Shown in pieces: positions 1 through 59,976 of a stretch of 59,976 bases of DNA; position 1 is the stretch's first letter, and each line of letters begins with the position of its first letter. The notes under the pieces were generated by a model, which was not told the origin of the DNA, ran no database searches, and saw only the letters and a list, made by a program, of their open reading frames with translations. Origin of the DNA: a virus (Duplodnaviria; Caudoviricetes). The translations under genes and the position numbers were made by a program. The DNA lies in IMG/VR virus record IMGVR_UViG_3300032116_000208, positions 1 to 59,976 of that record; one strand, written 5' to 3'.

Positions 1-126
1 AATGAGCCATAATCCACCCATGCCCCACCTTGTCTACGACCAAAAAGAACGCATCGGCGCATGGGTCGCTGAGCAGGTCAACCAGAACGCTGACTGGGGC
101 AGCTTCTACGCTATTGGCGTTGTGAG
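1..126. repeat. Terminal direct repeat, copy 1 (circular assembly overlap)
   Basis: 1-126 is identical to 59850-59975; the last base differs. Falls inside a gene, as expected for an assembly overlap. Confidence 0.95.
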
Positions 127-436
127 TGGTGACGAAGTGCTGGCTGGTGTGGTCATCAACAACTACAACGGGGCCAACGCCACATGCCACATTGCCATCG
201 CTCGGCAGACCAAACAGATTGTGCCGCTGTTTCAAGCGGTGTGCGACTACGCGTTCAGGTATTGCGGCCTCAAAAGATTGACTGGCATGGTTCCATCAAA
301 TGAGCCTAAAATACTGGCATTTGACAAACATCTCGGTTTCGAGGAAGAGTTCGTCATGAAAGACGGTGCCCCCGGTGCCGACATGCATGTTTTGGTAATG
401 CGGCCTGACACCTGTCGGTGGCTGCGCAAGGAGTAA
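2..436 (+). CDS. GNAT-fold acetyltransferase-like virion assembly protein
   Basis: GNAT-like C-terminus (YAFRYCGLKRLTGMVPSNEPKILAFDKHLGFEEE); lies between tail fibre and ejection genes. Start could be 2 or 20. Confidence 0.7.
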   Translation: MSHNPPMPHLVYDQKERIGAWVAEQVNQNADWGSFYAIGVVSGDEVLAGVVINNYNGANATCHIAIARQTKQIVPLFQAVCDYAFRYCGLKRLTGMVPSNEPKILAFDKHLGFEEEFVMKDGAPGADMHVLVMRPDTCRWLRKE

Positions 437-439
437 ATT

Positions 440-1270
440 ATGGGCGGTAAATCTAGTCCTCCACCACCAGACTATGGCCCTATGGCCGCTGCGAGCAGAG
501 AGTCCGCTGAAATCATGGCCGGTCTCGGTCGTGACCAGTTAGCGTTTGCGCGTCAACAGTACGATGAAATGCGTCCGCTGGCGCAACGAGCCGCTGACCA
601 GCAATTTGCCACGCAGAACGAACTCATGCAGATGGGGCGCGAAGACCGGCAGTACCAGATGGAAACCTTCCGTCCGCTTGAGCGAGGTCTCGTGGCTGAC
701 GCAGCGCGGTTCAGTACTGAGGGATTCCGTGAACAACAAGCCCGTGATGCCGCCGCTGCTACAGGCCGTGCCTTTGGCGTGATGCAAGACGCTGCTGGCC
801 GTGCTGCCGCCTCGCGTGGTGTAAATCCGAACTCTGGCGCTGGCATGGCGCTGCAGTCTCAGAACATGCTGGGTCTATCCGCACAACGTGCCAACGCCAT
901 GACAGGCGCTCGCAATCAGGCTGAACAGATGGGCTTCGCCCGACGCATGGATGTCACAGGCCTTGGCCGTGGGTTGAGTGGCTCAGCTCAAGGCGCGTAT
1001 GGCGCTGCCACTGGCGCGGGCTCTGCTGGTGTCAACACATCCATGGCTCCGGGCAACCAATTTACACAAAATATGGTGCAAGGGGCAAACACTATAGGTT
1101 CTGGGCGCACCATGCTTCAGAGTGGTTTGGGCAACATTCTCGGCTCACAGACGTCTGTGTATAACACCGCACAAAGCCAAGCCGATCCGTTTGCTTCTAT
1201 CGTGGGTATGGGCCTTGGCGCTTACGCTGGTGGATTTGGTGGTGCAATGGGCAGAAAAGCAGGTACGTAA
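440..1270 (+). CDS. Internal virion / DNA ejection protein
   Basis: MGGKSSPPPPDY N-terminus, Gly/Ala/Gln-rich, AAGGAG RBS, typical synteny. Confidence 0.7.
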   Translation: MGGKSSPPPPDYGPMAAASRESAEIMAGLGRDQLAFARQQYDEMRPLAQRAADQQFATQNELMQMGREDRQYQMETFRPLERGLVADAARFSTEGFREQQARDAAAATGRAFGVMQDAAGRAAASRGVNPNSGAGMALQSQNMLGLSAQRANAMTGARNQAEQMGFARRMDVTGLGRGLSGSAQGAYGAATGAGSAGVNTSMAPGNQFTQNMVQGANTIGSGRTMLQSGLGNILGSQTSVYNTAQSQADPFASIVGMGLGAYAGGFGGAMGRKAGT

Positions 1271-1271
1271 C

Positions 1272-3113
1272 ATGGCAGATTTCTTCAAAGGCCTCACCGG
1301 TGGCTTCCAATCCGGTTTGCAACTTGGCGAAGCTATGCGTGCCAAGCAAGAGCGCGAACGTCTGCGTGAAGCCATGGGGCTTACCCCCCAAGCTATGGAG
1401 CAGCGTCAGGCTACCCCAGAGGAGTTCGGTCGCGCACAGACTTACACGCAATCAATTGCTGCGGACGATGTGCAAACATTTGGTCTGACACCGCAGGATC
1501 AAGCCATGTACGCCCCGCAGATGCCTGTTGAGGGCCAGCGTATCGGGGCAACCCAGTACGGCCTTGGCGGTCAGACGTTTAACCGCATGCCCACGCAGCA
1601 GGAGATTGAGGCTGCGCGTTTCGGTGCTGCTGCCAACGTGATCGCCGAGCGTGACCCCATCGCAGCTATGCGTATGCGCCGCGAGATGGATGAACAGACG
1701 TACCAAGCGCGTATTCGCCCCATCCAAGAAGAGCAGATGCGGCAGCAAGGTATTCTTACTAGCGGCCAAATTACGGAGATGAACCGCAACCAAGCGCGGA
1801 CAAAGAAAATTGATGATGTCGATGCAGATGTTGCGCAATGGCAGTCAAAGAGGCTTCTTGACCCAAATACCAACGAACTTCGCCAACCGACGATGGATGA
1901 CAACATCGCGGCGCTGCAGTACCGCGCTACAGCTTTGCAAAAGGCTGGTCTTGCAAAAGAAGCTACAGACTCACTGCGCGACTACCAAGGCTTTGCGGTT
2001 AACCAGATCAAGCTCGATGAAACACAGCGGAACTCCCAGCTTGGTGCTGTAGCTGCTGCGATTGCAGCGGGAGACCTTAATCCAGCTGTAGCCTTCTATG
2101 ACCGATACGTGCTTGACGGCGCAAAAGTAACGGGCATGAAGACTGATCCAAAGACCGGTGCCATTACAGTTTCTCGCGTGCGAGACGATGGCGCACCTAT
2201 GCCTGACAAGGTAATTAAGGGTGGAGCAAACGAGCTGCTGGCGGCGCTTAACTCTTTCAAAGACCCTATGGCGCTGTATAACTACAGCCAGAACGAGTTC
2301 ACCAACAACTTGAACTTGCGCAAAACTGTAGCTGCCGAACAAACTGCCAAGTCAACCGTTGGTCTCAACAACGCTCGTGCAAGCCAGATCAAACAAATGA
2401 ACGACGCGCTGGCTACAAATTTGAAGAACAGCGAAGAGGCTAAACAGATTCAAACTCAGTTTGCCGCGTTGGACGATAGCAATGATCCCGGTGGTGCCAA
2501 ACGCCAGAGCCTTGTTACGCAGTTCAACATGCTGTCTGTCAAGGCTGGCGGGACAATTCCGACTACTACTGGCGGTGGTAAAAAAGGTTCTGTACTTCAG
2601 ACTCCTGTCGACCTCAAGAAGAACGACGATGGCACATACACCGCGTTTGCCAAAGATGGCGGTCGTGCGCTGTACAACACGTTTAACGGCGAAGAAATTC
2701 CGCTCGGCATGGAAGTTGATACATACAGAAGCATGAAAGCTAACGCTCAGAAGAACGGCGTTGGTCTGGTCACTGGGGAAGAAAATGGTCGGCTGGTTCT
2801 GAAGTTTGTTGGCCCTGATGGTAAGTTCTACGACGACGCTGAAAAAGCCAAGTACGCCAAACCAACTAAGGCAGATACGCAGCCGGGCGGCTTAGATACA
2901 TCACGTACCCCAGTTGTTCAGCCTGCAGCACAGCCTACGGCACCTACGGCTAAACCGGTGCGGGCCCCCGGTGAATCCTTTACGGAGTTCCGAGATCGCA
3001 CAGTTGCTTGGGATAGAAATCGAATTGCTTACGAGAATATGCTAACTGAACAGCGCCTTAGAGGGCAGCTAAGCGGCAACGCTGCCGGACTGCGCCGACC
3101 ACTAGTTGAGTAA
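1272..3113 (+). CDS. Internal virion / DNA ejection protein
   Basis: ATG 1272 (MADFFKGLTGGFQSG) directly after the previous stop; helical Q/A-rich; synteny. Confidence 0.65.
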   Translation: MADFFKGLTGGFQSGLQLGEAMRAKQERERLREAMGLTPQAMEQRQATPEEFGRAQTYTQSIAADDVQTFGLTPQDQAMYAPQMPVEGQRIGATQYGLGGQTFNRMPTQQEIEAARFGAAANVIAERDPIAAMRMRREMDEQTYQARIRPIQEEQMRQQGILTSGQITEMNRNQARTKKIDDVDADVAQWQSKRLLDPNTNELRQPTMDDNIAALQYRATALQKAGLAKEATDSLRDYQGFAVNQIKLDETQRNSQLGAVAAAIAAGDLNPAVAFYDRYVLDGAKVTGMKTDPKTGAITVSRVRDDGAPMPDKVIKGGANELLAALNSFKDPMALYNYSQNEFTNNLNLRKTVAAEQTAKSTVGLNNARASQIKQMNDALATNLKNSEEAKQIQTQFAALDDSNDPGGAKRQSLVTQFNMLSVKAGGTIPTTTGGGKKGSVLQTPVDLKKNDDGTYTAFAKDGGRALYNTFNGEEIPLGMEVDTYRSMKANAQKNGVGLVTGEENGRLVLKFVGPDGKFYDDAEKAKYAKPTKADTQPGGLDTSRTPVVQPAAQPTAPTAKPVRAPGESFTEFRDRTVAWDRNRIAYENMLTEQRLRGQLSGNAAGLRRPLVE

Positions 3114-3122
3114 CCACTTCGT

Positions 3123-3131
3123 TGGTACAAT
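3123..3131 (+). promoter_or_regulatory. Extended -10 promoter (TGgTACAAT) for the giant gene
   Basis: TGn-TACAAT in the short intergenic gap; no correctly spaced -35. Confidence 0.5.
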
Positions 3132-3159
3132 TCAGCTAAGCTTAATTTAAGGGGTCGCA

Positions 3160-6100
3160 ATGCCTTTCGTACCACTCCGTACTGTTGTTGGAACCGATGA
3201 AGAAGATACTGGTTTCAAGCCGTTGCGGGATGTCTACTTGGGGCCAGCTCCGCAGCGTGGGGCCATTGCTGCCGGTCTTTCGGCTGGTGTAGACCAGCTT
3301 CAGGGGTTGGGTTATAGCGCTCTTGGTGGTGTTGCCGATATTGCGGGGGCAAGTGGAGCTCGTGATTGGGCCAACGAACAAGCCCGCCGTAATCAAGTTG
3401 ACGCTTCTGTTGGCGGTCGCCCCGACCTTGAGCGTATCGAAGATCAGTCGCTTGGTTCTGCGCTGCCGTACTTAGGCTACCAAGTTGCCAAACAAGTTCC
3501 AACGATGCTCGGCATTGCGGGCGCACAGCTTATCCCCGGCGCTGGCCAAGTTGCTGGCGCTGTAGGTCTTACGCGACTTGGTGCTGTTGCACCTCGTATG
3601 CTGGGCGGCGGCGGTTTGCAAGCTGGCTCTAGCGCTGCGGCACGTCGTGCCGCTTTGGCGCAGGGTGAAGTTTTTGGTACAGGCACGCTGGCTGGTTCTG
3701 CCATGGGTTTTGGCTCGCTTTATGGCGAGTCTGTTGAAGGTGGTGACCCAAGCCCATTTAAGTCTTTGGCGCTGGCTCCAATTTATGGCGCTGCTGAAGC
3801 TGTTCTTCCTGCTGTGTTGCAAGGCAGTTTGCGTGCGCCAGCTAGGTACTCCGGCAATATTGGTACTCGCATGGCTAAAGCGGGTGGGGTTGCTGGTGCG
3901 GGCGAAGCCTTAACCGAACTTGGCCAAAACGAACTTGAGATGGGTATGCGGTCAGACTTGACCGCCGAAGAAATGGCGTCTCGCCGCCTTAACGCAGCAG
4001 CAGCTGGCCTGATTGTTGGTGGTAGTTTGGGTACTGTTGGCGGTGTTCGTGGTCCACGACGCCCTGACACAGAGTCAGACCTGACTCAGCCATTGGATAC
4101 CACTACACGCCCAGACCCCAGCCAGTTTGTGACGCAAGACCAGACTGTCGGCCTGAAGAAATTCATTGATGTAAACACTGGGGTGGTGCGTCCATCCCGC
4201 AAAGACTATGAGAAACAGTTTGAGGCTGCGTTTAACGAGCCTAGTGGTCAGTTTGTTGCTGATGCTGCTACTGGCGTTGAACGTGAACTGACTGTCGGTG
4301 AGCTGATGCAGCGTGGCTCTACGGCCATGGACTTGACTCAGGACAAGCCTGCTGACACTGCTGCCGCAGCTACTGCGGCTACTAATGTAGCTACTACGCG
4401 TGATCCACGCGATGTGTTCTTGCGCGATGAGCTCAAGGTAATCCCGAACAACAATAGCCGTCAGCTGTTTACGCTGATGGAAGAGCAGGGTGTTGACCCT
4501 ACGTCCCCAGCCATGGTTCCTGTATGGAACTACGCCGCTGCAAAGTACATGACTCCAAGCCGTCTGACAAAGGCCACAGAGCTGATGGATGCAGCCATCA
4601 TTCAGTCCCGCAAGGAGGCACCAATTGGCACAGGAATTTCTACTGTACAGCAGCCTGCAGGAGGCGTGGGAGTCGGGGGCCCTGTCGTTCAAGGAAGTGT
4701 GGGAAATGCAGGACGCCCTGCTCCTGTCGCAGGAGCAATGGACGGAAGTGCCCCAGCAGCTGGAGCCCCACTTCAACAAGCTGGCATTCTTCCAGTCGCC
4801 CCCGGGCAACCATCTACCACTGTAACCACCGGAGCACCAAGTGGCCCTCAAGCCTCTCAAACCATCCAAACAGCGCCGCAAGGACAAACCGCTACCACCG
4901 TTCCAGCTGCCGCCCCAGTAAGGGCCAATACAACGCTGCGCTTGAACCAGCAGGAAAAGCTGCCCGGTGAAACCGACATTACCAACATCGCGGATATTGC
5001 CCGCATGACAGGTAACGCTGGTGGGATTGATGCTGTTCTGGAAGACGAGGCTGGCTTGCGTGCTGACCAACGCGACTTTACGGACGATGACCTCAACGCT
5101 GTGATTGAAGAGCAGGTAGGCAAAGGCAAGAACGCAGATCGTGACCGTCAGATTTTGCGTGCCTACATCACAGCACGTCGTGCTGTACCGAGCGGCTACA
5201 AGGGCAACATCGCCAAGGAAATCGCTGACTCGTTTGGCATCGCTGAATCGCGGGTACGTCAGATCGGCAACCCAGAAAAGCTGGCTGATATTGCAGTGTC
5301 CATGGGATTTGATCGCGCTCAGGTGTTTGATCGCTTGGGTATCCAGTCAGCCCAAAAAGCCTTGGCTACTGAGTTAGGCAAACTCGAAGGCGAACTGACA
5401 CGCCTGAAGGCCAAAGCCAAACCGACCAAAGCTGACATTGCTCGCATGGCAGAGCTGGATGAGCAGATTACTCGCATCAACGATGAAGTTGAAGCTGGCG
5501 ACATGGCCGCTGCGTTTAAAGAAGCTGGCATCGAAGGCGAAGCCGGGGAAGCGTTTGGCAACTTGGACGACGCTCGTGAATGGCAAAAGGCTAGCACTGC
5601 TGGTAGCCAGATGGCTGTTAAGTTGGTCTCCATTGCAGACACCATTGCTGAGTTGAAGACCGCTGCTGCGGAGTTGAATCAACTGGGTCTGGCCCAAGCT
5701 GAGGCTGCTGCCGCTGAGCGCATTAAAGAACTGACTGCCGAGTACCAAGCAATTGTGTCTGGCTACGAAGCCAAGCCAGAAGCTGCTGCTCCCAAGAAGG
5801 GCAAAGGTAAAGGCAAAGCTGCTGAGAAAGCCTCTGAAGAAAAAGACGCTGCCAAGGAAGCCGAAGCTGCCAAGTTCCGCGCCGAGCGTGCGGCCAAGCT
5901 GCAGGCTGACCGTAACGGCCTTGCCGTTGGCGATACTGTCAAGAACCCCAAGCTGGGCACTGGCGTGGTTAAGAGCTTCGCTGGCGATGGCGATGCAACC
6001 ACTGTTACTGTAGCGTTCCAGAGTGGGCAGACCAAAGAACTGTCAGTCAAACTGGCAAAACTGGAGAAAACCGATGCCGTTCAAGTCGAAAGCCCAGCAG

Positions 6101-9100
6101 GGGTATCTGTTCAGCCAAAAGCCGAAACTGGCGAAAAAGTGGGCCGACAAGTACGGCGTGCCCCAAAGCCTGCCGCAGAAGGTAAAGCCCAAGTCCCAGC
6201 CGTCATCCTCACCCAAGCCGAGCAAGCAGCCCAAGCGTGGGATGTAGTCGCTGCTGACTTCCCAGAGGCTCCCAAGTTTGCTGATCTGACCAAGGCCCAG
6301 CAGAACACATTCATTGGCTTCGGTGAAGGTAACTGGGAGCGTGGTGACGTTGAGCTTGAGCTGACCAAGTTGGCCCGCGCTGCTGCGCCTACGCAACGAG
6401 CTATACGTCTGCGCCACGGAACAACTGCAGCCAACAAGGCGATGATCGAAAAACTCGGTCACATGGACCCAGAAGGCGGTGAGCGCCAGTACACGTACTC
6501 TGAATTTGGTCGTAAAGCCGTGTACCTTACTCGCCCTGAAGGTTGGTGGTTGGACAAAGAAAAAGCCGCCGCTGGGCGTGCCGTTGTTTACGATTCCTAC
6601 GTGGACGTTGAACTGCCAAGCGATGCAAACGTAGTCACCATAAACAACATGGCTGACTTTGAAGCGTTGGCAAAACGCGTCGGCGAGTCCAGTGCAAAGT
6701 CGATGGCTAACAAGCTGGCTGTTGATGGTTTGGATTGGCTATCTCAAGCCAAAGAGCTTCGGTCTATCACGTTAGATCAGGCTGTCCAAAAGTACATACG
6801 CGAGCAGAAAGAAAGCGCCGCCAAGTACGGGGGCTTTGATACTAAGGGGGTCAACACGCTTGGCGAATTGGCGGACTTCCTAAATACCAACGTAAACAAT
6901 CAGTACACCCAAACAACAGAAGCTGAACTGCGTACGCGCATCCGCGACAACTGGCTTGACGCGAAGTCTTACGAACTAGACACGTTTGGCGAATCTGATG
7001 CAATGACACAGAAGCTGATTGACGCTGGGGTGGACGTTATTGACATAGCTCCAGACGCAGACGTTGGCGTTGCTGCAGATCAGGTTGTAGTGTTGCGCCC
7101 AGAACTGGTCAAACTTGCATCGGCTGTAAAACAGCAAGAGGCTTTCTTGCGCAAGTCGCGCCGCAGCGTTCGCACTGCTGACCAGAGCGGTGTGGAGTTT
7201 GAGTCTGTTGAGGCTTCGCTGGACGACCTGTCTAACTACTCCGAGGGCATTGCTGCTGGCATCCGTAGCCTGCGCGACGTTGACATGGGCAACGCTGTTG
7301 ACGCTATTGACTCATGGATGGTCACGTTCTCCCCAGTGTCGTGGGACGCCATCTACACCATGATCGACGGCAAGCGCACCATCATCTACAACGGTGTGAT
7401 TCTCAAGGACAAGGTTCTGTCTACTGTTGCTACTCTGCACGAAGTCGGCCATGGCATTGACGAGGTACAGGGCGGCGCTGGTAAGTTCTCTGGCGGTGCG
7501 GAGTTCAGGATGTCTCGGGTAAACGGCGAGCTGATGTCCATGCGCCCCGGCACGGTTGCAGACGAACTCTTGAACCACTGGGAAGATGCAAGCGAGACGT
7601 CAGCTTTGGGCGGTATGCTCAACTATCCGCTGGACATGACAGACCCGGAAAATCGCTCCCTGACGATGCAAGAGCTGCGTGAGGAAGTCTTTGCTCAGGT
7701 TTGGGCTTTCTCAAATCTGAACGGCGGCATGGATTACCTCCGTGATAACCTGCCCACGACACACGCTTTTATGGAGAAGGCACATGAACAAGTCAAAGCC
7801 ACAAACTACCAACGCGCCCAAGGTGCCCAGCAAGGTGCTCAGTCAGGACAAGTTCAAGCTGGACAGCAAAACGCGCAGCCTGCTGGGGCAGTTCTTAGAG
7901 CCAGCCGTCAAGCCAAACAAGGGCTGATCGACCGCAACATTGCCAAGCTGCCGAAGATGTCTCAGCAACCGGTACGTAACTTGGCCGGTGCTCTTGGTGA
8001 CATTGGAGGTGCTGGTCTGGACTACGTTGTGTTCACCAGTGACTTGGTCAAGCGTGCTGTTGCCGCTGGCCTGCCTGCTGCTCAGACTTTCTCCGACCGT
8101 CTTGCTTCGCGTAACGCCAAGGTCAGTGAAGAGGAACGCAAGATCGAAAAGATTGCAGACCGCTATGCGTCCATTGAGGACGACGCCAAGGGCAGTGGCC
8201 CCGGCTCGGTCAACGAGTTCTTGTTTGAGTCCACCCGCACAGGCAAGTGGGGCTATGGCAAGTTCCGTGACGCCAAGATGGGCGCTGCGTTCGATGCGTT
8301 GGGCCCCAAGGCTCAGCAGTTCGTCAAGGACGTGTTTGCCCATGGTGACGCCACGCTGTCCAACAAGAAGAAGATTGTCTTGGACGCAGCCAACTCTGAG
8401 TACGACGCCATGATTAAGGCAGCTCAGGACGCTGGTGACACCAAGACTGAGGCTACTCTCAAGGCTGAGAAAGCCGCTACGCTCAAGCGCTTTCAGACAC
8501 TGTTCCGCATCCGCGAGGGCATGCCTTATGCGCCCATCAAGCGCACTGGTTCGTATGTGGTAATCGGCGAGTCTGCTGAGTACCAAAAAGCCAAGGCTAA
8601 CAAAGACACCGCCACGCTCAAGAAGCTGGAGTCTGACCCAGACCATTACCATGTGTCGTTCACAGACACCAAGTGGCAAGCCCGTAGCCTGCGTGACAGA
8701 CTAGCAGAGCAAGGCGTGTTCACTGACCCGCAAGTTGTTTCTCGCTCTGAGTCCTTTGACGAGGCGTTCAGTGGTGAGGCCATGCTGCCAGCCCTGACAA
8801 AGATGCGTGCCGCTGTGGATCGCCGTGCTCAGGACTCTACTGGCAAGAAAGACCCGACTGCTGGCAAGCTGCTCAACATCATCAACCAGTTGTACTTGGA
8901 GGCGTTGGCTGAGGGTAGTGCTCGCAAGTCTGAGATGCGTCGTCGTGGTGTAGCCGGTGAAGTGGACATGCTCCAGTCGTTCACCCAGCAAGGTCGTGCC
9001 GATGCCAACTTCTTGGCCAGCGTTGAGTTTGAGCCTAAGATTCAGGATGCCTTGCAACAGATGCGTAACCAGTCACGCACTGGCGACCGCGAACGCAAGT

Positions 9101-10674
9101 CCGAAATCTTCGACGAGTTGACCAAGCGCTACGCAGGTACGCTGGACCCACAGCCAAGCCCGTTCATCAACGGTCTGACCAACATGGCGTCCAAGTTCTT
9201 CTTGGCCTCCAGCCCCGGCTACTACTTGCAGAACTTGACACAGCCGTTCATGATGTCCCTGCCTGCCATGGCAGGTCGTCACGATTACACCAAAGCTGCC
9301 GCTGAGCTGGCCAAGGCGTACGGTGAGTTGGGCCCACTGTTCAAGGATGTGAAGCTGTTCGACGAGCAGTTTGACTTCTCCAAGGTGCCTGCTGACGTGC
9401 GTAAAGCCATCAACGAGTTGGTCAACCAAGGCAAGATTGACATTGGTCTGGCCACTGAGATCAACGAGTACAAGGTAGAAGCCGACAACAAACTCAGCAA
9501 GTTTGCGCAGCGTTTGAACAAGGGCATGCGCTTGGCCGTGCAGAAAGTGGAAGCTACCAACCGCCTGTCTACTGCCATTGCTGCCTACCGTTTGGAGTTC
9601 GCCCGGACTAAGGACGCTGACAAGGCAACCCAGTACGCTGCTGACATCCTGACTGACACCCATGGTGACTACACAGCCTTCAACGCTCCTCGTGCGTTCA
9701 ACACCCAGTGGGGTAAGGTGGCTTTGCAGTTCCGCAAGTTCCAGTTGATTCAGATCGCGTTCTACTCCAAGCTGGTTCGTGACGCGTTCACCAATCCTGC
9801 CGAGCGTGCAGCAGCCATGAAGACTCTGGCCTATTCGCTGAGCCACACTGCCGTGTTCGCTGGCATGATGGGCTTGCCCGGCTACGCTGCCATTTCTGCA
9901 ATCTTGGGCTTCTTCGGTGACGAGGACGAGCCGTACGATCTGACTGCTGAAATGCGCAAGGCGCTTGGCCCTGAGTGGGCTAACATCATCATGCGTGGCG
10001 CTCCAACCGTTGTGGGTATGGACTTGTCCGGCAAGATCGGCGCTGGCAACATGCTGTCCATCATGCCATTCAGTGACGCTGACTTGAGCACCAACGCAGG
10101 TCGCGCCGAAGCTTTCGGTACATTGATTGGTGGTGCAGCTTTGGGGATGACATCCCGCATCATTGACGGCCTTGGCCTGATTGCCAGCGGTGACTACTAC
10201 AAGGGTGTTGAGCGTGTTATGCCAAAGGGTGTGTCCGACGCGCTCAAAGCTGCACGCCAAGGTGCTGAAGGTATGACTCGCCGCAACGGCGATGTGGTCT
10301 TGCCCGACAGTGAGATCAGCTCCCTCGACACAGTATTTACTGCGTTGGGTGTGCCTGCTGTAGAGCAGACTGTAACCTACGAGCGTCAGAACCGCATGCG
10401 CGATTTGACCAAGAACTTCCAAGACCGCACCACGCGTATCAAGAACGACTACGCCAAAGCTGTCCGCGAGAAGGACACTGCTGCCATGGCCGAAGCCCGC
10501 ACTGCATGGACTAAACTCCAGCAGGCTCGCCAGCGTAACGGCTTGACACCACAGCCAGTATCCAGCCTGCTGAAAGCACCGCAGGAACAGAAGGCTCGTG
10601 AGCAGCGCACCGTAGGTGGTGTACAGTACCGCGAAGGCCAGCGTAAACTGGCAGAATCCGTAGCAGCAGATTAA
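3160..10674 (+). CDS. Giant polyvalent internal virion protein (sigma4-like HTH, Tudor/SH3, ART-like, HExxH zincin, PLxRFG-like)
   Basis: 2504 aa; motifs EIADSFGIAESRVRQI, GDTVKNPKLGTGVV, RHGT..AVYLT, HEVGH..EEVFA, YAPIKRTGSY; follows the ejection genes. Confidence 0.8.
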   Translation: MPFVPLRTVVGTDEEDTGFKPLRDVYLGPAPQRGAIAAGLSAGVDQLQGLGYSALGGVADIAGASGARDWANEQARRNQVDASVGGRPDLERIEDQSLGSALPYLGYQVAKQVPTMLGIAGAQLIPGAGQVAGAVGLTRLGAVAPRMLGGGGLQAGSSAAARRAALAQGEVFGTGTLAGSAMGFGSLYGESVEGGDPSPFKSLALAPIYGAAEAVLPAVLQGSLRAPARYSGNIGTRMAKAGGVAGAGEALTELGQNELEMGMRSDLTAEEMASRRLNAAAAGLIVGGSLGTVGGVRGPRRPDTESDLTQPLDTTTRPDPSQFVTQDQTVGLKKFIDVNTGVVRPSRKDYEKQFEAAFNEPSGQFVADAATGVERELTVGELMQRGSTAMDLTQDKPADTAAAATAATNVATTRDPRDVFLRDELKVIPNNNSRQLFTLMEEQGVDPTSPAMVPVWNYAAAKYMTPSRLTKATELMDAAIIQSRKEAPIGTGISTVQQPAGGVGVGGPVVQGSVGNAGRPAPVAGAMDGSAPAAGAPLQQAGILPVAPGQPSTTVTTGAPSGPQASQTIQTAPQGQTATTVPAAAPVRANTTLRLNQQEKLPGETDITNIADIARMTGNAGGIDAVLEDEAGLRADQRDFTDDDLNAVIEEQVGKGKNADRDRQILRAYITARRAVPSGYKGNIAKEIADSFGIAESRVRQIGNPEKLADIAVSMGFDRAQVFDRLGIQSAQKALATELGKLEGELTRLKAKAKPTKADIARMAELDEQITRINDEVEAGDMAAAFKEAGIEGEAGEAFGNLDDAREWQKASTAGSQMAVKLVSIADTIAELKTAAAELNQLGLAQAEAAAAERIKELTAEYQAIVSGYEAKPEAAAPKKGKGKGKAAEKASEEKDAAKEAEAAKFRAERAAKLQADRNGLAVGDTVKNPKLGTGVVKSFAGDGDATTVTVAFQSGQTKELSVKLAKLEKTDAVQVESPAGVSVQPKAETGEKVGRQVRRAPKPAAEGKAQVPAVILTQAEQAAQAWDVVAADFPEAPKFADLTKAQQNTFIGFGEGNWERGDVELELTKLARAAAPTQRAIRLRHGTTAANKAMIEKLGHMDPEGGERQYTYSEFGRKAVYLTRPEGWWLDKEKAAAGRAVVYDSYVDVELPSDANVVTINNMADFEALAKRVGESSAKSMANKLAVDGLDWLSQAKELRSITLDQAVQKYIREQKESAAKYGGFDTKGVNTLGELADFLNTNVNNQYTQTTEAELRTRIRDNWLDAKSYELDTFGESDAMTQKLIDAGVDVIDIAPDADVGVAADQVVVLRPELVKLASAVKQQEAFLRKSRRSVRTADQSGVEFESVEASLDDLSNYSEGIAAGIRSLRDVDMGNAVDAIDSWMVTFSPVSWDAIYTMIDGKRTIIYNGVILKDKVLSTVATLHEVGHGIDEVQGGAGKFSGGAEFRMSRVNGELMSMRPGTVADELLNHWEDASETSALGGMLNYPLDMTDPENRSLTMQELREEVFAQVWAFSNLNGGMDYLRDNLPTTHAFMEKAHEQVKATNYQRAQGAQQGAQSGQVQAGQQNAQPAGAVLRASRQAKQGLIDRNIAKLPKMSQQPVRNLAGALGDIGGAGLDYVVFTSDLVKRAVAAGLPAAQTFSDRLASRNAKVSEEERKIEKIADRYASIEDDAKGSGPGSVNEFLFESTRTGKWGYGKFRDAKMGAAFDALGPKAQQFVKDVFAHGDATLSNKKKIVLDAANSEYDAMIKAAQDAGDTKTEATLKAEKAATLKRFQTLFRIREGMPYAPIKRTGSYVVIGESAEYQKAKANKDTATLKKLESDPDHYHVSFTDTKWQARSLRDRLAEQGVFTDPQVVSRSESFDEAFSGEAMLPALTKMRAAVDRRAQDSTGKKDPTAGKLLNIINQLYLEALAEGSARKSEMRRRGVAGEVDMLQSFTQQGRADANFLASVEFEPKIQDALQQMRNQSRTGDRERKSEIFDELTKRYAGTLDPQPSPFINGLTNMASKFFLASSPGYYLQNLTQPFMMSLPAMAGRHDYTKAAAELAKAYGELGPLFKDVKLFDEQFDFSKVPADVRKAINELVNQGKIDIGLATEINEYKVEADNKLSKFAQRLNKGMRLAVQKVEATNRLSTAIAAYRLEFARTKDADKATQYAADILTDTHGDYTAFNAPRAFNTQWGKVALQFRKFQLIQIAFYSKLVRDAFTNPAERAAAMKTLAYSLSHTAVFAGMMGLPGYAAISAILGFFGDEDEPYDLTAEMRKALGPEWANIIMRGAPTVVGMDLSGKIGAGNMLSIMPFSDADLSTNAGRAEAFGTLIGGAALGMTSRIIDGLGLIASGDYYKGVERVMPKGVSDALKAARQGAEGMTRRNGDVVLPDSEISSLDTVFTALGVPAVEQTVTYERQNRMRDLTKNFQDRTTRIKNDYAKAVREKDTAAMAEARTAWTKLQQARQRNGLTPQPVSSLLKAPQEQKAREQRTVGGVQYREGQRKLAESVAAD
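4625..4825 (+). CDS. Nested +1-frame ORF A (66 aa) in the giant gene
   Basis: AAGGAGG at 4612-4618, TTG start 6 nt later; globular-looking product over a low-complexity linker of the host gene. Confidence 0.6.
   Translation: MAQEFLLYSSLQEAWESGALSFKEVWEMQDALLLSQEQWTEVPQQLEPHFNKLAFFQSPPGNHLPL
6074..6247 (+). CDS. Nested +1-frame ORF B (57 aa, MPFKSKAQ-type basic protein)
   Basis: GGAG at 6063-6066, ATG 6074; N-terminus resembles small stand-alone basic phage proteins. Confidence 0.65.
   Translation: MPFKSKAQQGYLFSQKPKLAKKWADKYGVPQSLPQKVKPKSQPSSSPKPSKQPKRGM
7784..7927 (+). CDS. Nested +1-frame ORF C (47 aa)
   Basis: GGAGAAGG upstream, ATG 7784; overlies the Q/A/G linker after the zincin domain. 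Confidence 0.4.
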   Translation: MNKSKPQTTNAPKVPSKVLSQDKFKLDSKTRSLLGQFLEPAVKPNKG

Positions 10675-10683
10675 GGAGTAACC

Positions 10684-10938
10684 ATGGCCAAGACACCTGC
10701 ATGGCAGCGCAAAGAGGGCAAGTCCGAGAAGGGCGGGCTCAACGCCAAGGGGCGTGCGTCTTACAACAAGGCGAACCCCGGCAAGCCGGGGCTCAAGGCT
10801 CCTCAGCCAGAGGGTGGCCCACGACGTGACTCATTCTGTGCCCGCATGGAGGGTATGAAGGAGAAGCTGACCAGCGCCAAGACTGCCAAAGACCCCAACA
10901 GCCGCATCAACAAGTCGTTGCGTGCATGGAAGTGCTGA
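10684..10938 (+). CDS. Small basic conserved phage protein (DUF6321-like)
   Basis: GGLNAKGRASY..SFCARM..SLRAWKC motifs; TAAGGAG RBS. Confidence 0.7.
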   Translation: MAKTPAWQRKEGKSEKGGLNAKGRASYNKANPGKPGLKAPQPEGGPRRDSFCARMEGMKEKLTSAKTAKDPNSRINKSLRAWKC

Positions 10939-10939
10939 C

Positions 10940-11128
10940 ATGGCTACCAAAGCAAAGTCCACAGTAAACGCTGCTGGCAACTACACCAAGCCCGAGCTGC
11001 GCAAGCGGATCGTGTCTCAGGTTAAAGCTGCTGCTACCCAAGGCACTGGTGCTGGCCAATGGTCAGCTCGCAAGGCACAGCTTGTAGCCAAGAAGTACAA
11101 GGCCGCTGGCGGGGGGTACAGAGATTGA
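10940..11128 (+). CDS. Small basic protein (WSARKAQ motif)
   Basis: NYTKPELRKRI..GQWSARKAQL..YKAAGGGY. Confidence 0.75.
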   Translation: MATKAKSTVNAAGNYTKPELRKRIVSQVKAAATQGTGAGQWSARKAQLVAKKYKAAGGGYRD

Positions 11129-11358
11129 AAGCCCCCCAAAAATCCCTCAAAGACTGGACCAGTCAGAATTGGAAGACTAAAAGTGGAAAACGATCATCTG
11201 ACACGGGCGAAAGGTATTTACCTGAGTCTGCAATCAAGAGTCTTAGCCCTGCTGAATACGCTGCGACAACGCGTGCAAAACGCGCTGGCAAAGCTGCGGG
11301 GAAACAGTTTGTAGCGCAACCCAAAAAGATCGCTGCAAAAACCGCAAAGTACCGTTAA
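11125..11358 (+). CDS. Small basic protein (DUF5872-like)
   Basis: TTGA overlap start; SLKDWTSQNWKTKSG..ERYLP..KQFV. Confidence 0.7.
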   Translation: MKAPQKSLKDWTSQNWKTKSGKRSSDTGERYLPESAIKSLSPAEYAATTRAKRAGKAAGKQFVAQPKKIAAKTAKYR

Positions 11359-11377
11359 CCCCAACTGGAGAATCCCC

Positions 11378-11527
11378 ATGATGAAAGCAAAGAAGCCGAA
11401 CCCGTTCGGCAAAGGCGAGTCCAAGATGATGGAAGCCAAAGAGAAGAAAATGGCTGGTGGCAAGAAAGCCTACGCTGCCATGGAAAAGAAGTACGAGGGT
11501 AAGAAGTCCACCTCGAAGATGAAATAA
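11378..11527 (+). CDS. 49-aa Lys/Met-rich protein
   Basis: GGAG RBS; MMKAKKPNPFGKGESKMMEAKEKK...; below the ORF-track cutoff. Confidence 0.7.
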   Translation: MMKAKKPNPFGKGESKMMEAKEKKMAGGKKAYAAMEKKYEGKKSTSKMK

Positions 11528-11538
11528 GGAGAACCACC

Positions 11539-11676
11539 ATGATGTACGGAAAAATGATGATGGCCAAGGCCCCCGCAAAAGGCGGTAAGAAAGCTGCCCC
11601 TTTCAAACCCTGCCCCGGCTGCAAGAGCCCTGCTAAGTGCAAGGCTGCTGGCAAGTGTTTGGCCAAGTCCAAGTGA
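11539..11676 (+). CDS. 45-aa Lys-rich protein with four Cys
   Basis: TAAGGAG RBS; FKPCPGCKSPAKCKAAGKC. Confidence 0.7.
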   Translation: MMYGKMMMAKAPAKGGKKAAPFKPCPGCKSPAKCKAAGKCLAKSK

Positions 11677-11679
11677 CGT

Positions 11680-11710
11680 AAAAAAACCCCCGGGCCTTTC
11701 GACTCGGGGG
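11680..11710 (-). terminator. Rho-independent terminator where the two arms converge
   Basis: CCCCCG-AGTC-GAAA-GGCC-CGGGGG followed by T7 on the - strand. Confidence 0.85.
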
Positions 11711-11751
11711 TTAAGGTTCCTCAACACAAAGGAGCTGACATGACAATCAGC
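11680..11751 (-). ncRNA. Putative 72-nt trans-acting antisense sRNA
   Basis: Own promoter, two small hairpins plus terminator, complementary to several SD/AUG regions (see findings). Confidence 0.65.
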
Positions 11752-11757
11752 GGGGCG

Positions 11758-11787
11758 ATCATACCTCGTTGGCTGCTGCATCGTCAA
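11758..11787 (-). promoter_or_regulatory. Sigma70 promoter TTGACG-N18-TATGAT for the sRNA
   Basis: -35 at 11787-11782, -10 at 11763-11758, inside the last codons of the primase gene. Confidence 0.7.
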
Positions 11788-14700
11788 ACTGGCTCGTCAC
11801 CAACGTCAACACTGGCGTGGCTGAGTCTGCGTTCAAGCGTCGTGTGTCCACGACAATGCAACGTGTCTGCTGCGACGTGCAGTCAGTACCACGCGTGATG
11901 ACAAACTTCTCACCCTGAGACACAAGCGCGTTGGCTTCCTTGATGCTGGCCACCATTGAATGGTAGTCCATGCGGTGAGCCATGCACCATTCCCGCACTT
12001 CCTTCTGAGACAAGATCAAGCGACCAGCTAGTTCTTTGCTGTTGGCCGTACCTAGGATGTAGCGCCCAGCGATAGGGCCATTGACTCTGTTGCGCGGGGT
12101 CTCAGGGCCACGTCCATCACGGCTGTCACGGCACTCGGTAGTGACAATAATTCGCTGGCTCAGCATGCTAATCATGCGCTGGAACGCATCTTCAGACGAC
12201 ACGGTGTTGTTCTCTTCAACCGAATCAGACAGCTCACGCAGCAGGTTCACGGTGAATTTGTACAGCTCACGGATATCAAACTCCACAATGCCCAGCTTCT
12301 TGGCGATCTTGGCAATCACGATGGTACATGCGCTGTGAGCCCGGTAGAAACGGAACTTGGGATTGGACAGCACCTCAGTGAACTTGCCCAGCATGGTCTG
12401 CATGTCGCGGTAGACCTCGGCTTCATTGGCCAGAATGTACTTGACCATGGCCGCACCAGCATGGCCAGAGTTGGCAGTCATCTTCTTGATGTTCTCGGCA
12501 GCTACCATGGCAGACGCTGACCTCCATGCATCCTCACCCTCTTCTGTGTCCGGGTACAAGCCTCGGTCTACCAGCATCAGCGGGTCGTAGCGGTCCACGT
12601 TGAGCTGAATCAGGCGCACGGCCTCGGCCTGTGAGTTGGCTTGGTTAGCCGCCAGCAACCCGTAGAAGTCACGGTTGCCAGTCACGTATACGTTCAGCCG
12701 CCACTCGGATGACTTGGCGAACACCACACCGCCGCCCTTGGATGTAAGGCGAACCTTCTCTTGGCCGTTGGATACGCCATAGGCTACGTCACTGAACACG
12801 CCAGCTTCCATGTTGGTCAGCTCATCAGCCAGCACAGGGATGTTGTTGTACACACCCAGCGTAGCCCACAGCGCGTTGGTGGTGAAGCCCTCCTTGGAGT
12901 TGAGCGTCATCTTCTCAGGGTTGCCGAACGCAGCCAGCGCGGCGTGACATGCGGTAGTCTTACCCCGGCCAGACTTGCCGCCTTGCAGGGCCAGAATCAA
13001 GCCCTTGTACAGGTCTTCGCAGTGGTGCGATACCAGTGAGCCCCAGCCAGCGCATACGGTGTATTGCCAGTGAACGGCCTCCGGTCTGTTGTACATAAAG
13101 TTCATGGCCTCGGCGTAGCCTTCCAAGCTGCCACGGCCATTCTTGAAAGCGTTGGCACGCTCCTTGGCGTTGCCACCCACCAGTACTTTGCGCTCTGTGC
13201 CGTCTTGGGCGAACAGCGTCTCACCGATAAGGAACGACTTGTGGTCATCCTTCCAGCCAAAGGCTGTCATGGTGTTGGTCTCAGTGATGCTGCGCTTTAA
13301 GGACTGCAGTTGGTCCAGCAAGTATGCCGCCATGTGCTCTCCAGCGTTTTTGTGGTTGCTCTTCGTGAGCTCGTATCGGGCCATAGCCCTCAGCAAATCC
13401 GTTGGTGATGCCACGGACTCACCTGAAATCTCAAAGTCACGGATGCGCTTGTCTGGTAGGTGCAGCCGGATGCCATAACGGAACGTGCCGTCTTCGCCAC
13501 GGATACGGGTGGTTGGGTAGAACAGGTTCTCACAGAACGGGAAAATCTGCATGACCCCTTCCTTGTCGGGGATGAGGCGGCTCAGCAGCCCAGCGTCCCA
13601 CTGGTATCCGCGAGGCAGCGCTGGTATGGTCGCTTGCTCTGCAACACCTTCCTCAGTAACAGTCTCAGCAGTAGTTTCTTCTGGCTCCGGCATCACCCGG
13701 CCCAGCACCAGCGGGGTCTTGACCTTGTCTTTGAACGAGCAGCCCGTGCAGCCGTCAGGGTTGCACTTGCTGAAGAACTCGCACGTCGTTGGTCCAGCAG
13801 TCCATGTGTCGTAGCGGATGTCCCAGTCAACTTGGCCATGGCCAGTTTCTTCGCGCTTGGAACTCCATGACTGAGCTAGCTCACGACCGTCAACGCAGTG
13901 GGTCAGCAGACCGATAACGCCGCGCCAAGTCTCGTAGTCCACGTCACCCATGGTGTCGCGCATCTTGCCAGCCTGCAGACACTTGTCAGCCATGACGTTG
14001 GCGTCTACCGGGACTTCAGGGTATTGGGTCAGGTGCGCCGTCAGGTCTGAGTTCAGGTCAGTCGGCTGATACTGTTTCTTGGGTGTCTCTTTGACAGGCT
14101 TGACGCCATTGGCTTTGGCGTAGTCAAACAGCGTTACAGCAAATTCTTTGGGGTCAATCGGCTCGCATGTAGCTATGACCTTGACCGTCTTAGCGTCGCC
14201 GTTCTTGCGGTTTGTAGAGCCCGCAGGGCGCAGGATAGAACTGAAGTCAGCCGTACGTGTAGGGTCAGCGATGACCTTGGCGTGGGCCAGCGTAGCCTTG
14301 AGGACTGTAGCCACCTTGCGCCACAGCTCATGGCCGATCTCATGGGTCAGGGGCCAGTAGGCATGGATGCCGTTGCCCGAATCCACCAGCATGGGGCGTG
14401 GGATACCGACGTCTTTGGCGAACTTGGCCATGGCCACACAAGCGTCTTTCTTGGTCAGGTAGCCCTGCCCCTTGTCGAACTTGTCTTGGCCGCAGTCAAC
14501 GTCCACCCAGAACGCCTTGGCCTTGTCCCAGTTCTCAGGTATTCGATACTTGCGCTTGGGGTTGCCTTTGATGTCGAGCTCTTCCAACTCGATCACGGCT
14601 TTTTGATACGTCGCACACGCATGGTACACAGACAGCTGCTTGCTATCAGCCATACCATCAATGGCTTCGGCCATTGTCTCAAGGTCAGTGTAGACCTTGT

Positions 14701-14791
14701 GTGCTGGGAATTTGTAGCCCTCTTTGAACAGGGCGAGGTAATGGATGCCGAACTCCGGCAGTATCGTCTTGAGAAACTCAAGGGTGTTCAT
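11759..14791 (-). CDS. DNA primase (AEP/RepB-like) - DUF927/helicase fusion
   Basis: WVDVD and VDSGNGIHAYW primase motifs, Cys cluster (TCEFFSKCNPDGCTGC), FGW motif, Walker A GKSGRGKTT, DE Walker B. Confidence 0.85.
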   Translation of the reverse strand: MNTLEFLKTILPEFGIHYLALFKEGYKFPAHKVYTDLETMAEAIDGMADSKQLSVYHACATYQKAVIELEELDIKGNPKRKYRIPENWDKAKAFWVDVDCGQDKFDKGQGYLTKKDACVAMAKFAKDVGIPRPMLVDSGNGIHAYWPLTHEIGHELWRKVATVLKATLAHAKVIADPTRTADFSSILRPAGSTNRKNGDAKTVKVIATCEPIDPKEFAVTLFDYAKANGVKPVKETPKKQYQPTDLNSDLTAHLTQYPEVPVDANVMADKCLQAGKMRDTMGDVDYETWRGVIGLLTHCVDGRELAQSWSSKREETGHGQVDWDIRYDTWTAGPTTCEFFSKCNPDGCTGCSFKDKVKTPLVLGRVMPEPEETTAETVTEEGVAEQATIPALPRGYQWDAGLLSRLIPDKEGVMQIFPFCENLFYPTTRIRGEDGTFRYGIRLHLPDKRIRDFEISGESVASPTDLLRAMARYELTKSNHKNAGEHMAAYLLDQLQSLKRSITETNTMTAFGWKDDHKSFLIGETLFAQDGTERKVLVGGNAKERANAFKNGRGSLEGYAEAMNFMYNRPEAVHWQYTVCAGWGSLVSHHCEDLYKGLILALQGGKSGRGKTTACHAALAAFGNPEKMTLNSKEGFTTNALWATLGVYNNIPVLADELTNMEAGVFSDVAYGVSNGQEKVRLTSKGGGVVFAKSSEWRLNVYVTGNRDFYGLLAANQANSQAEAVRLIQLNVDRYDPLMLVDRGLYPDTEEGEDAWRSASAMVAAENIKKMTANSGHAGAAMVKYILANEAEVYRDMQTMLGKFTEVLSNPKFRFYRAHSACTIVIAKIAKKLGIVEFDIRELYKFTVNLLRELSDSVEENNTVSSEDAFQRMISMLSQRIIVTTECRDSRDGRGPETPRNRVNGPIAGRYILGTANSKELAGRLILSQKEVREWCMAHRMDYHSMVASIKEANALVSQGEKFVITRGTDCTSQQTRCIVVDTRRLNADSATPVLTLVTSQFDDAAANEV

Positions 14792-14823
14792 GCTTCACCC
14801 CTTGTTGTATTTTTGCAACTCAT
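14788..14823 (-). CDS. 11-aa leader ORF coupled to the primase start
   Basis: GGAG RBS, MSCKNTTRGEA*, ATGA overlap with the primase ATG. Confidence 0.35.
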   Translation of the reverse strand: MSCKNTTRGEA

Positions 14824-14840
14824 GGCCACTCCAGAAAGCG

Positions 14841-14861
14841 AAAAAGCCCGCTGACGGGCTT
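14841..14861 (-). terminator. Terminator after the SSB-like gene
   Basis: AGCCCG-TCAG-CGGGCT-TTTT. Confidence 0.7.
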
Positions 14862-14909
14862 GGAAGAGTAGGGCCAGTGTACTTCAACGCCACTGACCCC
14901 ACAAGTTGC

Positions 14910-15836
14910 TTAGTCGTCGAAACTGATACCGTCGAGGTCGAGGTCCATGTCGTCGTCCACAGGCTTAGGAGCTGGCTTGGCAGCTGCCTTGGGCTTGGCC
15001 GCAGGCTTAGGCGCTTCTTCCTCAGCAGGCTCTTCCACTACAGGCTTGGCTTTAGCCTTGGGCGCTGGGGCTTCCTCTTCTGGCTCAGCAGGAGCTTCAG
15101 CAGCAATGGCAGCAGCCACGGACGAACCTAGGATGTTAGACACCACGTCAGACGCAGCGATCTCTTGGACTTCAGCAAAGCCGTCATCGTCCAGCAAACC
15201 AACAGCGGAGAATGTCAGCTTGGGGGATTCAGCTTGCAAGTCGAAGCCAACCTTGGTGACAACCATGTTGTAGCCAACACCGCGCTTGGCCAACATCTGA
15301 CCGTACTCGCCCAGTGCCTTAATGGACGCTGGAGGCACACGCAGCAGCATGGCGTCGTTGATCTGACCAGCAGGGGCCACGGCCATACGAACAGCGTCAG
15401 CGCAAGCCTTGCCCTTGGTAGCACCCTTCTCGGAGACACGCGAGCCCCACTGGTTGTGTGGGCAGGTAGCGCACTTCTTGGCCTGCTTGTTCTGAGCGTC
15501 AGCCGCTGGCTCAACACCATCGTTGGAGTAGCAGTCAGGCTTCTGGCCTTCGCTGGAGTCCTTGTCGTAGCCCTTGATGTAGAACACCTTGCTGGTGCCC
15601 TTGTTGGCTTTGAGCAACACCACGTTCAGGCTGGTAGCAGCGCTGTCCGGGTCTTTGGGGTTCATCTGGATTTCGCGCTCACCATCGCGGACGACTGCAA
15701 AGACTTTGCCCTTGATGGAGATGACAGGGAAGCCGCCACCTGCGTGGGCGGTCAGGTCGGAGTTGAGCGCAGCGACGTCAACTTTTTTGAGGAAGGCTGG
15801 CAGTTTGCTGCCGGAGTCGAATGGAATAATGTTCAT
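14910..15836 (-). CDS. ssDNA-binding/annealing-like protein
   Basis: PDCYS.DG..P and CxxCP.N.WGS..GKAC motifs; Ala/Pro linker; acidic tail ending DLDGISFDD. Confidence 0.65.
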   Translation of the reverse strand: MNIIPFDSGSKLPAFLKKVDVAALNSDLTAHAGGGFPVISIKGKVFAVVRDGEREIQMNPKDPDSAATSLNVVLLKANKGTSKVFYIKGYDKDSSEGQKPDCYSNDGVEPAADAQNKQAKKCATCPHNQWGSRVSEKGATKGKACADAVRMAVAPAGQINDAMLLRVPPASIKALGEYGQMLAKRGVGYNMVVTKVGFDLQAESPKLTFSAVGLLDDDGFAEVQEIAASDVVSNILGSSVAAAIAAEAPAEPEEEAPAPKAKAKPVVEEPAEEEAPKPAAKPKAAAKPAPKPVDDDMDLDLDGISFDD

Positions 15837-15863
15837 GGTTTTCTCTGTGATGGGAGGAGGAGT

Positions 15864-16250
15864 TTATGCCGAACGGCGGATGTTGACAACGCGCTCTGAG
15901 CGAATATTTATGCCCGGTGGTAACTCGTTGTCGTTGTTGTCGCGGAACTGCTCAATGGCGGTCTTTGCAGCCCGCACCTCAATCAAGCTCCACTCTTCGT
16001 TGGCCTTCACAAATTCCATGAAGGCTTCACGATCTGCCACGCTGGCGGTTGTACGCACAGCGGTGTAAGCCGTACCAAACTCAGTCTTCACTGAGTCCAT
16101 GCCGGTCTTGTTGAATACGTCCAACAGCTTGGCTTCGAGCTTTTCCATCTTGTCATTGATGGGGGCAACCGAGGCGTCGAAGTCGGACTTCATCTGCGCT
16201 TTCTTGTCACGTAGCTGTATGTACAGCGTGACGGCTTCTGATAATTTCAT
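15864..16250 (-). CDS. Conserved phage replication-module protein
   Basis: Coiled coil + SVKTEFGT..D..AF..F..PPG motif, between SNF2 and SSB-like genes. Confidence 0.7.
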   Translation of the reverse strand: MKLSEAVTLYIQLRDKKAQMKSDFDASVAPINDKMEKLEAKLLDVFNKTGMDSVKTEFGTAYTAVRTTASVADREAFMEFVKANEEWSLIEVRAAKTAIEQFRDNNDNELPPGINIRSERVVNIRRSA

Positions 16251-17818
16251 TGGTCTATCCGCTCTTTCATCATGTCGAGTAACACACCCTGCATAGACTG
16301 TTTGTCTTGCAGTCTCTTATACACACGCCGCTCAACATCCGTACCTGCAATGTGAACGATCACTGTGGTTCTTGTCTGGCCCGGTCGCCTTACGCGAGCA
16401 CAAGCCTGTTCGTAAGTCTCATTCGAGTGAACCGGGGCGTACCACACGATGGTGGTTGCTGCCGTCAGTGTCAGCCCATGGCTCATGGTCGATGCGTTAG
16501 CCACCAACACACGAGGGTCAAGGCCTCGTTGAAACTCACTAAAAATTCTGTCGCGCTCGGACTTGCTAGTCCCGCCATGCACCGTTTCTACCGCCCAGTC
16601 CTTACGCAGTTCTGACGCCACGCTTTCCAAGGCTCCGGTCAGTGGCACGAATACGATGACTTTGCCCTCAGACTCCTCAATGATTTCCTTGAGAACGTCC
16701 ATGCGAGGCTTGGATGGGATGACAACCTCTTCGCCACCTGTCCCGTACGCGACACCACATGCGATCTGGATTAACTTGTTGGCCTTGACAGCCTCGTTAA
16801 CCGCAAGAATCTGCCCACCGGAGTACTCGGTAGCCAGCTTGTTCATCATGTCCTTGTACGCCTTATCCTGCTCCTTGGTGAGGGCCACATCACGGGTGAT
16901 GAACGTCTGCTCGGGTAAGTCCACGCAGTCATCCAGCGAGAACCGGATAGCTGGCTGCATCATCTGATACACGGCGTCGTTGGCGTCCTGCCTAGGTGCC
17001 CACTTGAATGGTGTGATCTGCCGCATCACGCGGTCACGGAACGCACTGAAGTACTTGGGTACGCTGGAGTTATCAGGTGTCACCAGCTTGCATTGCGCCC
17101 ATGCGTCGGTAGGAGCGTTGGGAGTCGGAGACCCCGTCATGCCCCACACACGGCGTGTGGACTGCTTGTTGCAGATGGTGTTCAGAATCTTCCAGCGGTC
17201 AGTACCAGAGTTACGTGCCAACGCAAGTTCGTCTACAACGATCAGGTCAATGTCATCTCGCTTGGCCAGCTCGTCTTTGATGGTAGCCAGCCCGTCGATG
17301 TTGATGACGTAGACATGCACGTCTTGCTTGAGCAGCTTGTTGCGTCTGTCCCGTGAGCCATGCAGCACCACGCAGTCTAGGTGCGGGAACGTCTGGAACA
17401 CTGAGTCAGCCCACGTACGCTCCATGGTAGACAGTGGACATACAACGAGCATCTTCTTGACTGTCTTGGTACGACGCAGATAGTCGTACGCCCACAGTGC
17501 GCTGTTGGTCTTGCCAGTGCCCATGCCGTTGAGGCAGAACGCACGGCTGTTCATGGACAGAAATGAAGCCGTCTCCAGTTGAGCGGAGAACGGACTGTGC
17601 CTACCACTGACCTTGGGCCAGTCATAGTGCATGGGCATGGGGTCAGGAACCTCGAAGCCCAAGTTACGCAGCACCCGAGTTTCATCGGGTCTGTGTGGCA
17701 CTGCTACCAGTGTCGCGCCTTTGTGTTCGACCAACACTGAGGTTGGTATGACAGTCGTTACTCTTGTCGGGTTGCGAAGCTTGAGTACGACTGCTTTTTT
17801 GTCTTTGTGAATCAGCAT
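16247..17818 (-). CDS. SNF2-family helicase
   Basis: MGTGKT, VVCPLS, VVDE, MTGSP, HGLTLTAA, QACARVRRPGQ; likely start MLIHKDKK. Confidence 0.9.
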   Translation of the reverse strand: MLIHKDKKAVVLKLRNPTRVTTVIPTSVLVEHKGATLVAVPHRPDETRVLRNLGFEVPDPMPMHYDWPKVSGRHSPFSAQLETASFLSMNSRAFCLNGMGTGKTNSALWAYDYLRRTKTVKKMLVVCPLSTMERTWADSVFQTFPHLDCVVLHGSRDRRNKLLKQDVHVYVINIDGLATIKDELAKRDDIDLIVVDELALARNSGTDRWKILNTICNKQSTRRVWGMTGSPTPNAPTDAWAQCKLVTPDNSSVPKYFSAFRDRVMRQITPFKWAPRQDANDAVYQMMQPAIRFSLDDCVDLPEQTFITRDVALTKEQDKAYKDMMNKLATEYSGGQILAVNEAVKANKLIQIACGVAYGTGGEEVVIPSKPRMDVLKEIIEESEGKVIVFVPLTGALESVASELRKDWAVETVHGGTSKSERDRIFSEFQRGLDPRVLVANASTMSHGLTLTAATTIVWYAPVHSNETYEQACARVRRPGQTRTTVIVHIAGTDVERRVYKRLQDKQSMQGVLLDMMKERIDQ

Positions 17819-18048
17819 TGGTTGAGTGAGTCGTTCAGGAGAATCGCTTCGTCTGTAACGTGATCCCCCCATGTTTGAAGCCAGTATTTCTCCTGCAATT
17901 CCAACTCGCGTTGGGTGTGATGGCACACACGCTCGTACTTTAGAGCTAGCTGCCGTGCTCGCGCCGTTGTCACCCCGAGAACTTTTCCTGCTTTCTCGTA
18001 AGTAAGGCCCTGCGTGTGCTTTAGATTCCATGCAAGGCAGTACCGCAT
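17812..18048 (-). CDS. Small sigma4-like HTH protein
   Basis: GLTYEKAGKVLGVTTARARQL. Confidence 0.6.
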   Translation of the reverse strand: MRYCLAWNLKHTQGLTYEKAGKVLGVTTARARQLALKYERVCHHTQRELELQEKYWLQTWGDHVTDEAILLNDSLNQC

Positions 18049-18061
18049 GGCTGAGTAGTCC

Positions 18062-18328
18062 TCACTTGTCTGGGTTGTATGAGCCACTGCCTTTCCTCCA
18101 TCCACGGTTGGTTGTTCGGTCTTGCACAGCTACGTTGCCCTTGTGGTTGCCGCCGCCGTTCTCCAGTGACTTCTTGTGCGCAACGTCTTTACCATCGCCT
18201 ACCTTGGCCTTGCCATCTTTGATAGCTTCGCGCCGTGCAGCGTTGTTCTTCACACGCTTGGCCACTTCTTCAGGGCGAGCGTTGTATTCCTTCTGGTACT
18301 TAAGTTTTTGGGGTGTCGACTTGGTCAT
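18062..18328 (-). CDS. Small HNH-like protein
   Basis: GDGKDVAHKK...GN..V....NR. Confidence 0.65.
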   Translation of the reverse strand: MTKSTPQKLKYQKEYNARPEEVAKRVKNNAARREAIKDGKAKVGDGKDVAHKKSLENGGGNHKGNVAVQDRTTNRGWRKGSGSYNPDK

Positions 18329-19248
18329 GCTAGTACTCCTTCTACGATGTAAGCCTTACGTTGTTTGAGTTCGCCAGTCCCACGAATGAACGGGCTCCAC
18401 CAGTACACTCCGCTGCTTCGCCGCTTGAAATGTCCGCGCACAAGGTGAGCTTCTACGTCAGCGCGTTGGCTAGTAGTTCCTTTGCAGACAGTTTCTACTG
18501 CGGATAGGGAGACTACAGTGTACTCAGTGCTAGCCAGTATCTTCTTACGCCGACCAAGCATGGTACCTACACCTTGCCTTGGGCCAACTTTTGTTCTGGC
18601 AATACCTGACTTGCAGTTAATGACTGACTCCCAAATAAACATCAACGGGCTAACTTCTTCAAGAACCTCTTGCTTAAGTTTAGGAGTCATGCGTAGCAAA
18701 CCTTGCACAAACTGATTGGTATTCGACGTCGCGGTATTTGCCTGACTAAGAATGTGGCTGCTGATTGCATACGCCATGGGGCTCGGGGAAAAAGCACATT
18801 GCGTGGTTGCAGTTTGTTGGTCTGTGAATATATTAGCCATAAATGCGCCGCCACCTAAAGTGCCGTTATCAAACTCCCAAAATGGCCAAAACTCAAACGC
18901 AGGCTGACCGCTAATAGCAGTACGTCTAATTCGCGCTGCGACTCTGCGAATACTCAGCTTGTTCTCACCTTCAACAGCGTTTCGTAAAGTAGCGATCTCT
19001 GGGGTAATAGGCATTTCTACGACCAACGAGTCGTATGGCATGTGCAGCTCTTGCGCCTCGACTAACTCCCCAGCTTTCTTTTTGGATAGCTTTTGTATTT
19101 CCAGTGCCGTTTTGGGGGACATGACGAATATGGCGTCTACTTTAAATTCACTCGCCGGTATACGCAACGTTTCTATCTTTTCAGTGCTCATGGCAACAGC
19201 AGCCAAAGGCGAAAAGCCCTTGTCATCAGTTGTGAACGCTCTAGTCAT
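18325..19248 (-). CDS. Hypothetical protein with C-terminal H.VRGH.R motif
   Basis: 307 aa; HLVRGHFKRR..WWSPFIRG; overlaps both neighbours by 4 nt. Confidence 0.75.
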   Translation of the reverse strand: MTRAFTTDDKGFSPLAAVAMSTEKIETLRIPASEFKVDAIFVMSPKTALEIQKLSKKKAGELVEAQELHMPYDSLVVEMPITPEIATLRNAVEGENKLSIRRVAARIRRTAISGQPAFEFWPFWEFDNGTLGGGAFMANIFTDQQTATTQCAFSPSPMAYAISSHILSQANTATSNTNQFVQGLLRMTPKLKQEVLEEVSPLMFIWESVINCKSGIARTKVGPRQGVGTMLGRRKKILASTEYTVVSLSAVETVCKGTTSQRADVEAHLVRGHFKRRSSGVYWWSPFIRGTGELKQRKAYIVEGVLA

Positions 19249-19565
19249 TTTTTAGGCTCCAATTTTGAATAAACGTCGATCACGTCGAACAACATCGGCA
19301 TGTCATCAGGATTGTCCACTACCCAAGCAAATCCGTCAGCATTTCTGATAGCGTCAATTACTCTTTCTTGGTTTGACGTAATGTTCTTTTTCTTGCCGGG
19401 GGCCTTGGTCTCAAGGGCTATGAACAGCCCACGGTAGCAGCAGATGATGTCGGGGATGCCGACCTGTCCCATGCCGTTGGATACAGGCATGAAGTACCAT
19501 GCGCCACGCTCTTTGAGAAACTTCTTGCAAGCGTCTTTGACCTTGCCTTCTGGTGTACTAGCCAT
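19245..19565 (-). CDS. VRR-NUC nuclease / junction resolvase
   Basis: PEGKVK..GIPDII..LETKAPG..Q. Confidence 0.9.
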   Translation of the reverse strand: MASTPEGKVKDACKKFLKERGAWYFMPVSNGMGQVGIPDIICCYRGLFIALETKAPGKKKNITSNQERVIDAIRNADGFAWVVDNPDDMPMLFDVIDVYSKLEPKK

Positions 19566-20214
19566 TCTTCCTCCCGTTGAATTCGCAGCTCAATACTGAG
19601 CACCACGCCTTACACAACCCTGACGTTTTGGCTGGCCATTTGTCACGCTCGTATGCAGATTCCAGCTTGGCCACACGGGGCACGAACCCCTGCCAGATGA
19701 TGGGCACTTCCTTGCGCTCCACAGGCTTCCAGTCGATCTTCTTTTCCTTGAGCCAGATGAAACCCGTAGTGACCTTCTGTACTTCAGGGTGATGGGCAAA
19801 CACGTAGTTGGCGTACAGGTCTAGCTGCTCGGTGGGTTTGCGCTTGCCAGTCTTGTAGTCCGCGACCACAGCGTTCTTGCCATGGATGACAACCAAGTCA
19901 GCGATGCCGCGAGTCCATGAGCCTTTCCATTCGGTGGGCTGGAAGTTACGGTCAAGGGCGTATTCCTCCTCACACAGCTTCTGGCCCGGTAGTGCGGCCA
20001 GCTTGAACGCCAGCTTCTGCCACTGAGTCATGCCTTCTGGCAGCATGACACCGTCCTTGATGAAGTCTTCAAAGGCAGTGTGTACCTTTGTGCCCCACTC
20101 TGTGTGTATCGTAGGCGGCTCAACCACGTCTCGTTTGACCTTGAGGTGGTAGAACTTACGCGGGCAGGTCTCGAACGTATCCAATTGCGAGTACGTCCAT
20201 GCTGGGTTTGTCAT
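19558..20214 (-). CDS. PD-(D/E)XK Cas4/RecB-like exonuclease
   Basis: CPRKF, GTKVH, GIADL, DYKTGK, QL.LYA, C..WC....C. Confidence 0.9.
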   Translation of the reverse strand: MTNPAWTYSQLDTFETCPRKFYHLKVKRDVVEPPTIHTEWGTKVHTAFEDFIKDGVMLPEGMTQWQKLAFKLAALPGQKLCEEEYALDRNFQPTEWKGSWTRGIADLVVIHGKNAVVADYKTGKRKPTEQLDLYANYVFAHHPEVQKVTTGFIWLKEKKIDWKPVERKEVPIIWQGFVPRVAKLESAYERDKWPAKTSGLCKAWCSVLSCEFNGRKNG

Positions 20215-20280
20215 GTCATTCCAATGCGGTGACGCCCCAATACGTCATTTGACGGTTGGGGCTTTGTGTTCTGAAGCTCT

Positions 20281-20308
20281 ATGGTAGCAGCATGGTGAGT
20301 GGTGTCAA
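20281..20308 (-). promoter_or_regulatory. Sigma70 promoter TTGACA-N16-TACCAT (extended -10)
   Basis: -35 at 20308-20303, TGc-TACCAT ending at 20281, intergenic. Confidence 0.7.
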
Positions 20309-20311
20309 CGA

Positions 20312-22267
20312 TTATTTCACTTCGCCGTAGGTGTCACCTAAGTCACCCTCAGACCATGTGATTAGCTCTGGCCACCACGACACACCGCTACGCATAATGC
20401 CCTGCAATTCGTCAAGAACGTCTTGCGCCACAGTCTCTGGAACGATGTAAACCAACTCGTCATGCACCGCCAGTGACGGACGGAACTTCGTGCGCTGGAA
20501 CATACGCTGGGCATGCTCGGCGATCACGTCACGGGCAAGGGCTTGCACCAGATTCTCAACGCCTTTTCCGGCATAGATACGGGCTCGTGCGCGGCCACTG
20601 CCGTACCACCATTCGGTCTTGCCGTTGTCGGACTCTTTGGTCAGGCCGGGGTAGTAAATCTTGCGCCCGGACGGTAGGCGCACAGCATGTTTTTCTGTAA
20701 CGCACAGACCCCACGGGTCAATGGCTACCTCTGTACCTTGCTGGATGTTAGGCAGGCTGTTCTGGAACGCCTTCCAGCCCTTAACGATGTCATGGTATGT
20801 GTCACGCCATGCAGTCACCACCTCAAGCGACTCAGCCTCTGACAACTCCAGACCGCCCATCAGCTTGGCCACCTTGCGGAACGTAGGCGCACCAGCACCG
20901 AAGCCCAGACCCAACTGAGCGATCTTGGCCAGCTGTCGCTGGTCTTTGGACACGTCGCTCTCGTCGATGCCGTAGCGTGCAGCAGCAAACGATTTGTACA
21001 GGTCAGCCTCAACGTCGGACGCATACAAGTCCATGGACTGCTTGACCTTCCACAGGAAGTGGTTGACCCGCAACTCGATGCCGGACAAGTCAGCTACGAC
21101 AACCTTGTGCCCCTTGGGTGCTCGCAGTGAGTTACGCAGCGCATCAGAGGGCTTGGGCACCTTGGGGTTGATACGTGGCAGGTTCTGCATGTTGTACTGC
21201 TCACCAGACCAGCGGCCAGTGGTGTCAGCGCCAGCGTACTTGAGTGGCACGGGAATACGCCCGTCGCATGCGTCAGCGGCCTTGATGAACGCTTGCAGCC
21301 TTGTCTCCAGCAGGGTTGACTTAACCTCTAGGCGCACACGGGCAGCAGCAGCGATGATCGGGTCTTCGTGGTCTTGCAGTGCGATGAACGCATCGTCAGT
21401 CTTGGCCAGTGCCGGTGTCATCTTGGCCGGGTTGGTGGGCGACTGCTTCATGGGTACATCCACGCCACGGGACTTAAGCAGGTCACCAAACTTGGCAGCG
21501 CTTGCCATGGTCATGCGTACATACTCTTCGGGGTCGGTGGGGTCGCCTTCCAGCTTACGGGCCACTGATTCAGCTTGCGTAAACAGCAAGTCGTACAAGT
21601 CGTTGAGTGACTTGGCCTTCTCAGCCTTCACATCTTCCAGCGCCTTGTTCACCAGCTTGTAGTCGAGCTGGAACTTAGGCTCCACAAGCATGCGTGTAGT
21701 CATGTCGATGTGCAGCAACTCTGCCTTGGGAAATCCCTTGGCCAGCTTCTTGAACAACTCAGCGCACAGGTCAGTGTCCACCTTGTTGTACTCTTCCATG
21801 TCAGCCAGCTCATCAGGGGTGAAGTCGCACAGGTGCTTGCCCTTGGTGTTAGTGGCTTCTAGGTCTAGCTTCGCACCGACCTTCAACTCAGCGGCCAGCT
21901 TCTTGAGCGACACGCCGATGAGGAACTTGCCACCAACGGACGTGCCTGTCTTGGAATACTTGGACCGCGCCATGGCAGCAGTGCAGCCGTACATCTTGGG
22001 CTTGATGTTGAATCTCCATGCAAGGATCATGGAGTCGAAGCCGGACATGTTGTGGCCAACGACGATCTTGTCGTCCCAATCCATGTCTTGCAGGTGCTCA
22101 CGGATTACCTCCTCACCAAACAGTACGTATGTAGGCTCGTCGCCAACACGTATAGCCACAGAGATGATCTCGGTCTCAGGGTGTGTGATGTACTCGGTCG
22201 GAGACATACGACTCAGCGTGTGGGTCGTGCTCCAGTAGGATTCAAAGTCAATGTAGACGGGTGTCAT
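20312..22267 (-). CDS. polA: Family A DNA polymerase with 3'-5' exonuclease domain
   Basis: IDFES, GHN..FD, Y..D exonuclease motifs; TTGRWSG, DLSGIELRV, RQLAKIAQLGLGFG, VHDE. Confidence 0.95.
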   Translation of the reverse strand: MTPVYIDFESYWSTTHTLSRMSPTEYITHPETEIISVAIRVGDEPTYVLFGEEVIREHLQDMDWDDKIVVGHNMSGFDSMILAWRFNIKPKMYGCTAAMARSKYSKTGTSVGGKFLIGVSLKKLAAELKVGAKLDLEATNTKGKHLCDFTPDELADMEEYNKVDTDLCAELFKKLAKGFPKAELLHIDMTTRMLVEPKFQLDYKLVNKALEDVKAEKAKSLNDLYDLLFTQAESVARKLEGDPTDPEEYVRMTMASAAKFGDLLKSRGVDVPMKQSPTNPAKMTPALAKTDDAFIALQDHEDPIIAAAARVRLEVKSTLLETRLQAFIKAADACDGRIPVPLKYAGADTTGRWSGEQYNMQNLPRINPKVPKPSDALRNSLRAPKGHKVVVADLSGIELRVNHFLWKVKQSMDLYASDVEADLYKSFAAARYGIDESDVSKDQRQLAKIAQLGLGFGAGAPTFRKVAKLMGGLELSEAESLEVVTAWRDTYHDIVKGWKAFQNSLPNIQQGTEVAIDPWGLCVTEKHAVRLPSGRKIYYPGLTKESDNGKTEWWYGSGRARARIYAGKGVENLVQALARDVIAEHAQRMFQRTKFRPSLAVHDELVYIVPETVAQDVLDELQGIMRSGVSWWPELITWSEGDLGDTYGEVK

Positions 22268-22698
22268 CAGTACATGCCCTCAAGGTTAGGTGGTGCATAG
22301 TCCGGGCCTTTGGCAATCTTGCCGCTGTCGTTGAAGATGGGATAGCCGTTCTTGTCGAACTTGCTGTAGTTGCTGCGGTTCACGGCAGTCACAGCCTCGG
22401 CTGTCTTCATGCCAGCACAATGGCCTACGCCCACAGATGTAACGATCTGGTCAGCCAGCGAGTCAAGGAACTCTTTGCGGTCAGTGATGTACGCACTAGC
22501 ACTGCCGTTCTTTAGATTGTCAGCCAGCCAGCTCAAAGCTGTACGCGCCCGTACCAAAGCGTCAGCGTGTGTTGTGTTGATGACCGACAGCATCTCTACG
22601 ATCTCCTCTAAGTGACAGCCAAGCTGCACGTTGAAGTTCTCTTCGTTGGGGTTAGGTCTGGCACGTTTGTGCCACAGTTCAATTTGATCTACGCTCAT
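22267..22698 (-). CDS. MazG-like nucleotide pyrophosphohydrolase
   Basis: EEIVE, D.LAD, V.RSN.SK, GKIAKGPDY..P. Confidence 0.85.
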   Translation of the reverse strand: MSVDQIELWHKRARPNPNEENFNVQLGCHLEEIVEMLSVINTTHADALVRARTALSWLADNLKNGSASAYITDRKEFLDSLADQIVTSVGVGHCAGMKTAEAVTAVNRSNYSKFDKNGYPIFNDSGKIAKGPDYAPPNLEGMY

Positions 22699-22970
22699 TA
22701 CTGCTCCAATGCGTTTATTGCCATGATCCGGGCGATGACGTCCGGGATTTTCTCGTCGTCCTTGACGATGTAGAGGTGGTGCTGCCAGTCAGGGCCGCGC
22801 TGCTGCGGCTTGTATTGTGATGCCTTAACGATGTAGCCGTTGGTGGCTTTGATGATGGAAAAACTCAGCATAGTATCTTCCTCGGATACTCTGTTTGCTT
22901 TAACCACGTCCGTCGCGAGCGCTACGTCATTTGACATGAGCCAGTTACGCAGCCATTGTTTGATACTCAT
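22698..22970 (-). CDS. Hypothetical protein (NGY motif, paralog 1)
   Basis: IIKATNGYIV; GGAG RBS; ends LEQ. Confidence 0.75.
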   Translation of the reverse strand: MSIKQWLRNWLMSNDVALATDVVKANRVSEEDTMLSFSIIKATNGYIVKASQYKPQQRGPDWQHHLYIVKDDEKIPDVIARIMAINALEQ

Positions 22971-23296
22971 TACTGCTCCAGTTGGAATGCGACCATCGCT
23001 GCTGCAATGATCTCGTTGACTTCGGTGATTGTCTGCGCGATGTGCGTCGTGTACTCGTAGCCTTCCTTGGTGCCGATGTTGACTACGTAGCCGTTGGACA
23101 CCTGCTGCACTTCAATGTTGCCGCTGAAGATTTTCTTGCTACGTGTTTGCCTAATTTGGGATTGATAGCCCTGTATGGCACCCTGTAACCCAGAACTGGT
23201 CAAGGTACTGGCATTCACTGCGTTAATGTTGATAGCGCCCTGCGCTGCGTTATGCAACGGGCTACCAGTGATGGTGTGCATTAAGTTTCTGAACAT
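22970..23296 (-). CDS. Hypothetical protein (NGY motif, paralog 2)
   Basis: VQQVSNGYVV; ends LEQ. Confidence 0.75.
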   Translation of the reverse strand: MFRNLMHTITGSPLHNAAQGAININAVNASTLTSSGLQGAIQGYQSQIRQTRSKKIFSGNIEVQQVSNGYVVNIGTKEGYEYTTHIAQTITEVNEIIAAAMVAFQLEQ

Positions 23297-23589
23297 GTGC
23301 GTGTCTCCAGTTCGATTAGTAGTTCGATGTAGTGCTTGGCTTTCTCCAAGTCTTTGATGCCATGCTTGGCTCTCCAGCGCGATACGTACTTGATGACGTT
23401 GCCCTCCATGTAGCCAATGTTGTTGGCATGGATGTACTCCACAGGTTGAATGGCTAAGTCCTTGTAGTGGTTGCCAGCTACTTGCACGTCTAGGGCGCTC
23501 GTGCCGTTCAAGCCTGCGCGTAACATATCCTGCATAACTTCCTCCTCTTGGTTGGTCCAGTCAATTCCTAGGTTGTCGTTCTGGTTCAT
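23281..23589 (-). CDS. DUF3310 (SaV-like) protein
   Basis: QVAGNHYK..IQPVEYI..GNVIKYVSR..DLEKAKHY. Confidence 0.9.
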   Translation of the reverse strand: MNQNDNLGIDWTNQEEEVMQDMLRAGLNGTSALDVQVAGNHYKDLAIQPVEYIHANNIGYMEGNVIKYVSRWRAKHGIKDLEKAKHYIELLIELETRTCSET

Positions 23590-23792
23590 TCGTCTCTCCT
23601 AAAAGTTGGTAGGGGACACCAGTGTGTCCAGCCGTCTGAGTCTCGCCATGAGCCAAGCACTGCAACGCCCAAGCGTTTGTCGATCATCAGCATCTTCACG
23701 CTCTTTGGTGGTGGATACTCTTTGGCATCCAGCCACTTGTTGTTCACGTCCACCACAGCGAACTGGTCGTGGGTGAGCTTGATGTTGGTCAT
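23586..23792 (-). CDS. DUF551-like small protein
   Basis: W....PP...THWCPLP. Confidence 0.65.
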   Translation of the reverse strand: MTNIKLTHDQFAVVDVNNKWLDAKEYPPPKSVKMLMIDKRLGVAVLGSWRDSDGWTHWCPLPTFRRDE

Positions 23793-23974
23793 TTGATCTC
23801 CTCTATGCGTACTCTGACGCGGATTGGTACTGCTGTTATGTCACTGGTCTTCTCGACCCTCATGGCAACAACGGAAGCGTCTGCTCTTGTAGTGTAGAGA
23901 ATCGGAAGTCCACTAAGGCTGCGAAAGTTTCGGCCCCTGAGTTTGATCGCCCAAGCCTTGGTGTCTTTCTTCAT
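23789..23974 (-). CDS. Hypothetical protein
   Basis: MKKDTKAWAIK...VRVRIEE; ATGA-coupled. Confidence 0.65.
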   Translation of the reverse strand: MKKDTKAWAIKLRGRNFRSLSGLPILYTTRADASVVAMRVEKTSDITAVPIRVRVRIEEIK

Positions 23975-24150
23975 GACAACGACTTCCACTTGCTTTTGGG
24001 TTCATTGGCCCGCTCCATGTAGAAGTGAACCAAGAAGTTGAAGACCTGCGTGTAGGTCATGGTGATGCCCGTGTCGGCAGCTAAGCGGTCACGAATCTTG
24101 TCAATGTCTGTGCTCACCGGGATGGTGATGCGTTTGATCTTGTCGGTCAT
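23971..24150 (-). CDS. Small putative DNA-binding protein (RHH-like)
   Basis: AAGGAG RBS; KRITIPVS strand followed by two predicted helices. Confidence 0.55.
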   Translation of the reverse strand: MTDKIKRITIPVSTDIDKIRDRLAADTGITMTYTQVFNFLVHFYMERANEPKSKWKSLS

Positions 24151-24377
24151 GTGTTGCTCCTTGCTCGGATGGCATCTGCACAGTCCAAAGTAACACACTC
24201 ATAAAAAGATTCGCTGTCTAGCGACATTCGCTCAGGAGCGGGTAAGTCATCACACACCTTTGCACACGCCTCACGCTCGTCAGCACGGACAAGGGCTTCA
24301 AAGCGTTCAAGTCCTCGCGCATATACCGGCCCACCTACCAAACCAGCCTCCCGCGCCATTTCAATTACGGTCTTCAT
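24147..24377 (-). CDS. Hypothetical protein (EREACAK motif)
   Basis: LVRADEREACAKVC..CADAIRAR. Confidence 0.8.
   Translation of the reverse strand: MKTVIEMAREAGLVGGPVYARGLERFEALVRADEREACAKVCDDLPAPERMSLDSESFYECVTLDCADAIRARSNT
24255..24293. repeat. 39-bp direct repeat, copy 1
   Basis: Identical to 25081-25119; encodes LVRADEREACAKV. Confidence 0.95.
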
Positions 24378-24550
24378 GTGTTCTCCTTGATTGCATAGTC
24401 TTCACACTTGCGCTTCCAGCCCCATGTGTCTTTCATCCAGTACACCGGCGCATAAAAGCGCGGCTTGTGCAGCATGGCGCAGATCAGTACAGGCTTTGGC
24501 AGCGCTCTCATGGTGGCGTGCTTGCACTCGTCGCAGTGCTGGGTCTTCAT
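24374..24550 (-). CDS. Small Cys-rich protein
   Basis: MKTQHCDECKH..C..C; GGAG RBS. Confidence 0.7.
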   Translation of the reverse strand: MKTQHCDECKHATMRALPKPVLICAMLHKPRFYAPVYWMKDTWGWKRKCEDYAIKENT

Positions 24551-24756
24551 GTGTTCTTCTCCTTGAGTTTGACCACTCTTGGCTCGTGAGCACAAGCGTC
24601 TTCGTACTCCAGCACATCTTGCATCTTGTAACGGATTAAGCCGCCAATCTTCAAATATCGACAACCCTGCTTGAGCGATCTGTCTCGCTCCAGTGTCGCC
24701 TCGCTGATCTTCCATCGGAAGGCCAACTCCTCTTGTGTCATCAGTTGCTCGCTCAT
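24547..24756 (-). CDS. Xis/AlpA-like HTH DNA-binding protein
   Basis: LMTQEELAFRWKISEATLERDR..G..YLKIGG.IRY...DV..YE. Confidence 0.85.
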   Translation of the reverse strand: MSEQLMTQEELAFRWKISEATLERDRSLKQGCRYLKIGGLIRYKMQDVLEYEDACAHEPRVVKLKEKNT

Positions 24757-24875
24757 TGTGGTTTCTCCTCGTCATCAAACGCCATGTCTGGGTGCGGCAC
24801 GTTGTCATGCACCACCACACCATCAACGGCCTCGATGTACCGCCCACAGATAACGCAGTAATAGCCGTCATCCAT
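24753..24875 (-). CDS. 40-aa CxxC protein
   Basis: MDDGYYCVICGRYIE..VVVHDNVPH; GGAG RBS; fills the gap exactly. Confidence 0.65.
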   Translation of the reverse strand: MDDGYYCVICGRYIEAVDGVVVHDNVPHPDMAFDDEEKPQ

Positions 24876-25191
24876 TGTTCTTCTCCTTGAGTTTGGCTTC
24901 GATGGCTCTCATCATTTCCATATGGGCATACCTACCCCAAAGGGCTTGCATCTCCTCATCCGTCAACCCAACCCATTCCCGTTGTGCCGCAGGCAAGGCG
25001 GTGCAAACCGGGTCGCTCATTGTTCGAATGGCTTTAACGAGTAACGTAACATCTGCACCCCATTTTCGCCATGATTCAATCACCTTTGCACACGCCTCAC
25101 GCTCGTCAGCACGGACAAGCTCAGCAAAATGTTCGATGTCCCCATGCAGGGTCAGGCCATGCTCTTCAATTAATTGGAATGCGGTCTTCAT
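24868..25191 (-). CDS. Mosaic hypothetical protein
   Basis: EREACAK + WVGLTDEE + RAIEAKLKEKN motifs. Confidence 0.8.
   Translation of the reverse strand: MKTAFQLIEEHGLTLHGDIEHFAELVRADEREACAKVIESWRKWGADVTLLVKAIRTMSDPVCTALPAAQREWVGLTDEEMQALWGRYAHMEMMRAIEAKLKEKNNG
25081..25119. repeat. 39-bp direct repeat, copy 2
   Basis: Identical to 24255-24293. Confidence 0.95.
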
Positions 25192-25667
25192 GTGTTCTTC
25201 TCCACAATAGGTGTCATCTTACGTAGCCTGTACTCCTCTTGGACAAGGGCAATGGCTGCGTCCATATCTTTCAGTGTCACGACATCCATCTGGGCATCGT
25301 GTAGCTCCATCGCAGCGTTGAGTGCGTTCATCTCATGAGCCTTGAGAACAAAGCTGCCAGAGGCTGCGCCGCGCTTACCTACATCACGCAGGGCTTGCAA
25401 GCCGTCACGCACTACATCGCTGTAGTCTTTGCCGAAGCCAAGACGCGCAAACGCTTCAGTCATGTTGACCATGGAAATTAGCATGTCAATGTCAGTATGC
25501 TTGGCTTTACCTTTTGTCAGTGAGTCCATCGCACCATGGTTCTTGATCTTGAGGTCAACCATGAACGACGTGTGACTGTTGACTGGCGATAGGTTCTCCA
25601 GTACGTACCCTACTGGGTTTACCAAGACGTGCTTGGGTCTGTATTTGCTACGCTTACGCATGGTCAC
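25188..25667 (-). CDS. Hypothetical protein
   Basis: MRKRSKYRPK N-terminus..LHDAQ; coupled to neighbours. Confidence 0.8.
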   Translation of the reverse strand: MTMRKRSKYRPKHVLVNPVGYVLENLSPVNSHTSFMVDLKIKNHGAMDSLTKGKAKHTDIDMLISMVNMTEAFARLGFGKDYSDVVRDGLQALRDVGKRGAASGSFVLKAHEMNALNAAMELHDAQMDVVTLKDMDAAIALVQEEYRLRKMTPIVEKNT

Positions 25668-25792
25668 TTCCTATTGGCGTACCTTGTCCAGCATCTAGTG
25701 CATAGCCATTTGCCACGCACCTCTACGCCACCTAGTGGTTCTGCGTCTTTGTTGCATTGGTCACATGTCCTGAGTCTGTGCATACGGGCCAT
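25664..25792 (-). CDS. Small Zn-finger protein
   Basis: CDQC..WLCTRCW; GGAG RBS. Confidence 0.65.
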   Translation of the reverse strand: MARMHRLRTCDQCNKDAEPLGGVEVRGKWLCTRCWTRYANRK

Positions 25793-26072
25793 TGCTGTCT
25801 CCGGCGTCTCTTGGAATAAGTTTGTCGAAGGCAGTCGCGGTGGTTTGGAATTCATCGAGTATCTGTGGGTTGGTTGTTGCAATCCAGTTCAGGAGTTGCA
25901 TGAGGTGCTTGTTGATAGTCTGGAGTTCAGCGTTGCGTATCGTTTGGCTGTGAACGCGCATTTGAATCTCGTTGAAGTTGCGGTTCATGTCGTCGAACGC
26001 TTTTTGCAAGAGCACATAGTCAACAATGTGCCCCGAAGTGTGTACGGGATTCTGTATTGACTGCAAGTACAT
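25761..26072 (-). CDS. Hypothetical protein
   Basis: GGGAG RBS, start MYLQS. Confidence 0.7.
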   Translation of the reverse strand: MYLQSIQNPVHTSGHIVDYVLLQKAFDDMNRNFNEIQMRVHSQTIRNAELQTINKHLMQLLNWIATTNPQILDEFQTTATAFDKLIPRDAGDSNGPYAQTQDM

Positions 26073-26073
26073 A

Positions 26074-26586
26074 TCAGCTCCCAAAGATTTTCTTGAGCTC
26101 GTCGTACATTGCACGAGCTTGCGCTACAGACATGGTGTCCAGAAGTTCAGGGATGCTGGCCGTAAACCGAACATTGGGTGGCAGTGGAACGCTTGTTGTC
26201 TCTGGCACCTTGGCAGCTTTGGGGGCTGCAACTTTAACTGGCTTCTTGGCTTGCTTCACGTAACCGGGCTTGTATTTCTGAAGAACATTAAAGTAAATAA
26301 AACCGCTGGCGGAATGTTCTTTACGAATAAGTTTTCGCTTGAGAAACTGCGTAACCAAAGATGAGGACGAAGCATTACCTATGTTAGCTTTTTGAGCCAA
26401 CTCCATGAGTTTTTTACGATTGCAACCGGGGTTGTCTCTGATGATGTTAAAGAATCTAAAAGATATACCACCTTGCTGGTCGTCAGGCAGTGCCACAGCT
26501 GGTTGTAATGTAATCACTGTTGTATTTCCATCATCGTCAAATTTCAGGGCTTCGAGTTTCTTCAGTTCAGATTTCAAGTCAGGCAT
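26074..26586 (-). CDS. Putative winged-helix DNA-binding protein
   Basis: FNIIRDNPGC.RK.L..SSSSLVTQF; GGAGGA RBS. Confidence 0.6.
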   Translation of the reverse strand: MPDLKSELKKLEALKFDDDGNTTVITLQPAVALPDDQQGGISFRFFNIIRDNPGCNRKKLMELAQKANIGNASSSSLVTQFLKRKLIRKEHSASGFIYFNVLQKYKPGYVKQAKKPVKVAAPKAAKVPETTSVPLPPNVRFTASIPELLDTMSVAQARAMYDELKKIFGS

Positions 26587-27226
26587 ATTCTTCCTCCAGT
26601 TCGTCAATGATTTCGTTGAGCATGTCGTTGGTGTCCAATGACTCCAACACGGATTCGTCAGATGTAAGGTGGTCGTACTCGGCTTCGAGTCGGTTGTACA
26701 GCGAACGCATGTGGCGCTTGAACTCTTCCTCGAACTCATCCTTCAGAGTGTCGTAGTCGTAGCCCTGCAAGTTTGCTAGGAACACTGCGTCCTGAATCTC
26801 TGTGTTGTAAGGACTGTAGGCATGGACGAACTCGTCCAACTCGGAATAGCAGTAGTCACTAGGGCACGCCATGTCAGAGTAGAACGACGTACAGTTCTCG
26901 TGGTAGTAGTGACCTCTATGCTCGACACGAAAAACCCAAGCTTGCTCAGCCAGCGTTATGAGTGCTGGGTCTGCGCGGTAGATTGACGGCAAGAAGTTTC
27001 CCCATGAAAACACACGACCCTCGAAGCATGCACCGTCACCCTGCGAACTAAAGCCGCTGAAGTACATGCGCTCTACCTCAATGCCAATGTCGTCCATGTC
27101 GCGCTTGAAGTCGTCGTACACAGCATCCCACCATTCGATGTGGTCTACGTTCCAGTGGCGACGCTTGTCCAGTATCTCGTCGCGTACTCTAGCGGGTAGC
27201 GCATTGAATCTTTCGAGAGGTGTCAT
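26579..27226 (-). CDS. Acidic conserved mobile-element protein (FSGFxSQGDGACF motif)
   Basis: WWDAVYDDF..YFSGFSSQGDGACFEG..Y.HE..LEAEYD.LTSDE. Confidence 0.8.
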   Translation of the reverse strand: MTPLERFNALPARVRDEILDKRRHWNVDHIEWWDAVYDDFKRDMDDIGIEVERMYFSGFSSQGDGACFEGRVFSWGNFLPSIYRADPALITLAEQAWVFRVEHRGHYYHENCTSFYSDMACPSDYCYSELDEFVHAYSPYNTEIQDAVFLANLQGYDYDTLKDEFEEEFKRHMRSLYNRLEAEYDHLTSDESVLESLDTNDMLNEIIDELEEEYA

Positions 27227-27318
27227 AGTGGTGCGTCCTCATGGTTGTCTGGGTTGAACTTGGGCACTCTCGTGCCACTGTCTTTTGGATTTGGAAAAGC
27301 AGGGAACGGCCATGTCAT
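27223..27318 (-). CDS. 31-aa WPFP-motif peptide
   Basis: MTWPFPAFPNP..EDAPL; ATGA overlaps at both ends. Confidence 0.6.
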   Translation of the reverse strand: MTWPFPAFPNPKDSGTRVPKFNPDNHEDAPL

Positions 27319-27506
27319 TTGACTCTCCAATACTTACGTGTGTCTTGCACGATCTCAGGTTCCTTGGGCGGGATGGGATCAATCTTGTTGCCGAATGGTG
27401 GTGTCCACCCGAAGCGCCGCCACGTAGCCTGCACGTCAGCGCCTGACGTCCACTTGTAGTCTGGGTGGCCGACAGGGATGGTTGGTAATGTCTTCTTTGC
27501 TGTCAT
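27315..27506 (-). CDS. Hypothetical protein
   Basis: ADVQATWRRFGW.PP; AAGGAG RBS. Confidence 0.75.
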   Translation of the reverse strand: MTAKKTLPTIPVGHPDYKWTSGADVQATWRRFGWTPPFGNKIDPIPPKEPEIVQDTRKYWRVK

Positions 27507-27751
27507 GTATTTTCTCCTTCTAGTTTTTTAATCGCGTTGTACTGTGCAACACAGCCGGGGTAGTACTCCTCAGCGAACCGAACAAAGTCTTCTAGTTGCA
27601 GCTTTTGAGTTCTTAGCTGGTCAGCTACTTCGTTGGTCATGCGAACAGTTCTCTTGAGATTGTCAATGTGCTCATTCAACATATCAATGTGCTTGGAGTA
27701 ACTGTCAGCCTTGGCCTTGGCAGCTCTGGCTTCTAGTTGATGCCCATTCAT
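27503..27751 (-). CDS. Coiled-coil hypothetical protein
   Basis: Coupled ORF in the early operon. Confidence 0.7.
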   Translation of the reverse strand: MNGHQLEARAAKAKADSYSKHIDMLNEHIDNLKRTVRMTNEVADQLRTQKLQLEDFVRFAEEYYPGCVAQYNAIKKLEGENT

Positions 27752-28419
27752 GATGCCTCGGCTAGCTTAGCCGCAATGGCTGCGGCTGTAAGTCCCTCTG
27801 TGTCGTACGACTCAACGATTGCTTTGCGCTGCGTTGCACGCTCGACCTTGCGATTGAGGCGCTCCATGTCTTCTGAGTGGATATACATGGTCACGTTGGG
27901 GAACAGCTTGACTGCCTCGTTGAGTGACTTGCACTTCTTGAGAAACTCGGTGATGTCTGTCTCTACCTTGTTCCACTTGGCATCAATGTCCATGGCGATA
28001 ACAGCTTCGTCCCATCGTTGCAGTAACTCTGTACGGCCTACTGTATCTTCTGGCAGTGAGCGAATGTAGTCGAGCGGCAACTCGGAGTCTGACTTGTTGT
28101 AGTAGCCTTCTCTCGGACGAGAGTACGCATACTTCATGCCGTTGAACCTAGCAGTGGTAGCTAGGGTACGACCATCATCTAACTTGCCGTTGATGGTAAT
28201 GTTGCCATCTTCGATGCGGCTAAGCCATTCCTTGGGGATTTGATTGACGAGGTGTACGTGCTGCACACCCCAGCATCCGATGTTGAATAAGTGGCTGGCG
28301 TCAACAAGAATGTTCTTGTCGAAGTTGGGTAAGTCAGCACTGCGCTCAGACCTACGCATTGCGCTGATTCTTGACGAGACACGGTTGATAAGTTCTTTGG
28401 TGATGTAAACGGTAGCCAT
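27748..28419 (-). CDS. Hypothetical protein, possibly Nmad5-like
   Basis: C-terminal FLKKCKSLNEAVKLFP; AAGGA RBS; family call tentative. Confidence 0.55.
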   Translation of the reverse strand: MATVYITKELINRVSSRISAMRRSERSADLPNFDKNILVDASHLFNIGCWGVQHVHLVNQIPKEWLSRIEDGNITINGKLDDGRTLATTARFNGMKYAYSRPREGYYNKSDSELPLDYIRSLPEDTVGRTELLQRWDEAVIAMDIDAKWNKVETDITEFLKKCKSLNEAVKLFPNVTMYIHSEDMERLNRKVERATQRKAIVESYDTEGLTAAAIAAKLAEAS

Positions 28420-28472
28420 GGTTTATCCTTGTGTGTTGAAGTTGTTACCAATGCTTCTGCGAGCATTTGGTG

Positions 28473-28494
28473 AAAGACCCCGCCGAAGCGGGGT
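28473..28494 (-). terminator. GC-rich UUCG hairpin (weak terminator or stabiliser)
   Basis: ACCCCGC-TTCG-GCGGGGT then CTTT. Confidence 0.55.
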
Positions 28495-28499
28495 GTGGG

Positions 28500-28649
28500 T
28501 CACTCGCCTAGGTGTTCAGCGATTGATTCTCTGAGAGCATCACGGGTAGCTTGCGGTACATCTGCAGCTAGCGCGTCGTAGCATGCACGAAGCACGTCGT
28601 CGTATTGCTTAGCCAGTTTGTCGATTGTGTCGTCGATGGTAGTTGCCAT
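28500..28649 (-). CDS. 49-aa hypothetical protein
   Basis: GGAG RBS, start MATTIDD. Confidence 0.65.
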   Translation of the reverse strand: MATTIDDTIDKLAKQYDDVLRACYDALAADVPQATRDALRESIAEHLGE

Positions 28650-28650
28650 G

Positions 28651-29757
28651 TCATTGCTCCAAGGTAAAGTGGATATTGTCGCCGTAAGGAGCCACGATGT
28701 CACTAGAGATACACCAGACGACTGGGTACTCGGGCTCGTTGGCTGTGTTGAAGTCTGTGTAACCGTCGGTGAGGCACACGAACACCTCGGGCTTGATACC
28801 CTCCTTGGCGATGTAGTTGAAGCCCTCCTCCATGTCAGTGCCACCGCCACAGTAGAACGTCAGCGCCACCTCCTCGCCCTGCTCGAACACCTCGTGCTTG
28901 GCTACGCTAGTGTCAACATACAAGACATGGACGCGGGTGGGGTTGCACATAGACACGATGCGCTGTAAGTGGCCGTTGTAGTGGTCAAGCTCGACCTTGG
29001 AGATAGAGCCAGACACATCGACTTGGATGACAACCTCGCCCATCTCAGGGGACTTGCCTGTGGATGGAAGATAGCAGTCAACGAAGCGGCGGTTAGGACG
29101 CGACCATGTGTAGTCACCACGGGTGAATGTGGTCATGTAGCGCTCAAGAATGTCGTGCCATGGTGTCTGTGTGTCGATGAGGTCAGCGACGATCTTGGCC
29201 AGCGCACCGGGCATCTTGCCCTGAGCCTTGGCTGCTTGGGCAGCTTGGGCAATCTCTACGCGAGTCTCGGCGTCGATGCGGTCAGCCTCCTCTGGAGTGA
29301 GTGGTGTGCCACGCTCAATCAAGTCATCACCAGTACCACCGGGGCCATGGCCGTCAGGCTGGTCAGGCAGCTTGTTGTAGATGACGTCTACTGTCTCGTC
29401 CTTGGAGCCGGGCATATTGACACAGCCCTCGATCTGCTGACCGATGCCAGCATCCTTGAGCATGTCGTTAATCCATGCGTCACCAGCGATGTTCCACTTC
29501 TTGGCGTTACGCGCACCACGTCGCAGTGCATGCTGACCGATGACATGGCCGACCTCATGGCACAGCAAGAACACAAGCTCGTCAACAGACAGCTTGTCAA
29601 CGAAGTCCTTGTTGTAGTAAATCTGACCGCGCTGGTCAACAGCTGCAGTCTTGATGGTGTTGTCCTCGATGAGCTTGCGCTTCATGAGGATGGATGCAAA
29701 GAACGGATGCTGTGTGACAACAGCAACTTTGGCTCTGTCAAGTGTGGTAACTGCCAT
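28651..29757 (-). CDS. DUF2201-type metallopeptidase + VWA domain protein
   Basis: HEVGH..H, WNIAGD..IN; MIDAS DVSGS, GGGTD, TDG. Confidence 0.92.
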   Translation of the reverse strand: MAVTTLDRAKVAVVTQHPFFASILMKRKLIEDNTIKTAAVDQRGQIYYNKDFVDKLSVDELVFLLCHEVGHVIGQHALRRGARNAKKWNIAGDAWINDMLKDAGIGQQIEGCVNMPGSKDETVDVIYNKLPDQPDGHGPGGTGDDLIERGTPLTPEEADRIDAETRVEIAQAAQAAKAQGKMPGALAKIVADLIDTQTPWHDILERYMTTFTRGDYTWSRPNRRFVDCYLPSTGKSPEMGEVVIQVDVSGSISKVELDHYNGHLQRIVSMCNPTRVHVLYVDTSVAKHEVFEQGEEVALTFYCGGGTDMEEGFNYIAKEGIKPEVFVCLTDGYTDFNTANEPEYPVVWCISSDIVAPYGDNIHFTLEQ

Positions 29758-29766
29758 GATTACTCC

Positions 29767-30306
29767 TTAGAAAGTGATGAGGTGGATAGGCTCAGTGCCT
29801 CTGAGTAGGTCTGCTACTTGTTTCGATTTGTCTTTCATCTCCTGTGTAGTGTGCTCGGTCAAGATTTCTACAACCTTACGAATTGATTCTTTGTCGTGCA
29901 CGGTGATGTAGAAGTTCTGGTCGCATGCGTCTATGCGCTCCATAGCTTCGTCGTACTTGTCCTTGTAGTACCCTTTTCGATACTCCGGGCGCTCCAACAA
30001 GAATGCAGCCCAGTCAGCGTGAACAGCTTCTCGGATGCGCGGTGCTGCCTCGGTGCATAGACCTAGGACTTGCATGCCGTTCCAGTGGTGGTTGCTGCAC
30101 TGTATGCCGTGCTTCTCAGCTATGGCCAAGGCCAGCCTGCGTGACTCTGACGACCAGCCACCTTCGACGACGCGGGTCTCCAGCATGCGGATGATGCGGT
30201 TACGCATCCTTACACCTAGTCGTTGTGGGTGCAAGGTCACAGATACCTCAGTGCCGGGCATACCAGTCATACGCCCACGTTCGTTATTTCCTATCGGCTT
30301 TCTCAT
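29767..30306 (-). CDS. Hypothetical protein
   Basis: 179 aa, GAGGAG RBS. Confidence 0.75.
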   Translation of the reverse strand: MRKPIGNNERGRMTGMPGTEVSVTLHPQRLGVRMRNRIIRMLETRVVEGGWSSESRRLALAIAEKHGIQCSNHHWNGMQVLGLCTEAAPRIREAVHADWAAFLLERPEYRKGYYKDKYDEAMERIDACDQNFYITVHDKESIRKVVEILTEHTTQEMKDKSKQVADLLRGTEPIHLITF

Positions 30307-30500
30307 TTGCTCTCCTCGAAGTAATATCCATCGTCTTTTTGCACAATCTTCCCCTTGTTTTCGTACACGCCCATCAGCCAGTTGGCATACTTGTTCGCTC
30401 GTGCCTCCTCCCGCATTGCGTTTAAGTTAGCTGCTGTGTTGCGCCATAGCAGTGCGAACACTGCGATCATCAGCACGTACTCAAGGTCAGTGAAGTTCAT
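30303..30500 (-). CDS. Small membrane-anchored protein
   Basis: N-terminal hydrophobic segment. Confidence 0.65.
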   Translation of the reverse strand: MNFTDLEYVLMIAVFALLWRNTAANLNAMREEARANKYANWLMGVYENKGKIVQKDDGYYFEESK

Positions 30501-31369
30501 GCGAACGCTCCCATCCTTGCAGCGACTTCTTCCAGCTTGCGCTTGGCATCACTGCGCTTGTTAGGTGAACCCTTAATCATCTCAACGTCTGCCAAGTAAC
30601 CCTGCGCTGATTCCTCCAGTGCAGTAATCTCGTCAAGCAATTCTTGCGTTGGGTTGATTGCCAGCTTGCGTGCCAGCTTGCATCCCTCGATGACGTTGTC
30701 GATGAGGCTGTTATGGAAGCGCTCACCCTTGGCACCTTGGTACTCGGCCAACTTAGTCACAAGCGATGCGATGGGCTTGAGCATGCGCTGTATGGTGTCG
30801 GCGTTGACTGCGGCTGCTGCCTCGTCTTCTGCACGTTTGAACGCTGCCAAGTCATCGTCTGACAGGTCGAACAGGAAGTGGGACGCATCTGCCATGGGCT
30901 GGAACCTGAGCTCGGCTGACATGGACAGCTTGAACTGCTCGGCACTGGGGTACTCGGATGCGTTGGCACGCCCTGCTGCATGGCCGGAGTTGCGGTACAT
31001 AACGTCGTCATTCACTAGCTGGTCATACATTGGCATGTAAGTGTTGAGCAGTTGGTCAACCTGAGCGATGCGGTGCTTCATCTCCTGCGTGTACTCCATG
31101 TACATATCGTTCGGCAAGATACGTGGGCCAGCATCAACGTAGGGCAGCGTGTGCTTCTTGTGGTAGGCGTAGACCTCGCCATACTTGGACATGATCTGGT
31201 TGATCGCTGAGTCCTTGTTCTTGAACAGCTTAGTCAGCACAGTGAGGCTGGTATCGTTCTCCTGCTGTTGTAAGGTTGCCGTAAGTCCATGGTCGCGCTT
31301 GGTGAGTGCTGCGCGACGAATAGTCAGCTTGACTAGGACTGCCTTGTCAGATAGTTTGGTGTGTGTCAT
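30497..31369 (-). CDS. DUF3150-like helical protein (MoxR/VWA-associated)
   Basis: AVLVKLTI..K.D, K.LF, HTLPY.D.G.RILP, EYPS; start MTHTKLS. Confidence 0.7.
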   Translation of the reverse strand: MTHTKLSDKAVLVKLTIRRAALTKRDHGLTATLQQQENDTSLTVLTKLFKNKDSAINQIMSKYGEVYAYHKKHTLPYVDAGPRILPNDMYMEYTQEMKHRIAQVDQLLNTYMPMYDQLVNDDVMYRNSGHAAGRANASEYPSAEQFKLSMSAELRFQPMADASHFLFDLSDDDLAAFKRAEDEAAAAVNADTIQRMLKPIASLVTKLAEYQGAKGERFHNSLIDNVIEGCKLARKLAINPTQELLDEITALEESAQGYLADVEMIKGSPNKRSDAKRKLEEVAARMGAFA

Positions 31370-31370
31370 G

Positions 31371-31658
31371 TCATTGCTCCAGTGTGATGATTGCCACGGC
31401 ATATGCCTTGGCTGCTTTCAGGGAGCGGAACGTCCGGCTCCCGTCGTGGTTGACGAATTGACAATCCCACTTGCGTTTGTCAACCTTGGTTACCCATGCC
31501 ACGGTTACTTTCCATTGGCCACGCAGTGGTACGTCAAACTTGTGGGACAGCGGGTCTTTATCCCAGACCTTCTTGAGGTGGTGCTGTACTTGCCATACCA
31601 AGTTGTCATAGGCGTCGTACTTGCTGGGTTGCAGCTCGGTTTCCCATTCGTAGCTCAT
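31371..31658 (-). CDS. Hypothetical protein (F.....AKA[YW] family)
   Basis: Ends TFRSLKAAKAYAVAIITLEQ. Confidence 0.7.
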   Translation of the reverse strand: MSYEWETELQPSKYDAYDNLVWQVQHHLKKVWDKDPLSHKFDVPLRGQWKVTVAWVTKVDKRKWDCQFVNHDGSRTFRSLKAAKAYAVAIITLEQ

Positions 31659-31921
31659 GTCTCTAACCTCACAACAGTATCCACCCAAGCCTTGGCTTCA
31701 TGGACATGGGCGAACTCCGGTATGTCTTCTGGGTTGTCAATCCAGTAGCGGCGGTCTGTTACCTTCCAGCGCAGGGGGCCCCCGCCCCGACCGCGCCCTA
31801 GGTACTTGACTTCAAACAGCCTGCGTACTACGCCAGCGGCGTCTAAGCCTTTGTAGTCCCCGCTCAACGCCCATGTCTCGCCGTCGTCGCGGGTGTGCCA
31901 CTTAAGGTCTGTTACGGTCAC
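31655..31921 (-). CDS. Hypothetical protein (F.....AKA[YW] family)
   Basis: GTGA overlap; ends EFAHVHEAKAWVDTVVRLET. Confidence 0.65.
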   Translation of the reverse strand: MTVTDLKWHTRDDGETWALSGDYKGLDAAGVVRRLFEVKYLGRGRGGGPLRWKVTDRRYWIDNPEDIPEFAHVHEAKAWVDTVVRLET

Positions 31922-32916
31922 ATCAGCACCTCTGCGTTCTTGCTTGCCCACTCGACGAATGCACGGCTGTGCTTGATCGTAGGCTGCAACTTGATTGCGT
32001 CCTTGGTTGCCATGACGTTGAACTCTGGCGACATACGTGACAGGTACTTAGACACACGGTCGAAGTTATCCTTGGTCGACTTACGAGCCAGCGCACCAGT
32101 CAGAGCGTACAGAGTCGCAGGGTCTTGCGGCACGTCAGCACCAGCAGGGTCGAGCAAGATAGAGTCAACGTCAGGCAGTGACATGTAGATGCGACGGAAG
32201 CCAGTGAACTCAGCAGCAGCGCCCTCGCCTACCTCACCAGCGCAGTTGTCGAAGAACAGGCCAGAGTCAAGGCTGTCAGGGATGAGGTTGACACGCTCCC
32301 ATGCACGAGGCGTAGGGTTGGCGAAGCGATTGGCATCGAAGTCAGACAGCAAGCCGGGACGGAAGCGCAGGAACTGAATCAACACAGGGTCAATGTCGTT
32401 GTCGAGCGCCCACTCAGTCCAGTCGTCGATGTTCTCTTGGAAGTCGAAGCGCCGTGTGCGGTTGGCCAGCTTGGATGTGATGCGGTTGGCACCAGACTTG
32501 TCCTCGGTACGGTTGCCAGTGGCGATGATGAACAACTCGTCAGACAGCTTGAGGTTGCCAGCACGACGGTCGTAAATCACGCCACACAAGGCGTTCTGCA
32601 TGGGGACAGGTGCATCGCTGAGTTCCTCCAGAATGAGTGCTGAGCGTCCAGTACCCTCGCGCAACTGATAGAACTCTTGGGGTGGAACCCAGCGTGTGAA
32701 GTCGCCAGTGTTGTCAGGTACACCGAGCACGTCAACAGGGTCACGCAGTGACGCAGTGAACTCGACGACATTCTCGATGCCAAGTGACTGCACAATGTCA
32801 CGGGCACAGGCTGACTTGCCACCGCCCGGCGCACCGAGGATGAATGGAACAACGGCGTTACCACCGTCTACGCTGAACTGAGAGAGCACGGATGTGCGGA
32901 TGTTGCTGTATCGCAT
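31918..32916 (-). CDS. MoxR-like AAA+ ATPase
   Basis: GAPGGGKS, ILEEL, ATGNR..D, LANR, TPRAWE; start MRYSNI after AAGGA. Confidence 0.92.
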   Translation of the reverse strand: MRYSNIRTSVLSQFSVDGGNAVVPFILGAPGGGKSACARDIVQSLGIENVVEFTASLRDPVDVLGVPDNTGDFTRWVPPQEFYQLREGTGRSALILEELSDAPVPMQNALCGVIYDRRAGNLKLSDELFIIATGNRTEDKSGANRITSKLANRTRRFDFQENIDDWTEWALDNDIDPVLIQFLRFRPGLLSDFDANRFANPTPRAWERVNLIPDSLDSGLFFDNCAGEVGEGAAAEFTGFRRIYMSLPDVDSILLDPAGADVPQDPATLYALTGALARKSTKDNFDRVSKYLSRMSPEFNVMATKDAIKLQPTIKHSRAFVEWASKNAEVLM

Positions 32917-33025
32917 GATTTTCCTTGTGTGTTGAGGATGTGTGCGTCTGGATGCCTGCCCCCATGCGTGACGCATGAACGATGGGGTAGCCTGAATACT
33001 GTATCTATGTAAGCTGTCGTGGTGC

Positions 33026-33298
33026 TTACACGTTGAGTCTGTTTACTGTAAGGCCGATGAGGGATTGCTCCTCTACATATGCCTTGGCTTGCTCGATGGT
33101 GTCGAATGTCTTCGGGTGTACAGGTGACACAGTGCCGTAGATGTGCCCCTCGTATCCGTCCATGCGTACTCGCACGAACCCAACTGAGTCGGCCCATATG
33201 GGTACGAAGTTACCATCCCACTCTTTTGTCTTGATGCGTACCTTGGGGCGTACGGTGCATCGACAGTACACCTCGCCGTTCTCCCATATGAAGTTCAT
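33026..33298 (-). CDS. Hypothetical protein (F.....AKA[YW] family)
   Basis: TFDTIEQAKAYVE; GGAGG RBS. Confidence 0.7.
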   Translation of the reverse strand: MNFIWENGEVYCRCTVRPKVRIKTKEWDGNFVPIWADSVGFVRVRMDGYEGHIYGTVSPVHPKTFDTIEQAKAYVEEQSLIGLTVNRLNV

Positions 33299-33387
33299 CC
33301 CGGCCTCCATACCTTCAGGTCAAGGTAGAGTACGGCGAACAGGGCCACATACAGCAGGGCCAAGGCTGTCAGTCTGAGTTTTCTCAT
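33295..33387 (-). CDS. 30-aa membrane peptide
   Basis: MRKLRLTALALLYVALFAVLYLDLKVWRPG; GGAGG RBS. Confidence 0.65.
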   Translation of the reverse strand: MRKLRLTALALLYVALFAVLYLDLKVWRPG

Positions 33388-33509
33388 AGTTCCCTCCATC
33401 CCGATTCGATTCGGGCAATGAGTTGCTGAAAGTTTATACGGCGCAGTGTCCCGAACCCGTCGTCTTGCCATACGGATGGGATGCTGCCTCTGTCAGTGTG
33501 TCTGGTCAT
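33384..33509 (-). CDS. 41-aa hypothetical protein
   Basis: WQDDGFGTL motif; GAGGAG RBS; ATGA overlaps at both ends. Confidence 0.65.
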   Translation of the reverse strand: MTRHTDRGSIPSVWQDDGFGTLRRINFQQLIARIESGWREL

Positions 33510-33748
33510 TTCTTCTCCTCTTGAAGTTGCTTGATGCAGTCAAAGACCACAGTCGATTTGTATTTCTTGAGTAGGTACAGGATTGAACGCACGTAGTCTG
33601 GGTTTGTCACTGCGCTCGTTTTTGAAGCGGACATGAGCACCCGCAGGATTACCCAGTCAGACTCAGTCATGGCTTTGCCCTCCACCACCTCACGCATGGC
33701 ATGGAAGTCTTCGTGTTTCTTGATGAACAGTAGCTGTGCTTCGGTCAT
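33506..33748 (-). CDS. Hypothetical protein
   Basis: Start MTEAQLL, GGAGG RBS. Confidence 0.7.
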   Translation of the reverse strand: MTEAQLLFIKKHEDFHAMREVVEGKAMTESDWVILRVLMSASKTSAVTNPDYVRSILYLLKKYKSTVVFDCIKQLQEEKK

Positions 33749-33939
33749 GGCTTCCTCCATTCTCGCTGGGTGGTGATGATGTTGTACCCAAGTCCGGCTA
33801 TGCGTAAGAGTGTCATATCTGTCAGGACTTTGGTTCCCGCTATGTCTGCAAATATCTTGGCGTTGGTGCATACGGGATATGCGACCTGCTTGCCATACTG
33901 GTCTTTGAGTTCGATGCGAATGGTGAGTGGTGATTCCAC
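33745..33939 (-). CDS. Conserved small phage protein
   Basis: YG....YP.C..AK.FA.IAGTK.LT..LGY. Confidence 0.75.
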   Translation of the reverse strand: MESPLTIRIELKDQYGKQVAYPVCTNAKIFADIAGTKVLTDMTLLRIAGLGYNIITTQREWRKP

Positions 33940-33942
33940 GGA

Positions 33943-34023
33943 TTACTCCTTGAAGATGAAGTACAGCCAGCAAGTGATGCCAGCCCCTATGTACATGAGG
34001 ATGAGTAGGTCGATGACGTCCAT
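33943..34023 (-). CDS. 26-aa hydrophobic peptide
   Basis: MDVIDLLILMYIGAGITCWLYFIFKE. Confidence 0.5.
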   Translation of the reverse strand: MDVIDLLILMYIGAGITCWLYFIFKE

Positions 34024-34143
34024 GATGATTGAGCCTTTTAATGACTTGCTCAGGTCGTGATGGTGGTTGTGGCGAATTGATGGGTTAAGGGGATGCCACC
34101 CCCAAGCTGTTGCCCACACTCTATGTGTGCGCCTAGCCCCGAT

Positions 34144-34170
34144 GTATGTATACACACCTATAGGTGTGTA
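34144..34170. promoter_or_regulatory. Operator-like palindromes (GTATGTATACACAC overlapping perfect TACACACCTATAGGTGTGTA)
   Basis: 1-mismatch 14-mer at 34144-34157; 20-bp palindrome at 34151-34170. Confidence 0.65.
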
Positions 34171-34172
34171 GG

Positions 34173-34343
34173 TTATCTACTGAATCGTTCGGCCAAGTAT
34201 TCGCGGTATGCGAACTCGGGGTCGTCCATGTCCAATGGACTTGTGTCTGTTGAGGCCTCGAAAACGAACGGCTCATCGAGGGGTTCGTCCATGTGCGTAT
34301 ACACACGTTCGGTTGTTGGCAGGATGAAATAGTGTCGGGACAT
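34173..34343 (-). CDS. 56-aa acidic early protein
   Basis: AGGAG RBS; D/E-rich. Confidence 0.65.
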   Translation of the reverse strand: MSRHYFILPTTERVYTHMDEPLDEPFVFEASTDTSPLDMDDPEFAYREYLAERFSR

Positions 34344-34358
34344 GATGACTCCTATGGT

Positions 34359-34372
34359 GTGTGTATACACAC
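34359..34372. promoter_or_regulatory. Operator-like palindrome GTGTGTATACACAC
   Basis: Perfect copy just upstream of an RBS; variant at 34293-34306. Confidence 0.7.
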
Positions 34373-34373
34373 C

Positions 34374-34701
34374 TATCCAAGGTTGATGGGGTAATTAGAC
34401 AGAATTTATTGGGCTTGTCTAATTAGGTGGGCGCTCGAAACCCGCATGGATACTGGGCTAGCGGGGTGATGTTAAGGTTTACCCTTGTCGAATTATCCAA
34501 GTCGGAAAAAGGGGGTCAGGAATTTTAGGGGGCTTCATGATGTGTGGCGCTTGGCGCTTCATGCACGAACAAACACACGCATCGTCATGTGCATCCTAAA
34601 TACTTGGATAATTGGATAATTGTCTAATTGCAGATGTAACCCCTTGATTTTAAAGAGAAACCTAATTATCCAAGGGCAAAAGCCCCTTGGATAATTGGAT
34701 A
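34374..34701. repeat. Iteron-like AATTATCCAAG/TTGGATAA array with IHF consensus (candidate origin)
   Basis: Non-coding; several direct and inverted copies; AATCAAGGGGTTA on - at 34649-34637. Confidence 0.6.
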
Positions 34702-34706
34702 GTCAG

Positions 34707-34724
34707 ATGTGTGTATACACACAT
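34707..34724. promoter_or_regulatory. Operator-like palindrome ATGTGTGTATACACACAT
   Basis: 18-bp perfect palindrome. Confidence 0.7.
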
Positions 34725-35218
34725 TAGGCAGTGATAGCGGCTTGCTTGGCTTTGGCATCGGCAGAATACGCCTCAGCATCGGCAACCATGTCAGTGGCGA
34801 CTGCCTTGAGTTCCATCAATTTGGCCAGTGTCGCACCTGCCTTGAGTGCGCCAGTCTTTTTATCGGTAACCATACCGCCAGTCTTGGACAGCTTGGCCTT
34901 CATGATACGTGCCTCGAATTGGTCAGGCAGTGACTCGAAAGCCGCACGATTGGAGATAACCATTGGCTCACCGAGTTGTGCGGCAAAGTATTCGCCAACT
35001 GGACGATAGTTGCATGAAGGCCATGCGGCTTGCTTGGCCAGAGCTTGGACACCACCATTGGCGATGCCATTACGTGCGGCTACACCAAGTTTGCCCTTGG
35101 CATTGGCGAGCGCCATTTTGGTGTAAGGGCTTGAGTCTTGCACGACAGACAGCTGTCGCTCAGTCTTGGTTTTGCCAGTTACGTTGATGATTGCGGGAGT
35201 GTAAGTTGCGAGTTCCAT
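34724..35218 (-). CDS. First gene of the early arm, Ala/Lys-rich hypothetical protein
   Basis: CAACACAAGGA leader, start MELATY. Confidence 0.8.
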   Translation of the reverse strand: MELATYTPAIINVTGKTKTERQLSVVQDSSPYTKMALANAKGKLGVAARNGIANGGVQALAKQAAWPSCNYRPVGEYFAAQLGEPMVISNRAAFESLPDQFEARIMKAKLSKTGGMVTDKKTGALKAGATLAKLMELKAVATDMVADAEAYSADAKAKQAAITA

Positions 35219-35252
35219 GATATTTCCTTGTGTTGAATGATTGAACGGTGAC

Positions 35253-35770
35253 AATGCACCACATAGCCCACTGGTGCCAATGAGCTATAGGTTGAATTGG
35301 TTTTGCGACTTGCTGTTCTTGGTGTCGCCCGAGACCTCACCGGCCCTTGTTCATAGGTGACCGTTACCTGCGACCGTGATTCAACGGTGCGTCTGACTCT
35401 AGGGTTCTTGCCTAGTCCGTCCCGCAGATGCTCAGATACTCGGTTTTGTGGGTGGCCTAATGATTCGATCACGGGTTGTCTCTCGACAAAGCGTTCGCCC
35501 TGTGTGTTGCCCGCCAATGGACAGCGCACACTCAAGCGTTATCGGGTTAATTCGCCCCTTACCACAAACCCACCGAAGTGAGATGCGATTGCGTGCCCTC
35601 GACTATTCACACGCACCTATTCACGCCACTGAATAGGGATTCCAATACGAATTTTTAAAGACCGGATTCCATCAAAAGCCCCTTACCATGTGACCGCATC
35701 AACCCTGAGGTATCCGCACGCACCTGTCCCTAAGTCCAGCCGCTAGTCGATAAAGAACAATCTCACACGG
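35253..35770 (-). ncRNA. Putative large structured leader RNA
   Basis: No credible ORF; nested long-range helices, GAGA tetraloop, boxA-like motif. Confidence 0.5.
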
Positions 35771-35797
35771 AGCGAACGGTGCGATCACCGCTCAATG

Positions 35798-35848
35798 TAG
35801 GCAACCTTGATAACTCAGAGTCCCTACACAATAGGCAACCTTGATAAC
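35798..35848. repeat. 17-bp direct repeat TAGGCAACCTTGATAAC x2
   Basis: 35798-35814 and 35832-35848. Confidence 0.9.
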
Positions 35849-35936
35849 CGACCACCCCCCACAGGCCCCCCAACGGGCCACCCCGCCCCCCGACTGCTTA
35901 CGACGCGCTCAATCATCATGAGCAAAAAATCAAGAC

Positions 35937-36009
35937 GTGTGTATACACACCTGTTGCGTAAAAACCACAAAAAATACGAAAAAACCCGGTAGAATGTGTG
36001 TATACACAC
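35937..36009 (+). promoter_or_regulatory. Candidate late-arm promoter (-10 TAGAAT) flanked by two GTGTGTATACACAC palindromes
   Basis: Palindromes 35937-35950 and 35996-36009; TAGAAT 35990-35995; no consensus -35. Confidence 0.65.
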
Positions 36010-36025
36010 CTTTTAAGGACCAAAA

Positions 36026-36217
36026 ATGAAGCGCTGGAACCTGTTTTTGCCCCCCGAACTCATCGAAAAATACAAGCAAATGGCCACCAAAAAGGGCGTT
36101 TCGTCGGCAGAAATGGCCCGAATTGCCATGGAAAAGTACGCTCAGGCCGTGGAAAAAGCTAAAGCGCGAGGTGACGAGACGCAAAAACAGGCTGCGGAGA
36201 CTGCAAATGCTGGCTGA
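36026..36217 (+). CDS. Ribbon-helix-helix (Arc/CopG-like) regulator
   Basis: KRWNLFLP.ELIEKYK.MA.KKGVS.AEM.R.AM..Y; TAAGGA RBS. Confidence 0.85.
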   Translation: MKRWNLFLPPELIEKYKQMATKKGVSSAEMARIAMEKYAQAVEKAKARGDETQKQAAETANAG

Positions 36218-36719
36218 TGACACCCCAATGGACGATACGCCTCTGGAGTACAAGCCAAAAAACACCTCATTCCCGCAGATAAGCGAGGAGATGGTAGCCT
36301 CGGTAGCTTTGGGGCTGGAAGATGAGCTGATCGTGGCCAGTCGGCACGGTCTGTCGGTCGAGCAGTACCAAGAGTTGGCCGCGCAGCCGTGGTTTCAGCT
36401 CCAAATTCAGGTAAAACGGTCCGAGTACGAGAAAAATGGCGTCACGTTCAAGGCCAAGGCTGCATGGATGGCCGGGGAGTTGCTCGATCAGGTGTACGTC
36501 ACTGCGGCGTCCCAAGATGCCAGCTTGAACCAGAAGCACGAAGTCCTCAAGACGCTCATCAAGGCCGCAGGTCTGGAGCCCAAGGAGGAAAAAGTCAAGG
36601 ACACTGGGCCGGGATTCAGTATCAGCATCGACTTGGGAGGTGGCCAGTCCATATCCCTGAGCAACCAGCAGACCCTCACGCCGGTTACACTGGACGCAGA
36701 GGTCAAGGAGATTAAGTGA
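36207..36719 (+). CDS. terS: Putative terminase small subunit
   Basis: Immediately upstream of and overlapping TerL; helical with GFSISIDLG C-terminal strand. Confidence 0.6.
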   Translation: MLADDTPMDDTPLEYKPKNTSFPQISEEMVASVALGLEDELIVASRHGLSVEQYQELAAQPWFQLQIQVKRSEYEKNGVTFKAKAAWMAGELLDQVYVTAASQDASLNQKHEVLKTLIKAAGLEPKEEKVKDTGPGFSISIDLGGGQSISLSNQQTLTPVTLDAEVKEIK

Positions 36720-38191
36720 GCAGCACATACAAACCGACAGAGACCCAGCGGAACTTCATGCTGGATGAATCCTATGTTCGGGTGCTGGCTGGGCCCGTCG
36801 GTGGCGGTAAGTCCGTTACTTGCGTACATGAGCTGGTGCGTCTGGCCTGTGGCCAAGCGCCGAACGCCAAGGGTGTGCGCAGAACTCGGGCGATCATCGT
36901 GCGTAACACCGCCGACCAGCTGGCGCTGACGACACGTAAGACGGTGTTCGACTGGCTGCCGCCCGGTGAGGCTGGTATCTGGAAAGCCGTGGAGAAGACG
37001 TTTATCCTGATGGCCAAACTGCCAGATGGGACACAGGTTGAGTCGGAATGGATTTTTATCCCGTTGGATACGCCGGACGACGTGCGTAAGGCGCTGTCAC
37101 TGGAGACCACGTTCCTGTGGGGCAACGAGAGTCGAGAACTCAACAGCGAAGTTGTGGACGGCCTGCTGTCACGTCTGAACCGATATCCGTCAGCCAAGGA
37201 CGGGGGGCCCACCCGGTCGTGTGCGCTGTTCGACACCAACATGCCAGACGAGGACACGTGGTGGCACGACAAGATGGAGAACCCGCCGAGCAACTGGGCC
37301 ATACATAAGCAGCCTGCGGCGATCCTCAAGCCAGAGGTGTACCTTGAGCGGTTCGGCGAAGAGCCTGAAGAGGTGCTGCTGGACAAGGACGATAACGAGT
37401 GGGCGGTCAACCCCGAGTGCGACAACTACAACCACCTGCCCAAGCAGTACTACCCCAACATCATCCCGGGTAAGACTGAGGACTGGCTGCGGGTGTACCT
37501 GCGCTCGGAGTATGGGCGCAGCCTGTCCGGCACCCCGGTGTACGAGAAGACGTTCACGCATGAATTCCACGTATCCAAGGACAAGATCAAGGCTATACGC
37601 AGCGAAGAGTACCCGGTCATCATCGGTCTGGACTTCGGGCGCACTCCGGCAGCCGTGTTCAAGCAGCGCGACCCACGCGGGCGCGTAGTGACTCTGGCCG
37701 AGCTGACGTCGGAGAACATGGGCATCGAGACGTTCCTGCGGACGAAGCTGAATCCGTTCATTGCGAACAACATGCAGGGGTGCTCGTTCCTCGTAGCTCC
37801 TGACCCGGCTGGGTACGCCAAGCAGCAGCAAGGCGAGATGTCGTTGGTGGATATCGTCAAGCAGGCTGGGTTCAAATGTCAGCGACCACCAACAAACGAC
37901 CCGGAAAAGAGGATTCAGGCAGTTGAGCGCTTGCTTGTACAACAGTTGGAAGGTAAGGCGATGTACCTTATCGACCCGGGGTGTACCCAGCTCATCAAGG
38001 GTTTCCGGTACGGTTACCGGTACAAAATCAAAAAGTCCGGGGAGATGGAAGACAAGCCGGATAAGAACGCGTTCTCCCACGTCCACGACGCCAACCAGTA
38101 TGCCGATGCCATCATTGATATGAACGTCCGTGGGGCTACGGTTAACAACGCCCGACGCGAAATCAAGAAGTCCGGTTATTCGTACTCTTGA
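36716..38191 (+). CDS. terL: Terminase large subunit
   Basis: GPVGGGKS, IVRNT, NESRE, DTNMP, GLDFG, SHVHDANQY. Confidence 0.93.
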   Translation: MSSTYKPTETQRNFMLDESYVRVLAGPVGGGKSVTCVHELVRLACGQAPNAKGVRRTRAIIVRNTADQLALTTRKTVFDWLPPGEAGIWKAVEKTFILMAKLPDGTQVESEWIFIPLDTPDDVRKALSLETTFLWGNESRELNSEVVDGLLSRLNRYPSAKDGGPTRSCALFDTNMPDEDTWWHDKMENPPSNWAIHKQPAAILKPEVYLERFGEEPEEVLLDKDDNEWAVNPECDNYNHLPKQYYPNIIPGKTEDWLRVYLRSEYGRSLSGTPVYEKTFTHEFHVSKDKIKAIRSEEYPVIIGLDFGRTPAAVFKQRDPRGRVVTLAELTSENMGIETFLRTKLNPFIANNMQGCSFLVAPDPAGYAKQQQGEMSLVDIVKQAGFKCQRPPTNDPEKRIQAVERLLVQQLEGKAMYLIDPGCTQLIKGFRYGYRYKIKKSGEMEDKPDKNAFSHVHDANQYADAIIDMNVRGATVNNARREIKKSGYSYS

Positions 38192-38215
38192 CCGCTCACC
38201 CGCTGGGGGTACAAT
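38188..38215 (+). promoter_or_regulatory. Sigma70 promoter TTGACC-N16-TACAAT
   Basis: At the TerL stop, upstream of the portal operon. Confidence 0.6.
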
Positions 38216-38238
38216 CCCGGTAACTGTAAGGGGACTGT

Positions 38239-38793
38239 ATGAGCCAGATGACGACGAATTACTTGAACGCGGAAAGAGACTCGTTCGAGCAGGTTCATGG
38301 TTTGAATGGGCGTATGTTCGTTGACTGTGGTGGTTTGAGTCCGACCAGCAATAGCCAGTATTTCATGTTCCACGAGTTTTCTTTGGCTGCAGCCGCTGTA
38401 GAAATAATCAAAGTTGCCGTCGTCGGTGACACCATCCTGAACGCCTTTTCTGTAAAGATCATGTCTGGAACAGCGCGAATTGAAATCGTCTCTGGCGGTA
38501 CTGAAGGCGGCACTTATAACCAGAGTATCCCTAAGATGCCTGTGAACGGCATGTCTACAGCAGTACCTCGTGCGTCGACCAGTACATTTACGTCTGGTGG
38601 AACACTTACTGGTGGGACTACCAATGACCTGTTTCTAGTGAACACCGGGGATAACGCGAACCAGTCCTCTGGCATCGTAAGCGGCGAAGACTTTGCCATC
38701 GGCTACCCAGCGGGTACATACTACATACGAATCACAAACACCGATAACTCTACGACTGCTGGCTTGGTCAAAGCTCTGTGGACTGAGTTGTGA
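38239..38793 (+). CDS. Hypothetical beta-rich (probably structural) protein
   Basis: Gly/Thr/Ser-rich, ends YYIRITN...WTEL; between TerL and portal. Confidence 0.7.
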   Translation: MSQMTTNYLNAERDSFEQVHGLNGRMFVDCGGLSPTSNSQYFMFHEFSLAAAAVEIIKVAVVGDTILNAFSVKIMSGTARIEIVSGGTEGGTYNQSIPKMPVNGMSTAVPRASTSTFTSGGTLTGGTTNDLFLVNTGDNANQSSGIVSGEDFAIGYPAGTYYIRITNTDNSTTAGLVKALWTEL

Positions 38794-38808
38794 TCTAAAG
38801 GTACAAAC

Positions 38809-40899
38809 ATGGCAACAGGCATCGCACTCATCCCGGTAGCTCGCAGTTCAGACCTTGAGCGCGAGTCTCAGAAACGCAACTCGGACATGCAGGCTCAGCC
38901 TGTGATCCAAGGGCTGGCCGCTCATGCACGCAAGCGCTGGGAGTCTTCACGCGAAGCCAAACGTACCATCGAAGAGCGCATGCTGCAGTGTCTGCGCCAA
39001 CGCAACGGCGAGTACGACCCTGACAAATTGGCCGACATCAAACGCCAAGGCGGCTCGGAAATTTACATCCAGCTGTCCTCAGTGAAGTGCCGCGCCGCGA
39101 CAAGCTGGTTGCGGGATACCTTGCTGGGTACTGGCACTGACAAGCCGTGGAGCCTCGAAGCGACACCTGAGCCCACACTGCCCCCTGAGCTGATCCAAGA
39201 GCTGATGGCCAGCATGCAGCAGCAGTTGCAGGCCATGATGGAGCAGGGCATGCCCATGCCAGACCCCACACAGTTGCGCGAGACCGCAGCCCAGATGAAA
39301 GACGCAGCGATGCGCCGTCTGCGCGAGGAAGCCAACGAGCGTGTCGACCGCATGGAACTCAAGATGGAGGACCAGCTCATTGAGGGTAACTGGACCGACG
39401 CGCTGAACGCGTTCTTGGACGACATCGTGACATTCCCCTTCGCTGTGCTAAAAGGCCCGGTGAAGCGCAAGCGCAAGACCATGGCTTGGCAGAACGGCCA
39501 GCTGGTGCCGTCTGAAGAGATTCGCAACGAGTGGGAGCGTGTTGATCCGTTCATGCTCTACTGGGCACCGTGGGCCTCTGACATTCAGGACGGCTTCATC
39601 GTTGAGCGCCACCGCATGACCCGCGAAGACCTGCAAGCTCTGATGGGCGTGCCCGGGTACAACGACGACGCGATCCGCTCAGTGCTCAACAGCTTCGACA
39701 TGGGTAACCTGAACGAGTGGCTGTGGACTGACAGCGCCCAAGCTACGGCTGAAGGCAAGGACACCACGCAGACCATCTTCACAACAGACCTGATCGACGC
39801 CCTGCAGATGTGGGACAGCGTCAAGGGCAGCGACCTGCTGACTTGGGGCCTGTCGAAGAAAGAGATTCCTGACCCAGACCTAAACTACCCCTGCGAGGTG
39901 TGGCTGGTCGGCTCCACGGTGATCCGCGCTGTGCTGAACTACGACCCGCTGGGCCGCAAGCCGTACTACGTGACGTCGTACGAGAAAGTCCCCGGTGCTG
40001 TTGCTGGTAAGGGCGTGACTGACCTGTGCCGTGATTCTCAGAACATGGTGAACGCCGCTGCTCGCAGCTTGGCCAACAACATGGGCATCAGCTCTGGCCC
40101 GCAGGTGGGTGTGAACGTGTCGCGCCTGCCCCCGGGCGAGGACATCACAGAAATGTACCCTTGGAAAATCTGGCAGTTCCAGAGCTCTGAGTTCAACGAC
40201 GGCTCGCAGCCGCTCCAGTTCTTCCAGCCTAACAGCAACGCTCAGGAACTCATGGCCGTGTTCGAGAAGTTCTCTGCCCGCGCTGATGAGGACACCATGA
40301 TCCCGCGCTACATGACTGGCGACCCCTCGGGTGGCGCTGGCCGTACGTCGTCTGGCCTGTCGATGCTGATCTCCAACGCTGGCAAGGGCATCAAGCAGGT
40401 TATCAGCAACATCGACCGCAACGTGATCGTGCCGTCTATCGAGCGTTTGTACCAAGACAACCTGCGCTACAGCAAAGACCCAGACCTGATCGGTGACGTC
40501 AAGGCTGTGGCCAAGGGCGCTACCAGCTTGGTGGTCAAGGAAGCCGAGGCAGTGCGCCGCAACGAGTTCTTGCAGATCGTGCTCAACAGTCCAGTGGCCC
40601 AGCAGATCGTGGGTATGGACGGTGCAGCGGAGCTCCTGCGCGAGCAGGCCCGCAACCTAAGCGGCAACGTGAATCGCATCGTGCCAGACCGCCCAACGCT
40701 CACAGCTATGCAGACTCTGCAGCAGCAAAACGCTCAGCTCCAAGAGCAGCTAGCCATGATCGCTGGCGAGCTCCAAGGTGGCGCACCGGGTGCTCCGGGC
40801 ATGACGCAAGGCCCAGCTCCAAAGAATATGCTGCCTGACGGTAGCCAAGTTGGGGGTCGTGAGGGAAATATGATTTCTCCGCGCCCTAACGGCGTTTGA
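38809..40899 (+). CDS. Portal protein
   Basis: 696 aa after TerL; LKGP, ERVDPF..Y, GKGV.DL, RTSSGLSML; Q-rich tail. Confidence 0.85.
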   Translation: MATGIALIPVARSSDLERESQKRNSDMQAQPVIQGLAAHARKRWESSREAKRTIEERMLQCLRQRNGEYDPDKLADIKRQGGSEIYIQLSSVKCRAATSWLRDTLLGTGTDKPWSLEATPEPTLPPELIQELMASMQQQLQAMMEQGMPMPDPTQLRETAAQMKDAAMRRLREEANERVDRMELKMEDQLIEGNWTDALNAFLDDIVTFPFAVLKGPVKRKRKTMAWQNGQLVPSEEIRNEWERVDPFMLYWAPWASDIQDGFIVERHRMTREDLQALMGVPGYNDDAIRSVLNSFDMGNLNEWLWTDSAQATAEGKDTTQTIFTTDLIDALQMWDSVKGSDLLTWGLSKKEIPDPDLNYPCEVWLVGSTVIRAVLNYDPLGRKPYYVTSYEKVPGAVAGKGVTDLCRDSQNMVNAAARSLANNMGISSGPQVGVNVSRLPPGEDITEMYPWKIWQFQSSEFNDGSQPLQFFQPNSNAQELMAVFEKFSARADEDTMIPRYMTGDPSGGAGRTSSGLSMLISNAGKGIKQVISNIDRNVIVPSIERLYQDNLRYSKDPDLIGDVKAVAKGATSLVVKEAEAVRRNEFLQIVLNSPVAQQIVGMDGAAELLREQARNLSGNVNRIVPDRPTLTAMQTLQQQNAQLQEQLAMIAGELQGGAPGAPGMTQGPAPKNMLPDGSQVGGREGNMISPRPNGV

Positions 40900-40925
40900 C
40901 TTTTTTTGAATTTGTTGTATAGAAT
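40896..40925 (+). promoter_or_regulatory. Sigma70 promoter TTGACT-N18-TAGAAT
   Basis: AT-rich gap before the scaffold/capsid operon. Confidence 0.6.
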
Positions 40926-40931
40926 CCACAC

Positions 40932-41174
40932 ATGAAGATTTTTGTAGGCCAAAAGCCTGATCGGCAGCACATGCAAGCGTTGATTCGCTGCAAGCTGCAA
41001 GAAAACGAAGCGCTACTGGCGCTGTTCCGAACCAAGCTGGAGGAGACCAAAGTCTCCTTGATGCAGGCAGAAGAACCGCACCGCTTGTACCGCCTTCAAG
41101 GTCAGGCTCAGGTCTTATCAGATTTCCTCGAAGCGGTTGAAAAATCGTCAGAGGTTTTCGACCGGATCAAATGA
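40932..41174 (+). CDS. Conserved small protein between portal and scaffold
   Basis: YRLQGQAQVL motif. Confidence 0.75.
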   Translation: MKIFVGQKPDRQHMQALIRCKLQENEALLALFRTKLEETKVSLMQAEEPHRLYRLQGQAQVLSDFLEAVEKSSEVFDRIK

Positions 41175-41263
41175 TCCGTTTTTTGTAAATCCGAGCAAAC
41201 CATTATGTGAACGGCAGACCGCAGTAGGAGCCTGAAGCAGAGTTGGAGCCCAAGGAGAATTGA

Positions 41264-42223
41264 ATGGCATTGCCAAGACAAGTAGAAGCTCAGTTACGTG
41301 AACTGGAAGCACTGGAAAAGCAGCTGACCGACGCGCAGAACCCTGCCCCCGCAGACCCTGCGCCAACCCCAGCAGAGCCTCCCCAAGACCCACAGCCCGC
41401 GCCTGCAGAGTCAAAGCCTGTCGAGCCAACGCCGACACCGACTGAACCAGTCGTAGCGGAAGAGAAATGGGAGCAGAAGTACAAGACCCTCAAAGGTATG
41501 TACGACGCCGAAGTTCCTCGCTTGCATGCAGACTTGCGTGACCTCAAGGCCCAAGTGGATAACCTCCGCAAAGCCAGCGAGACCAAACCGGTTGAGCCTG
41601 TGAAGCCCGCAGTCGCTGAGAAGTTGGTGACTGATGCTGATGTTGAAGCATTTGGTTCGGACCTCATTGAAGTCCAGCGCAAAGTTGCCCGCGAAGTGGC
41701 AGCAGAGTTTCGTGGCGAACTAGACGCCATGCGTGCCGAGAATGAGAAACTGCGCGAGCAGTTGACCAACACTGGCACCCAAGTGTCTGAAGCCAGTTTT
41801 GAGCAGCGCCTGTACCGTATGGTGCCGGACTTTGAAGCAGTCAATGCTGATCCCAAGTGGATTGCTTGGCTGAACGAAGTGGACCCGCTGCTCCGAGCTC
41901 CACGATCTTCTGTTGCACAACAAGCGTTTAACCGAGGCGACGCTGAAGGAGTAGCACACTACGTGGCGATGTTCAAAAAGAGCGTTGCGCCAGTAGAGCC
42001 CACTGCCGACAAAACCGAAGAGCTTGAGCGTCAAATTCAGCCGAATCGTAGTGCCACAAGCACACCCCCTACCTCTCAAAAAGGTAAGGTCTACACCAAC
42101 GCAGACATCGAAAAAATGTTCCGCAAGGCGACTGATCTGGGTGTCAAAGGGCGCGTCGACGAGGCAAAGAAACTTGAAGCTGAAATTGATGCTGCGTTCA
42201 TGGAAGGTCGCGTAACTGCGTGA
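41264..42223 (+). CDS. Capsid scaffolding protein
   Basis: Pro-rich N-terminus, KYKTLKGMY, coiled coil, ends EIDAAFMEGRV; precedes the capsid gene. Confidence 0.8.
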   Translation: MALPRQVEAQLRELEALEKQLTDAQNPAPADPAPTPAEPPQDPQPAPAESKPVEPTPTPTEPVVAEEKWEQKYKTLKGMYDAEVPRLHADLRDLKAQVDNLRKASETKPVEPVKPAVAEKLVTDADVEAFGSDLIEVQRKVAREVAAEFRGELDAMRAENEKLREQLTNTGTQVSEASFEQRLYRMVPDFEAVNADPKWIAWLNEVDPLLRAPRSSVAQQAFNRGDAEGVAHYVAMFKKSVAPVEPTADKTEELERQIQPNRSATSTPPTSQKGKVYTNADIEKMFRKATDLGVKGRVDEAKKLEAEIDAAFMEGRVTA

Positions 42224-42273
42224 CCAGTGACACAGCGTTGAAACCCAACCTGTTTTATTTTTAGGAGGCCAAC

Positions 42274-43272
42274 ATGGCTGCAGTTTATCCCGTCCAATCG
42301 CCGTTCAATACGAACCCTTCGTACTCCGGCGCTTTCATCCCCACCCTGTGGTCCGGCAAATTGCTGGCCAAGTTCTACCAGAACACCATGCTGTCGGAAA
42401 TCGCTAACACCGATTACGAAGGCGAGTTGAAGAACCAAGGCGATACCATCCGTATCCGCTTGGCCCCTTCGATCAGCATCTCCGACTACACCGTTGGCCA
42501 GAACCTGTCGTACGAAGTCCCCACTCCTATCTTCCAAGATATGCAAGTGAACAAGGGCAAGTACTTCGGCGTGCAAGTCAACGACGTGCTGGCCTATCAG
42601 TCCGACATGAACTTGATGAACATGTTCACTGAAGACGCCGCCAAGCAGTTGAAGATCGCCATCGAAAACGAAGTGTTCTTCAACAACATGGTCACTGAAG
42701 GCCCTGCCGCTGCCAACGAAGGCGCTACCGCTGGTGCTATCTCTGCTGCCTACAACTTGGGCACAGACGTTACCCCCATCGACCAAGCCACTCCTGAGAA
42801 CGTCTTGAAGGCTATCCTGCGTATGTCTACAGTGTTGGACGAGCAGAACGTGCCTGAAGATGGTCGCTGGCTGGTTATCAGCCCCTTCGACCGTCATCTG
42901 CTGATGCAATCCAACATCGCTCAAGCCTACTTCACTGGCGACGCTCAGTCGACCATCCGTAGCGGCAAGATCGGTATGCTGGACCGCTTCACTGTGTACG
43001 TGTCCAACTTGCTGCCACGCGGCGCTGCTGGCAAGGCATTGGTTGCTGGTTTGACCGACCCCGCCACTGGCGGTGCTGTGTCTAGCGCTAAGGCTCGTCG
43101 TTTGATGGTTGCTGGTACAAAGGCTGCAATGTCTTTCGCCATGACCGTGAACAAGACTGAGCCTCTGCGTAACCAGACTGACTTCGGCGACATCGTCCGT
43201 GGTTTGGCTGTGTACGGTCGCAAGACTGTCAAGCCAGAAGCTCTGGTCGTTGCCCAAGTCGGCACAGCCTGA
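42274..43272 (+). CDS. Major capsid protein
   Basis: FIPTLWSGKL, NTDYEGE..GDTIRI, LDEQNVPEDGRW, FGDIVRGL.VYG.K..KPEAL; AGGAGG RBS; terminator follows. Confidence 0.92.
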   Translation: MAAVYPVQSPFNTNPSYSGAFIPTLWSGKLLAKFYQNTMLSEIANTDYEGELKNQGDTIRIRLAPSISISDYTVGQNLSYEVPTPIFQDMQVNKGKYFGVQVNDVLAYQSDMNLMNMFTEDAAKQLKIAIENEVFFNNMVTEGPAAANEGATAGAISAAYNLGTDVTPIDQATPENVLKAILRMSTVLDEQNVPEDGRWLVISPFDRHLLMQSNIAQAYFTGDAQSTIRSGKIGMLDRFTVYVSNLLPRGAAGKALVAGLTDPATGGAVSSAKARRLMVAGTKAAMSFAMTVNKTEPLRNQTDFGDIVRGLAVYGRKTVKPEALVVAQVGTA

Positions 43273-43278
43273 TGAACT

Positions 43279-43306
43279 GGGCCCCTCCGGGGGCCCTTTC
43301 TTTTTT
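43279..43306 (+). terminator. Terminator after the capsid gene
   Basis: GGGCCCC-TCCG-GGGGCCC-TTTCTTTTTT. Confidence 0.9.
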
Positions 43307-43324
43307 ACCCTTTTGGAGATTCTC

Positions 43325-43663
43325 ATGCCTAATACCACTTCCTTTCCCCGCAGCATTGGTGGCTACGAAGCCGTCACAGCTGGTACAACTCAAACTCAAG
43401 CCGGTGCTACCCAGCTCGCAGGCGCTATCAGCTTCGTCACAACTGGCAATGCCAGCGATGGCGTGCGTCTGCCTGCTGACTTGGCTCTCGGCGACGTTAT
43501 CTACGTCGTGAACAGCTCTGGTGTGGCTTTGAACGTGTACCCAAACACTGGTGGCAAGATCAACAACGGCTCTGCCAACGCTGCTAAAGCCTTGGCCGCT
43601 AACATGTCTGGTGCTTACATCAGCTTGGGCGGTGCTGACTGGGCCGCTGTTCTCAGCGCCTAA
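43325..43663 (+). CDS. Putative capsid decoration protein
   Basis: AGTTQTQAGAT.L, GVRLP, VYP..G..IN; GGAG RBS. Confidence 0.65.
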   Translation: MPNTTSFPRSIGGYEAVTAGTTQTQAGATQLAGAISFVTTGNASDGVRLPADLALGDVIYVVNSSGVALNVYPNTGGKINNGSANAAKALAANMSGAYISLGGADWAAVLSA

Positions 43664-43676
43664 TCGGTGGCACAAT

Positions 43677-43702
43677 AAAGGGGCTCTTCGGAGCCCCTTT
43701 TT
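43677..43702 (+). terminator. Terminator with cUUCGg loop
   Basis: AAAGGGGCTC-TTCG-GAGCCCCTTTTT. Confidence 0.9.
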
Positions 43703-43719
43703 ACATTTTGGAGCACACT

Positions 43720-43992
43720 ATGAACGTGATTGACCTGCTGGTTCGCCTCAACGGCGAAGTCTTGTCCAACAAAGCCCGAGCAGTAGTTGACGGCAAGATT
43801 GTCATCTTGGCCCGCATGAATGGCACTGAGTGGGAATACACACCGGAAGGCCAAGAGCTGGCCAACGCGCATTCCAACCAAGCTGTCGCCGAAGCCGAGG
43901 CAGAAGTAAAAACTACCCGCACACGCAAGCCAAAAGATGTACCAGCTGAGCCCGTTGCGGTAGAATCGGCTGATGTAGAGCCTGAACTGTGA
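43720..43992 (+). CDS. Hypothetical protein
   Basis: GGAG RBS; TPEGQELA. Confidence 0.7.
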   Translation: MNVIDLLVRLNGEVLSNKARAVVDGKIVILARMNGTEWEYTPEGQELANAHSNQAVAEAEAEVKTTRTRKPKDVPAEPVAVESADVEPEL

Positions 43993-44000
43993 GGTAGACC

Positions 44001-44678
44001 ATGGCCACCGCAAAAGTTGTAGACCTTATCTCTCGGGCGCAAACTCTGCTCCAAGATACCACATCTGTCCGGTGGCCTGTTTTGGAGCTGCAAAGCTGGC
44101 TCAACGACAGCTACCGTGAAGCCGTTAACATCCGACCTGACGCCAACACTGCGACTGGCGAATTTACCTGTGTAGCAGGAGCACGACAAGTTGTAACCAC
44201 GACGTTTGCTTCAGCACTTCGCGTGGTTGAAGTTGTGCGCAACACGGCTGCATCCTCTGCAAGAGGCGCAGTTCGTTTGGTTAACCGCCGCATGCTCGAC
44301 GACCAGCGCCGCAACTGGTACGCAGAGACTCAGACTGTGGACATTCAGCACTACATGTTTGACCCACGTCTGCCCAAAGAATTTCTGGTGTACCCGCCAG
44401 CTACGACTGCGGCTCGCCTTGAGGTGATTTACTCATCGGTGCCACTGGCGCACACGCTAACCGAAGCTCAGTTGCTTAACACTGCCACAGCCGAAGTCAT
44501 CCGCATTGACGACAGCTACTTCAACGCCCTGCTGGATTATGTGCTCTACCGCGCATACAGTAAGGACGCAGAATATGCAGCCAACGCGCAGCGTGCTGTG
44601 GCGCACTACCAAGCCTTCCAGACCGCTTTGGGCGCATCCGCTCAGGCTAACGCTGCATCGCAGCCGGGAGTTGCGTAA
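44001..44678 (+). CDS. Head-tail adaptor (DUF6682-like)
   Basis: LLQD...RW...EL..WLND, RPDA, F.VYPP, YRAYSKDAEYA. Confidence 0.75.
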   Translation: MATAKVVDLISRAQTLLQDTTSVRWPVLELQSWLNDSYREAVNIRPDANTATGEFTCVAGARQVVTTTFASALRVVEVVRNTAASSARGAVRLVNRRMLDDQRRNWYAETQTVDIQHYMFDPRLPKEFLVYPPATTAARLEVIYSSVPLAHTLTEAQLLNTATAEVIRIDDSYFNALLDYVLYRAYSKDAEYAANAQRAVAHYQAFQTALGASAQANAASQPGVA

Positions 44679-45289
44679 TGGCAAAATTGTGGGCCGACTT
44701 TCTACCACTGCTGGCCCCGCATTTGCCCGGGTGCCCAGACCCCAGCTTGAAGTTGTATCTGGCCTCTACAGCTTCTGATTTCTTCGCCCGCACGTACCTG
44801 TGGCGCGAGCAGATTAGCGGTATCACCGTTGTAGCTGGCACGGTCGACTACGACCTCGACCCGGATACAGGCCTTGTGGAGAACGTCATCTCTGTGGTGT
44901 ATGGAGAAGCGACTCTCACACGCACTGACCTGCGCTTGATTGGCGCTGAGAAACTGTCCGAGGTTGGCGAGCCACGTGAGTTCTGGGTTCAGGCCGACAA
45001 CAGCATCCGCATCTTCCCAATACCGGAGGAGCGCACCACGCTCAAGGTCTATGCTGTGCTCAAACCTAACCGCAACGGAACAGGTGTCGAGGACTGGATT
45101 TATGAGACATTCGCTGACACGATCGTGAGCGGAGCCATTGCGCAACTCGCCATGATCCCCGGCAAAGAATGGTCTGATGTGGCTCTGGCTGGTATGCACA
45201 AGGGCTTGTATGAGCGGGCCATTACCAACGCCCGCATTCGTGATTTTCGTGGCGTCCACATGATGGTGCGTCAACGCCCAGCGGCATAA
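44678..45289 (+). CDS. Head-tail adaptor / tail protein
   Basis: PGCP, F..RT.LWR, GAIA.L..IPGK.WS. Confidence 0.7.
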   Translation: MAKLWADFLPLLAPHLPGCPDPSLKLYLASTASDFFARTYLWREQISGITVVAGTVDYDLDPDTGLVENVISVVYGEATLTRTDLRLIGAEKLSEVGEPREFWVQADNSIRIFPIPEERTTLKVYAVLKPNRNGTGVEDWIYETFADTIVSGAIAQLAMIPGKEWSDVALAGMHKGLYERAITNARIRDFRGVHMMVRQRPAA

Positions 45290-45298
45290 GGAGCTCAC

Positions 45299-45631
45299 AT
45301 GGCCGAAAAAATTCGACTGGTTCAGGGCGACACCGCCCCAGCGCTCACGGTGACACTGACAGATACCATAACTAACACCGCTATCAACATCACTGGTGCT
45401 ACTGTGCGCTTGAAGTTTAGGGCTGTGGGCGCTGAAACGCTGCGCGGTACTTTGACTGGTACTGTGACCAACGGCGCAGGCGGTGTGGTGGTGTTTTTCT
45501 GGTCTAACGAGCCGACGATTCTCGACGGCGACCCCGGGGACTATGAGGGCGAGATTGAGATCACGTTCGCAGACACTACGATCCAGACTGTTTACGACTT
45601 GCTGAAGTTCAAGCTCCGTCAGGACTTCTGA
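45299..45631 (+). CDS. BppU N-terminal-like Ig-fold tail protein
   Basis: LVQGDT.P.L, ITGATV, G.YEGEIEITF. Confidence 0.7.
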   Translation: MAEKIRLVQGDTAPALTVTLTDTITNTAINITGATVRLKFRAVGAETLRGTLTGTVTNGAGGVVVFFWSNEPTILDGDPGDYEGEIEITFADTTIQTVYDLLKFKLRQDF

Positions 45632-46596
45632 TGACCAAGGCTACCGTCAGCACTGTCCAACTGGGTGCTGACCTCGGCGTTGTTACGCCTGTAGCTGAGG
45701 CTAGTGCGGTAAAGATAGGGGCGGAAGTAGCCGCAGTGTCTCCACTTGCGACGGCAAGTTATGTAGCCGCTGCTGCCACACCAAGTTTTGTAAACGCTGG
45801 GTTTACCGTTACGTACGTGGCAGCAGCCGCAATAGCTGTGCTTGATGAGCGCGGGCTAAACAAACGGTTTAGGGACACTACAACTGCTGTTGACGCAGCT
45901 GTATGGGTTTTTGGCAAATCTGTGGTTGACTCCATAGCCGCTTCTGACGCAGTGCGGAGAGTGATAACAAAACGTCTGGCTGACACGATCTCTGTCCCAG
46001 ACGTCATCAACATCGTCAAAATTGCCATACGCACGTTTACTGAGACTGTGACCATATCAGAAGCTGTGGCACTGACGCCGGAAAAGCTGCTTCAAGAGAC
46101 CGTAGCCACAAGTGACACTGTAGGCAGGACGGTGGCCAAACTTCTAGCCGATGCGTTTGCTCTGAACGACGGCACGAGTGTAGGCGACGGCAGCACTTAC
46201 ACGTTTGACAAGTACATCAACAACATCGCCTCAATCGCCGACGCTCAGTTCTTCGATGTGGCCACGGTTCTTGTGGACTCACTGGGTGTCCCGGACGATC
46301 AGGCGATTGAAGTAGCCAAGGCGCTAGCTGACGCGTTTAGTATGTCTTCGGCAACTAGGGCTAGCTTTAGCAAGGCACTTGCGGATACACTAACGGCTGC
46401 GGATGTTACGGCTGTAGCGTTCACAAAAATTCTGTCTGACACGGCGGGTACAGCGGATTCAGCGGTACGGTCTACCACCAAAGCAGTCGCAGATTCGTTT
46501 GGTTTTACGGAGTCTGGTTCAGTTATCTCCCAAGGGTACTGTGACTTGACATATTTTGAAGCAGACTACGTCGGTGAGTACCGCACGTTCGCATAG
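45631..46596 (+). CDS. Repetitive tail-associated structural protein
   Basis: Degenerate K.L.D.....D repeats of about 19 aa; ends YFEADYVG. Confidence 0.65.
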   Translation: MTKATVSTVQLGADLGVVTPVAEASAVKIGAEVAAVSPLATASYVAAAATPSFVNAGFTVTYVAAAAIAVLDERGLNKRFRDTTTAVDAAVWVFGKSVVDSIAASDAVRRVITKRLADTISVPDVINIVKIAIRTFTETVTISEAVALTPEKLLQETVATSDTVGRTVAKLLADAFALNDGTSVGDGSTYTFDKYINNIASIADAQFFDVATVLVDSLGVPDDQAIEVAKALADAFSMSSATRASFSKALADTLTAADVTAVAFTKILSDTAGTADSAVRSTTKAVADSFGFTESGSVISQGYCDLTYFEADYVGEYRTFA

Positions 46597-46605
46597 GAGA
46601 ATGAG

Positions 46606-47043
46606 ATGATTCAAGAAACAGTCAAAGCCACAGGTAAGCTAAACATCAAGTTGTTTGGTCCTGATGGCCAACTCAAGAGCGAAAAGACTGTCCCTAACTT
46701 AGTTGTTACGGCGGGAAAGGGTTACATCGCTGCACGCATGGTTGGCACCCCCACAGCTATGAGTCACATGGCCATCGGCTCCGGCACAAATGACCCTGCT
46801 CCCGGCGACAATGTACTGGGCACCGAACTTGGACGACAAGGTCTTACTTCCAGCGGCGTTTCCGGTGCTGTGGTGACTTACGTAGCTTCTTTTGGGCAAG
46901 GTGTCGGCACTGGCGCTGTGACTGAGGCTGGCATTTTTAACGCATCTTCAGGAGGAACATTGTTGTGCCGTACTGAGTTTGCCGTGGTCAACAAAGGTGC
47001 AGATGACTCTTTGAGCATTACTTGGACAATCACAGTAAGCTAA
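46606..47043 (+). CDS. Tail fibre collar-like protein
   Basis: NLVVT.G, HMAIGSG, L..E..R, TEAGIFNA..G.LL.R. Confidence 0.75.
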   Translation: MIQETVKATGKLNIKLFGPDGQLKSEKTVPNLVVTAGKGYIAARMVGTPTAMSHMAIGSGTNDPAPGDNVLGTELGRQGLTSSGVSGAVVTYVASFGQGVGTGAVTEAGIFNASSGGTLLCRTEFAVVNKGADDSLSITWTITVS

Positions 47044-47079
47044 TTTGTTCCCGCCGTTAGTAGAACAGGAAGGTAGATC

Positions 47080-48993
47080 ATGAGCACCATCGTATTGCGC
47101 AGTGTCAAGGGCTCACCCTTGACCAACACCGAGGTCGACACAAACTTTAGCAATCTGAATACGGATAAAGTTGAGAAGACCGCAGCTGCTATTACCGGTG
47201 GAACGATCAACGGCACTTCTGTTGGTGCAACCACTGCAAGCACAGGTGCGTTTACATCGTTGACAGCAACCAGTGGCGTTGTCTCTGCAAACTCATCTAC
47301 TGACGCTCTGCGGATCACGCAAATAGGTGCAGGCAATGCGCTGGTGGTGGAGGACTCTACCAATCCCGATTCAACACCGTTTTTGGTGGACACAAACGGG
47401 CGTGTAGTTTTTGGAAACACAGTTTCAATTAACTTCCCCGACACTCAAGGCACACAGCGAACAATTGCAACAGAGGTATTGGGAAATACTTACGCAAACT
47501 CTTCCTCGGGAATTGCTTCTTTTATAAATTCCTCAAACAGCGGTGCAGCTTTGACGCTGGCCCAATCGCGTAATACAACTGTTGGAAGCCACACTATTGT
47601 CAATTCAAACGATGCGGTTGGAGCAATACAGTTTGCGGGTTCGGACGGAACGGCGTTTATTCGTGCTGCAAGGATTGAGGCAGAAGTAGACGGCACACCC
47701 GGCACAAATGATATGCCCGGTCGCTTGTTGTTCAGCACGACCGCTGATGGGGCTAGTACGCCTACTGAGCGTGTACGCATCACCAGTGCAGGCAAGACAG
47801 GCTTTGCTACATCGGCCCCAGCAGCAACAGTCCATGTAGCTGGTGACACCATTCTGAGCAACGTCAACGTGATTGGTGCAAGTTACGACAGCGTGTTTTT
47901 CTCTGTTGCGGGGGAGGAGCTTACCGCTCACTCTATATTTTTTAGCCCTGACGGGTTAAAGATGTATGTGTCTGGTACGACAGGGGACGATGTCAACGAA
48001 TACAACTTGTCAACGGCTTGGGTGGTTTCTTCTGCGGTGTATTCCACTACGTTTTCTGTTTCTCAAGACGGAACTCCACAAGGTTTGTATTTCCGTGCTG
48101 ACGGATTAAAAATGTACGTTGTTGGCGCAACAAACGACAGCGTTTTTCAATACACACTGAGCACTCCTTGGTCTGTTGCAACAGCGTCCTACGACAGCAT
48201 TTCTTTTTCCGTTGCAGGACAAGAAACAACTCCCACTGGAATTTTCTTTAAGCCTAACGGCCTGTCTATGTATGTGACTGGTTCAACTGGCGACTCTGTT
48301 TACCAATACACACTGTCAACCGCTTGGAACGTATCAACCGCAACATTCTTACAATCTTTTTCAGTGTCGGGCCAAGAACTTACATCCGCTGACCTATCGT
48401 TTACTGGTGACGGTTCTCGGATGTTTGTTTTGGGTACAACAGGTGATGACGTTAACGTCTACAACCTGACAACACCTTGGGACGTCAGCACCGCAGCTTT
48501 TGTCAACTCTTTCAGTGTTTCTGGTCAAGACACAAGCCCTGTTGGTATTTACATCAAGCCTGACGGCACAAAGATGTACATGGTTGGCTCAACCAACGAT
48601 GCCGTCTACCAGTACACAGTACCAAGCATTGACATCCAACTGACAGGCCCAACCTCTGTTGCGGCTTTAGACGTACAGCAAGACCTGAATGTCTACGGCA
48701 GCACCACAGGCTTTTTCCGAAATAATGGTTTTAGAGAAAACATTGGCGGGCAATATTTCAACTTGGTTAGCCAGGCAGACATTGGTACAGCACCTAATGA
48801 GGTTCCACTAAACCAGTATTTGGGTGATATGGCCTACATGAACTCCGAGTCGGTGGTCATTCAGCCACAAGCATCGGTCACTCCTAACGGCATTGGTGAC
48901 ATGGTGTTTGAATTAACATCCAATACATCATTGCTTATTAAAGTCAAAGGCTCTGACGGCACTGTACGCTCTGTAACACTGACACTCGCATAA
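47080..48993 (+). CDS. Tail fibre with beta-propeller-type repeats
   Basis: LR..KGSPLT..E.D.NF anchor; five ~49-aa repeats SV.GQ...P.G..F.PDG.KMYV.G...D.V.QY.L.T.W.VSTA. Confidence 0.8.
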   Translation: MSTIVLRSVKGSPLTNTEVDTNFSNLNTDKVEKTAAAITGGTINGTSVGATTASTGAFTSLTATSGVVSANSSTDALRITQIGAGNALVVEDSTNPDSTPFLVDTNGRVVFGNTVSINFPDTQGTQRTIATEVLGNTYANSSSGIASFINSSNSGAALTLAQSRNTTVGSHTIVNSNDAVGAIQFAGSDGTAFIRAARIEAEVDGTPGTNDMPGRLLFSTTADGASTPTERVRITSAGKTGFATSAPAATVHVAGDTILSNVNVIGASYDSVFFSVAGEELTAHSIFFSPDGLKMYVSGTTGDDVNEYNLSTAWVVSSAVYSTTFSVSQDGTPQGLYFRADGLKMYVVGATNDSVFQYTLSTPWSVATASYDSISFSVAGQETTPTGIFFKPNGLSMYVTGSTGDSVYQYTLSTAWNVSTATFLQSFSVSGQELTSADLSFTGDGSRMFVLGTTGDDVNVYNLTTPWDVSTAAFVNSFSVSGQDTSPVGIYIKPDGTKMYMVGSTNDAVYQYTVPSIDIQLTGPTSVAALDVQQDLNVYGSTTGFFRNNGFRENIGGQYFNLVSQADIGTAPNEVPLNQYLGDMAYMNSESVVIQPQASVTPNGIGDMVFELTSNTSLLIKVKGSDGTVRSVTLTLA

Positions 48994-49002
48994 GGACACA
49001 AC

Positions 49003-50853
49003 ATGAGCATCCAATCCAATTTCCCCGCGATTTCTCCATCACTGCTGCTTGATTTTGCAAACGTCCAGCAACTCGATCCCCGCATCACATTTACCAGAGC
49101 CAGCACAGCCACCTATTACGGTACGCAAACTGCCAAGGCCGAGGAAAATTTGCTGTTGCAGAGCCAAGACATCACTACGAGTTGGTCAACAGAAGGTGTT
49201 ACCAGAACAGCAGACACAAACACAGCGCCAGATGGAACTGCAACTGCTGACACACTTACTGAGACTACAACAACTTCAGCACACCGAATTGACCAAGCCG
49301 TATCAACGTCTGGAACTTTGACATTAAGCGTATTTGCAAAACTTGGTTCTGGAACTCGATTTCTAACGATAGGAGTTAGTCGGGACTTAACACACAACAG
49401 TTCAGCAACTTTTGATTTGTCTCTTGGTACAAATACACAAACGCAAGTCAACGGCGGCATTTACTCATCATTGTCTGCAACCATTACAGCAGTCGCGCAA
49501 GGGTTTTATCGTTGCACACTTACAGTTACAACAGATACAGCAACTTTAGTCAGGGTTGGTCTAAACAACACAGGAACTCCGACTACAGGAAACCGTGGTT
49601 TTGGCGTAAGTTACGCTGGTGATAACACATCAAGCCTCATCCTCTGGGGCGCACAGCTTGAACTCCGCTCCACCGTCACCGCCTACACCCCCACAACTAC
49701 ACAGATCATCACCAACTACATCCCTCAGATGCTTACAGCCGCATCAGGCGTGGCACGGTTCGACCATAACCCCACCACGTTTGAGAGCTTGGGGCTGGAG
49801 ATTGAGGAGAGTCGGACGAATCTGATAATTTACTCTGAGCAGTTCCAGACCAATTGGACAAACGAACGCTCATCGGAGCAGGTCGATGTAATTGTTTCAC
49901 CTGCTGGCACATTAACTGGCGACAAACTTGTTGAAGACACAACCGCTACCAACTCGCACCTAATATTTCAAGGTTTATCTGGTTTGGTATCTGGGTCAAC
50001 GCTTACATTTAGTGTGTATATAAAAGCAGCCGAGCGAACTTCGGTGCGGCTTCAGATCAATGATGGGGGTTCTACAGCAAACGCTGTATTGGCAAACTTT
50101 GATGCTTCTACTGGAGTTGCTTCGGCCACCCAAAGTACTGGAACATTTACGGGCGCAAGTTCAACAATCACCCCCGTTGGGAACGGATGGTATAGGTGCT
50201 CTATCAGTGGTGTTGCTACGGGAGTCACAGCGGTGCAGTGCCGTATTTTCCTGCTTAGTGGTGGCAGCAGCTCCTACACAGGCGATGGCTACTCCGGCCT
50301 TTACATCTGGGGCGCTCAACTGGAAGTCGGAGCCTTTGCCACCAGCTACATCCCTACAGTAGCAAGCCAAGTCACTCGTGCGGCTGATGCTGCAAGCATG
50401 ACAGGGACGAACTTCAGCAGTTGGTATAACCAAACGCAGGGTACGTTTTACGCTCAATTCAGGCCACTGGCTGCAGATTTTGGCGGCAACAGAAATATGT
50501 TTTTGGCAACTGATGGAACCGCAAACAATTTTGTTGGTTTGCGTTACGCTTCAACTGGAACACAAGCAGCACTAGCCGCCACCACACTTGGCGTGTCTCA
50601 GGCCAACATAGCAACAGGAACAATGATTGCTGGAACCAGTTACAAAATTGCTGGCGCTTACAGATTCAATGATTTTGCAGCAAGTAGGGATTTAGGCGTA
50701 GTTGGAACAGACGCCAGCGGGACTTTACCTGCTGTCACGCAAGCGGAAATTGGTATTTTGGGAGGCGTTTCTATTGGCTCTCAACATATTGCAAAACTAG
50801 CCTACTACCCACTGCGAGTAACCAACGCTCAACTGCAAGCATTGACAAGCTAA
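49003..50853 (+). CDS. Fibre/spike protein with two carbohydrate-binding-like domains
   Basis: FTRASTAT, twice NL..S..WGAQLE, GL.IEESRTN, TSYIPT..VTRAAD. Confidence 0.8.
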   Translation: MSIQSNFPAISPSLLLDFANVQQLDPRITFTRASTATYYGTQTAKAEENLLLQSQDITTSWSTEGVTRTADTNTAPDGTATADTLTETTTTSAHRIDQAVSTSGTLTLSVFAKLGSGTRFLTIGVSRDLTHNSSATFDLSLGTNTQTQVNGGIYSSLSATITAVAQGFYRCTLTVTTDTATLVRVGLNNTGTPTTGNRGFGVSYAGDNTSSLILWGAQLELRSTVTAYTPTTTQIITNYIPQMLTAASGVARFDHNPTTFESLGLEIEESRTNLIIYSEQFQTNWTNERSSEQVDVIVSPAGTLTGDKLVEDTTATNSHLIFQGLSGLVSGSTLTFSVYIKAAERTSVRLQINDGGSTANAVLANFDASTGVASATQSTGTFTGASSTITPVGNGWYRCSISGVATGVTAVQCRIFLLSGGSSSYTGDGYSGLYIWGAQLEVGAFATSYIPTVASQVTRAADAASMTGTNFSSWYNQTQGTFYAQFRPLAADFGGNRNMFLATDGTANNFVGLRYASTGTQAALAATTLGVSQANIATGTMIAGTSYKIAGAYRFNDFAASRDLGVVGTDASGTLPAVTQAEIGILGGVSIGSQHIAKLAYYPLRVTNAQLQALTS

Positions 50854-50862
50854 GGAACAAAC

Positions 50863-51162
50863 ATGGACTTGTATCTCAAATTCACAGACGAAGCAGCAGC
50901 CACTGCTGTCCTCTACACCCAAGAGCCAACAGCATGGGACGAGGAAGGCAACGTCACTGCCAGTGAGCCAAGACAGGCTTACGCCAACATAAGCACCATT
51001 GGCATCATCTACAAGCCCACAGGCGAGACAGATGCTGAAGGCAATCCTGTAATGGCCGCATTAGATGGTTGGCACGTTAACGTCCGTGTGGTTGATGAAG
51101 ACCCGACACCCCTTGAGCAATACGCTGTGACACCCGCTGTGCCTGTGCGCGTGTGGGGTTAA
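50863..51162 (+). CDS. Fibre-associated small protein
   Basis: DLYLKF.DE, IG.IY.PTG, GWHVNVR, P.RVWG. Confidence 0.75.
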   Translation: MDLYLKFTDEAAATAVLYTQEPTAWDEEGNVTASEPRQAYANISTIGIIYKPTGETDAEGNPVMAALDGWHVNVRVVDEDPTPLEQYAVTPAVPVRVWG

Positions 51163-51176
51163 CTTTGGAGCAGTAG

Positions 51177-51383
51177 ATGAGCGAACAAATCGACGCAACG
51201 GAGGCCAGATTGACTACCCACGAACAGGTGTGTGCCCACCGTTACGAAGGCATCCAGAAAAGTTTTGAGTCAGGCTCCAAACGTATGGCTAAGATTGAAT
51301 ATCTGCTGTACGCCGTAATTGCTGCTGTTTTACTTGGCCCCGGTGTTGCAGCCGAGGTGGTCAAGAAAGTCTTTGGACTCTGA
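51177..51383 (+). CDS. Holin-like membrane protein (XhlA-like)
   Basis: HE.VC..RY coiled coil + C-terminal TM. Confidence 0.65.
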   Translation: MSEQIDATEARLTTHEQVCAHRYEGIQKSFESGSKRMAKIEYLLYAVIAAVLLGPGVAAEVVKKVFGL

Positions 51384-51385
51384 GC

Positions 51386-51478
51386 ATGAAAGACTGGGCT
51401 GTTAGCTTTATTGCTGCGGTCCTCCTAGTTGGGCTGGTCATTTGGTGCGCCAGAGTTTTCATCGTAGTGCTGTCATGA
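51386..51478 (+). CDS. 30-aa TM peptide
   Basis: MKDWAVSFIAAVLLVGLVIWCARVFIVVLS. Confidence 0.55.
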   Translation: MKDWAVSFIAAVLLVGLVIWCARVFIVVLS

Positions 51479-51558
51479 AGGTTAAAATTGCCATCGGCAT
51501 AGTTGCTGTGTGGTGGCTCCTACAAGCCGCCTTATTTGTTGTCAGGGGGCTTCAATGA
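51475..51558 (+). CDS. 27-aa TM peptide
   Basis: MKVKIAIGIVAVWWLLQAALFVVRGLQ; ATGA overlaps at both ends. Confidence 0.55.
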   Translation: MKVKIAIGIVAVWWLLQAALFVVRGLQ

Positions 51559-52043
51559 TTGATCCGATAAGCGCTATGGCCGCAGTGAGCGCAGCGGTAA
51601 ACATGATTAAGAAAGCGTCGGCTACGGTCGATGATGTGTCTAGTCTTGGGCCGCTGATCGGCAAGTACTTTGATGCCAAGCACACGGCTACCAAAGCCGC
51701 CAGAGAGGCCAAGCAGTCTGGTGGCTCCAACATGGGCAAGGCCATTGAGATTGAGCTGGCTCTGAAAGCTCAGAGGGACTTTGAGGAACAACTCAAGGGC
51801 ATGTTCTTTTCCACCAACAACATGGACGTTTGGAACTCCATCCAGCAGCGTGTGATGGAGATGAACAAAGAAGATGTGGCCGAGCAAAGGCGCGAAGCTG
51901 CGCGTGCGCTCAACGCATCCAAGAGGCGTAAAGAGGTGATCGAATTGACCATTGCCATCACATTGGTTTCGGTCATTGCAATCATCATTTTCTGGGGTGT
52001 CCTTGAATTTATCTTCTACTGCTCTGACTACGGATGCGGTTGA
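51555..52043 (+). CDS. Coiled-coil protein with C-terminal TM
   Basis: Start MIDPISAMA; hydrophobic C-terminus. Confidence 0.75.
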   Translation: MIDPISAMAAVSAAVNMIKKASATVDDVSSLGPLIGKYFDAKHTATKAAREAKQSGGSNMGKAIEIELALKAQRDFEEQLKGMFFSTNNMDVWNSIQQRVMEMNKEDVAEQRREAARALNASKRRKEVIELTIAITLVSVIAIIIFWGVLEFIFYCSDYGCG

Positions 52044-52044
52044 T

Positions 52045-52203
52045 GTGGACAAGTGGAAAGAAGTCAAGGACGGTTTTGACAAGTGGCTCAAAATCAACTG
52101 CTATCTTGCCTTCGTTTGGGTGGGGTTCAAGGTACTTGTGCTCTTGCCCCCAGACATTGCCGACCGCGTCATTGAAGCACTTTTGGGAAAGCTAGGCATA
52201 TGA
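52045..52203 (+). CDS. Small membrane protein
   Basis: GTG start; one TM. Confidence 0.55.
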   Translation: MDKWKEVKDGFDKWLKINCYLAFVWVGFKVLVLLPPDIADRVIEALLGKLGI

Positions 52204-52373
52204 AAGCTGAGATGCACCAAAGACACCTGCAAAACCTGCAAGAGCGTTTTAGGCTGAACCACGAGCAAAACTTGAAACAGTTGCAGTCAGATACGCGGCA
52301 AACGAAAGAGCATAACGCCAAGCTAATCGAGGCGGCTAAGCCTCAACAACACATGGTGGATGTACGCGCATGA
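52200..52373 (+). CDS. 57-aa Gln/His-rich protein
   Basis: ATGA overlaps at both ends; ends VDVRA. Confidence 0.6.
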   Translation: MKAEMHQRHLQNLQERFRLNHEQNLKQLQSDTRQTKEHNAKLIEAAKPQQHMVDVRA

Positions 52374-52585
52374 AATACTTTTTGCTGGCTACTTTAATTT
52401 TGCTTGCTGGTTGCGAAGACCGATACCGGTATCCGTGCCAGAATCCTGACAACTTCCACAAGCCTGACTGCCAAAAGCCAAAATGCCTGTTCACGCAGCA
52501 GTGCCCTGAGTATTTAGTGGCCCCTATCTTGGAGAAGCAAATTGACCAAACTAGACAACCTACTGACACCAAAGCTGACCGCTGA
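52370..52585 (+). CDS. Cys-rich lipoprotein
   Basis: Lipobox LAGC; DRYRYPCQNP..C..P.C....CP. Confidence 0.8.
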   Translation: MKYFLLATLILLAGCEDRYRYPCQNPDNFHKPDCQKPKCLFTQQCPEYLVAPILEKQIDQTRQPTDTKADR

Positions 52586-53060
52586 AGAGCTGGAGGTGCG
52601 GGTGTGGGGCTTTGTAGTCGTGATGATTACATTGATCCTTGCTGGCATCGTCTTTGCCTTGCTGTACTCGGTGACCTTTGTGACGCAGCCGATCAAGTCG
52701 ATGGCCCCCATCGACCAAGCGTACACCAAGATGCTCAACGACATCGTGCTGTTGATAGTAGGTGGCATTGGCGGCATTGTTGGCAAGCGTGCAGTCAGTG
52801 GTGTAATTAACAAGCAGCCCCCGCCGACCAACTCAGCTGTGGCTACCAACACAGCAACGCAGACCACCAATGCAGCGCCACAGGCTTACTGCGCCCCATC
52901 GACTACGGTATCAATGCCTGACTTCAACTGGATGGGATACAAGAATCCAGAGCTGGACGAAACGTGGACACCCGGCCCACCACCTACAACGCCCCCAGAT
53001 CATCAAGAGCCTGAAGAAGATCGTGCAGAAATTGCAGCGGCTCGTAGGGAGGGAGCATGA
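52542..53060 (+). CDS. Two-TM membrane protein (holin-like)
   Basis: Two hydrophobic segments, QP..MAPID, Pro-rich tail. Confidence 0.7.
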   Translation: MTKLDNLLTPKLTAEELEVRVWGFVVVMITLILAGIVFALLYSVTFVTQPIKSMAPIDQAYTKMLNDIVLLIVGGIGGIVGKRAVSGVINKQPPPTNSAVATNTATQTTNAAPQAYCAPSTTVSMPDFNWMGYKNPELDETWTPGPPPTTPPDHQEPEEDRAEIAAARREGA

Positions 53061-53560
53061 GCCCAATGACCCTGTACCCAACGCTGGCGCTGGTAGCCGC
53101 TCTGGCGATGGGAGGGTTTTACAAGTACGGCTACAGTAACGGCTGGGGTGACCGCGACACTGAAATGCAAGTGCAGATTGCGGCCAAGAATGAACACGCA
53201 CGACAGCTTGAGCAAGAGATGGCTAAGGCTGTATCCGACAAAGACGCTGAACTTCGAAAGGCAAACGATGTTGTCAACAAAAAGCAAACTGACCTTAATC
53301 GCCTCATTGCTGCTGGCAGGGTGCGCCTCCCCGCCGCCAGTTGTGTACAAGCCAGCCCAAGTCCCGCCCCTGCCGCTGGAGATAGCAACCAAGCGCGAAG
53401 TGAACCTGACAGACCGGCTGACCCAGCTCCTGATGCCGAGCGAGCAACCCTCCAAGCCATCGCAGAAATAGTGGCTCAGGGTGACAAGAACACTGCCCAG
53501 CTCAACGCCTGCATCGACGCGTACGACCAAATGAGGAGAATCGTGAATGGTAACCCCTGA
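53057..53560 (+). CDS. Rz: i-spanin (Rz-like)
   Basis: N-terminal TM, coiled coil, G.VRL, GD....QLNAC; contains a nested lipoprotein ORF. Confidence 0.85.
   Translation: MSPMTLYPTLALVAALAMGGFYKYGYSNGWGDRDTEMQVQIAAKNEHARQLEQEMAKAVSDKDAELRKANDVVNKKQTDLNRLIAAGRVRLPAASCVQASPSPAPAAGDSNQARSEPDRPADPAPDAERATLQAIAEIVAQGDKNTAQLNACIDAYDQMRRIVNGNP
53268..53471 (+). CDS. Rz1: o-spanin (Rz1-like), embedded
   Basis: +1 frame within Rz; lipobox LLAGC; Pro-rich. Confidence 0.8.
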   Translation: MLSTKSKLTLIASLLLAGCASPPPVVYKPAQVPPLPLEIATKREVNLTDRLTQLLMPSEQPSKPSQK

Positions 53561-54179
53561 GCAACTTAAAAAGCTGCACATTGACCCTGTGTGGACTGAC
53601 CCACTGAACGCCACGTTTGCACGGTTTAATATCCTGACGCCACGCCAGCAAGCTGCGTTTATCGGTCAGTGTGGCCATGAGAGCGCCAACTTTCGGGTAC
53701 TGGAAGAAAACCTGAACTACCGTGCTGCCACGCTCCTGAAGCTGTTCCCTCGCACACCCAAGCGTTCATGGGGCTTTACGCCTGAAGAGGCTGCAGCCTA
53801 CGAGCGCCAGCCCAAGAAGATCGCCAACCGCATCTATGGCAATCGCATGAACAACCGGGATGAGGCTTCTGGCGACGGTTATCGTTTTCGTGGCCGTGGG
53901 TGCATCCAACTTACTGGTGCCGCAAATTACCATCATGCTGGCAAAGCCCTTGGTGTGGACTTCATCATGGAGCCTGACTTGGTGGCTACACCGCAGTACG
54001 CTGCCTTGACAGCTGGCTGGTTCTGGGACACACAAAAGCTCAACGCCATTGCTGAGACCGGAAATAATCTGGCGCTGACCAAGAAGATCAACGGTGGCAC
54101 AATCGGCCTAGATGACCGTATCAAGCACACCAACGAGGCTCTGGCCCTACTAAGCGATCCCAACTACAATCTGGCGTAG
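53547..54179 (+). CDS. Endolysin, glycoside hydrolase family 19
   Basis: AAFIGQCGHES, ENLNY, RGRG.IQLTG..NY, INGG.IGL.DR. Confidence 0.95.
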   Translation: MVTPEQLKKLHIDPVWTDPLNATFARFNILTPRQQAAFIGQCGHESANFRVLEENLNYRAATLLKLFPRTPKRSWGFTPEEAAAYERQPKKIANRIYGNRMNNRDEASGDGYRFRGRGCIQLTGAANYHHAGKALGVDFIMEPDLVATPQYAALTAGWFWDTQKLNAIAETGNNLALTKKINGGTIGLDDRIKHTNEALALLSDPNYNLA

Positions 54180-54192
54180 TGAGGAACATAGC

Positions 54193-55812
54193 ATGGCAGC
54201 ACTTCAGATCAAATCGTTTGGCGGGATTTCTCCCAAGGTGCCGCCGCGCTACCTTCAGGACGCGCAAGCGCAGACTGCGCTGAACACGGATGTGTTCCAA
54301 GGGTCACTCAAGCCCATCGCAGCTCTTGGCTCCACTGTAGCCACACTGACTAAGTCTGGCACCCCGCTGACCATCTACCGCTTTGGGCAAAACGCCATTT
54401 CGGACTCAGAGTATTGGTTCCACTGGACCACTGATGTTGACGTGTGTCGCAGCCAGATCGCAGGGGATGTGTCCGAATGGACGTTCTACACAGGCGACGG
54501 GGCACCAAAAGCCACGTACAACACCATTGCACTGTCTGGTAGCAACTACCCCACTGTGTCGCGTCCGCTGGGCGTTCCCGCCCCCTCTACAGCGTCTACG
54601 GTATCGGTTACAGGTACACCTACAGAAGCAACTGACATCCCAGAGACTAGGGTTTATACCTATACGGTCGTCAACAAAGAGTCCGGGTTTGATTTTGAGT
54701 CTGCTCCAGCCCCAGCGTCTGCTGAGGTCAGCGTGCGTATTGGCCAGAGTGTGACTGTTGGTGGATTTGCCTCAATTCCATCTGGGTACACCATCACCCA
54801 CCGCCGTATTTACCGTGCGACTTCGGGTGTGTTTCTGTTCGTGGCGGAAATACCGGTAGCCAACACCTCATACTCGGACAGCATCGTAGCCGAAGACCTT
54901 GGCGAAGAGCTGCCGTCCCTGACATGGCTCCCTCCACCAGACACACTCAAGGGGCTCATCAACCTACCCGGTGGCATCATGGCTGGGTTCACTGGCCGGG
55001 ACGTGTACTTCTGCGACCCCTATCGCCCTCATGCTTGGCCCGTGCAGTACATGCAATCTCTGGACTTCCCCGTGGTTGGCCTTGGCCGCATGGACACTAC
55101 GCTGGCTGTGATGACCACAGGAACGCCTTACTTTATCCAAGGCAGCTCTCCCGACTCTATGGTAGTGGTCAAGTCCGATTTGGAACAAGCATGCGCCTCC
55201 AAGCGCAGCATCGTGAGTTTCAACGGCGCAGTAATCTACGCCAGTCCTGACGGTCTGGTGTCTTTGTCGCCCAGCGGCTCCAAGATCATCACAGAGAAAT
55301 ACTTTACACGCGCACAGTGGCAAGCGCTGTTTGTGCCCAGTACGATCTACGCGTATCAGCACGACATGAAGTACTTCGGGTTTTACAACAACGGCGTGAC
55401 ATCTGGCGGCTTCATCTATGACGCGGCTACTGGCGAGTTCGTGACCCATGACATTTACGTGGCTGCGGGTTACAACGACTTGCAGGTGGACAAGCTCTTC
55501 CTTGCTGGCGCTGACCGGGCGGTGAAGGTGTGGGGCGCTGGTTCTCTGAAAACTGTGACATGGAAGTCCAAGAAATTCACCCTGCCACAAGTCATGAGTT
55601 TCTCTTGCGCACAGCTCGAAGCTGAGTCGTATCCGATGACGGCTAAAATCTACGCAGGTGGTACGCTTGTCCACACGCAAACTGTAGCAAGCCGGGACTT
55701 TTTCCGCTTGCCAGCGACACCCAGCCGTGACTGGGAGTTCCAGTTTGAGGGCGGCGCTGAGGTGTTCTCGTTCGCAATAGCGCAGTCTGTGCAGGAGTTG
55801 GCTAGTGTCTAA
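54193..55812 (+). CDS. Tail tubular / nozzle-like protein
   Basis: FGGI.P...P..L, R.IYR, P..P.AWP..Y, C.SKRSIV, YASPDGLV, WKSK.F. Confidence 0.7.
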   Translation: MAALQIKSFGGISPKVPPRYLQDAQAQTALNTDVFQGSLKPIAALGSTVATLTKSGTPLTIYRFGQNAISDSEYWFHWTTDVDVCRSQIAGDVSEWTFYTGDGAPKATYNTIALSGSNYPTVSRPLGVPAPSTASTVSVTGTPTEATDIPETRVYTYTVVNKESGFDFESAPAPASAEVSVRIGQSVTVGGFASIPSGYTITHRRIYRATSGVFLFVAEIPVANTSYSDSIVAEDLGEELPSLTWLPPPDTLKGLINLPGGIMAGFTGRDVYFCDPYRPHAWPVQYMQSLDFPVVGLGRMDTTLAVMTTGTPYFIQGSSPDSMVVVKSDLEQACASKRSIVSFNGAVIYASPDGLVSLSPSGSKIITEKYFTRAQWQALFVPSTIYAYQHDMKYFGFYNNGVTSGGFIYDAATGEFVTHDIYVAAGYNDLQVDKLFLAGADRAVKVWGAGSLKTVTWKSKKFTLPQVMSFSCAQLEAESYPMTAKIYAGGTLVHTQTVASRDFFRLPATPSRDWEFQFEGGAEVFSFAIAQSVQELASV

Positions 55813-58800
55813 AAAGCTCCCATTCGTCAAGTCGGACATCCCCCGCGACCTGCGGATGTTTCTGGATCGCGTGCGTGAGCTCGTATCGGGCTCTGGCGCT
55901 GACCGGCTCATCAGTCTTGACGACCTGACTTCTGCAGGGCTTGCTGGCAGTGACTCTTCAGGCTCATTGGTCGCACCAACACAGCCGTTTGTGGCTTCGC
56001 CACCGGCACCGACCAACGTCACTGCTACTGCCGCAATTCGCAATATCATCGTAGCTTGGGACGCTCCGGCCTACCCCGGACATGCGTACGCTGAAGTGTG
56101 GGGGGCAAGCACGAACTCGTTGGCCGCTGCTGTCTTGCTGGGTATGACCCCCGGAGCCATCTACGTGGATGAGACGGGTCCAAGCACTACACGCTTTTAC
56201 TGGGCGCGGTTCGTCAACACCAACGACGTCAAAGGTCCGTACAACGCCACCAGTGGCACTTCAGCTACTACAGGCCCAGAGGTTGACTACCTGCTCGATC
56301 AGCTCGCAGGTGAGATTACAACGGCGGAGCTCAGTACATCCCTGAACAGCCGTATCAATTTGATTGACGGGCCAGCGACAACGATTGGCACAATCCCCAA
56401 CCAGCTAGCCTTCTTGCAGGGGCAGGTGGACGCCATCACGTCGTACCCAGACTACGACAACGCAACGACCTATGCAGCGGAGGACATTGTCAAGTACGAC
56501 GGTGGTCTCTATAAGGCGATCAGTGCCACGACTGGTAACCTGCCAACCAACACCACATACTGGCTCAAGATTGGTGACTACTCGTCGCTGGCTGACGTCG
56601 TTGCCGCCCACACAGCAGAGATCGCTACGCTGACAACGGACTTGGGTGGAGAAGTCACAGCTCGGGAAACTCTGGCCACGCAGATGCGTGGGACGTATAC
56701 GGGTACTGACTTGGCGTCTGTAACGTCTGGCCTGATTTTTTCCGAGCGCACGGCGCGTACTACGGCTGATGAGGGCTTGGCGACTAGCATTTCGACCGTG
56801 AGCGCCACCGCTGCTGGCAAGAACCGTATCTTTCGCCAACCTACGACACCGTCATCACCACAGGTCAACGACATCTGGGTAGACACGAAGATCAGCTACG
56901 CCGAGACTTACTTTGAGGGTGAATACTCTAAGGTAAAAAACAAACAGTTTCAGTGGGATGGCGCTTCGTGGCTGGACATAACAGACATTGACATCCAAGA
57001 AAACTACGCCTTGCTCGTGCTTGAGCAAACAGCCAGAGCCACAGCTGATGATGCTCTTGCCCAAGAAATTGTGACCCTTAACGCAGGTGTCAACGCCAAT
57101 GATGTAGCCATCCGTGCGGCCTTGCAAGTCGAGACTACTGCCCGAGCTGATGAAGACGAAGCGTTGGCAGGGTTGATTACAACGCTGGACTCACAGGTCA
57201 ACAACCCCACCACAGGTTTGTCAGCGACGCGGGCTACGCTCGTCAACGATTATTCGACGACAGCTACAGTAGATGGGGCCATCGCGTCTAGCACCACAAC
57301 GCTCAAGGCCTACACCAACACTACAGCTTCTCGTACGTTTAGGCAGAACGACGCGCCCACTAGGCGCGGCGTAGACGAAGGAACGAACATCCCCTTGCAG
57401 ACTGGCGATGTGTGGGTGGACATCAATGACCAGAACAAGATTTACCAGTGGGACGGTACTGAGTGGGTGTATTCGCCAGATGGCTCTATTGTTGAGTCGA
57501 TTACAAACCTCGGCGCTACGCTGACGAACGACTACCTGACACAGACTGACACTGAGAACGCCATCGCCCAGAGCAGCACGTTCTTGCGTGCGTATGCAGA
57601 CATTCAGTCCAAGGTGTTTCGCACAGCTGACACTCCTACCAAGCGTGGTGTGGACCCAGAAACTTCCGATGATGTGCCATTGGAAGTAGGAGATGTTTGG
57701 TACGACACCAACGACGGAAACAAACTGTACTTGTGGTCTGGTGCAGAGTGGTTGTACTCACCCGACGCCGACATTACAAACTCTGTGACGGCAGTAGACG
57801 CCCGTGTCACAACGGTTGAGACCACACAAATTGGATACTGCACGATTGGCGGCATTGCATCTGATGATACAAACCGCGCTGACTGCCAAGCCGCAGGTGG
57901 TGTGTGGAACGTAGGCATTCCACTGGCTACAGCGGTCAAACAAGTATCAGTTAGTGACGGCGCGGACTCGGCCACGCTGGAGCAGCGCTTTACAGCACAG
58001 AAGACTCTGAACGATGGACTCAAAGCTGAGTACACCATCAAGCTCGATGTCAACGGCAACGTGTCTGGGTATGGTATTTACGGCGATGACGGCGGTTCAG
58101 AGTTTGTAGCCAACGTCGACCGATTTGCTGTCACAACACCACAGTCTTCCATTCAGCTTCGTGCCGACAGCACAACGTACGGTGTGGGGGCCATCGCTCG
58201 TGTTGCGGGTGCGGACGACAGAACACTGGTGTGTAAGGTAGGCGGTTCTACAGGGGCTTCCGCGCCCATCATTGGCGGTATTGGCACCATGGTTACTGAC
58301 GGCACTTTGGTGTGGCAGGTGGCCAGCCGAGTTCCGTTCGCAGTCCAAGCCGTGCCGACAGAGATCAATGGTCAACCAGTCCCTGCTGGTGTGTATGTCG
58401 ACGCAGCTTACATCCTAAACGCCACAGTGCAGAACACCCAGATTGCTGACTTGGCTGTGGATGACTCAAAGATTGCAAACTTGACTGTAGACAAACTCAT
58501 TGCGGGTTCTATTGCTGCGGATCAGTTCATACAAAGCAGCAACTATGTACCGAATGTAAGCGGATTCCGCCTAGATGCGAATGGCAACGCTTACCTGCAG
58601 AACGCTGTGGTTCGCGGGACTGTGTACGCTACGGACGGTCAGTTTGTAGGCGAGGTAATAGCTGAAGACTCTGGCGGTAACAAAGCCCGTATGTGGTCTG
58701 GCAACTTTGAGGTTTACAAACAAGTTCCGTCTGTCGGACTCGTTCTATATAAAGCGCTGTCTCGTGTCGAGACTGGAGTCGGCACGAATAACGTGTTGGT

Positions 58801-59854
58801 AAACATACCGGGGTACTTTACAGCGCAACCTCGTGTCATTGTGTCGCCAGCAAATATGACGCTGTACGACAAAAACTTTGCTAACCAAAATCAAGCTATA
58901 CAGTGTGAAGCCCGTGACCTCGTGGAGACTTCTACTGGATCAATGTCTTGGAGCTTTACTCCGGTGGCGACGCTCAGCCTTGCAGCCAACACGGGCCAGA
59001 CCGTCGTCAATCAGACCAGCGGCTCACTATCTACCGGCTGGACGAGCTCTCAGTACACTACACCAGCAAATACGATTACCATAACGCCAAACATTACACT
59101 CACGTCTTCACGTGGCACTGGTACATCTGGTAACTTTTATCGCCGCACGGTTCGCTGGAGAGTTGAGTATCTTAGCGGCGGCGGTTTCGTGGCTGGTAGT
59201 TGGAACACTACAGCGCTAGGCGATGCCGCTCCGGCCACTGTTACTACTAACGGCACTTTCTCGTTTCCAAGCTCTGGCACTTGGGTTTTTCGCATTGTCA
59301 CCGAAGCGTTTGACTCTGGCGGCACCTTTAACACGGGTACTTCATTTGAGACAGTTGTAGACAGTATTTCTCGCACAAGCGCGGTTACGCAGACTGTGGG
59401 TCCATTTGAGAACGCAACAAGAACGCTAGACTACACGCCAAGCTACACGCTTCCATCTGGTTGGACATTTGTCTCTGTTACATACACGTATAACTATAGC
59501 TACAACATTGCATATGGTGGCTTTAACCCTCCGACTGCCAGCATAACTGGAAGTGGGTTGTTCTTCACCAGTGGTTCAGGTACATCACTGGTTAGGTCAC
59601 ATACGCGCAGTAGTAACTTGCTATCTTTTTCAGTTACAGCTGGTTTTATACCGGGTTCCGTCGGGACTCCCGGTGCTGGGTCTAGTGCTAGCCTTACACT
59701 CAATAGTGTCACAGGTTCAGTCACACGCCAAAGACCGCTTACAAACTCAACAACAGCGGCCAACTCGTTCTCGTTCAACTATTACGACTTCACTTTGACT
59801 GCTGCACAAGTGTTGGCGACTGGGTCGCTCAACTGGATTGCCATTGGCGAATGA
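55805..59854 (+). CDS. Host-specificity tail fibre (J-like, FnIII and DUF1983-like region)
   Basis: PPAPT.V..W FnIII, coiled repeats, three R.FR...P..D.W.D units, YTIKLDVNG.VSGYG..F...DRF, I..L.VDKL.AG. Confidence 0.8.
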   Translation: MSKKLPFVKSDIPRDLRMFLDRVRELVSGSGADRLISLDDLTSAGLAGSDSSGSLVAPTQPFVASPPAPTNVTATAAIRNIIVAWDAPAYPGHAYAEVWGASTNSLAAAVLLGMTPGAIYVDETGPSTTRFYWARFVNTNDVKGPYNATSGTSATTGPEVDYLLDQLAGEITTAELSTSLNSRINLIDGPATTIGTIPNQLAFLQGQVDAITSYPDYDNATTYAAEDIVKYDGGLYKAISATTGNLPTNTTYWLKIGDYSSLADVVAAHTAEIATLTTDLGGEVTARETLATQMRGTYTGTDLASVTSGLIFSERTARTTADEGLATSISTVSATAAGKNRIFRQPTTPSSPQVNDIWVDTKISYAETYFEGEYSKVKNKQFQWDGASWLDITDIDIQENYALLVLEQTARATADDALAQEIVTLNAGVNANDVAIRAALQVETTARADEDEALAGLITTLDSQVNNPTTGLSATRATLVNDYSTTATVDGAIASSTTTLKAYTNTTASRTFRQNDAPTRRGVDEGTNIPLQTGDVWVDINDQNKIYQWDGTEWVYSPDGSIVESITNLGATLTNDYLTQTDTENAIAQSSTFLRAYADIQSKVFRTADTPTKRGVDPETSDDVPLEVGDVWYDTNDGNKLYLWSGAEWLYSPDADITNSVTAVDARVTTVETTQIGYCTIGGIASDDTNRADCQAAGGVWNVGIPLATAVKQVSVSDGADSATLEQRFTAQKTLNDGLKAEYTIKLDVNGNVSGYGIYGDDGGSEFVANVDRFAVTTPQSSIQLRADSTTYGVGAIARVAGADDRTLVCKVGGSTGASAPIIGGIGTMVTDGTLVWQVASRVPFAVQAVPTEINGQPVPAGVYVDAAYILNATVQNTQIADLAVDDSKIANLTVDKLIAGSIAADQFIQSSNYVPNVSGFRLDANGNAYLQNAVVRGTVYATDGQFVGEVIAEDSGGNKARMWSGNFEVYKQVPSVGLVLYKALSRVETGVGTNNVLVNIPGYFTAQPRVIVSPANMTLYDKNFANQNQAIQCEARDLVETSTGSMSWSFTPVATLSLAANTGQTVVNQTSGSLSTGWTSSQYTTPANTITITPNITLTSSRGTGTSGNFYRRTVRWRVEYLSGGGFVAGSWNTTALGDAAPATVTTNGTFSFPSSGTWVFRIVTEAFDSGGTFNTGTSFETVVDSISRTSAVTQTVGPFENATRTLDYTPSYTLPSGWTFVSVTYTYNYSYNIAYGGFNPPTASITGSGLFFTSGSGTSLVRSHTRSSNLLSFSVTAGFIPGSVGTPGAGSSASLTLNSVTGSVTRQRPLTNSTTAANSFSFNYYDFTLTAAQVLATGSLNWIAIGE

Positions 59855-59975
59855 GCCATAATCCACCCATGCCCCACCTTGTCTACGACCAAAAAGAACG
59901 CATCGGCGCATGGGTCGCTGAGCAGGTCAACCAGAACGCTGACTGGGGCAGCTTCTACGCTATTGGCGTTGTGAG
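59850..59975. repeat. Terminal direct repeat, copy 2
   Basis: Identical to 1-126. Confidence 0.95.
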
Positions 59976-59976
59976 A

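Follow-up and report, generated by a model that had tools for sequence, protein, structure and literature searches.

A candidate small RNA at the end of a phage replication block and its possible pairing with the exonuclease start region

What occupies the 97 nt that separate the DNA polymerase A gene from the exonuclease gene on the minus strand of an uncultured phage, and could this gap be the receiving end of an RNA encoded further along the same block of genes? The window analysed here is the whole phage record, 59,976 bases long and rated 100% complete, in which neither tRNA genes nor Rfam families at gathering score were found. The replication and recombination genes of this phage lie on its minus strand. 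DNA polymerase A (20312-22267, stop codon at 20314-20312) is followed by a PD-(D/E)XK (RecB/Cas4-like) exonuclease of 218 amino acids (19558-20214), a small nuclease-like protein with a match to PHROG 93 (19245-19565), two unknown ORFs, an SNF2 helicase (16247-18031), a gp157/Gam-like protein (15864-16250), a further unknown ORF and a DUF927 primase-helicase (11759-14791, stop codon at 11761-11759). Behind the exonuclease, which is the first cistron after the promoter described below, successive cistrons overlap (19558-20214, 19245-19565, 18325-19248 and 18062-18328). Cultured relatives are remote: megablast of 19000-23000 against a phage database gave no match, and the nearest cultured phages by exonuclease protein are Rhizobium phages, at only 38.8% identity.

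A sequence-only reading of this DNA had described a nuclease-rich operon headed by a Cas4-like nuclease and containing VRR-NUC, HNH and SNF2 proteins, a description that holds for some of its members. The exonuclease matches PF12705 with E = 1.5e-14 (55 bits against a cut-off of 22) as well as PHROG 69 (exonuclease), while its score against the Cas4 model TIGR00372 is 29.6 bits, below the cut-off of 65; it is thus best called a RecB/Cas4-like PD-(D/E)XK nuclease and not a Cas4 equivalog. The SNF2 gene is likewise in place. The product of 19245-19565, in contrast, scores 16 bits for VRR-NUC, under the Pfam cut-off of 23.8, and domain and PHROG profile searches of the minus-strand replication and recombination block revealed no HNH gene. 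The lone PHROG labelled 'HNH endonuclease' (phrog_1314) matched a DUF2201/VWA gene at 28651-29757, upstream of the polymerase gene.

Directly past the stop codon of DNA polymerase A, the minus strand carries the sigma-70-type promoter TTGACA-N16-TACCAT (20281-20308) that the same reading had recognised. Its -35 hexamer TTGACA (20308-20303) and -10 hexamer TACCAT (20286-20281) agree with the consensus at 10 of 12 positions across a 16-nt spacer, and a TG stands ahead of the -10. The leader relatives used for comparison were exonuclease-gene loci, 49 from viral contigs and 41 from metagenome contigs (individual relatives are given below by handle). Hexamers and spacing persist among them at protein identities as low as about 66%, whereas the spacer sequence varies (alignment read by eye), the spacers of L031, L034, L035 and L041 being changed around constant hexamers; the leader thus shows what marks a sigma-70-type promoter, hexamers 16-18 nt apart that are kept in relatives.

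About ten bases past the -10 lies the first of two stretches of interest on the minus strand, site A (AACACAAAG, 20270-20262), which forms the 5' single-stranded flank of the leader. It is followed by a 29-nt hairpin, GCCCCAA.CGUC-AAAU-GACG..UUGGGGC (20262-20234), by the conserved linker GUCACCGCAUUGGAA (20233-20219), in which the Shine-Dalgarno sequence GGA (20222-20220) is as weak as had been noted, and by site B (UGACAUGACAA, 20218-20208), which spans the ATG at 20214-20212. Every element of the layout originally drawn for this leader was found, with one correction: the G at 20262 had been written twice, and it belongs to both site A and the stem, since only one G stands between AAA and CCCC and the last base of site A is therefore the first base of the stem. 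The A/C-rich 5' flank of the leader, AGAACACAAAG, is only suggestive as regards an Hfq-type A-R-N target motif.

The hairpin proved to be conserved and covarying. Its 10 pairs give 210 cells in 21 sequences, of which 93.3% are paired, against 31-59% in slid controls, and six pairs show changes on both sides; the CATTGGA of the linker is nearly invariant among the leader relatives. Could the structure nevertheless serve the opposite strand? Read that way, the hairpin together with CTTTGTGTT would be an intrinsic terminator of plus-strand antisense transcription and site A the complement of its T-tract. The hairpin is indeed followed by TTTGTGTT on the plus strand, A-rich stretches at this place in several relatives are T-runs on the other strand, and a similar hairpin with CTTTGTGTT occurs at 17693-17727 (+). 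Against this, 16 G·U cells of the alignment lie on the gene (minus) strand and would become A·C mismatches on the plus strand, compared with 3 the other way. Further, no plus-strand gene or promoter feeds the hairpin, the terminator scan did not list it, and the match over the AUG would be left unexplained, so that we assign the plus-strand terminator a probability close to negligible. As part of the explanation that we favour on balance, the 97-nt gap between polymerase and exonuclease would be a promoter followed by a structured 5' leader.

The proposed partner of this leader is found 8.5 kb downstream of the exonuclease start, behind the final gene of the block. There, a promoter-like site TTGACG-N18-TATGAT (11787-11758, minus strand) agrees with the consensus at 10 of 12 positions; its -10 overlaps the stop codon of the primase gene, and its TATGAT is invariant in all 15 aligned relatives; together with the leader promoter, it is one of the two best promoter-like sites within the 13.5 kb scanned. 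Behind it follows an element of about 70 nt (11752-11680, minus strand), a putative small RNA that is hereafter called the sRNA. It comprises a first stem-loop, SL1 (11751-11734), whose loop UGUCAU includes an anti-start CAU, an anti-Shine-Dalgarno CUCCUU directly behind SL1, a second stem-loop, SL2 (11733-11718), and a terminator stem (11710-11687) with a U7 tail (11686-11680). The element folds at -34 kcal/mol (z = -3.46), and, like terminator-ended trans-acting sRNAs of the Hfq type, it combines a rho-independent terminator and U-tail with a U-rich single-stranded seed, CUCCUUUGUGUU.

A covariance model built on 15 relatives located the element in 14 of 30 relative virus records, including all five of those at least 90% complete, and in 7 of 7 further records, six of which (6/6) are at least 90% complete. 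The sRNA is therefore present in 11/11 relative records of at least 90% completeness and in every record that reaches the region; the same model marked 18 places among 30 metagenome loci. In an alignment of 32 copies fitted to the covariance model, every cell of SL1 is paired (100%) and four of its six pairs have changed on both sides; for the terminator and SL2, the paired fractions are 98.4% and 75.6%, respectively (slid controls 34-56%). The many G·U pairs on the minus strand assign the sRNA to that strand. The most constant unpaired letters are the loop CAU(G) and CUCCUU, while the letters of the SL1 stem change. The reverse complement of this part, CCTCAACACAAAGGAGCTGACATGACAA, resembles a translation start (AAGGAG-N5-ATG); the element thus mirrors a start region and may be viewed as an "anti-start-region" RNA with several candidate targets. 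By these comparative criteria, a real sRNA is supported.

A small ORF on the plus strand (11740-11898), which begins at the mirror-image start region, was considered and rejected as coding. The distance from its ATG to the next conserved block is mostly 18 nt but 19 nt in L059/L060 and L070 (by eye), and the SL1 G·U pairs occur on the minus strand only and are mismatches on the plus strand, which makes such an ORF unlikely. RNA-library contigs of relatives, mostly 90-95% identical, span 11500-11773 and 19799-20381, among other parts; these contigs reveal neither strand nor ends nor levels, and DNA may be present in the libraries, which is why they do not count as evidence of expression. In one RNA-library run, an adapter-like loose end falls at 11712.

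The sRNA and its conservation might also be accounted for with no trans-acting RNA at all, as a structured 3' UTR and terminator between convergent operons whose complementarity to the leader stems from chance or motif sharing. The locus is a junction of convergent operons, its terminator is flanked by A's at one end and by T's at the other end, and the overlap of the -10 with the stop codon could alone explain part of the conservation of the -10. Against it, the CAU of the loop and CUCCUU stay constant although the letters of the SL1 stem vary. A mere terminator would not need the co-variation of start-region matches that is seen in many lineages, and the shuffle probability of the double match given below (5e-5) speaks against chance. 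We therefore hold this explanation to be highly improbable.

How closely do the two elements match? Both matches are exact: site A (9 nt) is the perfect complement of CTTTGTGTT in the sRNA (11731-11723, minus strand), and site B (TGACATGACAA, 11 nt) is the perfect complement of TTGTCATGTCA (11746-11736, minus strand). Both complements lie 3' of the primase stop and in antiparallel colinear order, exactly as proposed for the flanks of the hairpin. The sRNA stretches had been pictured as loops, and each does include a 6-nt loop, but each also takes in part of one arm of the SL1 or SL2 stem. When the 75-nt leader was dinucleotide-shuffled 20,000 times and set against the 41-nt 5' part of the sRNA, a run of at least 11 had a probability of 0.00105, and a run of at least 11 with a colinear second run of at least 9 arose once (5e-5). 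The two elements, their conservation and their complementarity are results of computation.

Cofolding of the two RNAs, which had been suggested as a check, yields a stable dimer of variable register. Minimum-energy dimers lie 15.5-16.3 kcal/mol under the two monomers (-70.9 against -55.4 kcal/mol for the window when the mRNA is taken from 20273), and the register changes with the assumed 5' end of the mRNA. Among 74 start regions of the window, the ensemble binding energy of the exonuclease start is -15.4 kcal/mol, ranking second (mean -6.7, sd 3.5) behind a MoxR-type ATPase gene at -17.6. A plain duplex scan of the genome placed the leader first at -40.5, with the next site at -39.2; such energies discriminate poorly because the G/U-rich sRNA forms many wobble-rich duplexes. 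In an accessibility-corrected duplex scan, the exonuclease fell to -4.4. That score filters out duplexes of more than 40 nt and does not score split sites, and it was therefore replaced by cofold ensemble energies.

Relatives retain pairing over the AUG with other letters. A contiguous Watson-Crick run across the AUG of at least 7 is found in 22 of 33 distinct genome pairs, and a run of 3-6 in the remaining 11/33 (L026, with an extra ORF between leader and exonuclease, L100, whose leader is cut by the contig end, and L054, which has no leader partner, were excluded). Compensation is seen at position +4, where two close sRNA alleles, G005 with A opposite U and G031 with G opposite C, go with leaders changed alike, and L007 (A with U) and L043 (G with C) repeat the exchange. 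In the distant L113, an 11-bp match uses other letters, ACATGGCTAAC, plus GGAG. The agreement is not complete: A stands opposite C at +4 in four lineages (L038/L030, L111 and L110), and in L038, L030, L032, L040, L045, L046, L111 and L121 the cognate leader fares worse than most foreign ones (rank 23-32 of 33). A tree test of the +4 covariation gave three independent well-supported contrasts, two in the same direction and one unchanged (sign test p = 0.5).

Genome-wide ranking of start regions, in which the gene starts of relatives came from a crude ORF caller and G022 was excluded, points the same way for close relatives. In each of the six closest genomes analysed, window included, the exonuclease ranks sixth or better among 40-86 genes (3/86 in G031, 2/71 in G032, 1/83 in G005, 5/83 in G036 and 6/40 in G037). 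Ranks in distant genomes are 13/71, 24/54, 68/78 and 76/90; a fifth gives 8/90, but with the wrong start codon picked by the caller.

The exonuclease start is not the only region that the sRNA resembles. Its mirror CCTCAACACAAAGGAGCTGACATGACAA is similar to the start regions at 35236-35216, 32938-32914 and 28439-28417, the mirror of SL1 shares a 10-mer with 31373-31364 (start at 31369), and AACACAAAG itself belongs to a motif, YTCAACACA(CA)AGGA, found ahead of the start codons of the minus-strand genes at 35218, 32916 and 28419. In relatives, 8 of 19 sources show a match of 9 nt or more between the start region of the gp157/Gam-like gene and the respective sRNA (shuffle probability 0.0065), with 15 nt in G031, 14 in L111, 11 in G015, 10 in G024, G027 and L101, and 9 in G005 and G026. 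These matches use lineage-specific letters and, in most distant relatives, run through the anti-Shine-Dalgarno part of the sRNA. In the subclade of the window, the gp157-like gene overlaps the end of the SNF2 gene with its start, and no such match is left; as this start region no longer has an intergenic place of its own, the gp157-like target is no longer evident there.

The leader match could accordingly be a by-product of a shared motif, the real targets being the gp157/Gam-like start in most relatives and, here, the MoxR-type ATPase gene and its neighbours. The resemblance of the sRNA mirror to several other start regions in the window, the gp157-like matches of up to 15 nt and the fact that the ATPase gene outranks the exonuclease all favour such a reading. 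Against it, the SL1 loop tracks the second codon of the exonuclease (ATGACAA or ATGGCAA) and not the starts of the 31369-gene orthologues (ATGACAC in G031 and G037). Further, the exonuclease is among the top six in six genomes, the matches to its leader in L113 and L034 are long and lineage-specific, and the gp157-like start region is lost in the window's subclade. We thus regard a pure by-product as unlikely. The capture of this leader, as first proposed, is narrowed all the same: it agrees with rank 2/74 for the exonuclease, but the sRNA is not dedicated to this leader, since its anti-Shine-Dalgarno part tracks the gp157/Gam-like start in most distant relatives and it matches three to four other starts here. 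The picture drawn from these comparisons is that of a sRNA that may act on multiple start regions, with best partners that differ between lineages.

Whether both sites of the leader would be used at once is a separate matter, and here the sequence-only reading, with its bipartite pairing around a looped-out hairpin, is borne out for some leaders and folding conditions and not for others. The SL2 segment has two options: it can pair with site A, looping out the hairpin, or imperfectly with the part of the linker behind the hairpin, UCACCGCAUUGGA. When the mRNA is taken from 20273, the contiguous form without site A is 6.5 kcal/mol better than a forced two-site form (-70.9 against -64.4); when it is taken from 20276, the two-site form is the minimum, at -71.5, with five more pairs (CUUCA with UGAGG) extending site A, whose bases then have an intermolecular pairing probability of 0.6-0.8. 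A shift of the assumed 5' end by 3 nt hence decides which register is favoured, and the model puts the contiguous and two-site registers as about equally stable. Among relatives, L007 has a two-site minimum-energy dimer as in the window, L034 is predicted to form a looped-out three-block dimer of 10 + 6 + 7 bp around the hairpin (ddG -20.7), L011 gains an extra distal contact of 5 bp, and the contiguous form is the sole prediction for L022, L016 and L113.

Site A is complementary with a run of at least 8 in only 9 of the 33 distinct pairs, seven of them in the window's clade and the other two, L034 and L110, in a separate lineage, where different site-A letters (CAACCACGAA / AACCACGAA) again match their own sRNAs. 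In shuffles, a run of at least 8 has a probability of 0.027 and a run of at least 9 one of 0.0065. A central mismatch breaks site A in L003 and L004, inside the window's own clade, and in L025, L021, L016, L019, L022 and L011 it is absent (4-6 nt).

These data bear on a strict two-site clamp, in which sites A and B would both be needed, neither alone would be enough, and the hairpin would serve as a looped-out spacer. The two-site minima of the window (mRNA from 20276) and L007, the looped-out geometry as the sole option for the SL2 segment in L034 and L110 with site-A letters of their own, the distal contact added in L011 and a double match very unlikely by chance are all in line with a clamp. 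The energy penalty with the mRNA from 20273, the rarity and breakage of site A and the occurrence of AACACAAAG-like sequence as a shared leader motif of the phage weigh against it, and the energy model takes no account of steric effects in a three-way junction. On this balance, we consider the strict clamp rather unlikely, and a looped-out geometry that is not general among the relatives is credible.

Similarity to known systems is confined to certain features. The phage RNA c4 is encoded upstream of its target in an immunity operon and is cut out of a precursor. Its pairing through two regions (a'/b') was reportedly described by Citron and Schuster in 1990. This antisense RNA (RF01695) of phages P1 and P7 represses the icd/ant operon (PMC8198154, PMC2864571). 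The element described here would be alike in being a phage small RNA whose target in trans is an mRNA from its own transcription unit and in having two separate complementary stretches at a ribosome-binding region, here of 11 nt and 9 nt in a predicted dimer, with repression as the expected outcome. It differs in that it lies past the last gene, 8.5 kb downstream of the target, with a promoter-like site of its own, in that it would be aimed at replication and recombination functions in an apparently lytic block and not at an antirepressor, and in that its candidate targets are several, with the best match differing between lineages. C4 (RF01695) is absent from the eight sub-threshold Rfam hits obtained for 11620-11820 at E up to 10. 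Among these hits on the sRNA are the Betaproteobacteria toxic sRNA (RF02278; 20.6 bits, E = 0.035, gathering 50) and Burkholderia anti-hemB (RF02837; 19.2 bits, gathering 49.5), which are likewise small and terminator-ended and show weak similarity on the right strand; the terminator and the U-rich parts are the probable reason for the hits, and the sRNA is not a member of either family.

Two further comparisons concern the mode of action. T4 RegA, a protein, represses the translation of several early and middle phage mRNAs by occupying their initiation regions; the proposed factor would likewise occupy several translation initiation regions of its phage, the agent being a base-pairing RNA and not a protein. 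In Escherichia coli, OxyS and fhlA form two-site kissing complexes (PMC2946933, citing Argaman & Altuvia 2000). The predicted arrangement is similar in that two stem-loop regions of a sRNA face two sites on one mRNA, one of them at the ribosome-binding site, which results in a stable complex that represses, and in that an upstream leader element modulates binding. OxyS, a bacterial chromosomal stress sRNA, bears no sequence relation to the element, which belongs neither to its family nor to that of c4, and the second site of fhlA lies in the coding region whereas that of the present leader lies 5' of the hairpin.

From the foregoing, the exonuclease start region emerges as a target, somewhat more probably than otherwise, of a phage sRNA made from the 3' end of the same minus-strand block. 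We infer that the sRNA is made, that it binds and in which direction it acts. On the exonuclease mRNA, it would pair across the GGA and the AUG, with 11 bp over the AUG here, while its SL2 segment would pair either with the 5' flank before the hairpin, giving a three-way junction, or imperfectly with the linker after it. A duplex over the ribosome-binding site is expected to block 30S binding, translational repression being the most likely effect, and exonuclease expression would fall. Since relatives keep the match between leader and sRNA with changed letters, the sRNA probably acts to turn off the nuclease. As the cistrons that follow overlap the end of the exonuclease gene, downstream recombination-gene expression would probably fall as well; the gating of an operon, as first envisaged, is conjectured from these overlapping cistrons. 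The place of the sRNA at the end of the same block would make this a delayed negative feedback of the end of an operon onto its beginning.

More tentatively, the element may represent a family of phage sRNAs at the 3' ends of replication/recombination operons that mirror translation starts and co-evolve with the starts they silence. Its main partner would have switched, from the gp157/Gam-like gene of most relatives to the exonuclease leader in this clade, where a split-site three-way junction would feed back onto the first cistron. Searches in general terms, or aimed at OxyS and c4, found no literature description of the element, which does not imply its absence from print. To our knowledge, apart from c4 of P1 and P7, hardly any trans-acting RNA by which a lytic phage regulates genes of its own has been documented. 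About 30 uncultured freshwater phage genomes now point to a start-mirroring sRNA family that is absent from Rfam and whose complementarity, directed at two different phage genes, is lineage-specific. If confirmed, this would be a clean natural case of co-evolution between an RNA and its target together with target switching, an instance of RNA-based feedback on the dosage of nuclease and recombination genes, and a compact two-site antisense module.

Among the start regions of the 74 window genes, the best predicted binding energy for the minus-strand sRNA (-17.6) was obtained at the start of the MoxR-type ATPase gene (31918-32916, minus strand), which lies in the phage early region and ranks 1/74 as a predicted sRNA partner. 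This start region contains an 11-mer (32938-32928, minus) that is the exact complement of the SL2 stem-loop region of the sRNA. It also carries one of three copies of a recurrent motif, YTCAACACA(CA)AGGA-N-ATG, found at minus-strand gene starts of the window (32938-32914 for the MoxR-type ATPase; 35236-35216 and 28439-28417 for two unknown genes). Another minus-strand gene of the early region, encoding a DUF2201 metallopeptidase/VWA protein (28651-29757), ranks 6/74. The SL1 region of the sRNA is complementary to the 10-mer TGACATGACA (31373-31364, minus), which spans a stop/start junction (TGA-C-ATG) with GGAGC immediately 5' of it; the true start of the ORF at 30497-31402 is likely 31369.

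The gp157/Gam-like gene (15864-16250, minus strand in the window) was compared at its start across relatives (records G031, G005, G015, G018, G022, G024, G026 and G027; loci L101, L110, L111 and L114). In the majority of the distant relatives, the start region approximates the reverse complement of the relative's own sRNA, with the matching letters differing by lineage and the longest match reaching 15 nt. Within the subclade that includes the window, the start of the gp157/Gam-like gene overlaps the end of the SNF2 coding sequence, and the sRNA match is gone. The SNF2 gene also harbours, in antisense orientation, a terminator-like hairpin followed by CTTTGTGTTC (17693-17727, plus); this 9-mer occurs three times in the window against 0.82 expected, preceded by a hairpin in 3/3 cases.

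Variation was also observed in the leader preceding the PD-(D/E)XK exonuclease gene. In the relatives L034, L110 and L111, the Shine-Dalgarno region pairs with the initial bases of the leader (as in GAGCUUCA with UGGAGCUC), so that the hairpin lies between the two paired segments; the resulting helix could mask the ribosome-binding site. In the window leader, a helix of this type is weak or absent. Locus L026 (record G012) carries an extra small ORF inserted ahead of the exonuclease gene; this inserted ORF is the one that follows the promoter, the hairpin and the ATGACAAC start, all of them conserved, and the exonuclease has a separate start.

Beside the sRNA locus, the plus strand bears a series of tiny lysine-rich ORFs (10684-11676; 84, 68, 49, 45 and perhaps 99 aa) with strong Shine-Dalgarno sites, bounded on one side by the convergent terminator that they have in common with the sRNA and on the other by a 2504-aa ORF (3160-10674, plus), the C-terminal 600 residues of which match PHROG 10089 (DarB-like antirestriction; E = 8e-60). 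The sRNA itself (11680-11753, minus) shows sub-threshold similarity to the Rfam families RF02278 and RF02837, both betaproteobacterial sRNAs, and this likeness is at most a faint hint of the host group.

Follow-up and report, generated by a model that had tools for sequence, protein, structure and literature searches.

The window analysed here is the complete 60-kb genome (59,976 nt) of an uncultured freshwater tailed phage, and its minus strand encodes, from position 35812 to 35291, a non-coding RNA of ~520 nt. This is a new large structured phage RNA without a match to any catalogued family, and we conclude that it functions through its RNA fold, neither at the DNA level nor through a protein product. 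A preliminary description, made from the letters of the window, had proposed an unrecognised large non-coding RNA at this place. The proposal is borne out by the lack of an Rfam match, by covariation that is strong on the minus strand only, by the lack of a conserved ORF, and by contigs from RNA libraries that are confined to the region. The best bounds for the RNA are 35812–35291, in place of the 35770–35253 given at the time.

The RNA lies in an 807-nt gap between the ATG of the first early gene, early1 (35218), and an RHH gene at 36026. As previously claimed, this is the largest gene-free stretch of the window: the sole comparable gap at an ORF threshold of ≥90 aa (23590–24373) is filled by a chain of minus-strand ORFs of 66–76 aa. 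The RNA is part of the divergent control region, where the genes on the terminase side (small and large subunits) lie to one side of it and early1 to the other; it heads a one-strand gene array running from 35218 down to 11759 (the ~24-kb early and middle arm), and its earlier designation as a leader of the early arm fits both position and sense. Searches for relatives of early1 returned none in PHROG, Pfam or PDB, and no convincing neighbour in the Atlas. The phage also encodes a family-A DNA polymerase, an exonuclease and a primase-helicase (DUF927). The idea that its 2504-aa protein is a virion RNA polymerase was dropped: it has no Pfam family, PHROGs matched only a DarB-like C-terminus, and a PDB search gave no polymerase.

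Both flanking genes and a gene-free gap of 697–886 nt recurred in 19 of 80 TerL-related loci. Across these 19 loci the gap sequence was only 45–85% identical, with early1 at 58–91% amino-acid identity (≥72% in 17 of them). A search of 100 sources returned 34 matches, never more than one from the same source; each phage has a single copy of the RNA, invariably oriented like the early genes. The leader is independent of the gene downstream: leaders with the UUAAAAAUU motif stood before at least three unrelated first genes. Among cultured phages, blastn of positions 35100–36100 against 50,697 phage records gave no match, and the nearest cultured TerL relatives, Rollin and RHph_TM3_14A (~35% identity), have their genes arranged differently and lack such a gap next to the terminase.

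Several DNA elements accompany the RNA. The direct repeats upstream (Table 1) vary in type among relatives, and within each phage both copies match. The G-rich block is a separate DNA element, conserved more widely than the RNA; some phages that carry it lack any long leader and have a TATAAT promoter next, then a gene after ~150 nt, which shows that this genome layout can do without the RNA. An idea that genome ends lie at the G-rich block was discarded, since the locus edges are not contig ends. Palindromes of 14 bp occur nearby, with eight matches to GTGTGTATACACAC (≤2 mismatches) against 0.2 expected. No sigma-70-like promoter was detected in 34600–36100, which leaves the 5' end of the RNA unexplained, and inspection by eye found no common -10 element before the contig starts. 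Downstream of early1, a terminator-like 13-bp hairpin (34696–34664) lies in an iteron-rich, DnaA-box-like region, the iterons lying ~570 nt past the end of the RNA; no terminator was seen between leader and early1 or at the 3' contig end, 35291.

Table 1 Coordinates of the RNA, its structural elements and neighbouring features in the window
Feature	Position	Strand	Evidence
Structured non-coding RNA, whole, ~522 nt	35291..35812	-	Contig ends (RNA libraries) and covariation along the length
H0, 7-bp 5' hairpin AGCGGUG/CACCGUU, conserved loop AUCG	35775..35792	-	4/7 pairs double-changed; 96% of cells paired, 25 sequences
H2, stem GCGGC/GGUGC, conserved loop (A)CUNNGGGA	35720..35743	-	3/5 pairs double-changed; 95.9% of cells paired
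H3, GC/GC + tandem G.A/A.G + ACC-UCAG-GGU	35696..35717	-	5/5 pairs double-changed, e.g. ACC/GGU vs GGUU/AACC
Invariant single-stranded motif UUUAAAAAUU	35650..35659	-	Nine bases UUAAAAAUU unchanged in 25, 29 and 22 aligned sequences
Hb, 8-bp hairpin CCUAUUCA-GUGGCG-UGAAUAGG	35616..35637	-	7/7 modelled pairs double-changed, 28 distinct sequences
Hc, stem GCGUG/CACGC, conserved 14-nt loop UGAAUAGUCGAGGG	35591..35614	-	5/5 pairs double-changed; 99.3% of cells paired
Variable multi-branch domain, window type	35423..35587	-	RNAalifold, 8 sequences
Hairpin CUAGG/CCUAG	35399..35415	-	3/5 pairs double-changed; 100% of cells paired
Hairpin GCACCGU/ACGGU.GC	35370..35390	-	3/7 pairs double-changed; 100% of cells paired
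Hairpin CGGUC/GGCCG	35341..35363	-	1 pair double-changed, 2 one-sided; 100% of cells paired
Hairpin GGU..GCGAC/GUCGC..ACC, conserved loop ACCAAGAACAGCAA	35299..35336	-	2/5 inner pairs double-changed
Terminal 15-bp hairpin, between RNA and ribosome-binding site	35258..35292	-	99.2% of cells paired; 1 pair double-changed
early1, first early gene, 164 aa, no known family	34724..35218	-	AAGGAA 7 nt ahead of ATG
Two direct repeats GUUAUCAAGGUUGCCUA	35848-35832 and 35814-35798	-	Sequence; RNA-library contigs begin at start of second copy
G-rich block GGGGGGCCUGUGGGGGG, upstream of RNA	35855..35871	-	Pattern in 66 IMG/VR stretches

The structure is carried by comparison among relatives. Covariation was counted on MAFFT alignments, using as controls partners slid by 1–3 columns and, where given, 500 shuffles. 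In the 5' domain (25 sequences), 94.0% of alignment cells were paired (27–52% with slid partners) and 14 of 21 pairs showed double changes (2–8 with slid partners), a level reached by 0 of 500 shuffles. For the central hairpins the figures were 92% of cells against 33–54% and 11 of 17 double-changed pairs against 0–2 (22 sequences), rising to 14 of 16 pairs against 0–4 in a model-based alignment of 28 distinct sequences. The 3' half of the type found in the window, for which the evidence comes from just eight related sequences, had 98.7% of cells paired against 34–38% and 22 of 97 pairs double-changed against 0–2 (0/500 shuffles); an alternative 3' half (14 sequences) had 96.6% against 31–41% and 36 of 75 pairs against 4–10. 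The alifold structures were taken from the same alignments that were used for counting, which inflates the paired-cell share but not the double-change counts relative to slid partners. Altogether, more than 50 pairs with compensatory changes were found over the two module types. Alignment by module type was needed for this: when 19 mosaic leaders were aligned globally with MAFFT, RNAalifold found almost nothing.

Single-sequence folding gave no such signal. The preliminary description had suggested a z-score against shuffled sequence as a check, and its own check fails, the region folding no better than chance: against dinucleotide shuffles, the minimum free energy of 35223–35790 gave z = -0.60 (minus strand) and -0.76 (plus strand), and that of 35291–35812 had z = -0.27. 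By simple arithmetic, ~8 perfect 7-nt complements are expected by chance in 518 nt, and complementary segments of 5–8 nt alone are not above this expectation. Despite the chance-level folding energy, we regard the structure as real because relatives retain the pairs through compensatory changes. As for the strand, G.U cells far outnumbered A.C cells (73 vs 4 and 79 vs 2), indicating that the minus-strand RNA is the folded form, and the consensus fold energy was lower on the minus than on the plus strand (-19.1 vs -7.0 and -107.5 vs -94.5 kcal/mol). We regard a structured RNA on the minus strand as almost certain.

Rfam 15 yielded no match at gathering thresholds across the whole window (including GOLLD, ROOL, OLE, HEARO, raiA, riboswitches and ribozymes). 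A permissive scan of 35100–36100 (E up to 10) produced just two miRNA rows at chance level (E 2.1 and 9.3), both covering palindromes at 35933–36020, outside the RNA. Nor was an antisense target apparent in the phage's own genome, the best match being 13 nt with E 0.38, which is the chance level.

The 5' core (~200 nt, 35792–35591) is the conserved part, made up of hairpins H0, H2, H3, Hb and Hc. Its invariant unpaired motifs are UUAAAAAUU, the loops AUCG, GUGGCG and AAUAGUCGA, and the tandem G.A. In more distant leaders, an AUCG-loop hairpin likewise follows the second direct repeat. The H3 loop is UACG or UCCG in relatives, with the internal G.A retained in 23 and the A.G in 19 of 25 sequences, and the Hb loop is kept as GUGGCG, GUGACG or GUAGCG. 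With up to one mismatch, the UUUAAAAAUU motif was present in 33 of 36 distinct leaders, 392–497 nt ahead of the start codon; it is AT-rich and often begins with GATC. Just ahead of it lies a weak helix (35674–35659), paired in only 79–86% of cells. Two ideas about the loops were set aside. Palindromic loops as kissing sites were rejected because 4-nt palindromes are expected by chance in 14-nt loops and one relative breaks that of Hc, and a CsrA-type sponge was dropped by eye, GGA not being kept in homologous loops.

The 3' half is equally base-paired, with whole modules exchanged between related phages. In the window, its multi-branch domain is closed by CGCA/UGCG and by UGG.UUUGUGG/CCACAAA.CCG (35572–35562 with 35451–35441) and holds hairpins at 35538–35496 and 35494–35471; double changes fall at alignment columns 1-182, 18-162, 24-156, 25-155, 37-145, 44/45/46-138/137/136, 75/76-100/99, 84-93 and 111-132. 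The domain at 35423–35587 is replaced in 14 other leaders by a different one that covaries as well, and other leaders carry the hairpin CCCACUG-GAAAGA-CAGUGGG at the place of 35370–35390. The ACCAAGAACAGCAA loop is common to both types of leader.

Compared with this structure, the fold drawn in the preliminary description is right in five helices, contradicted in one junction helix and unsupported in the two helices said to close its domain 1. All 16 strings that it quoted lie on the minus strand where it had placed them, and the 11-mer UGGUAAGGGGC, reported as repeated, occurs exactly twice in the window (0.02 expected). Its 8-bp hairpin (35637–35616) is Hb; the pairings CUAGG/CCUAG and ACCGU/ACGGU each have three double-changed pairs, the UUUGUGG/CCACAAA helix is supported by double changes (RNAalifold, eight sequences), and UUGUC/GACAA is kept in relatives with one-sided changes only. 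The CUGCG/CGCAG junction fails: pairing is lost in 3 of 40 cells and restored by compensation in none of them. An alternative pairing, CGCA (35587–84) with UGCG (35426–23), does compensate the same G-to-A change. As to domain 1, full pairing of GUGAGAU/AUCUCAC is confined to 6 of the 17 leaders with the 5' motif, and this helix shows no covariation. UCGACUA/UAGUCGA pairs in 12 leaders; 12 others have UGCCUAG with the same loop, again with no covariation. The pairing of UCGACUA with the Hc loop is the sole candidate long-range pairing.

All four riverine metatranscriptome runs examined contained contigs of 460–523 nt lying wholly inside 35291–35812. They ended at 35810–35812 in runs X15, X16 and X18 and at 35291 in X16, X17 and X18, none with a loose end. 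Such contigs carry no information on strand, true ends or expression level, RNA libraries can carry DNA, and contig ends can be assembly branch points between co-occurring strains; the RNA is nonetheless probably transcribed. Elsewhere in 34700–36100 contig cover was absent at 35828–36015 and, in three runs, on early1, gaps that carry no weight as evidence. In a relative, an early1 contig ran 14 nt past 35238 as a loose end that continued into sequencing adapter. On the basis of this adapter-tagged end and of the ends of the leader contigs, we propose the terminal hairpin (35292–35258) as a putative processing site. RNase III usually needs ~20 bp, and the 15 pairs of this hairpin fall below that, which counts against processing of the RNase III type. 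We consider the chances that the RNA is a discrete processed species to be evenly balanced.

The overall explanation that we moderately favour is an early-arm leader RNA that is severed from its message and binds protein in its folded state; any specific function is doubtful. The RNA would be the first thing transcribed in the leftward (early) arm, together with early1, would be cut from the early1 message at the terminal hairpin, as by RNase III on phage T7 early RNA, and, once freed, would remain as a compact particle whose conserved loops bind a protein partner in the early stage of infection. Binding of a protein is suggested by the invariance of these loops. Action could be in cis, on the transcribing or translating machinery, or in trans, on a host factor, with a slight lean towards a released, stable RNA. 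Taken further, and quite tentatively, the RNA may belong to a new class of large 'ornate' RNA that is the very first product of infection and acts, freed, in trans as a compact particle. Such a particle would sequester or re-programme a host factor (polymerase, ribonuclease, ribosome or defence sensor), with the 5' core as its working part and the exchange of 3' modules as the mark left by an arms race with the host. A put-like processive antiterminator acting in cis, with nascent 5' stem-loops binding host RNA polymerase for read-through along the ~24-kb arm, would also suit an RNA that heads a long one-strand gene array and has its conserved part in a ~200-nt 5' core. None of the 20 larger proteins scanned was recognisable as a phage RNA polymerase, so that transcription of the whole arm would fall to host polymerase, and a terminator-like hairpin stands after the first gene with none between leader and early1. 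However, that hairpin consists of inverted copies of the recurring DNA motif TTATCCAAGG, stands among iterons and may be a protein-binding site instead of a terminator; the RNA has ~520 nt as against ~70 nt in put, with the additional 300 nt also under structural selection; and cleavage, at which the contigs hint, would leave the leader untethered from the polymerase. We view antitermination as unlikely.

Explanations further from a leader RNA fared worse. ColE1 RNA II, which forms an RNA–DNA hybrid at the origin and is cleaved to prime a family-A polymerase, is ~550 nt long, and the similar size raises the question of a replication-related transcript, either an RNA II-like hybrid priming the family-A polymerase or transcription activating a nearby origin. 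The polymerase and exonuclease genes would fit, as would the G-rich block and direct repeats upstream, the iteron-rich, DnaA-box-like region past early1, the AT-rich, often GATC-starting character of the sole invariant motif, and a 3' contig end (35291) without a terminator. This is improbable nevertheless: with its own primase-helicase the phage does not need transcript priming, the G-rich block is upstream of the contigs, and the iterons are well beyond the RNA. An element at the DNA level (cruciforms or single-strand DNA structures of an origin, packaging site or promoter array) is very improbable, because the pairing is strand-specific, with 152 G.U against 6 A.C cells in total, which duplex symmetry would not yield. 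Although the divergent control region next to the terminase genes, with its direct repeats and 14-bp palindromes, would be a natural setting for one, the minus strand gives the better consensus fold, the RNA-library contigs cover exactly the RNA stretch, and UNCG-type loops and tandem G.A are RNA motifs. Finally, every leader offers ORFs of 54–131 codons from stop to stop, an antisense 74-aa ORF recurs in six close relatives, and the folding energy is at chance level, points in favour of a missed protein gene, small peptides or a fast-evolving spacer with chance helices. Such an explanation is hardly credible: no reading frame is conserved, the longest open frame shifting frame and strand among 33 leaders; the antisense ORF has its frame broken in 2 of 8 sequences and lacks a third-position bias (variable columns by codon position, 28/74, 21/75 and 27/74); and pair-keeping double changes exceeded every control in five alignments (0/500 shuffles; slid partners 0–10).

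We know of no structured leader in the early operon of any phage that comes near this RNA in size. The put RNA of phage HK022 is a cis-acting antiterminator of ~70 nt with two stem-loops that, without protein factors, makes RNA polymerase resistant to terminators downstream; it is placed directly behind an early promoter, in an operon that host polymerase transcribes. It resembles the RNA described here in being folded, in having the sense of the early operon and in heading a long operon, with stem-loops that bear conserved loops and bulges, and contig starts at 35810–35812, early1 at 35218 and the early-arm sense together give a put-like position. In contrast to put, our RNA is about seven times longer, has at least 13 covarying helices and exchangeable 3' modules, and is possibly cut from the message; no sequence relation between the two is known. 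The leader of T7 early RNA, released by RNase III at a site before gene 0.3, is similar in being a non-coding stretch of several hundred nt, which in T7 runs from the early promoters to a hairpin immediately ahead of its first early gene. Here, by comparison, cleavage is suggested by contig ends, and we know of no report of the T7 leader as a conserved, covarying multi-domain fold.

We know of only a handful of conserved structured RNA classes above 400 nt in bacteria and phages, each of which hid unusual biology. With ~522 nt and a multi-domain, covarying, non-coding structure, the RNA is of the kind and size of GOLLD (RF01998) and ROOL (RF03087), and shares with them a length of several hundred nt, elaborate pairing, covariation, carriage by phages and an unassigned function; there is no match in sequence or structure. 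GOLLD and ROOL usually occur near tRNA islands in phages and prophages, whereas ARAGORN found no tRNA in the 59,976-nt genome and the RNA heads the early arm, directly ahead of a ribosome-binding site. They also show pseudoknots and homo-oligomeric assembly. GOLLD is described as having one universally conserved and one less conserved part (PMC12286853), and its RNA as accumulating in lytic growth (PMC7567579). The latter source also describes an abundant non-coding RNA of ~800 nt by the lysis genes of the Vibrio phage ICP1 (PMC7567579), likewise a large non-coding transcript from a lytic phage, set in ~1 kb of gene-free sequence; as described there, it lies by lysis genes and not at the start of the early arm, and no sequence relation was found. 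Mining of IMG/VR intergenic regions has given 8495 structured RNA candidates of 29–151 nt (PMC10690425). That work shares our source and the use of covariation, and hairpins or sub-domains of the RNA may be among its candidates; by description, the text concerned mentions no leader of ~500 nt.

The RNA combines a well-determined fold with a defined place as the first transcript of the early arm, and its fixed core with exchangeable domains amounts to a natural modular design. If it conditions the host polymerase or acts as a decoy for a host factor, it would represent a new RNA-based mechanism of take-over in abundant freshwater phages. Should the tentative view of a particle acting in trans prove true, placing large structured RNAs at the head of early operons would be a strategy to which phages turn repeatedly.

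The window is a complete virus record (59,976 nt) of a tailed phage whose genes form two arms, separated by a divergent gap of 807 nt. No longer stretch is free of genes, as the preliminary description had said of the part that it flagged; among ORFs of at least 90 aa one other wide gap occurs, and it is occupied by small genes. Within the 807-nt gap lies a minus-strand non-coding RNA fold of ~520 nt, all of whose modules are under purifying selection for structure, and which is present in a single copy per phage, heads the early arm and is absent from Rfam. The arm behind it encodes an ATPase, an HNH endonuclease, an exonuclease, a family-A DNA polymerase, an SNF2 helicase and a DUF927 primase-helicase; no tRNA was found in the window, and none of the 20 larger proteins searched was recognised as an RNA polymerase. 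The first early gene (early1) belongs to no recognisable family in PHROG, Pfam and PDB searches, and the second encodes an Asp/Glu-rich protein (MSRHYFILPTTERVYTHMDEPLDEPFVFEASTDTSPLDMDDPEF...) that, by place and composition, may recall small acidic anti-restriction or DNA-mimic proteins. In the late arm, the 2504-aa protein could be assigned to a family for the C-terminal 600 residues alone (DarB-like giant virion proteins, PHROGs), the first 1900 having no match in Pfam or PDB. The stretch is present in DNA runs labelled freshwater, lake-water and 'fungus' metagenomes.

Coordinates of the RNA, its neighbours and the flanking elements
Feature	Position	Strand	Remarks
Late arm		plus	RHH gene at 36026, small-terminase-like gene, TerL 36716-38191, SU10-type portal, tail fibres, 2504-aa giant protein (3160-10674)
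Palindrome GTGTGTATACACAC	34144-34157, 34293-34306, 34359-34372, 34709-34722, 35937-35950, 35996-36009		14 bp; six perfect or near-perfect copies in the early control region
G-rich block	35855-35900	minus	G-tracts G6, G4, G6, G6, ending in GGGGGGCCUGUGGGGGG
Two 17-nt direct repeats	35832-35848, 35798-35814		just upstream of the RNA and at its start
RNA (leader)	35812-35291	minus	refined bounds
8-bp hairpin	35637-35616	minus	central hairpins
Hc	35591-35614	minus	stem with conserved 14-nt loop; central hairpins
Terminal hairpin	35292-35258	minus	15 bp
Early and replication arm	35218 down to 11759	minus	
early1	34724-35218	minus	164 aa
Region behind early1	34371-34723		gene-free, 350 nt; palindromes, inverted repeat of TTATCCAAGG / AATTATCCAAGG, tandem 8-nt iterons
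Second early gene	34176-34343	minus	~55 aa

The preliminary description had proposed a structured leader at 35253-35770 from complementary strings in this one sequence. All of these strings are in place, as are two copies of the 11-mer UGGUAAGGGGC (0.02 expected), and its word 'unrecognised' holds, since an Rfam scan of the window gave nothing; blastn against 50,697 phage records likewise found no DNA similar to the leader region. Nevertheless, the sequence folds no better than its dinucleotide shuffles (z = -0.60 for the minus and -0.76 for the plus strand; -0.27 within refined bounds), so that, had this been the only sequence, the proposal would not have survived the shuffling test put forward with it. 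Short complements of this kind are expected by chance.

Relatives were collected from IMG/VR by a TerL search, which gave 184 among 186 candidate stretches, the best 80 of the 184 being kept. Both flanking genes were found in 19 of these 80 loci, always with a gap of 697-886 nt between them; early1 protein identity was 58-91% (at least 72% in 17 of the 19), while the gap sequence was only 45-85% identical. Further searches with early1 and the conserved G-rich block raised the total to 36 distinct leaders before early1, of which 33 carry the motif TTTAAAAATT (≤1 mismatch) 392-497 nt upstream of the start codon. The leaders are mosaics, combining a widely common 5' part of ~220 nt with at least two unrelated versions of the 3' 300 nt, and the core pattern matches 20 IMG/VR contigs.

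Across these leaders, in plain MAFFT alignments, compensatory changes keep base pairs far above both controls, namely partner columns slid by 1-3 and shuffles (table below). The alifold structures were derived from and then counted on the same alignments, which favours the share of paired cells, though not the excess of double changes, in which both bases of a pair differ and pairing is kept. A covariance model of the central hairpins gave 34 matches in 100 sources, one per matching source, its sole match in the window being 35586-35682 (minus strand).

Conservation of base pairing by module (paired, share of alignment cells paired; shuffles, number reaching the observed double-change cells; slid-partner values in brackets)
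Module	n	Paired	Double-change pairs	Shuffles
5' domain, 35812-35650	25	94.0% (27-52%)	14/21 (2-8)	0/500
Central hairpins	22	92% (33-54%)	11/17 (0-2)	0/500
Central hairpins, model-aligned	28 distinct	90.4% (35-54%)	14/16 (0-4)	0/500
Window-type 3' half	8	98.7% (34-38%)	22/97 (0-2)	0/500
Alternative 3' half	14	96.6% (31-41%)	36/75 (4-10)	0/500

The same alignments sorted the helices proposed earlier. The 8-bp hairpin, CUAGG/CCUAG and ACCGU/ACGGU are supported, as is UUUGUGG/CCACAAA, which becomes UUUGCAG/CUGCAAA in one relative and also shows a G-C to A-U switch (columns 18-162); UUGUC/GACAA is supported too, by one-sided changes only. CUGCG/CGCAG is contradicted by a G to A change that breaks it in two sequences, where that A instead has its partner in CGCA at 35587-84, in which a C has changed to U. 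GUGAGAU/AUCUCAC forms in only 6 of the 17 leaders having the 5' motif and is thus not general; AUCUCAC may alternatively pair with UGAG at 35434-31 (consensus fold), which is invariant and so offers no variation as a test, or with neighbouring GUGGG in a hairpin CUCAC-UUCG-GUGGG, where changes, judged by eye, are one-sided only. Finally, UCGACUA pairs with the Hc loop, with wobble-compatible changes, in 12 leaders, while 12 others have UGCCUAG instead and an unchanged Hc loop.

A coding region or chance helices are disfavoured as explanations. No ORF is conserved, the longest open frame shifting in frame and strand among 33 leaders; the single recurring ORF (74 aa, 35357-35581, plus strand) is without codon-position bias (28, 21 and 27 variable columns) and its frame is broken in two of eight sequences. 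An element acting as DNA is also disfavoured, in view of the G.U bias: stem cells hold 152 G.U against 6 A.C, and the minus strand has the more favourable consensus energy, so that the folded molecule is minus-strand RNA. RNA-typical UACG and UCCG loops sit on a stem switching from ACC/GGU to GGUU/AACC, and tandem G.A/A.G, equally RNA-typical, occurs in 23/25 and 19/25 sequences.

Both transcription of the RNA and its accumulation as a discrete species are likely. Six riverine metatranscriptome runs contain a small share of the stretch, and all four examined contained contigs of 460-523 nt, ~90% identical to the window and wholly inside the leader (35291-35778, 35291-35779, 35291-35812 and 35352-35810); in contigs from mosaic relatives the match is confined to 35667-35810 (35667-35773 in one run). 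Three runs share an end at 35291 and three an end at 35810-35812, none of them loose, which is a weak hint of real RNA ends. Contigs are strandless and cannot establish true ends, and DNA may occur in RNA libraries. An early1 contig of another relative continues beyond 35238 for 14 nt and then into sequencing adapter, which suggests a fragment end near 35252; the terminal hairpin lies exactly between this point and the leader-contig end.

Upstream of the RNA stand, in order, two palindromes GTGTGTATACACAC, the G-rich block and two direct repeats; a scan of 34600-36100 found no sigma-70-like promoter. The palindrome (≤2 mismatches) has eight matches in the window, seven within 34144-36009, against 0.2 expected, and is probably either a promoter element or the operator at which the neighbouring RHH (CopG-like) protein binds. 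Two copies lie 15-16 nt ahead of start codons (36026 and 34343), and the palindrome is kept in relatives. At least five different direct-repeat sequences occur among relatives, the two copies always being alike within one phage, which suggests a phage-specific DNA-binding protein; the second repeat's start coincides with that of the RNA-library contigs. On the RNA-like strand the G-rich block resembles a sequence able to form a quadruplex, and it might serve as an origin, in packaging or as a promoter-upstream element. Its 17-nt pattern recurs almost unchanged in 66 IMG/VR stretches, some of them from phages that differ greatly downstream and have an ordinary TATAAT promoter, with a gene beginning after ~150 nt; the long RNA is therefore accessory and not required by the layout.

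A replication-priming or origin-activating transcript has circumstantial evidence only. The 350-nt region behind early1, conserved in relatives, may by its sequence be a replication origin or an array of regulator-binding sites, with iterons (ATTATCCA in the window, ATTAGACA in some relatives) resembling DnaA boxes; in L131, a distant relative, a perfect TTATCCACA adjoins the G-rich block. A put-like cis antiterminator, with the conserved 5' core as candidate, is plausible, but the size does not fit, and the likeness to HK022 put, as to T7 leader fragments, is in position only. No antisense target was found in the phage's own genome.

Literature searches found no description of this RNA. Nearest in kind are the large ornate phage RNAs GOLLD and ROOL (PMC12286853) and the abundant ICP1 ncRNA (PMC7567579), from which it differs in genomic place and in matching no Rfam model. 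Pieces of it may be among the candidate RNAs of 29-151 nt that a published survey took from intergenic regions in IMG/VR (PMC10690425).

In loci L021, L024, L031, L034, L045 and L064, where the first gene is a different one (MEKAQ...), the leader is of a third kind, 440-530 nt long; it lacks the UUAAAAAUU motif, has a stretch GGAUAGUCACACGCC reminiscent of the Hc loop and stem, and may be related to this RNA by divergence. The invariant motif itself also occurs in leaders before other, unrelated first genes, which links the RNA to the place where the early arm begins rather than to early1. There, a cut at the terminal hairpin would free it from the early message, and it would act by binding protein through its invariant unpaired motifs.
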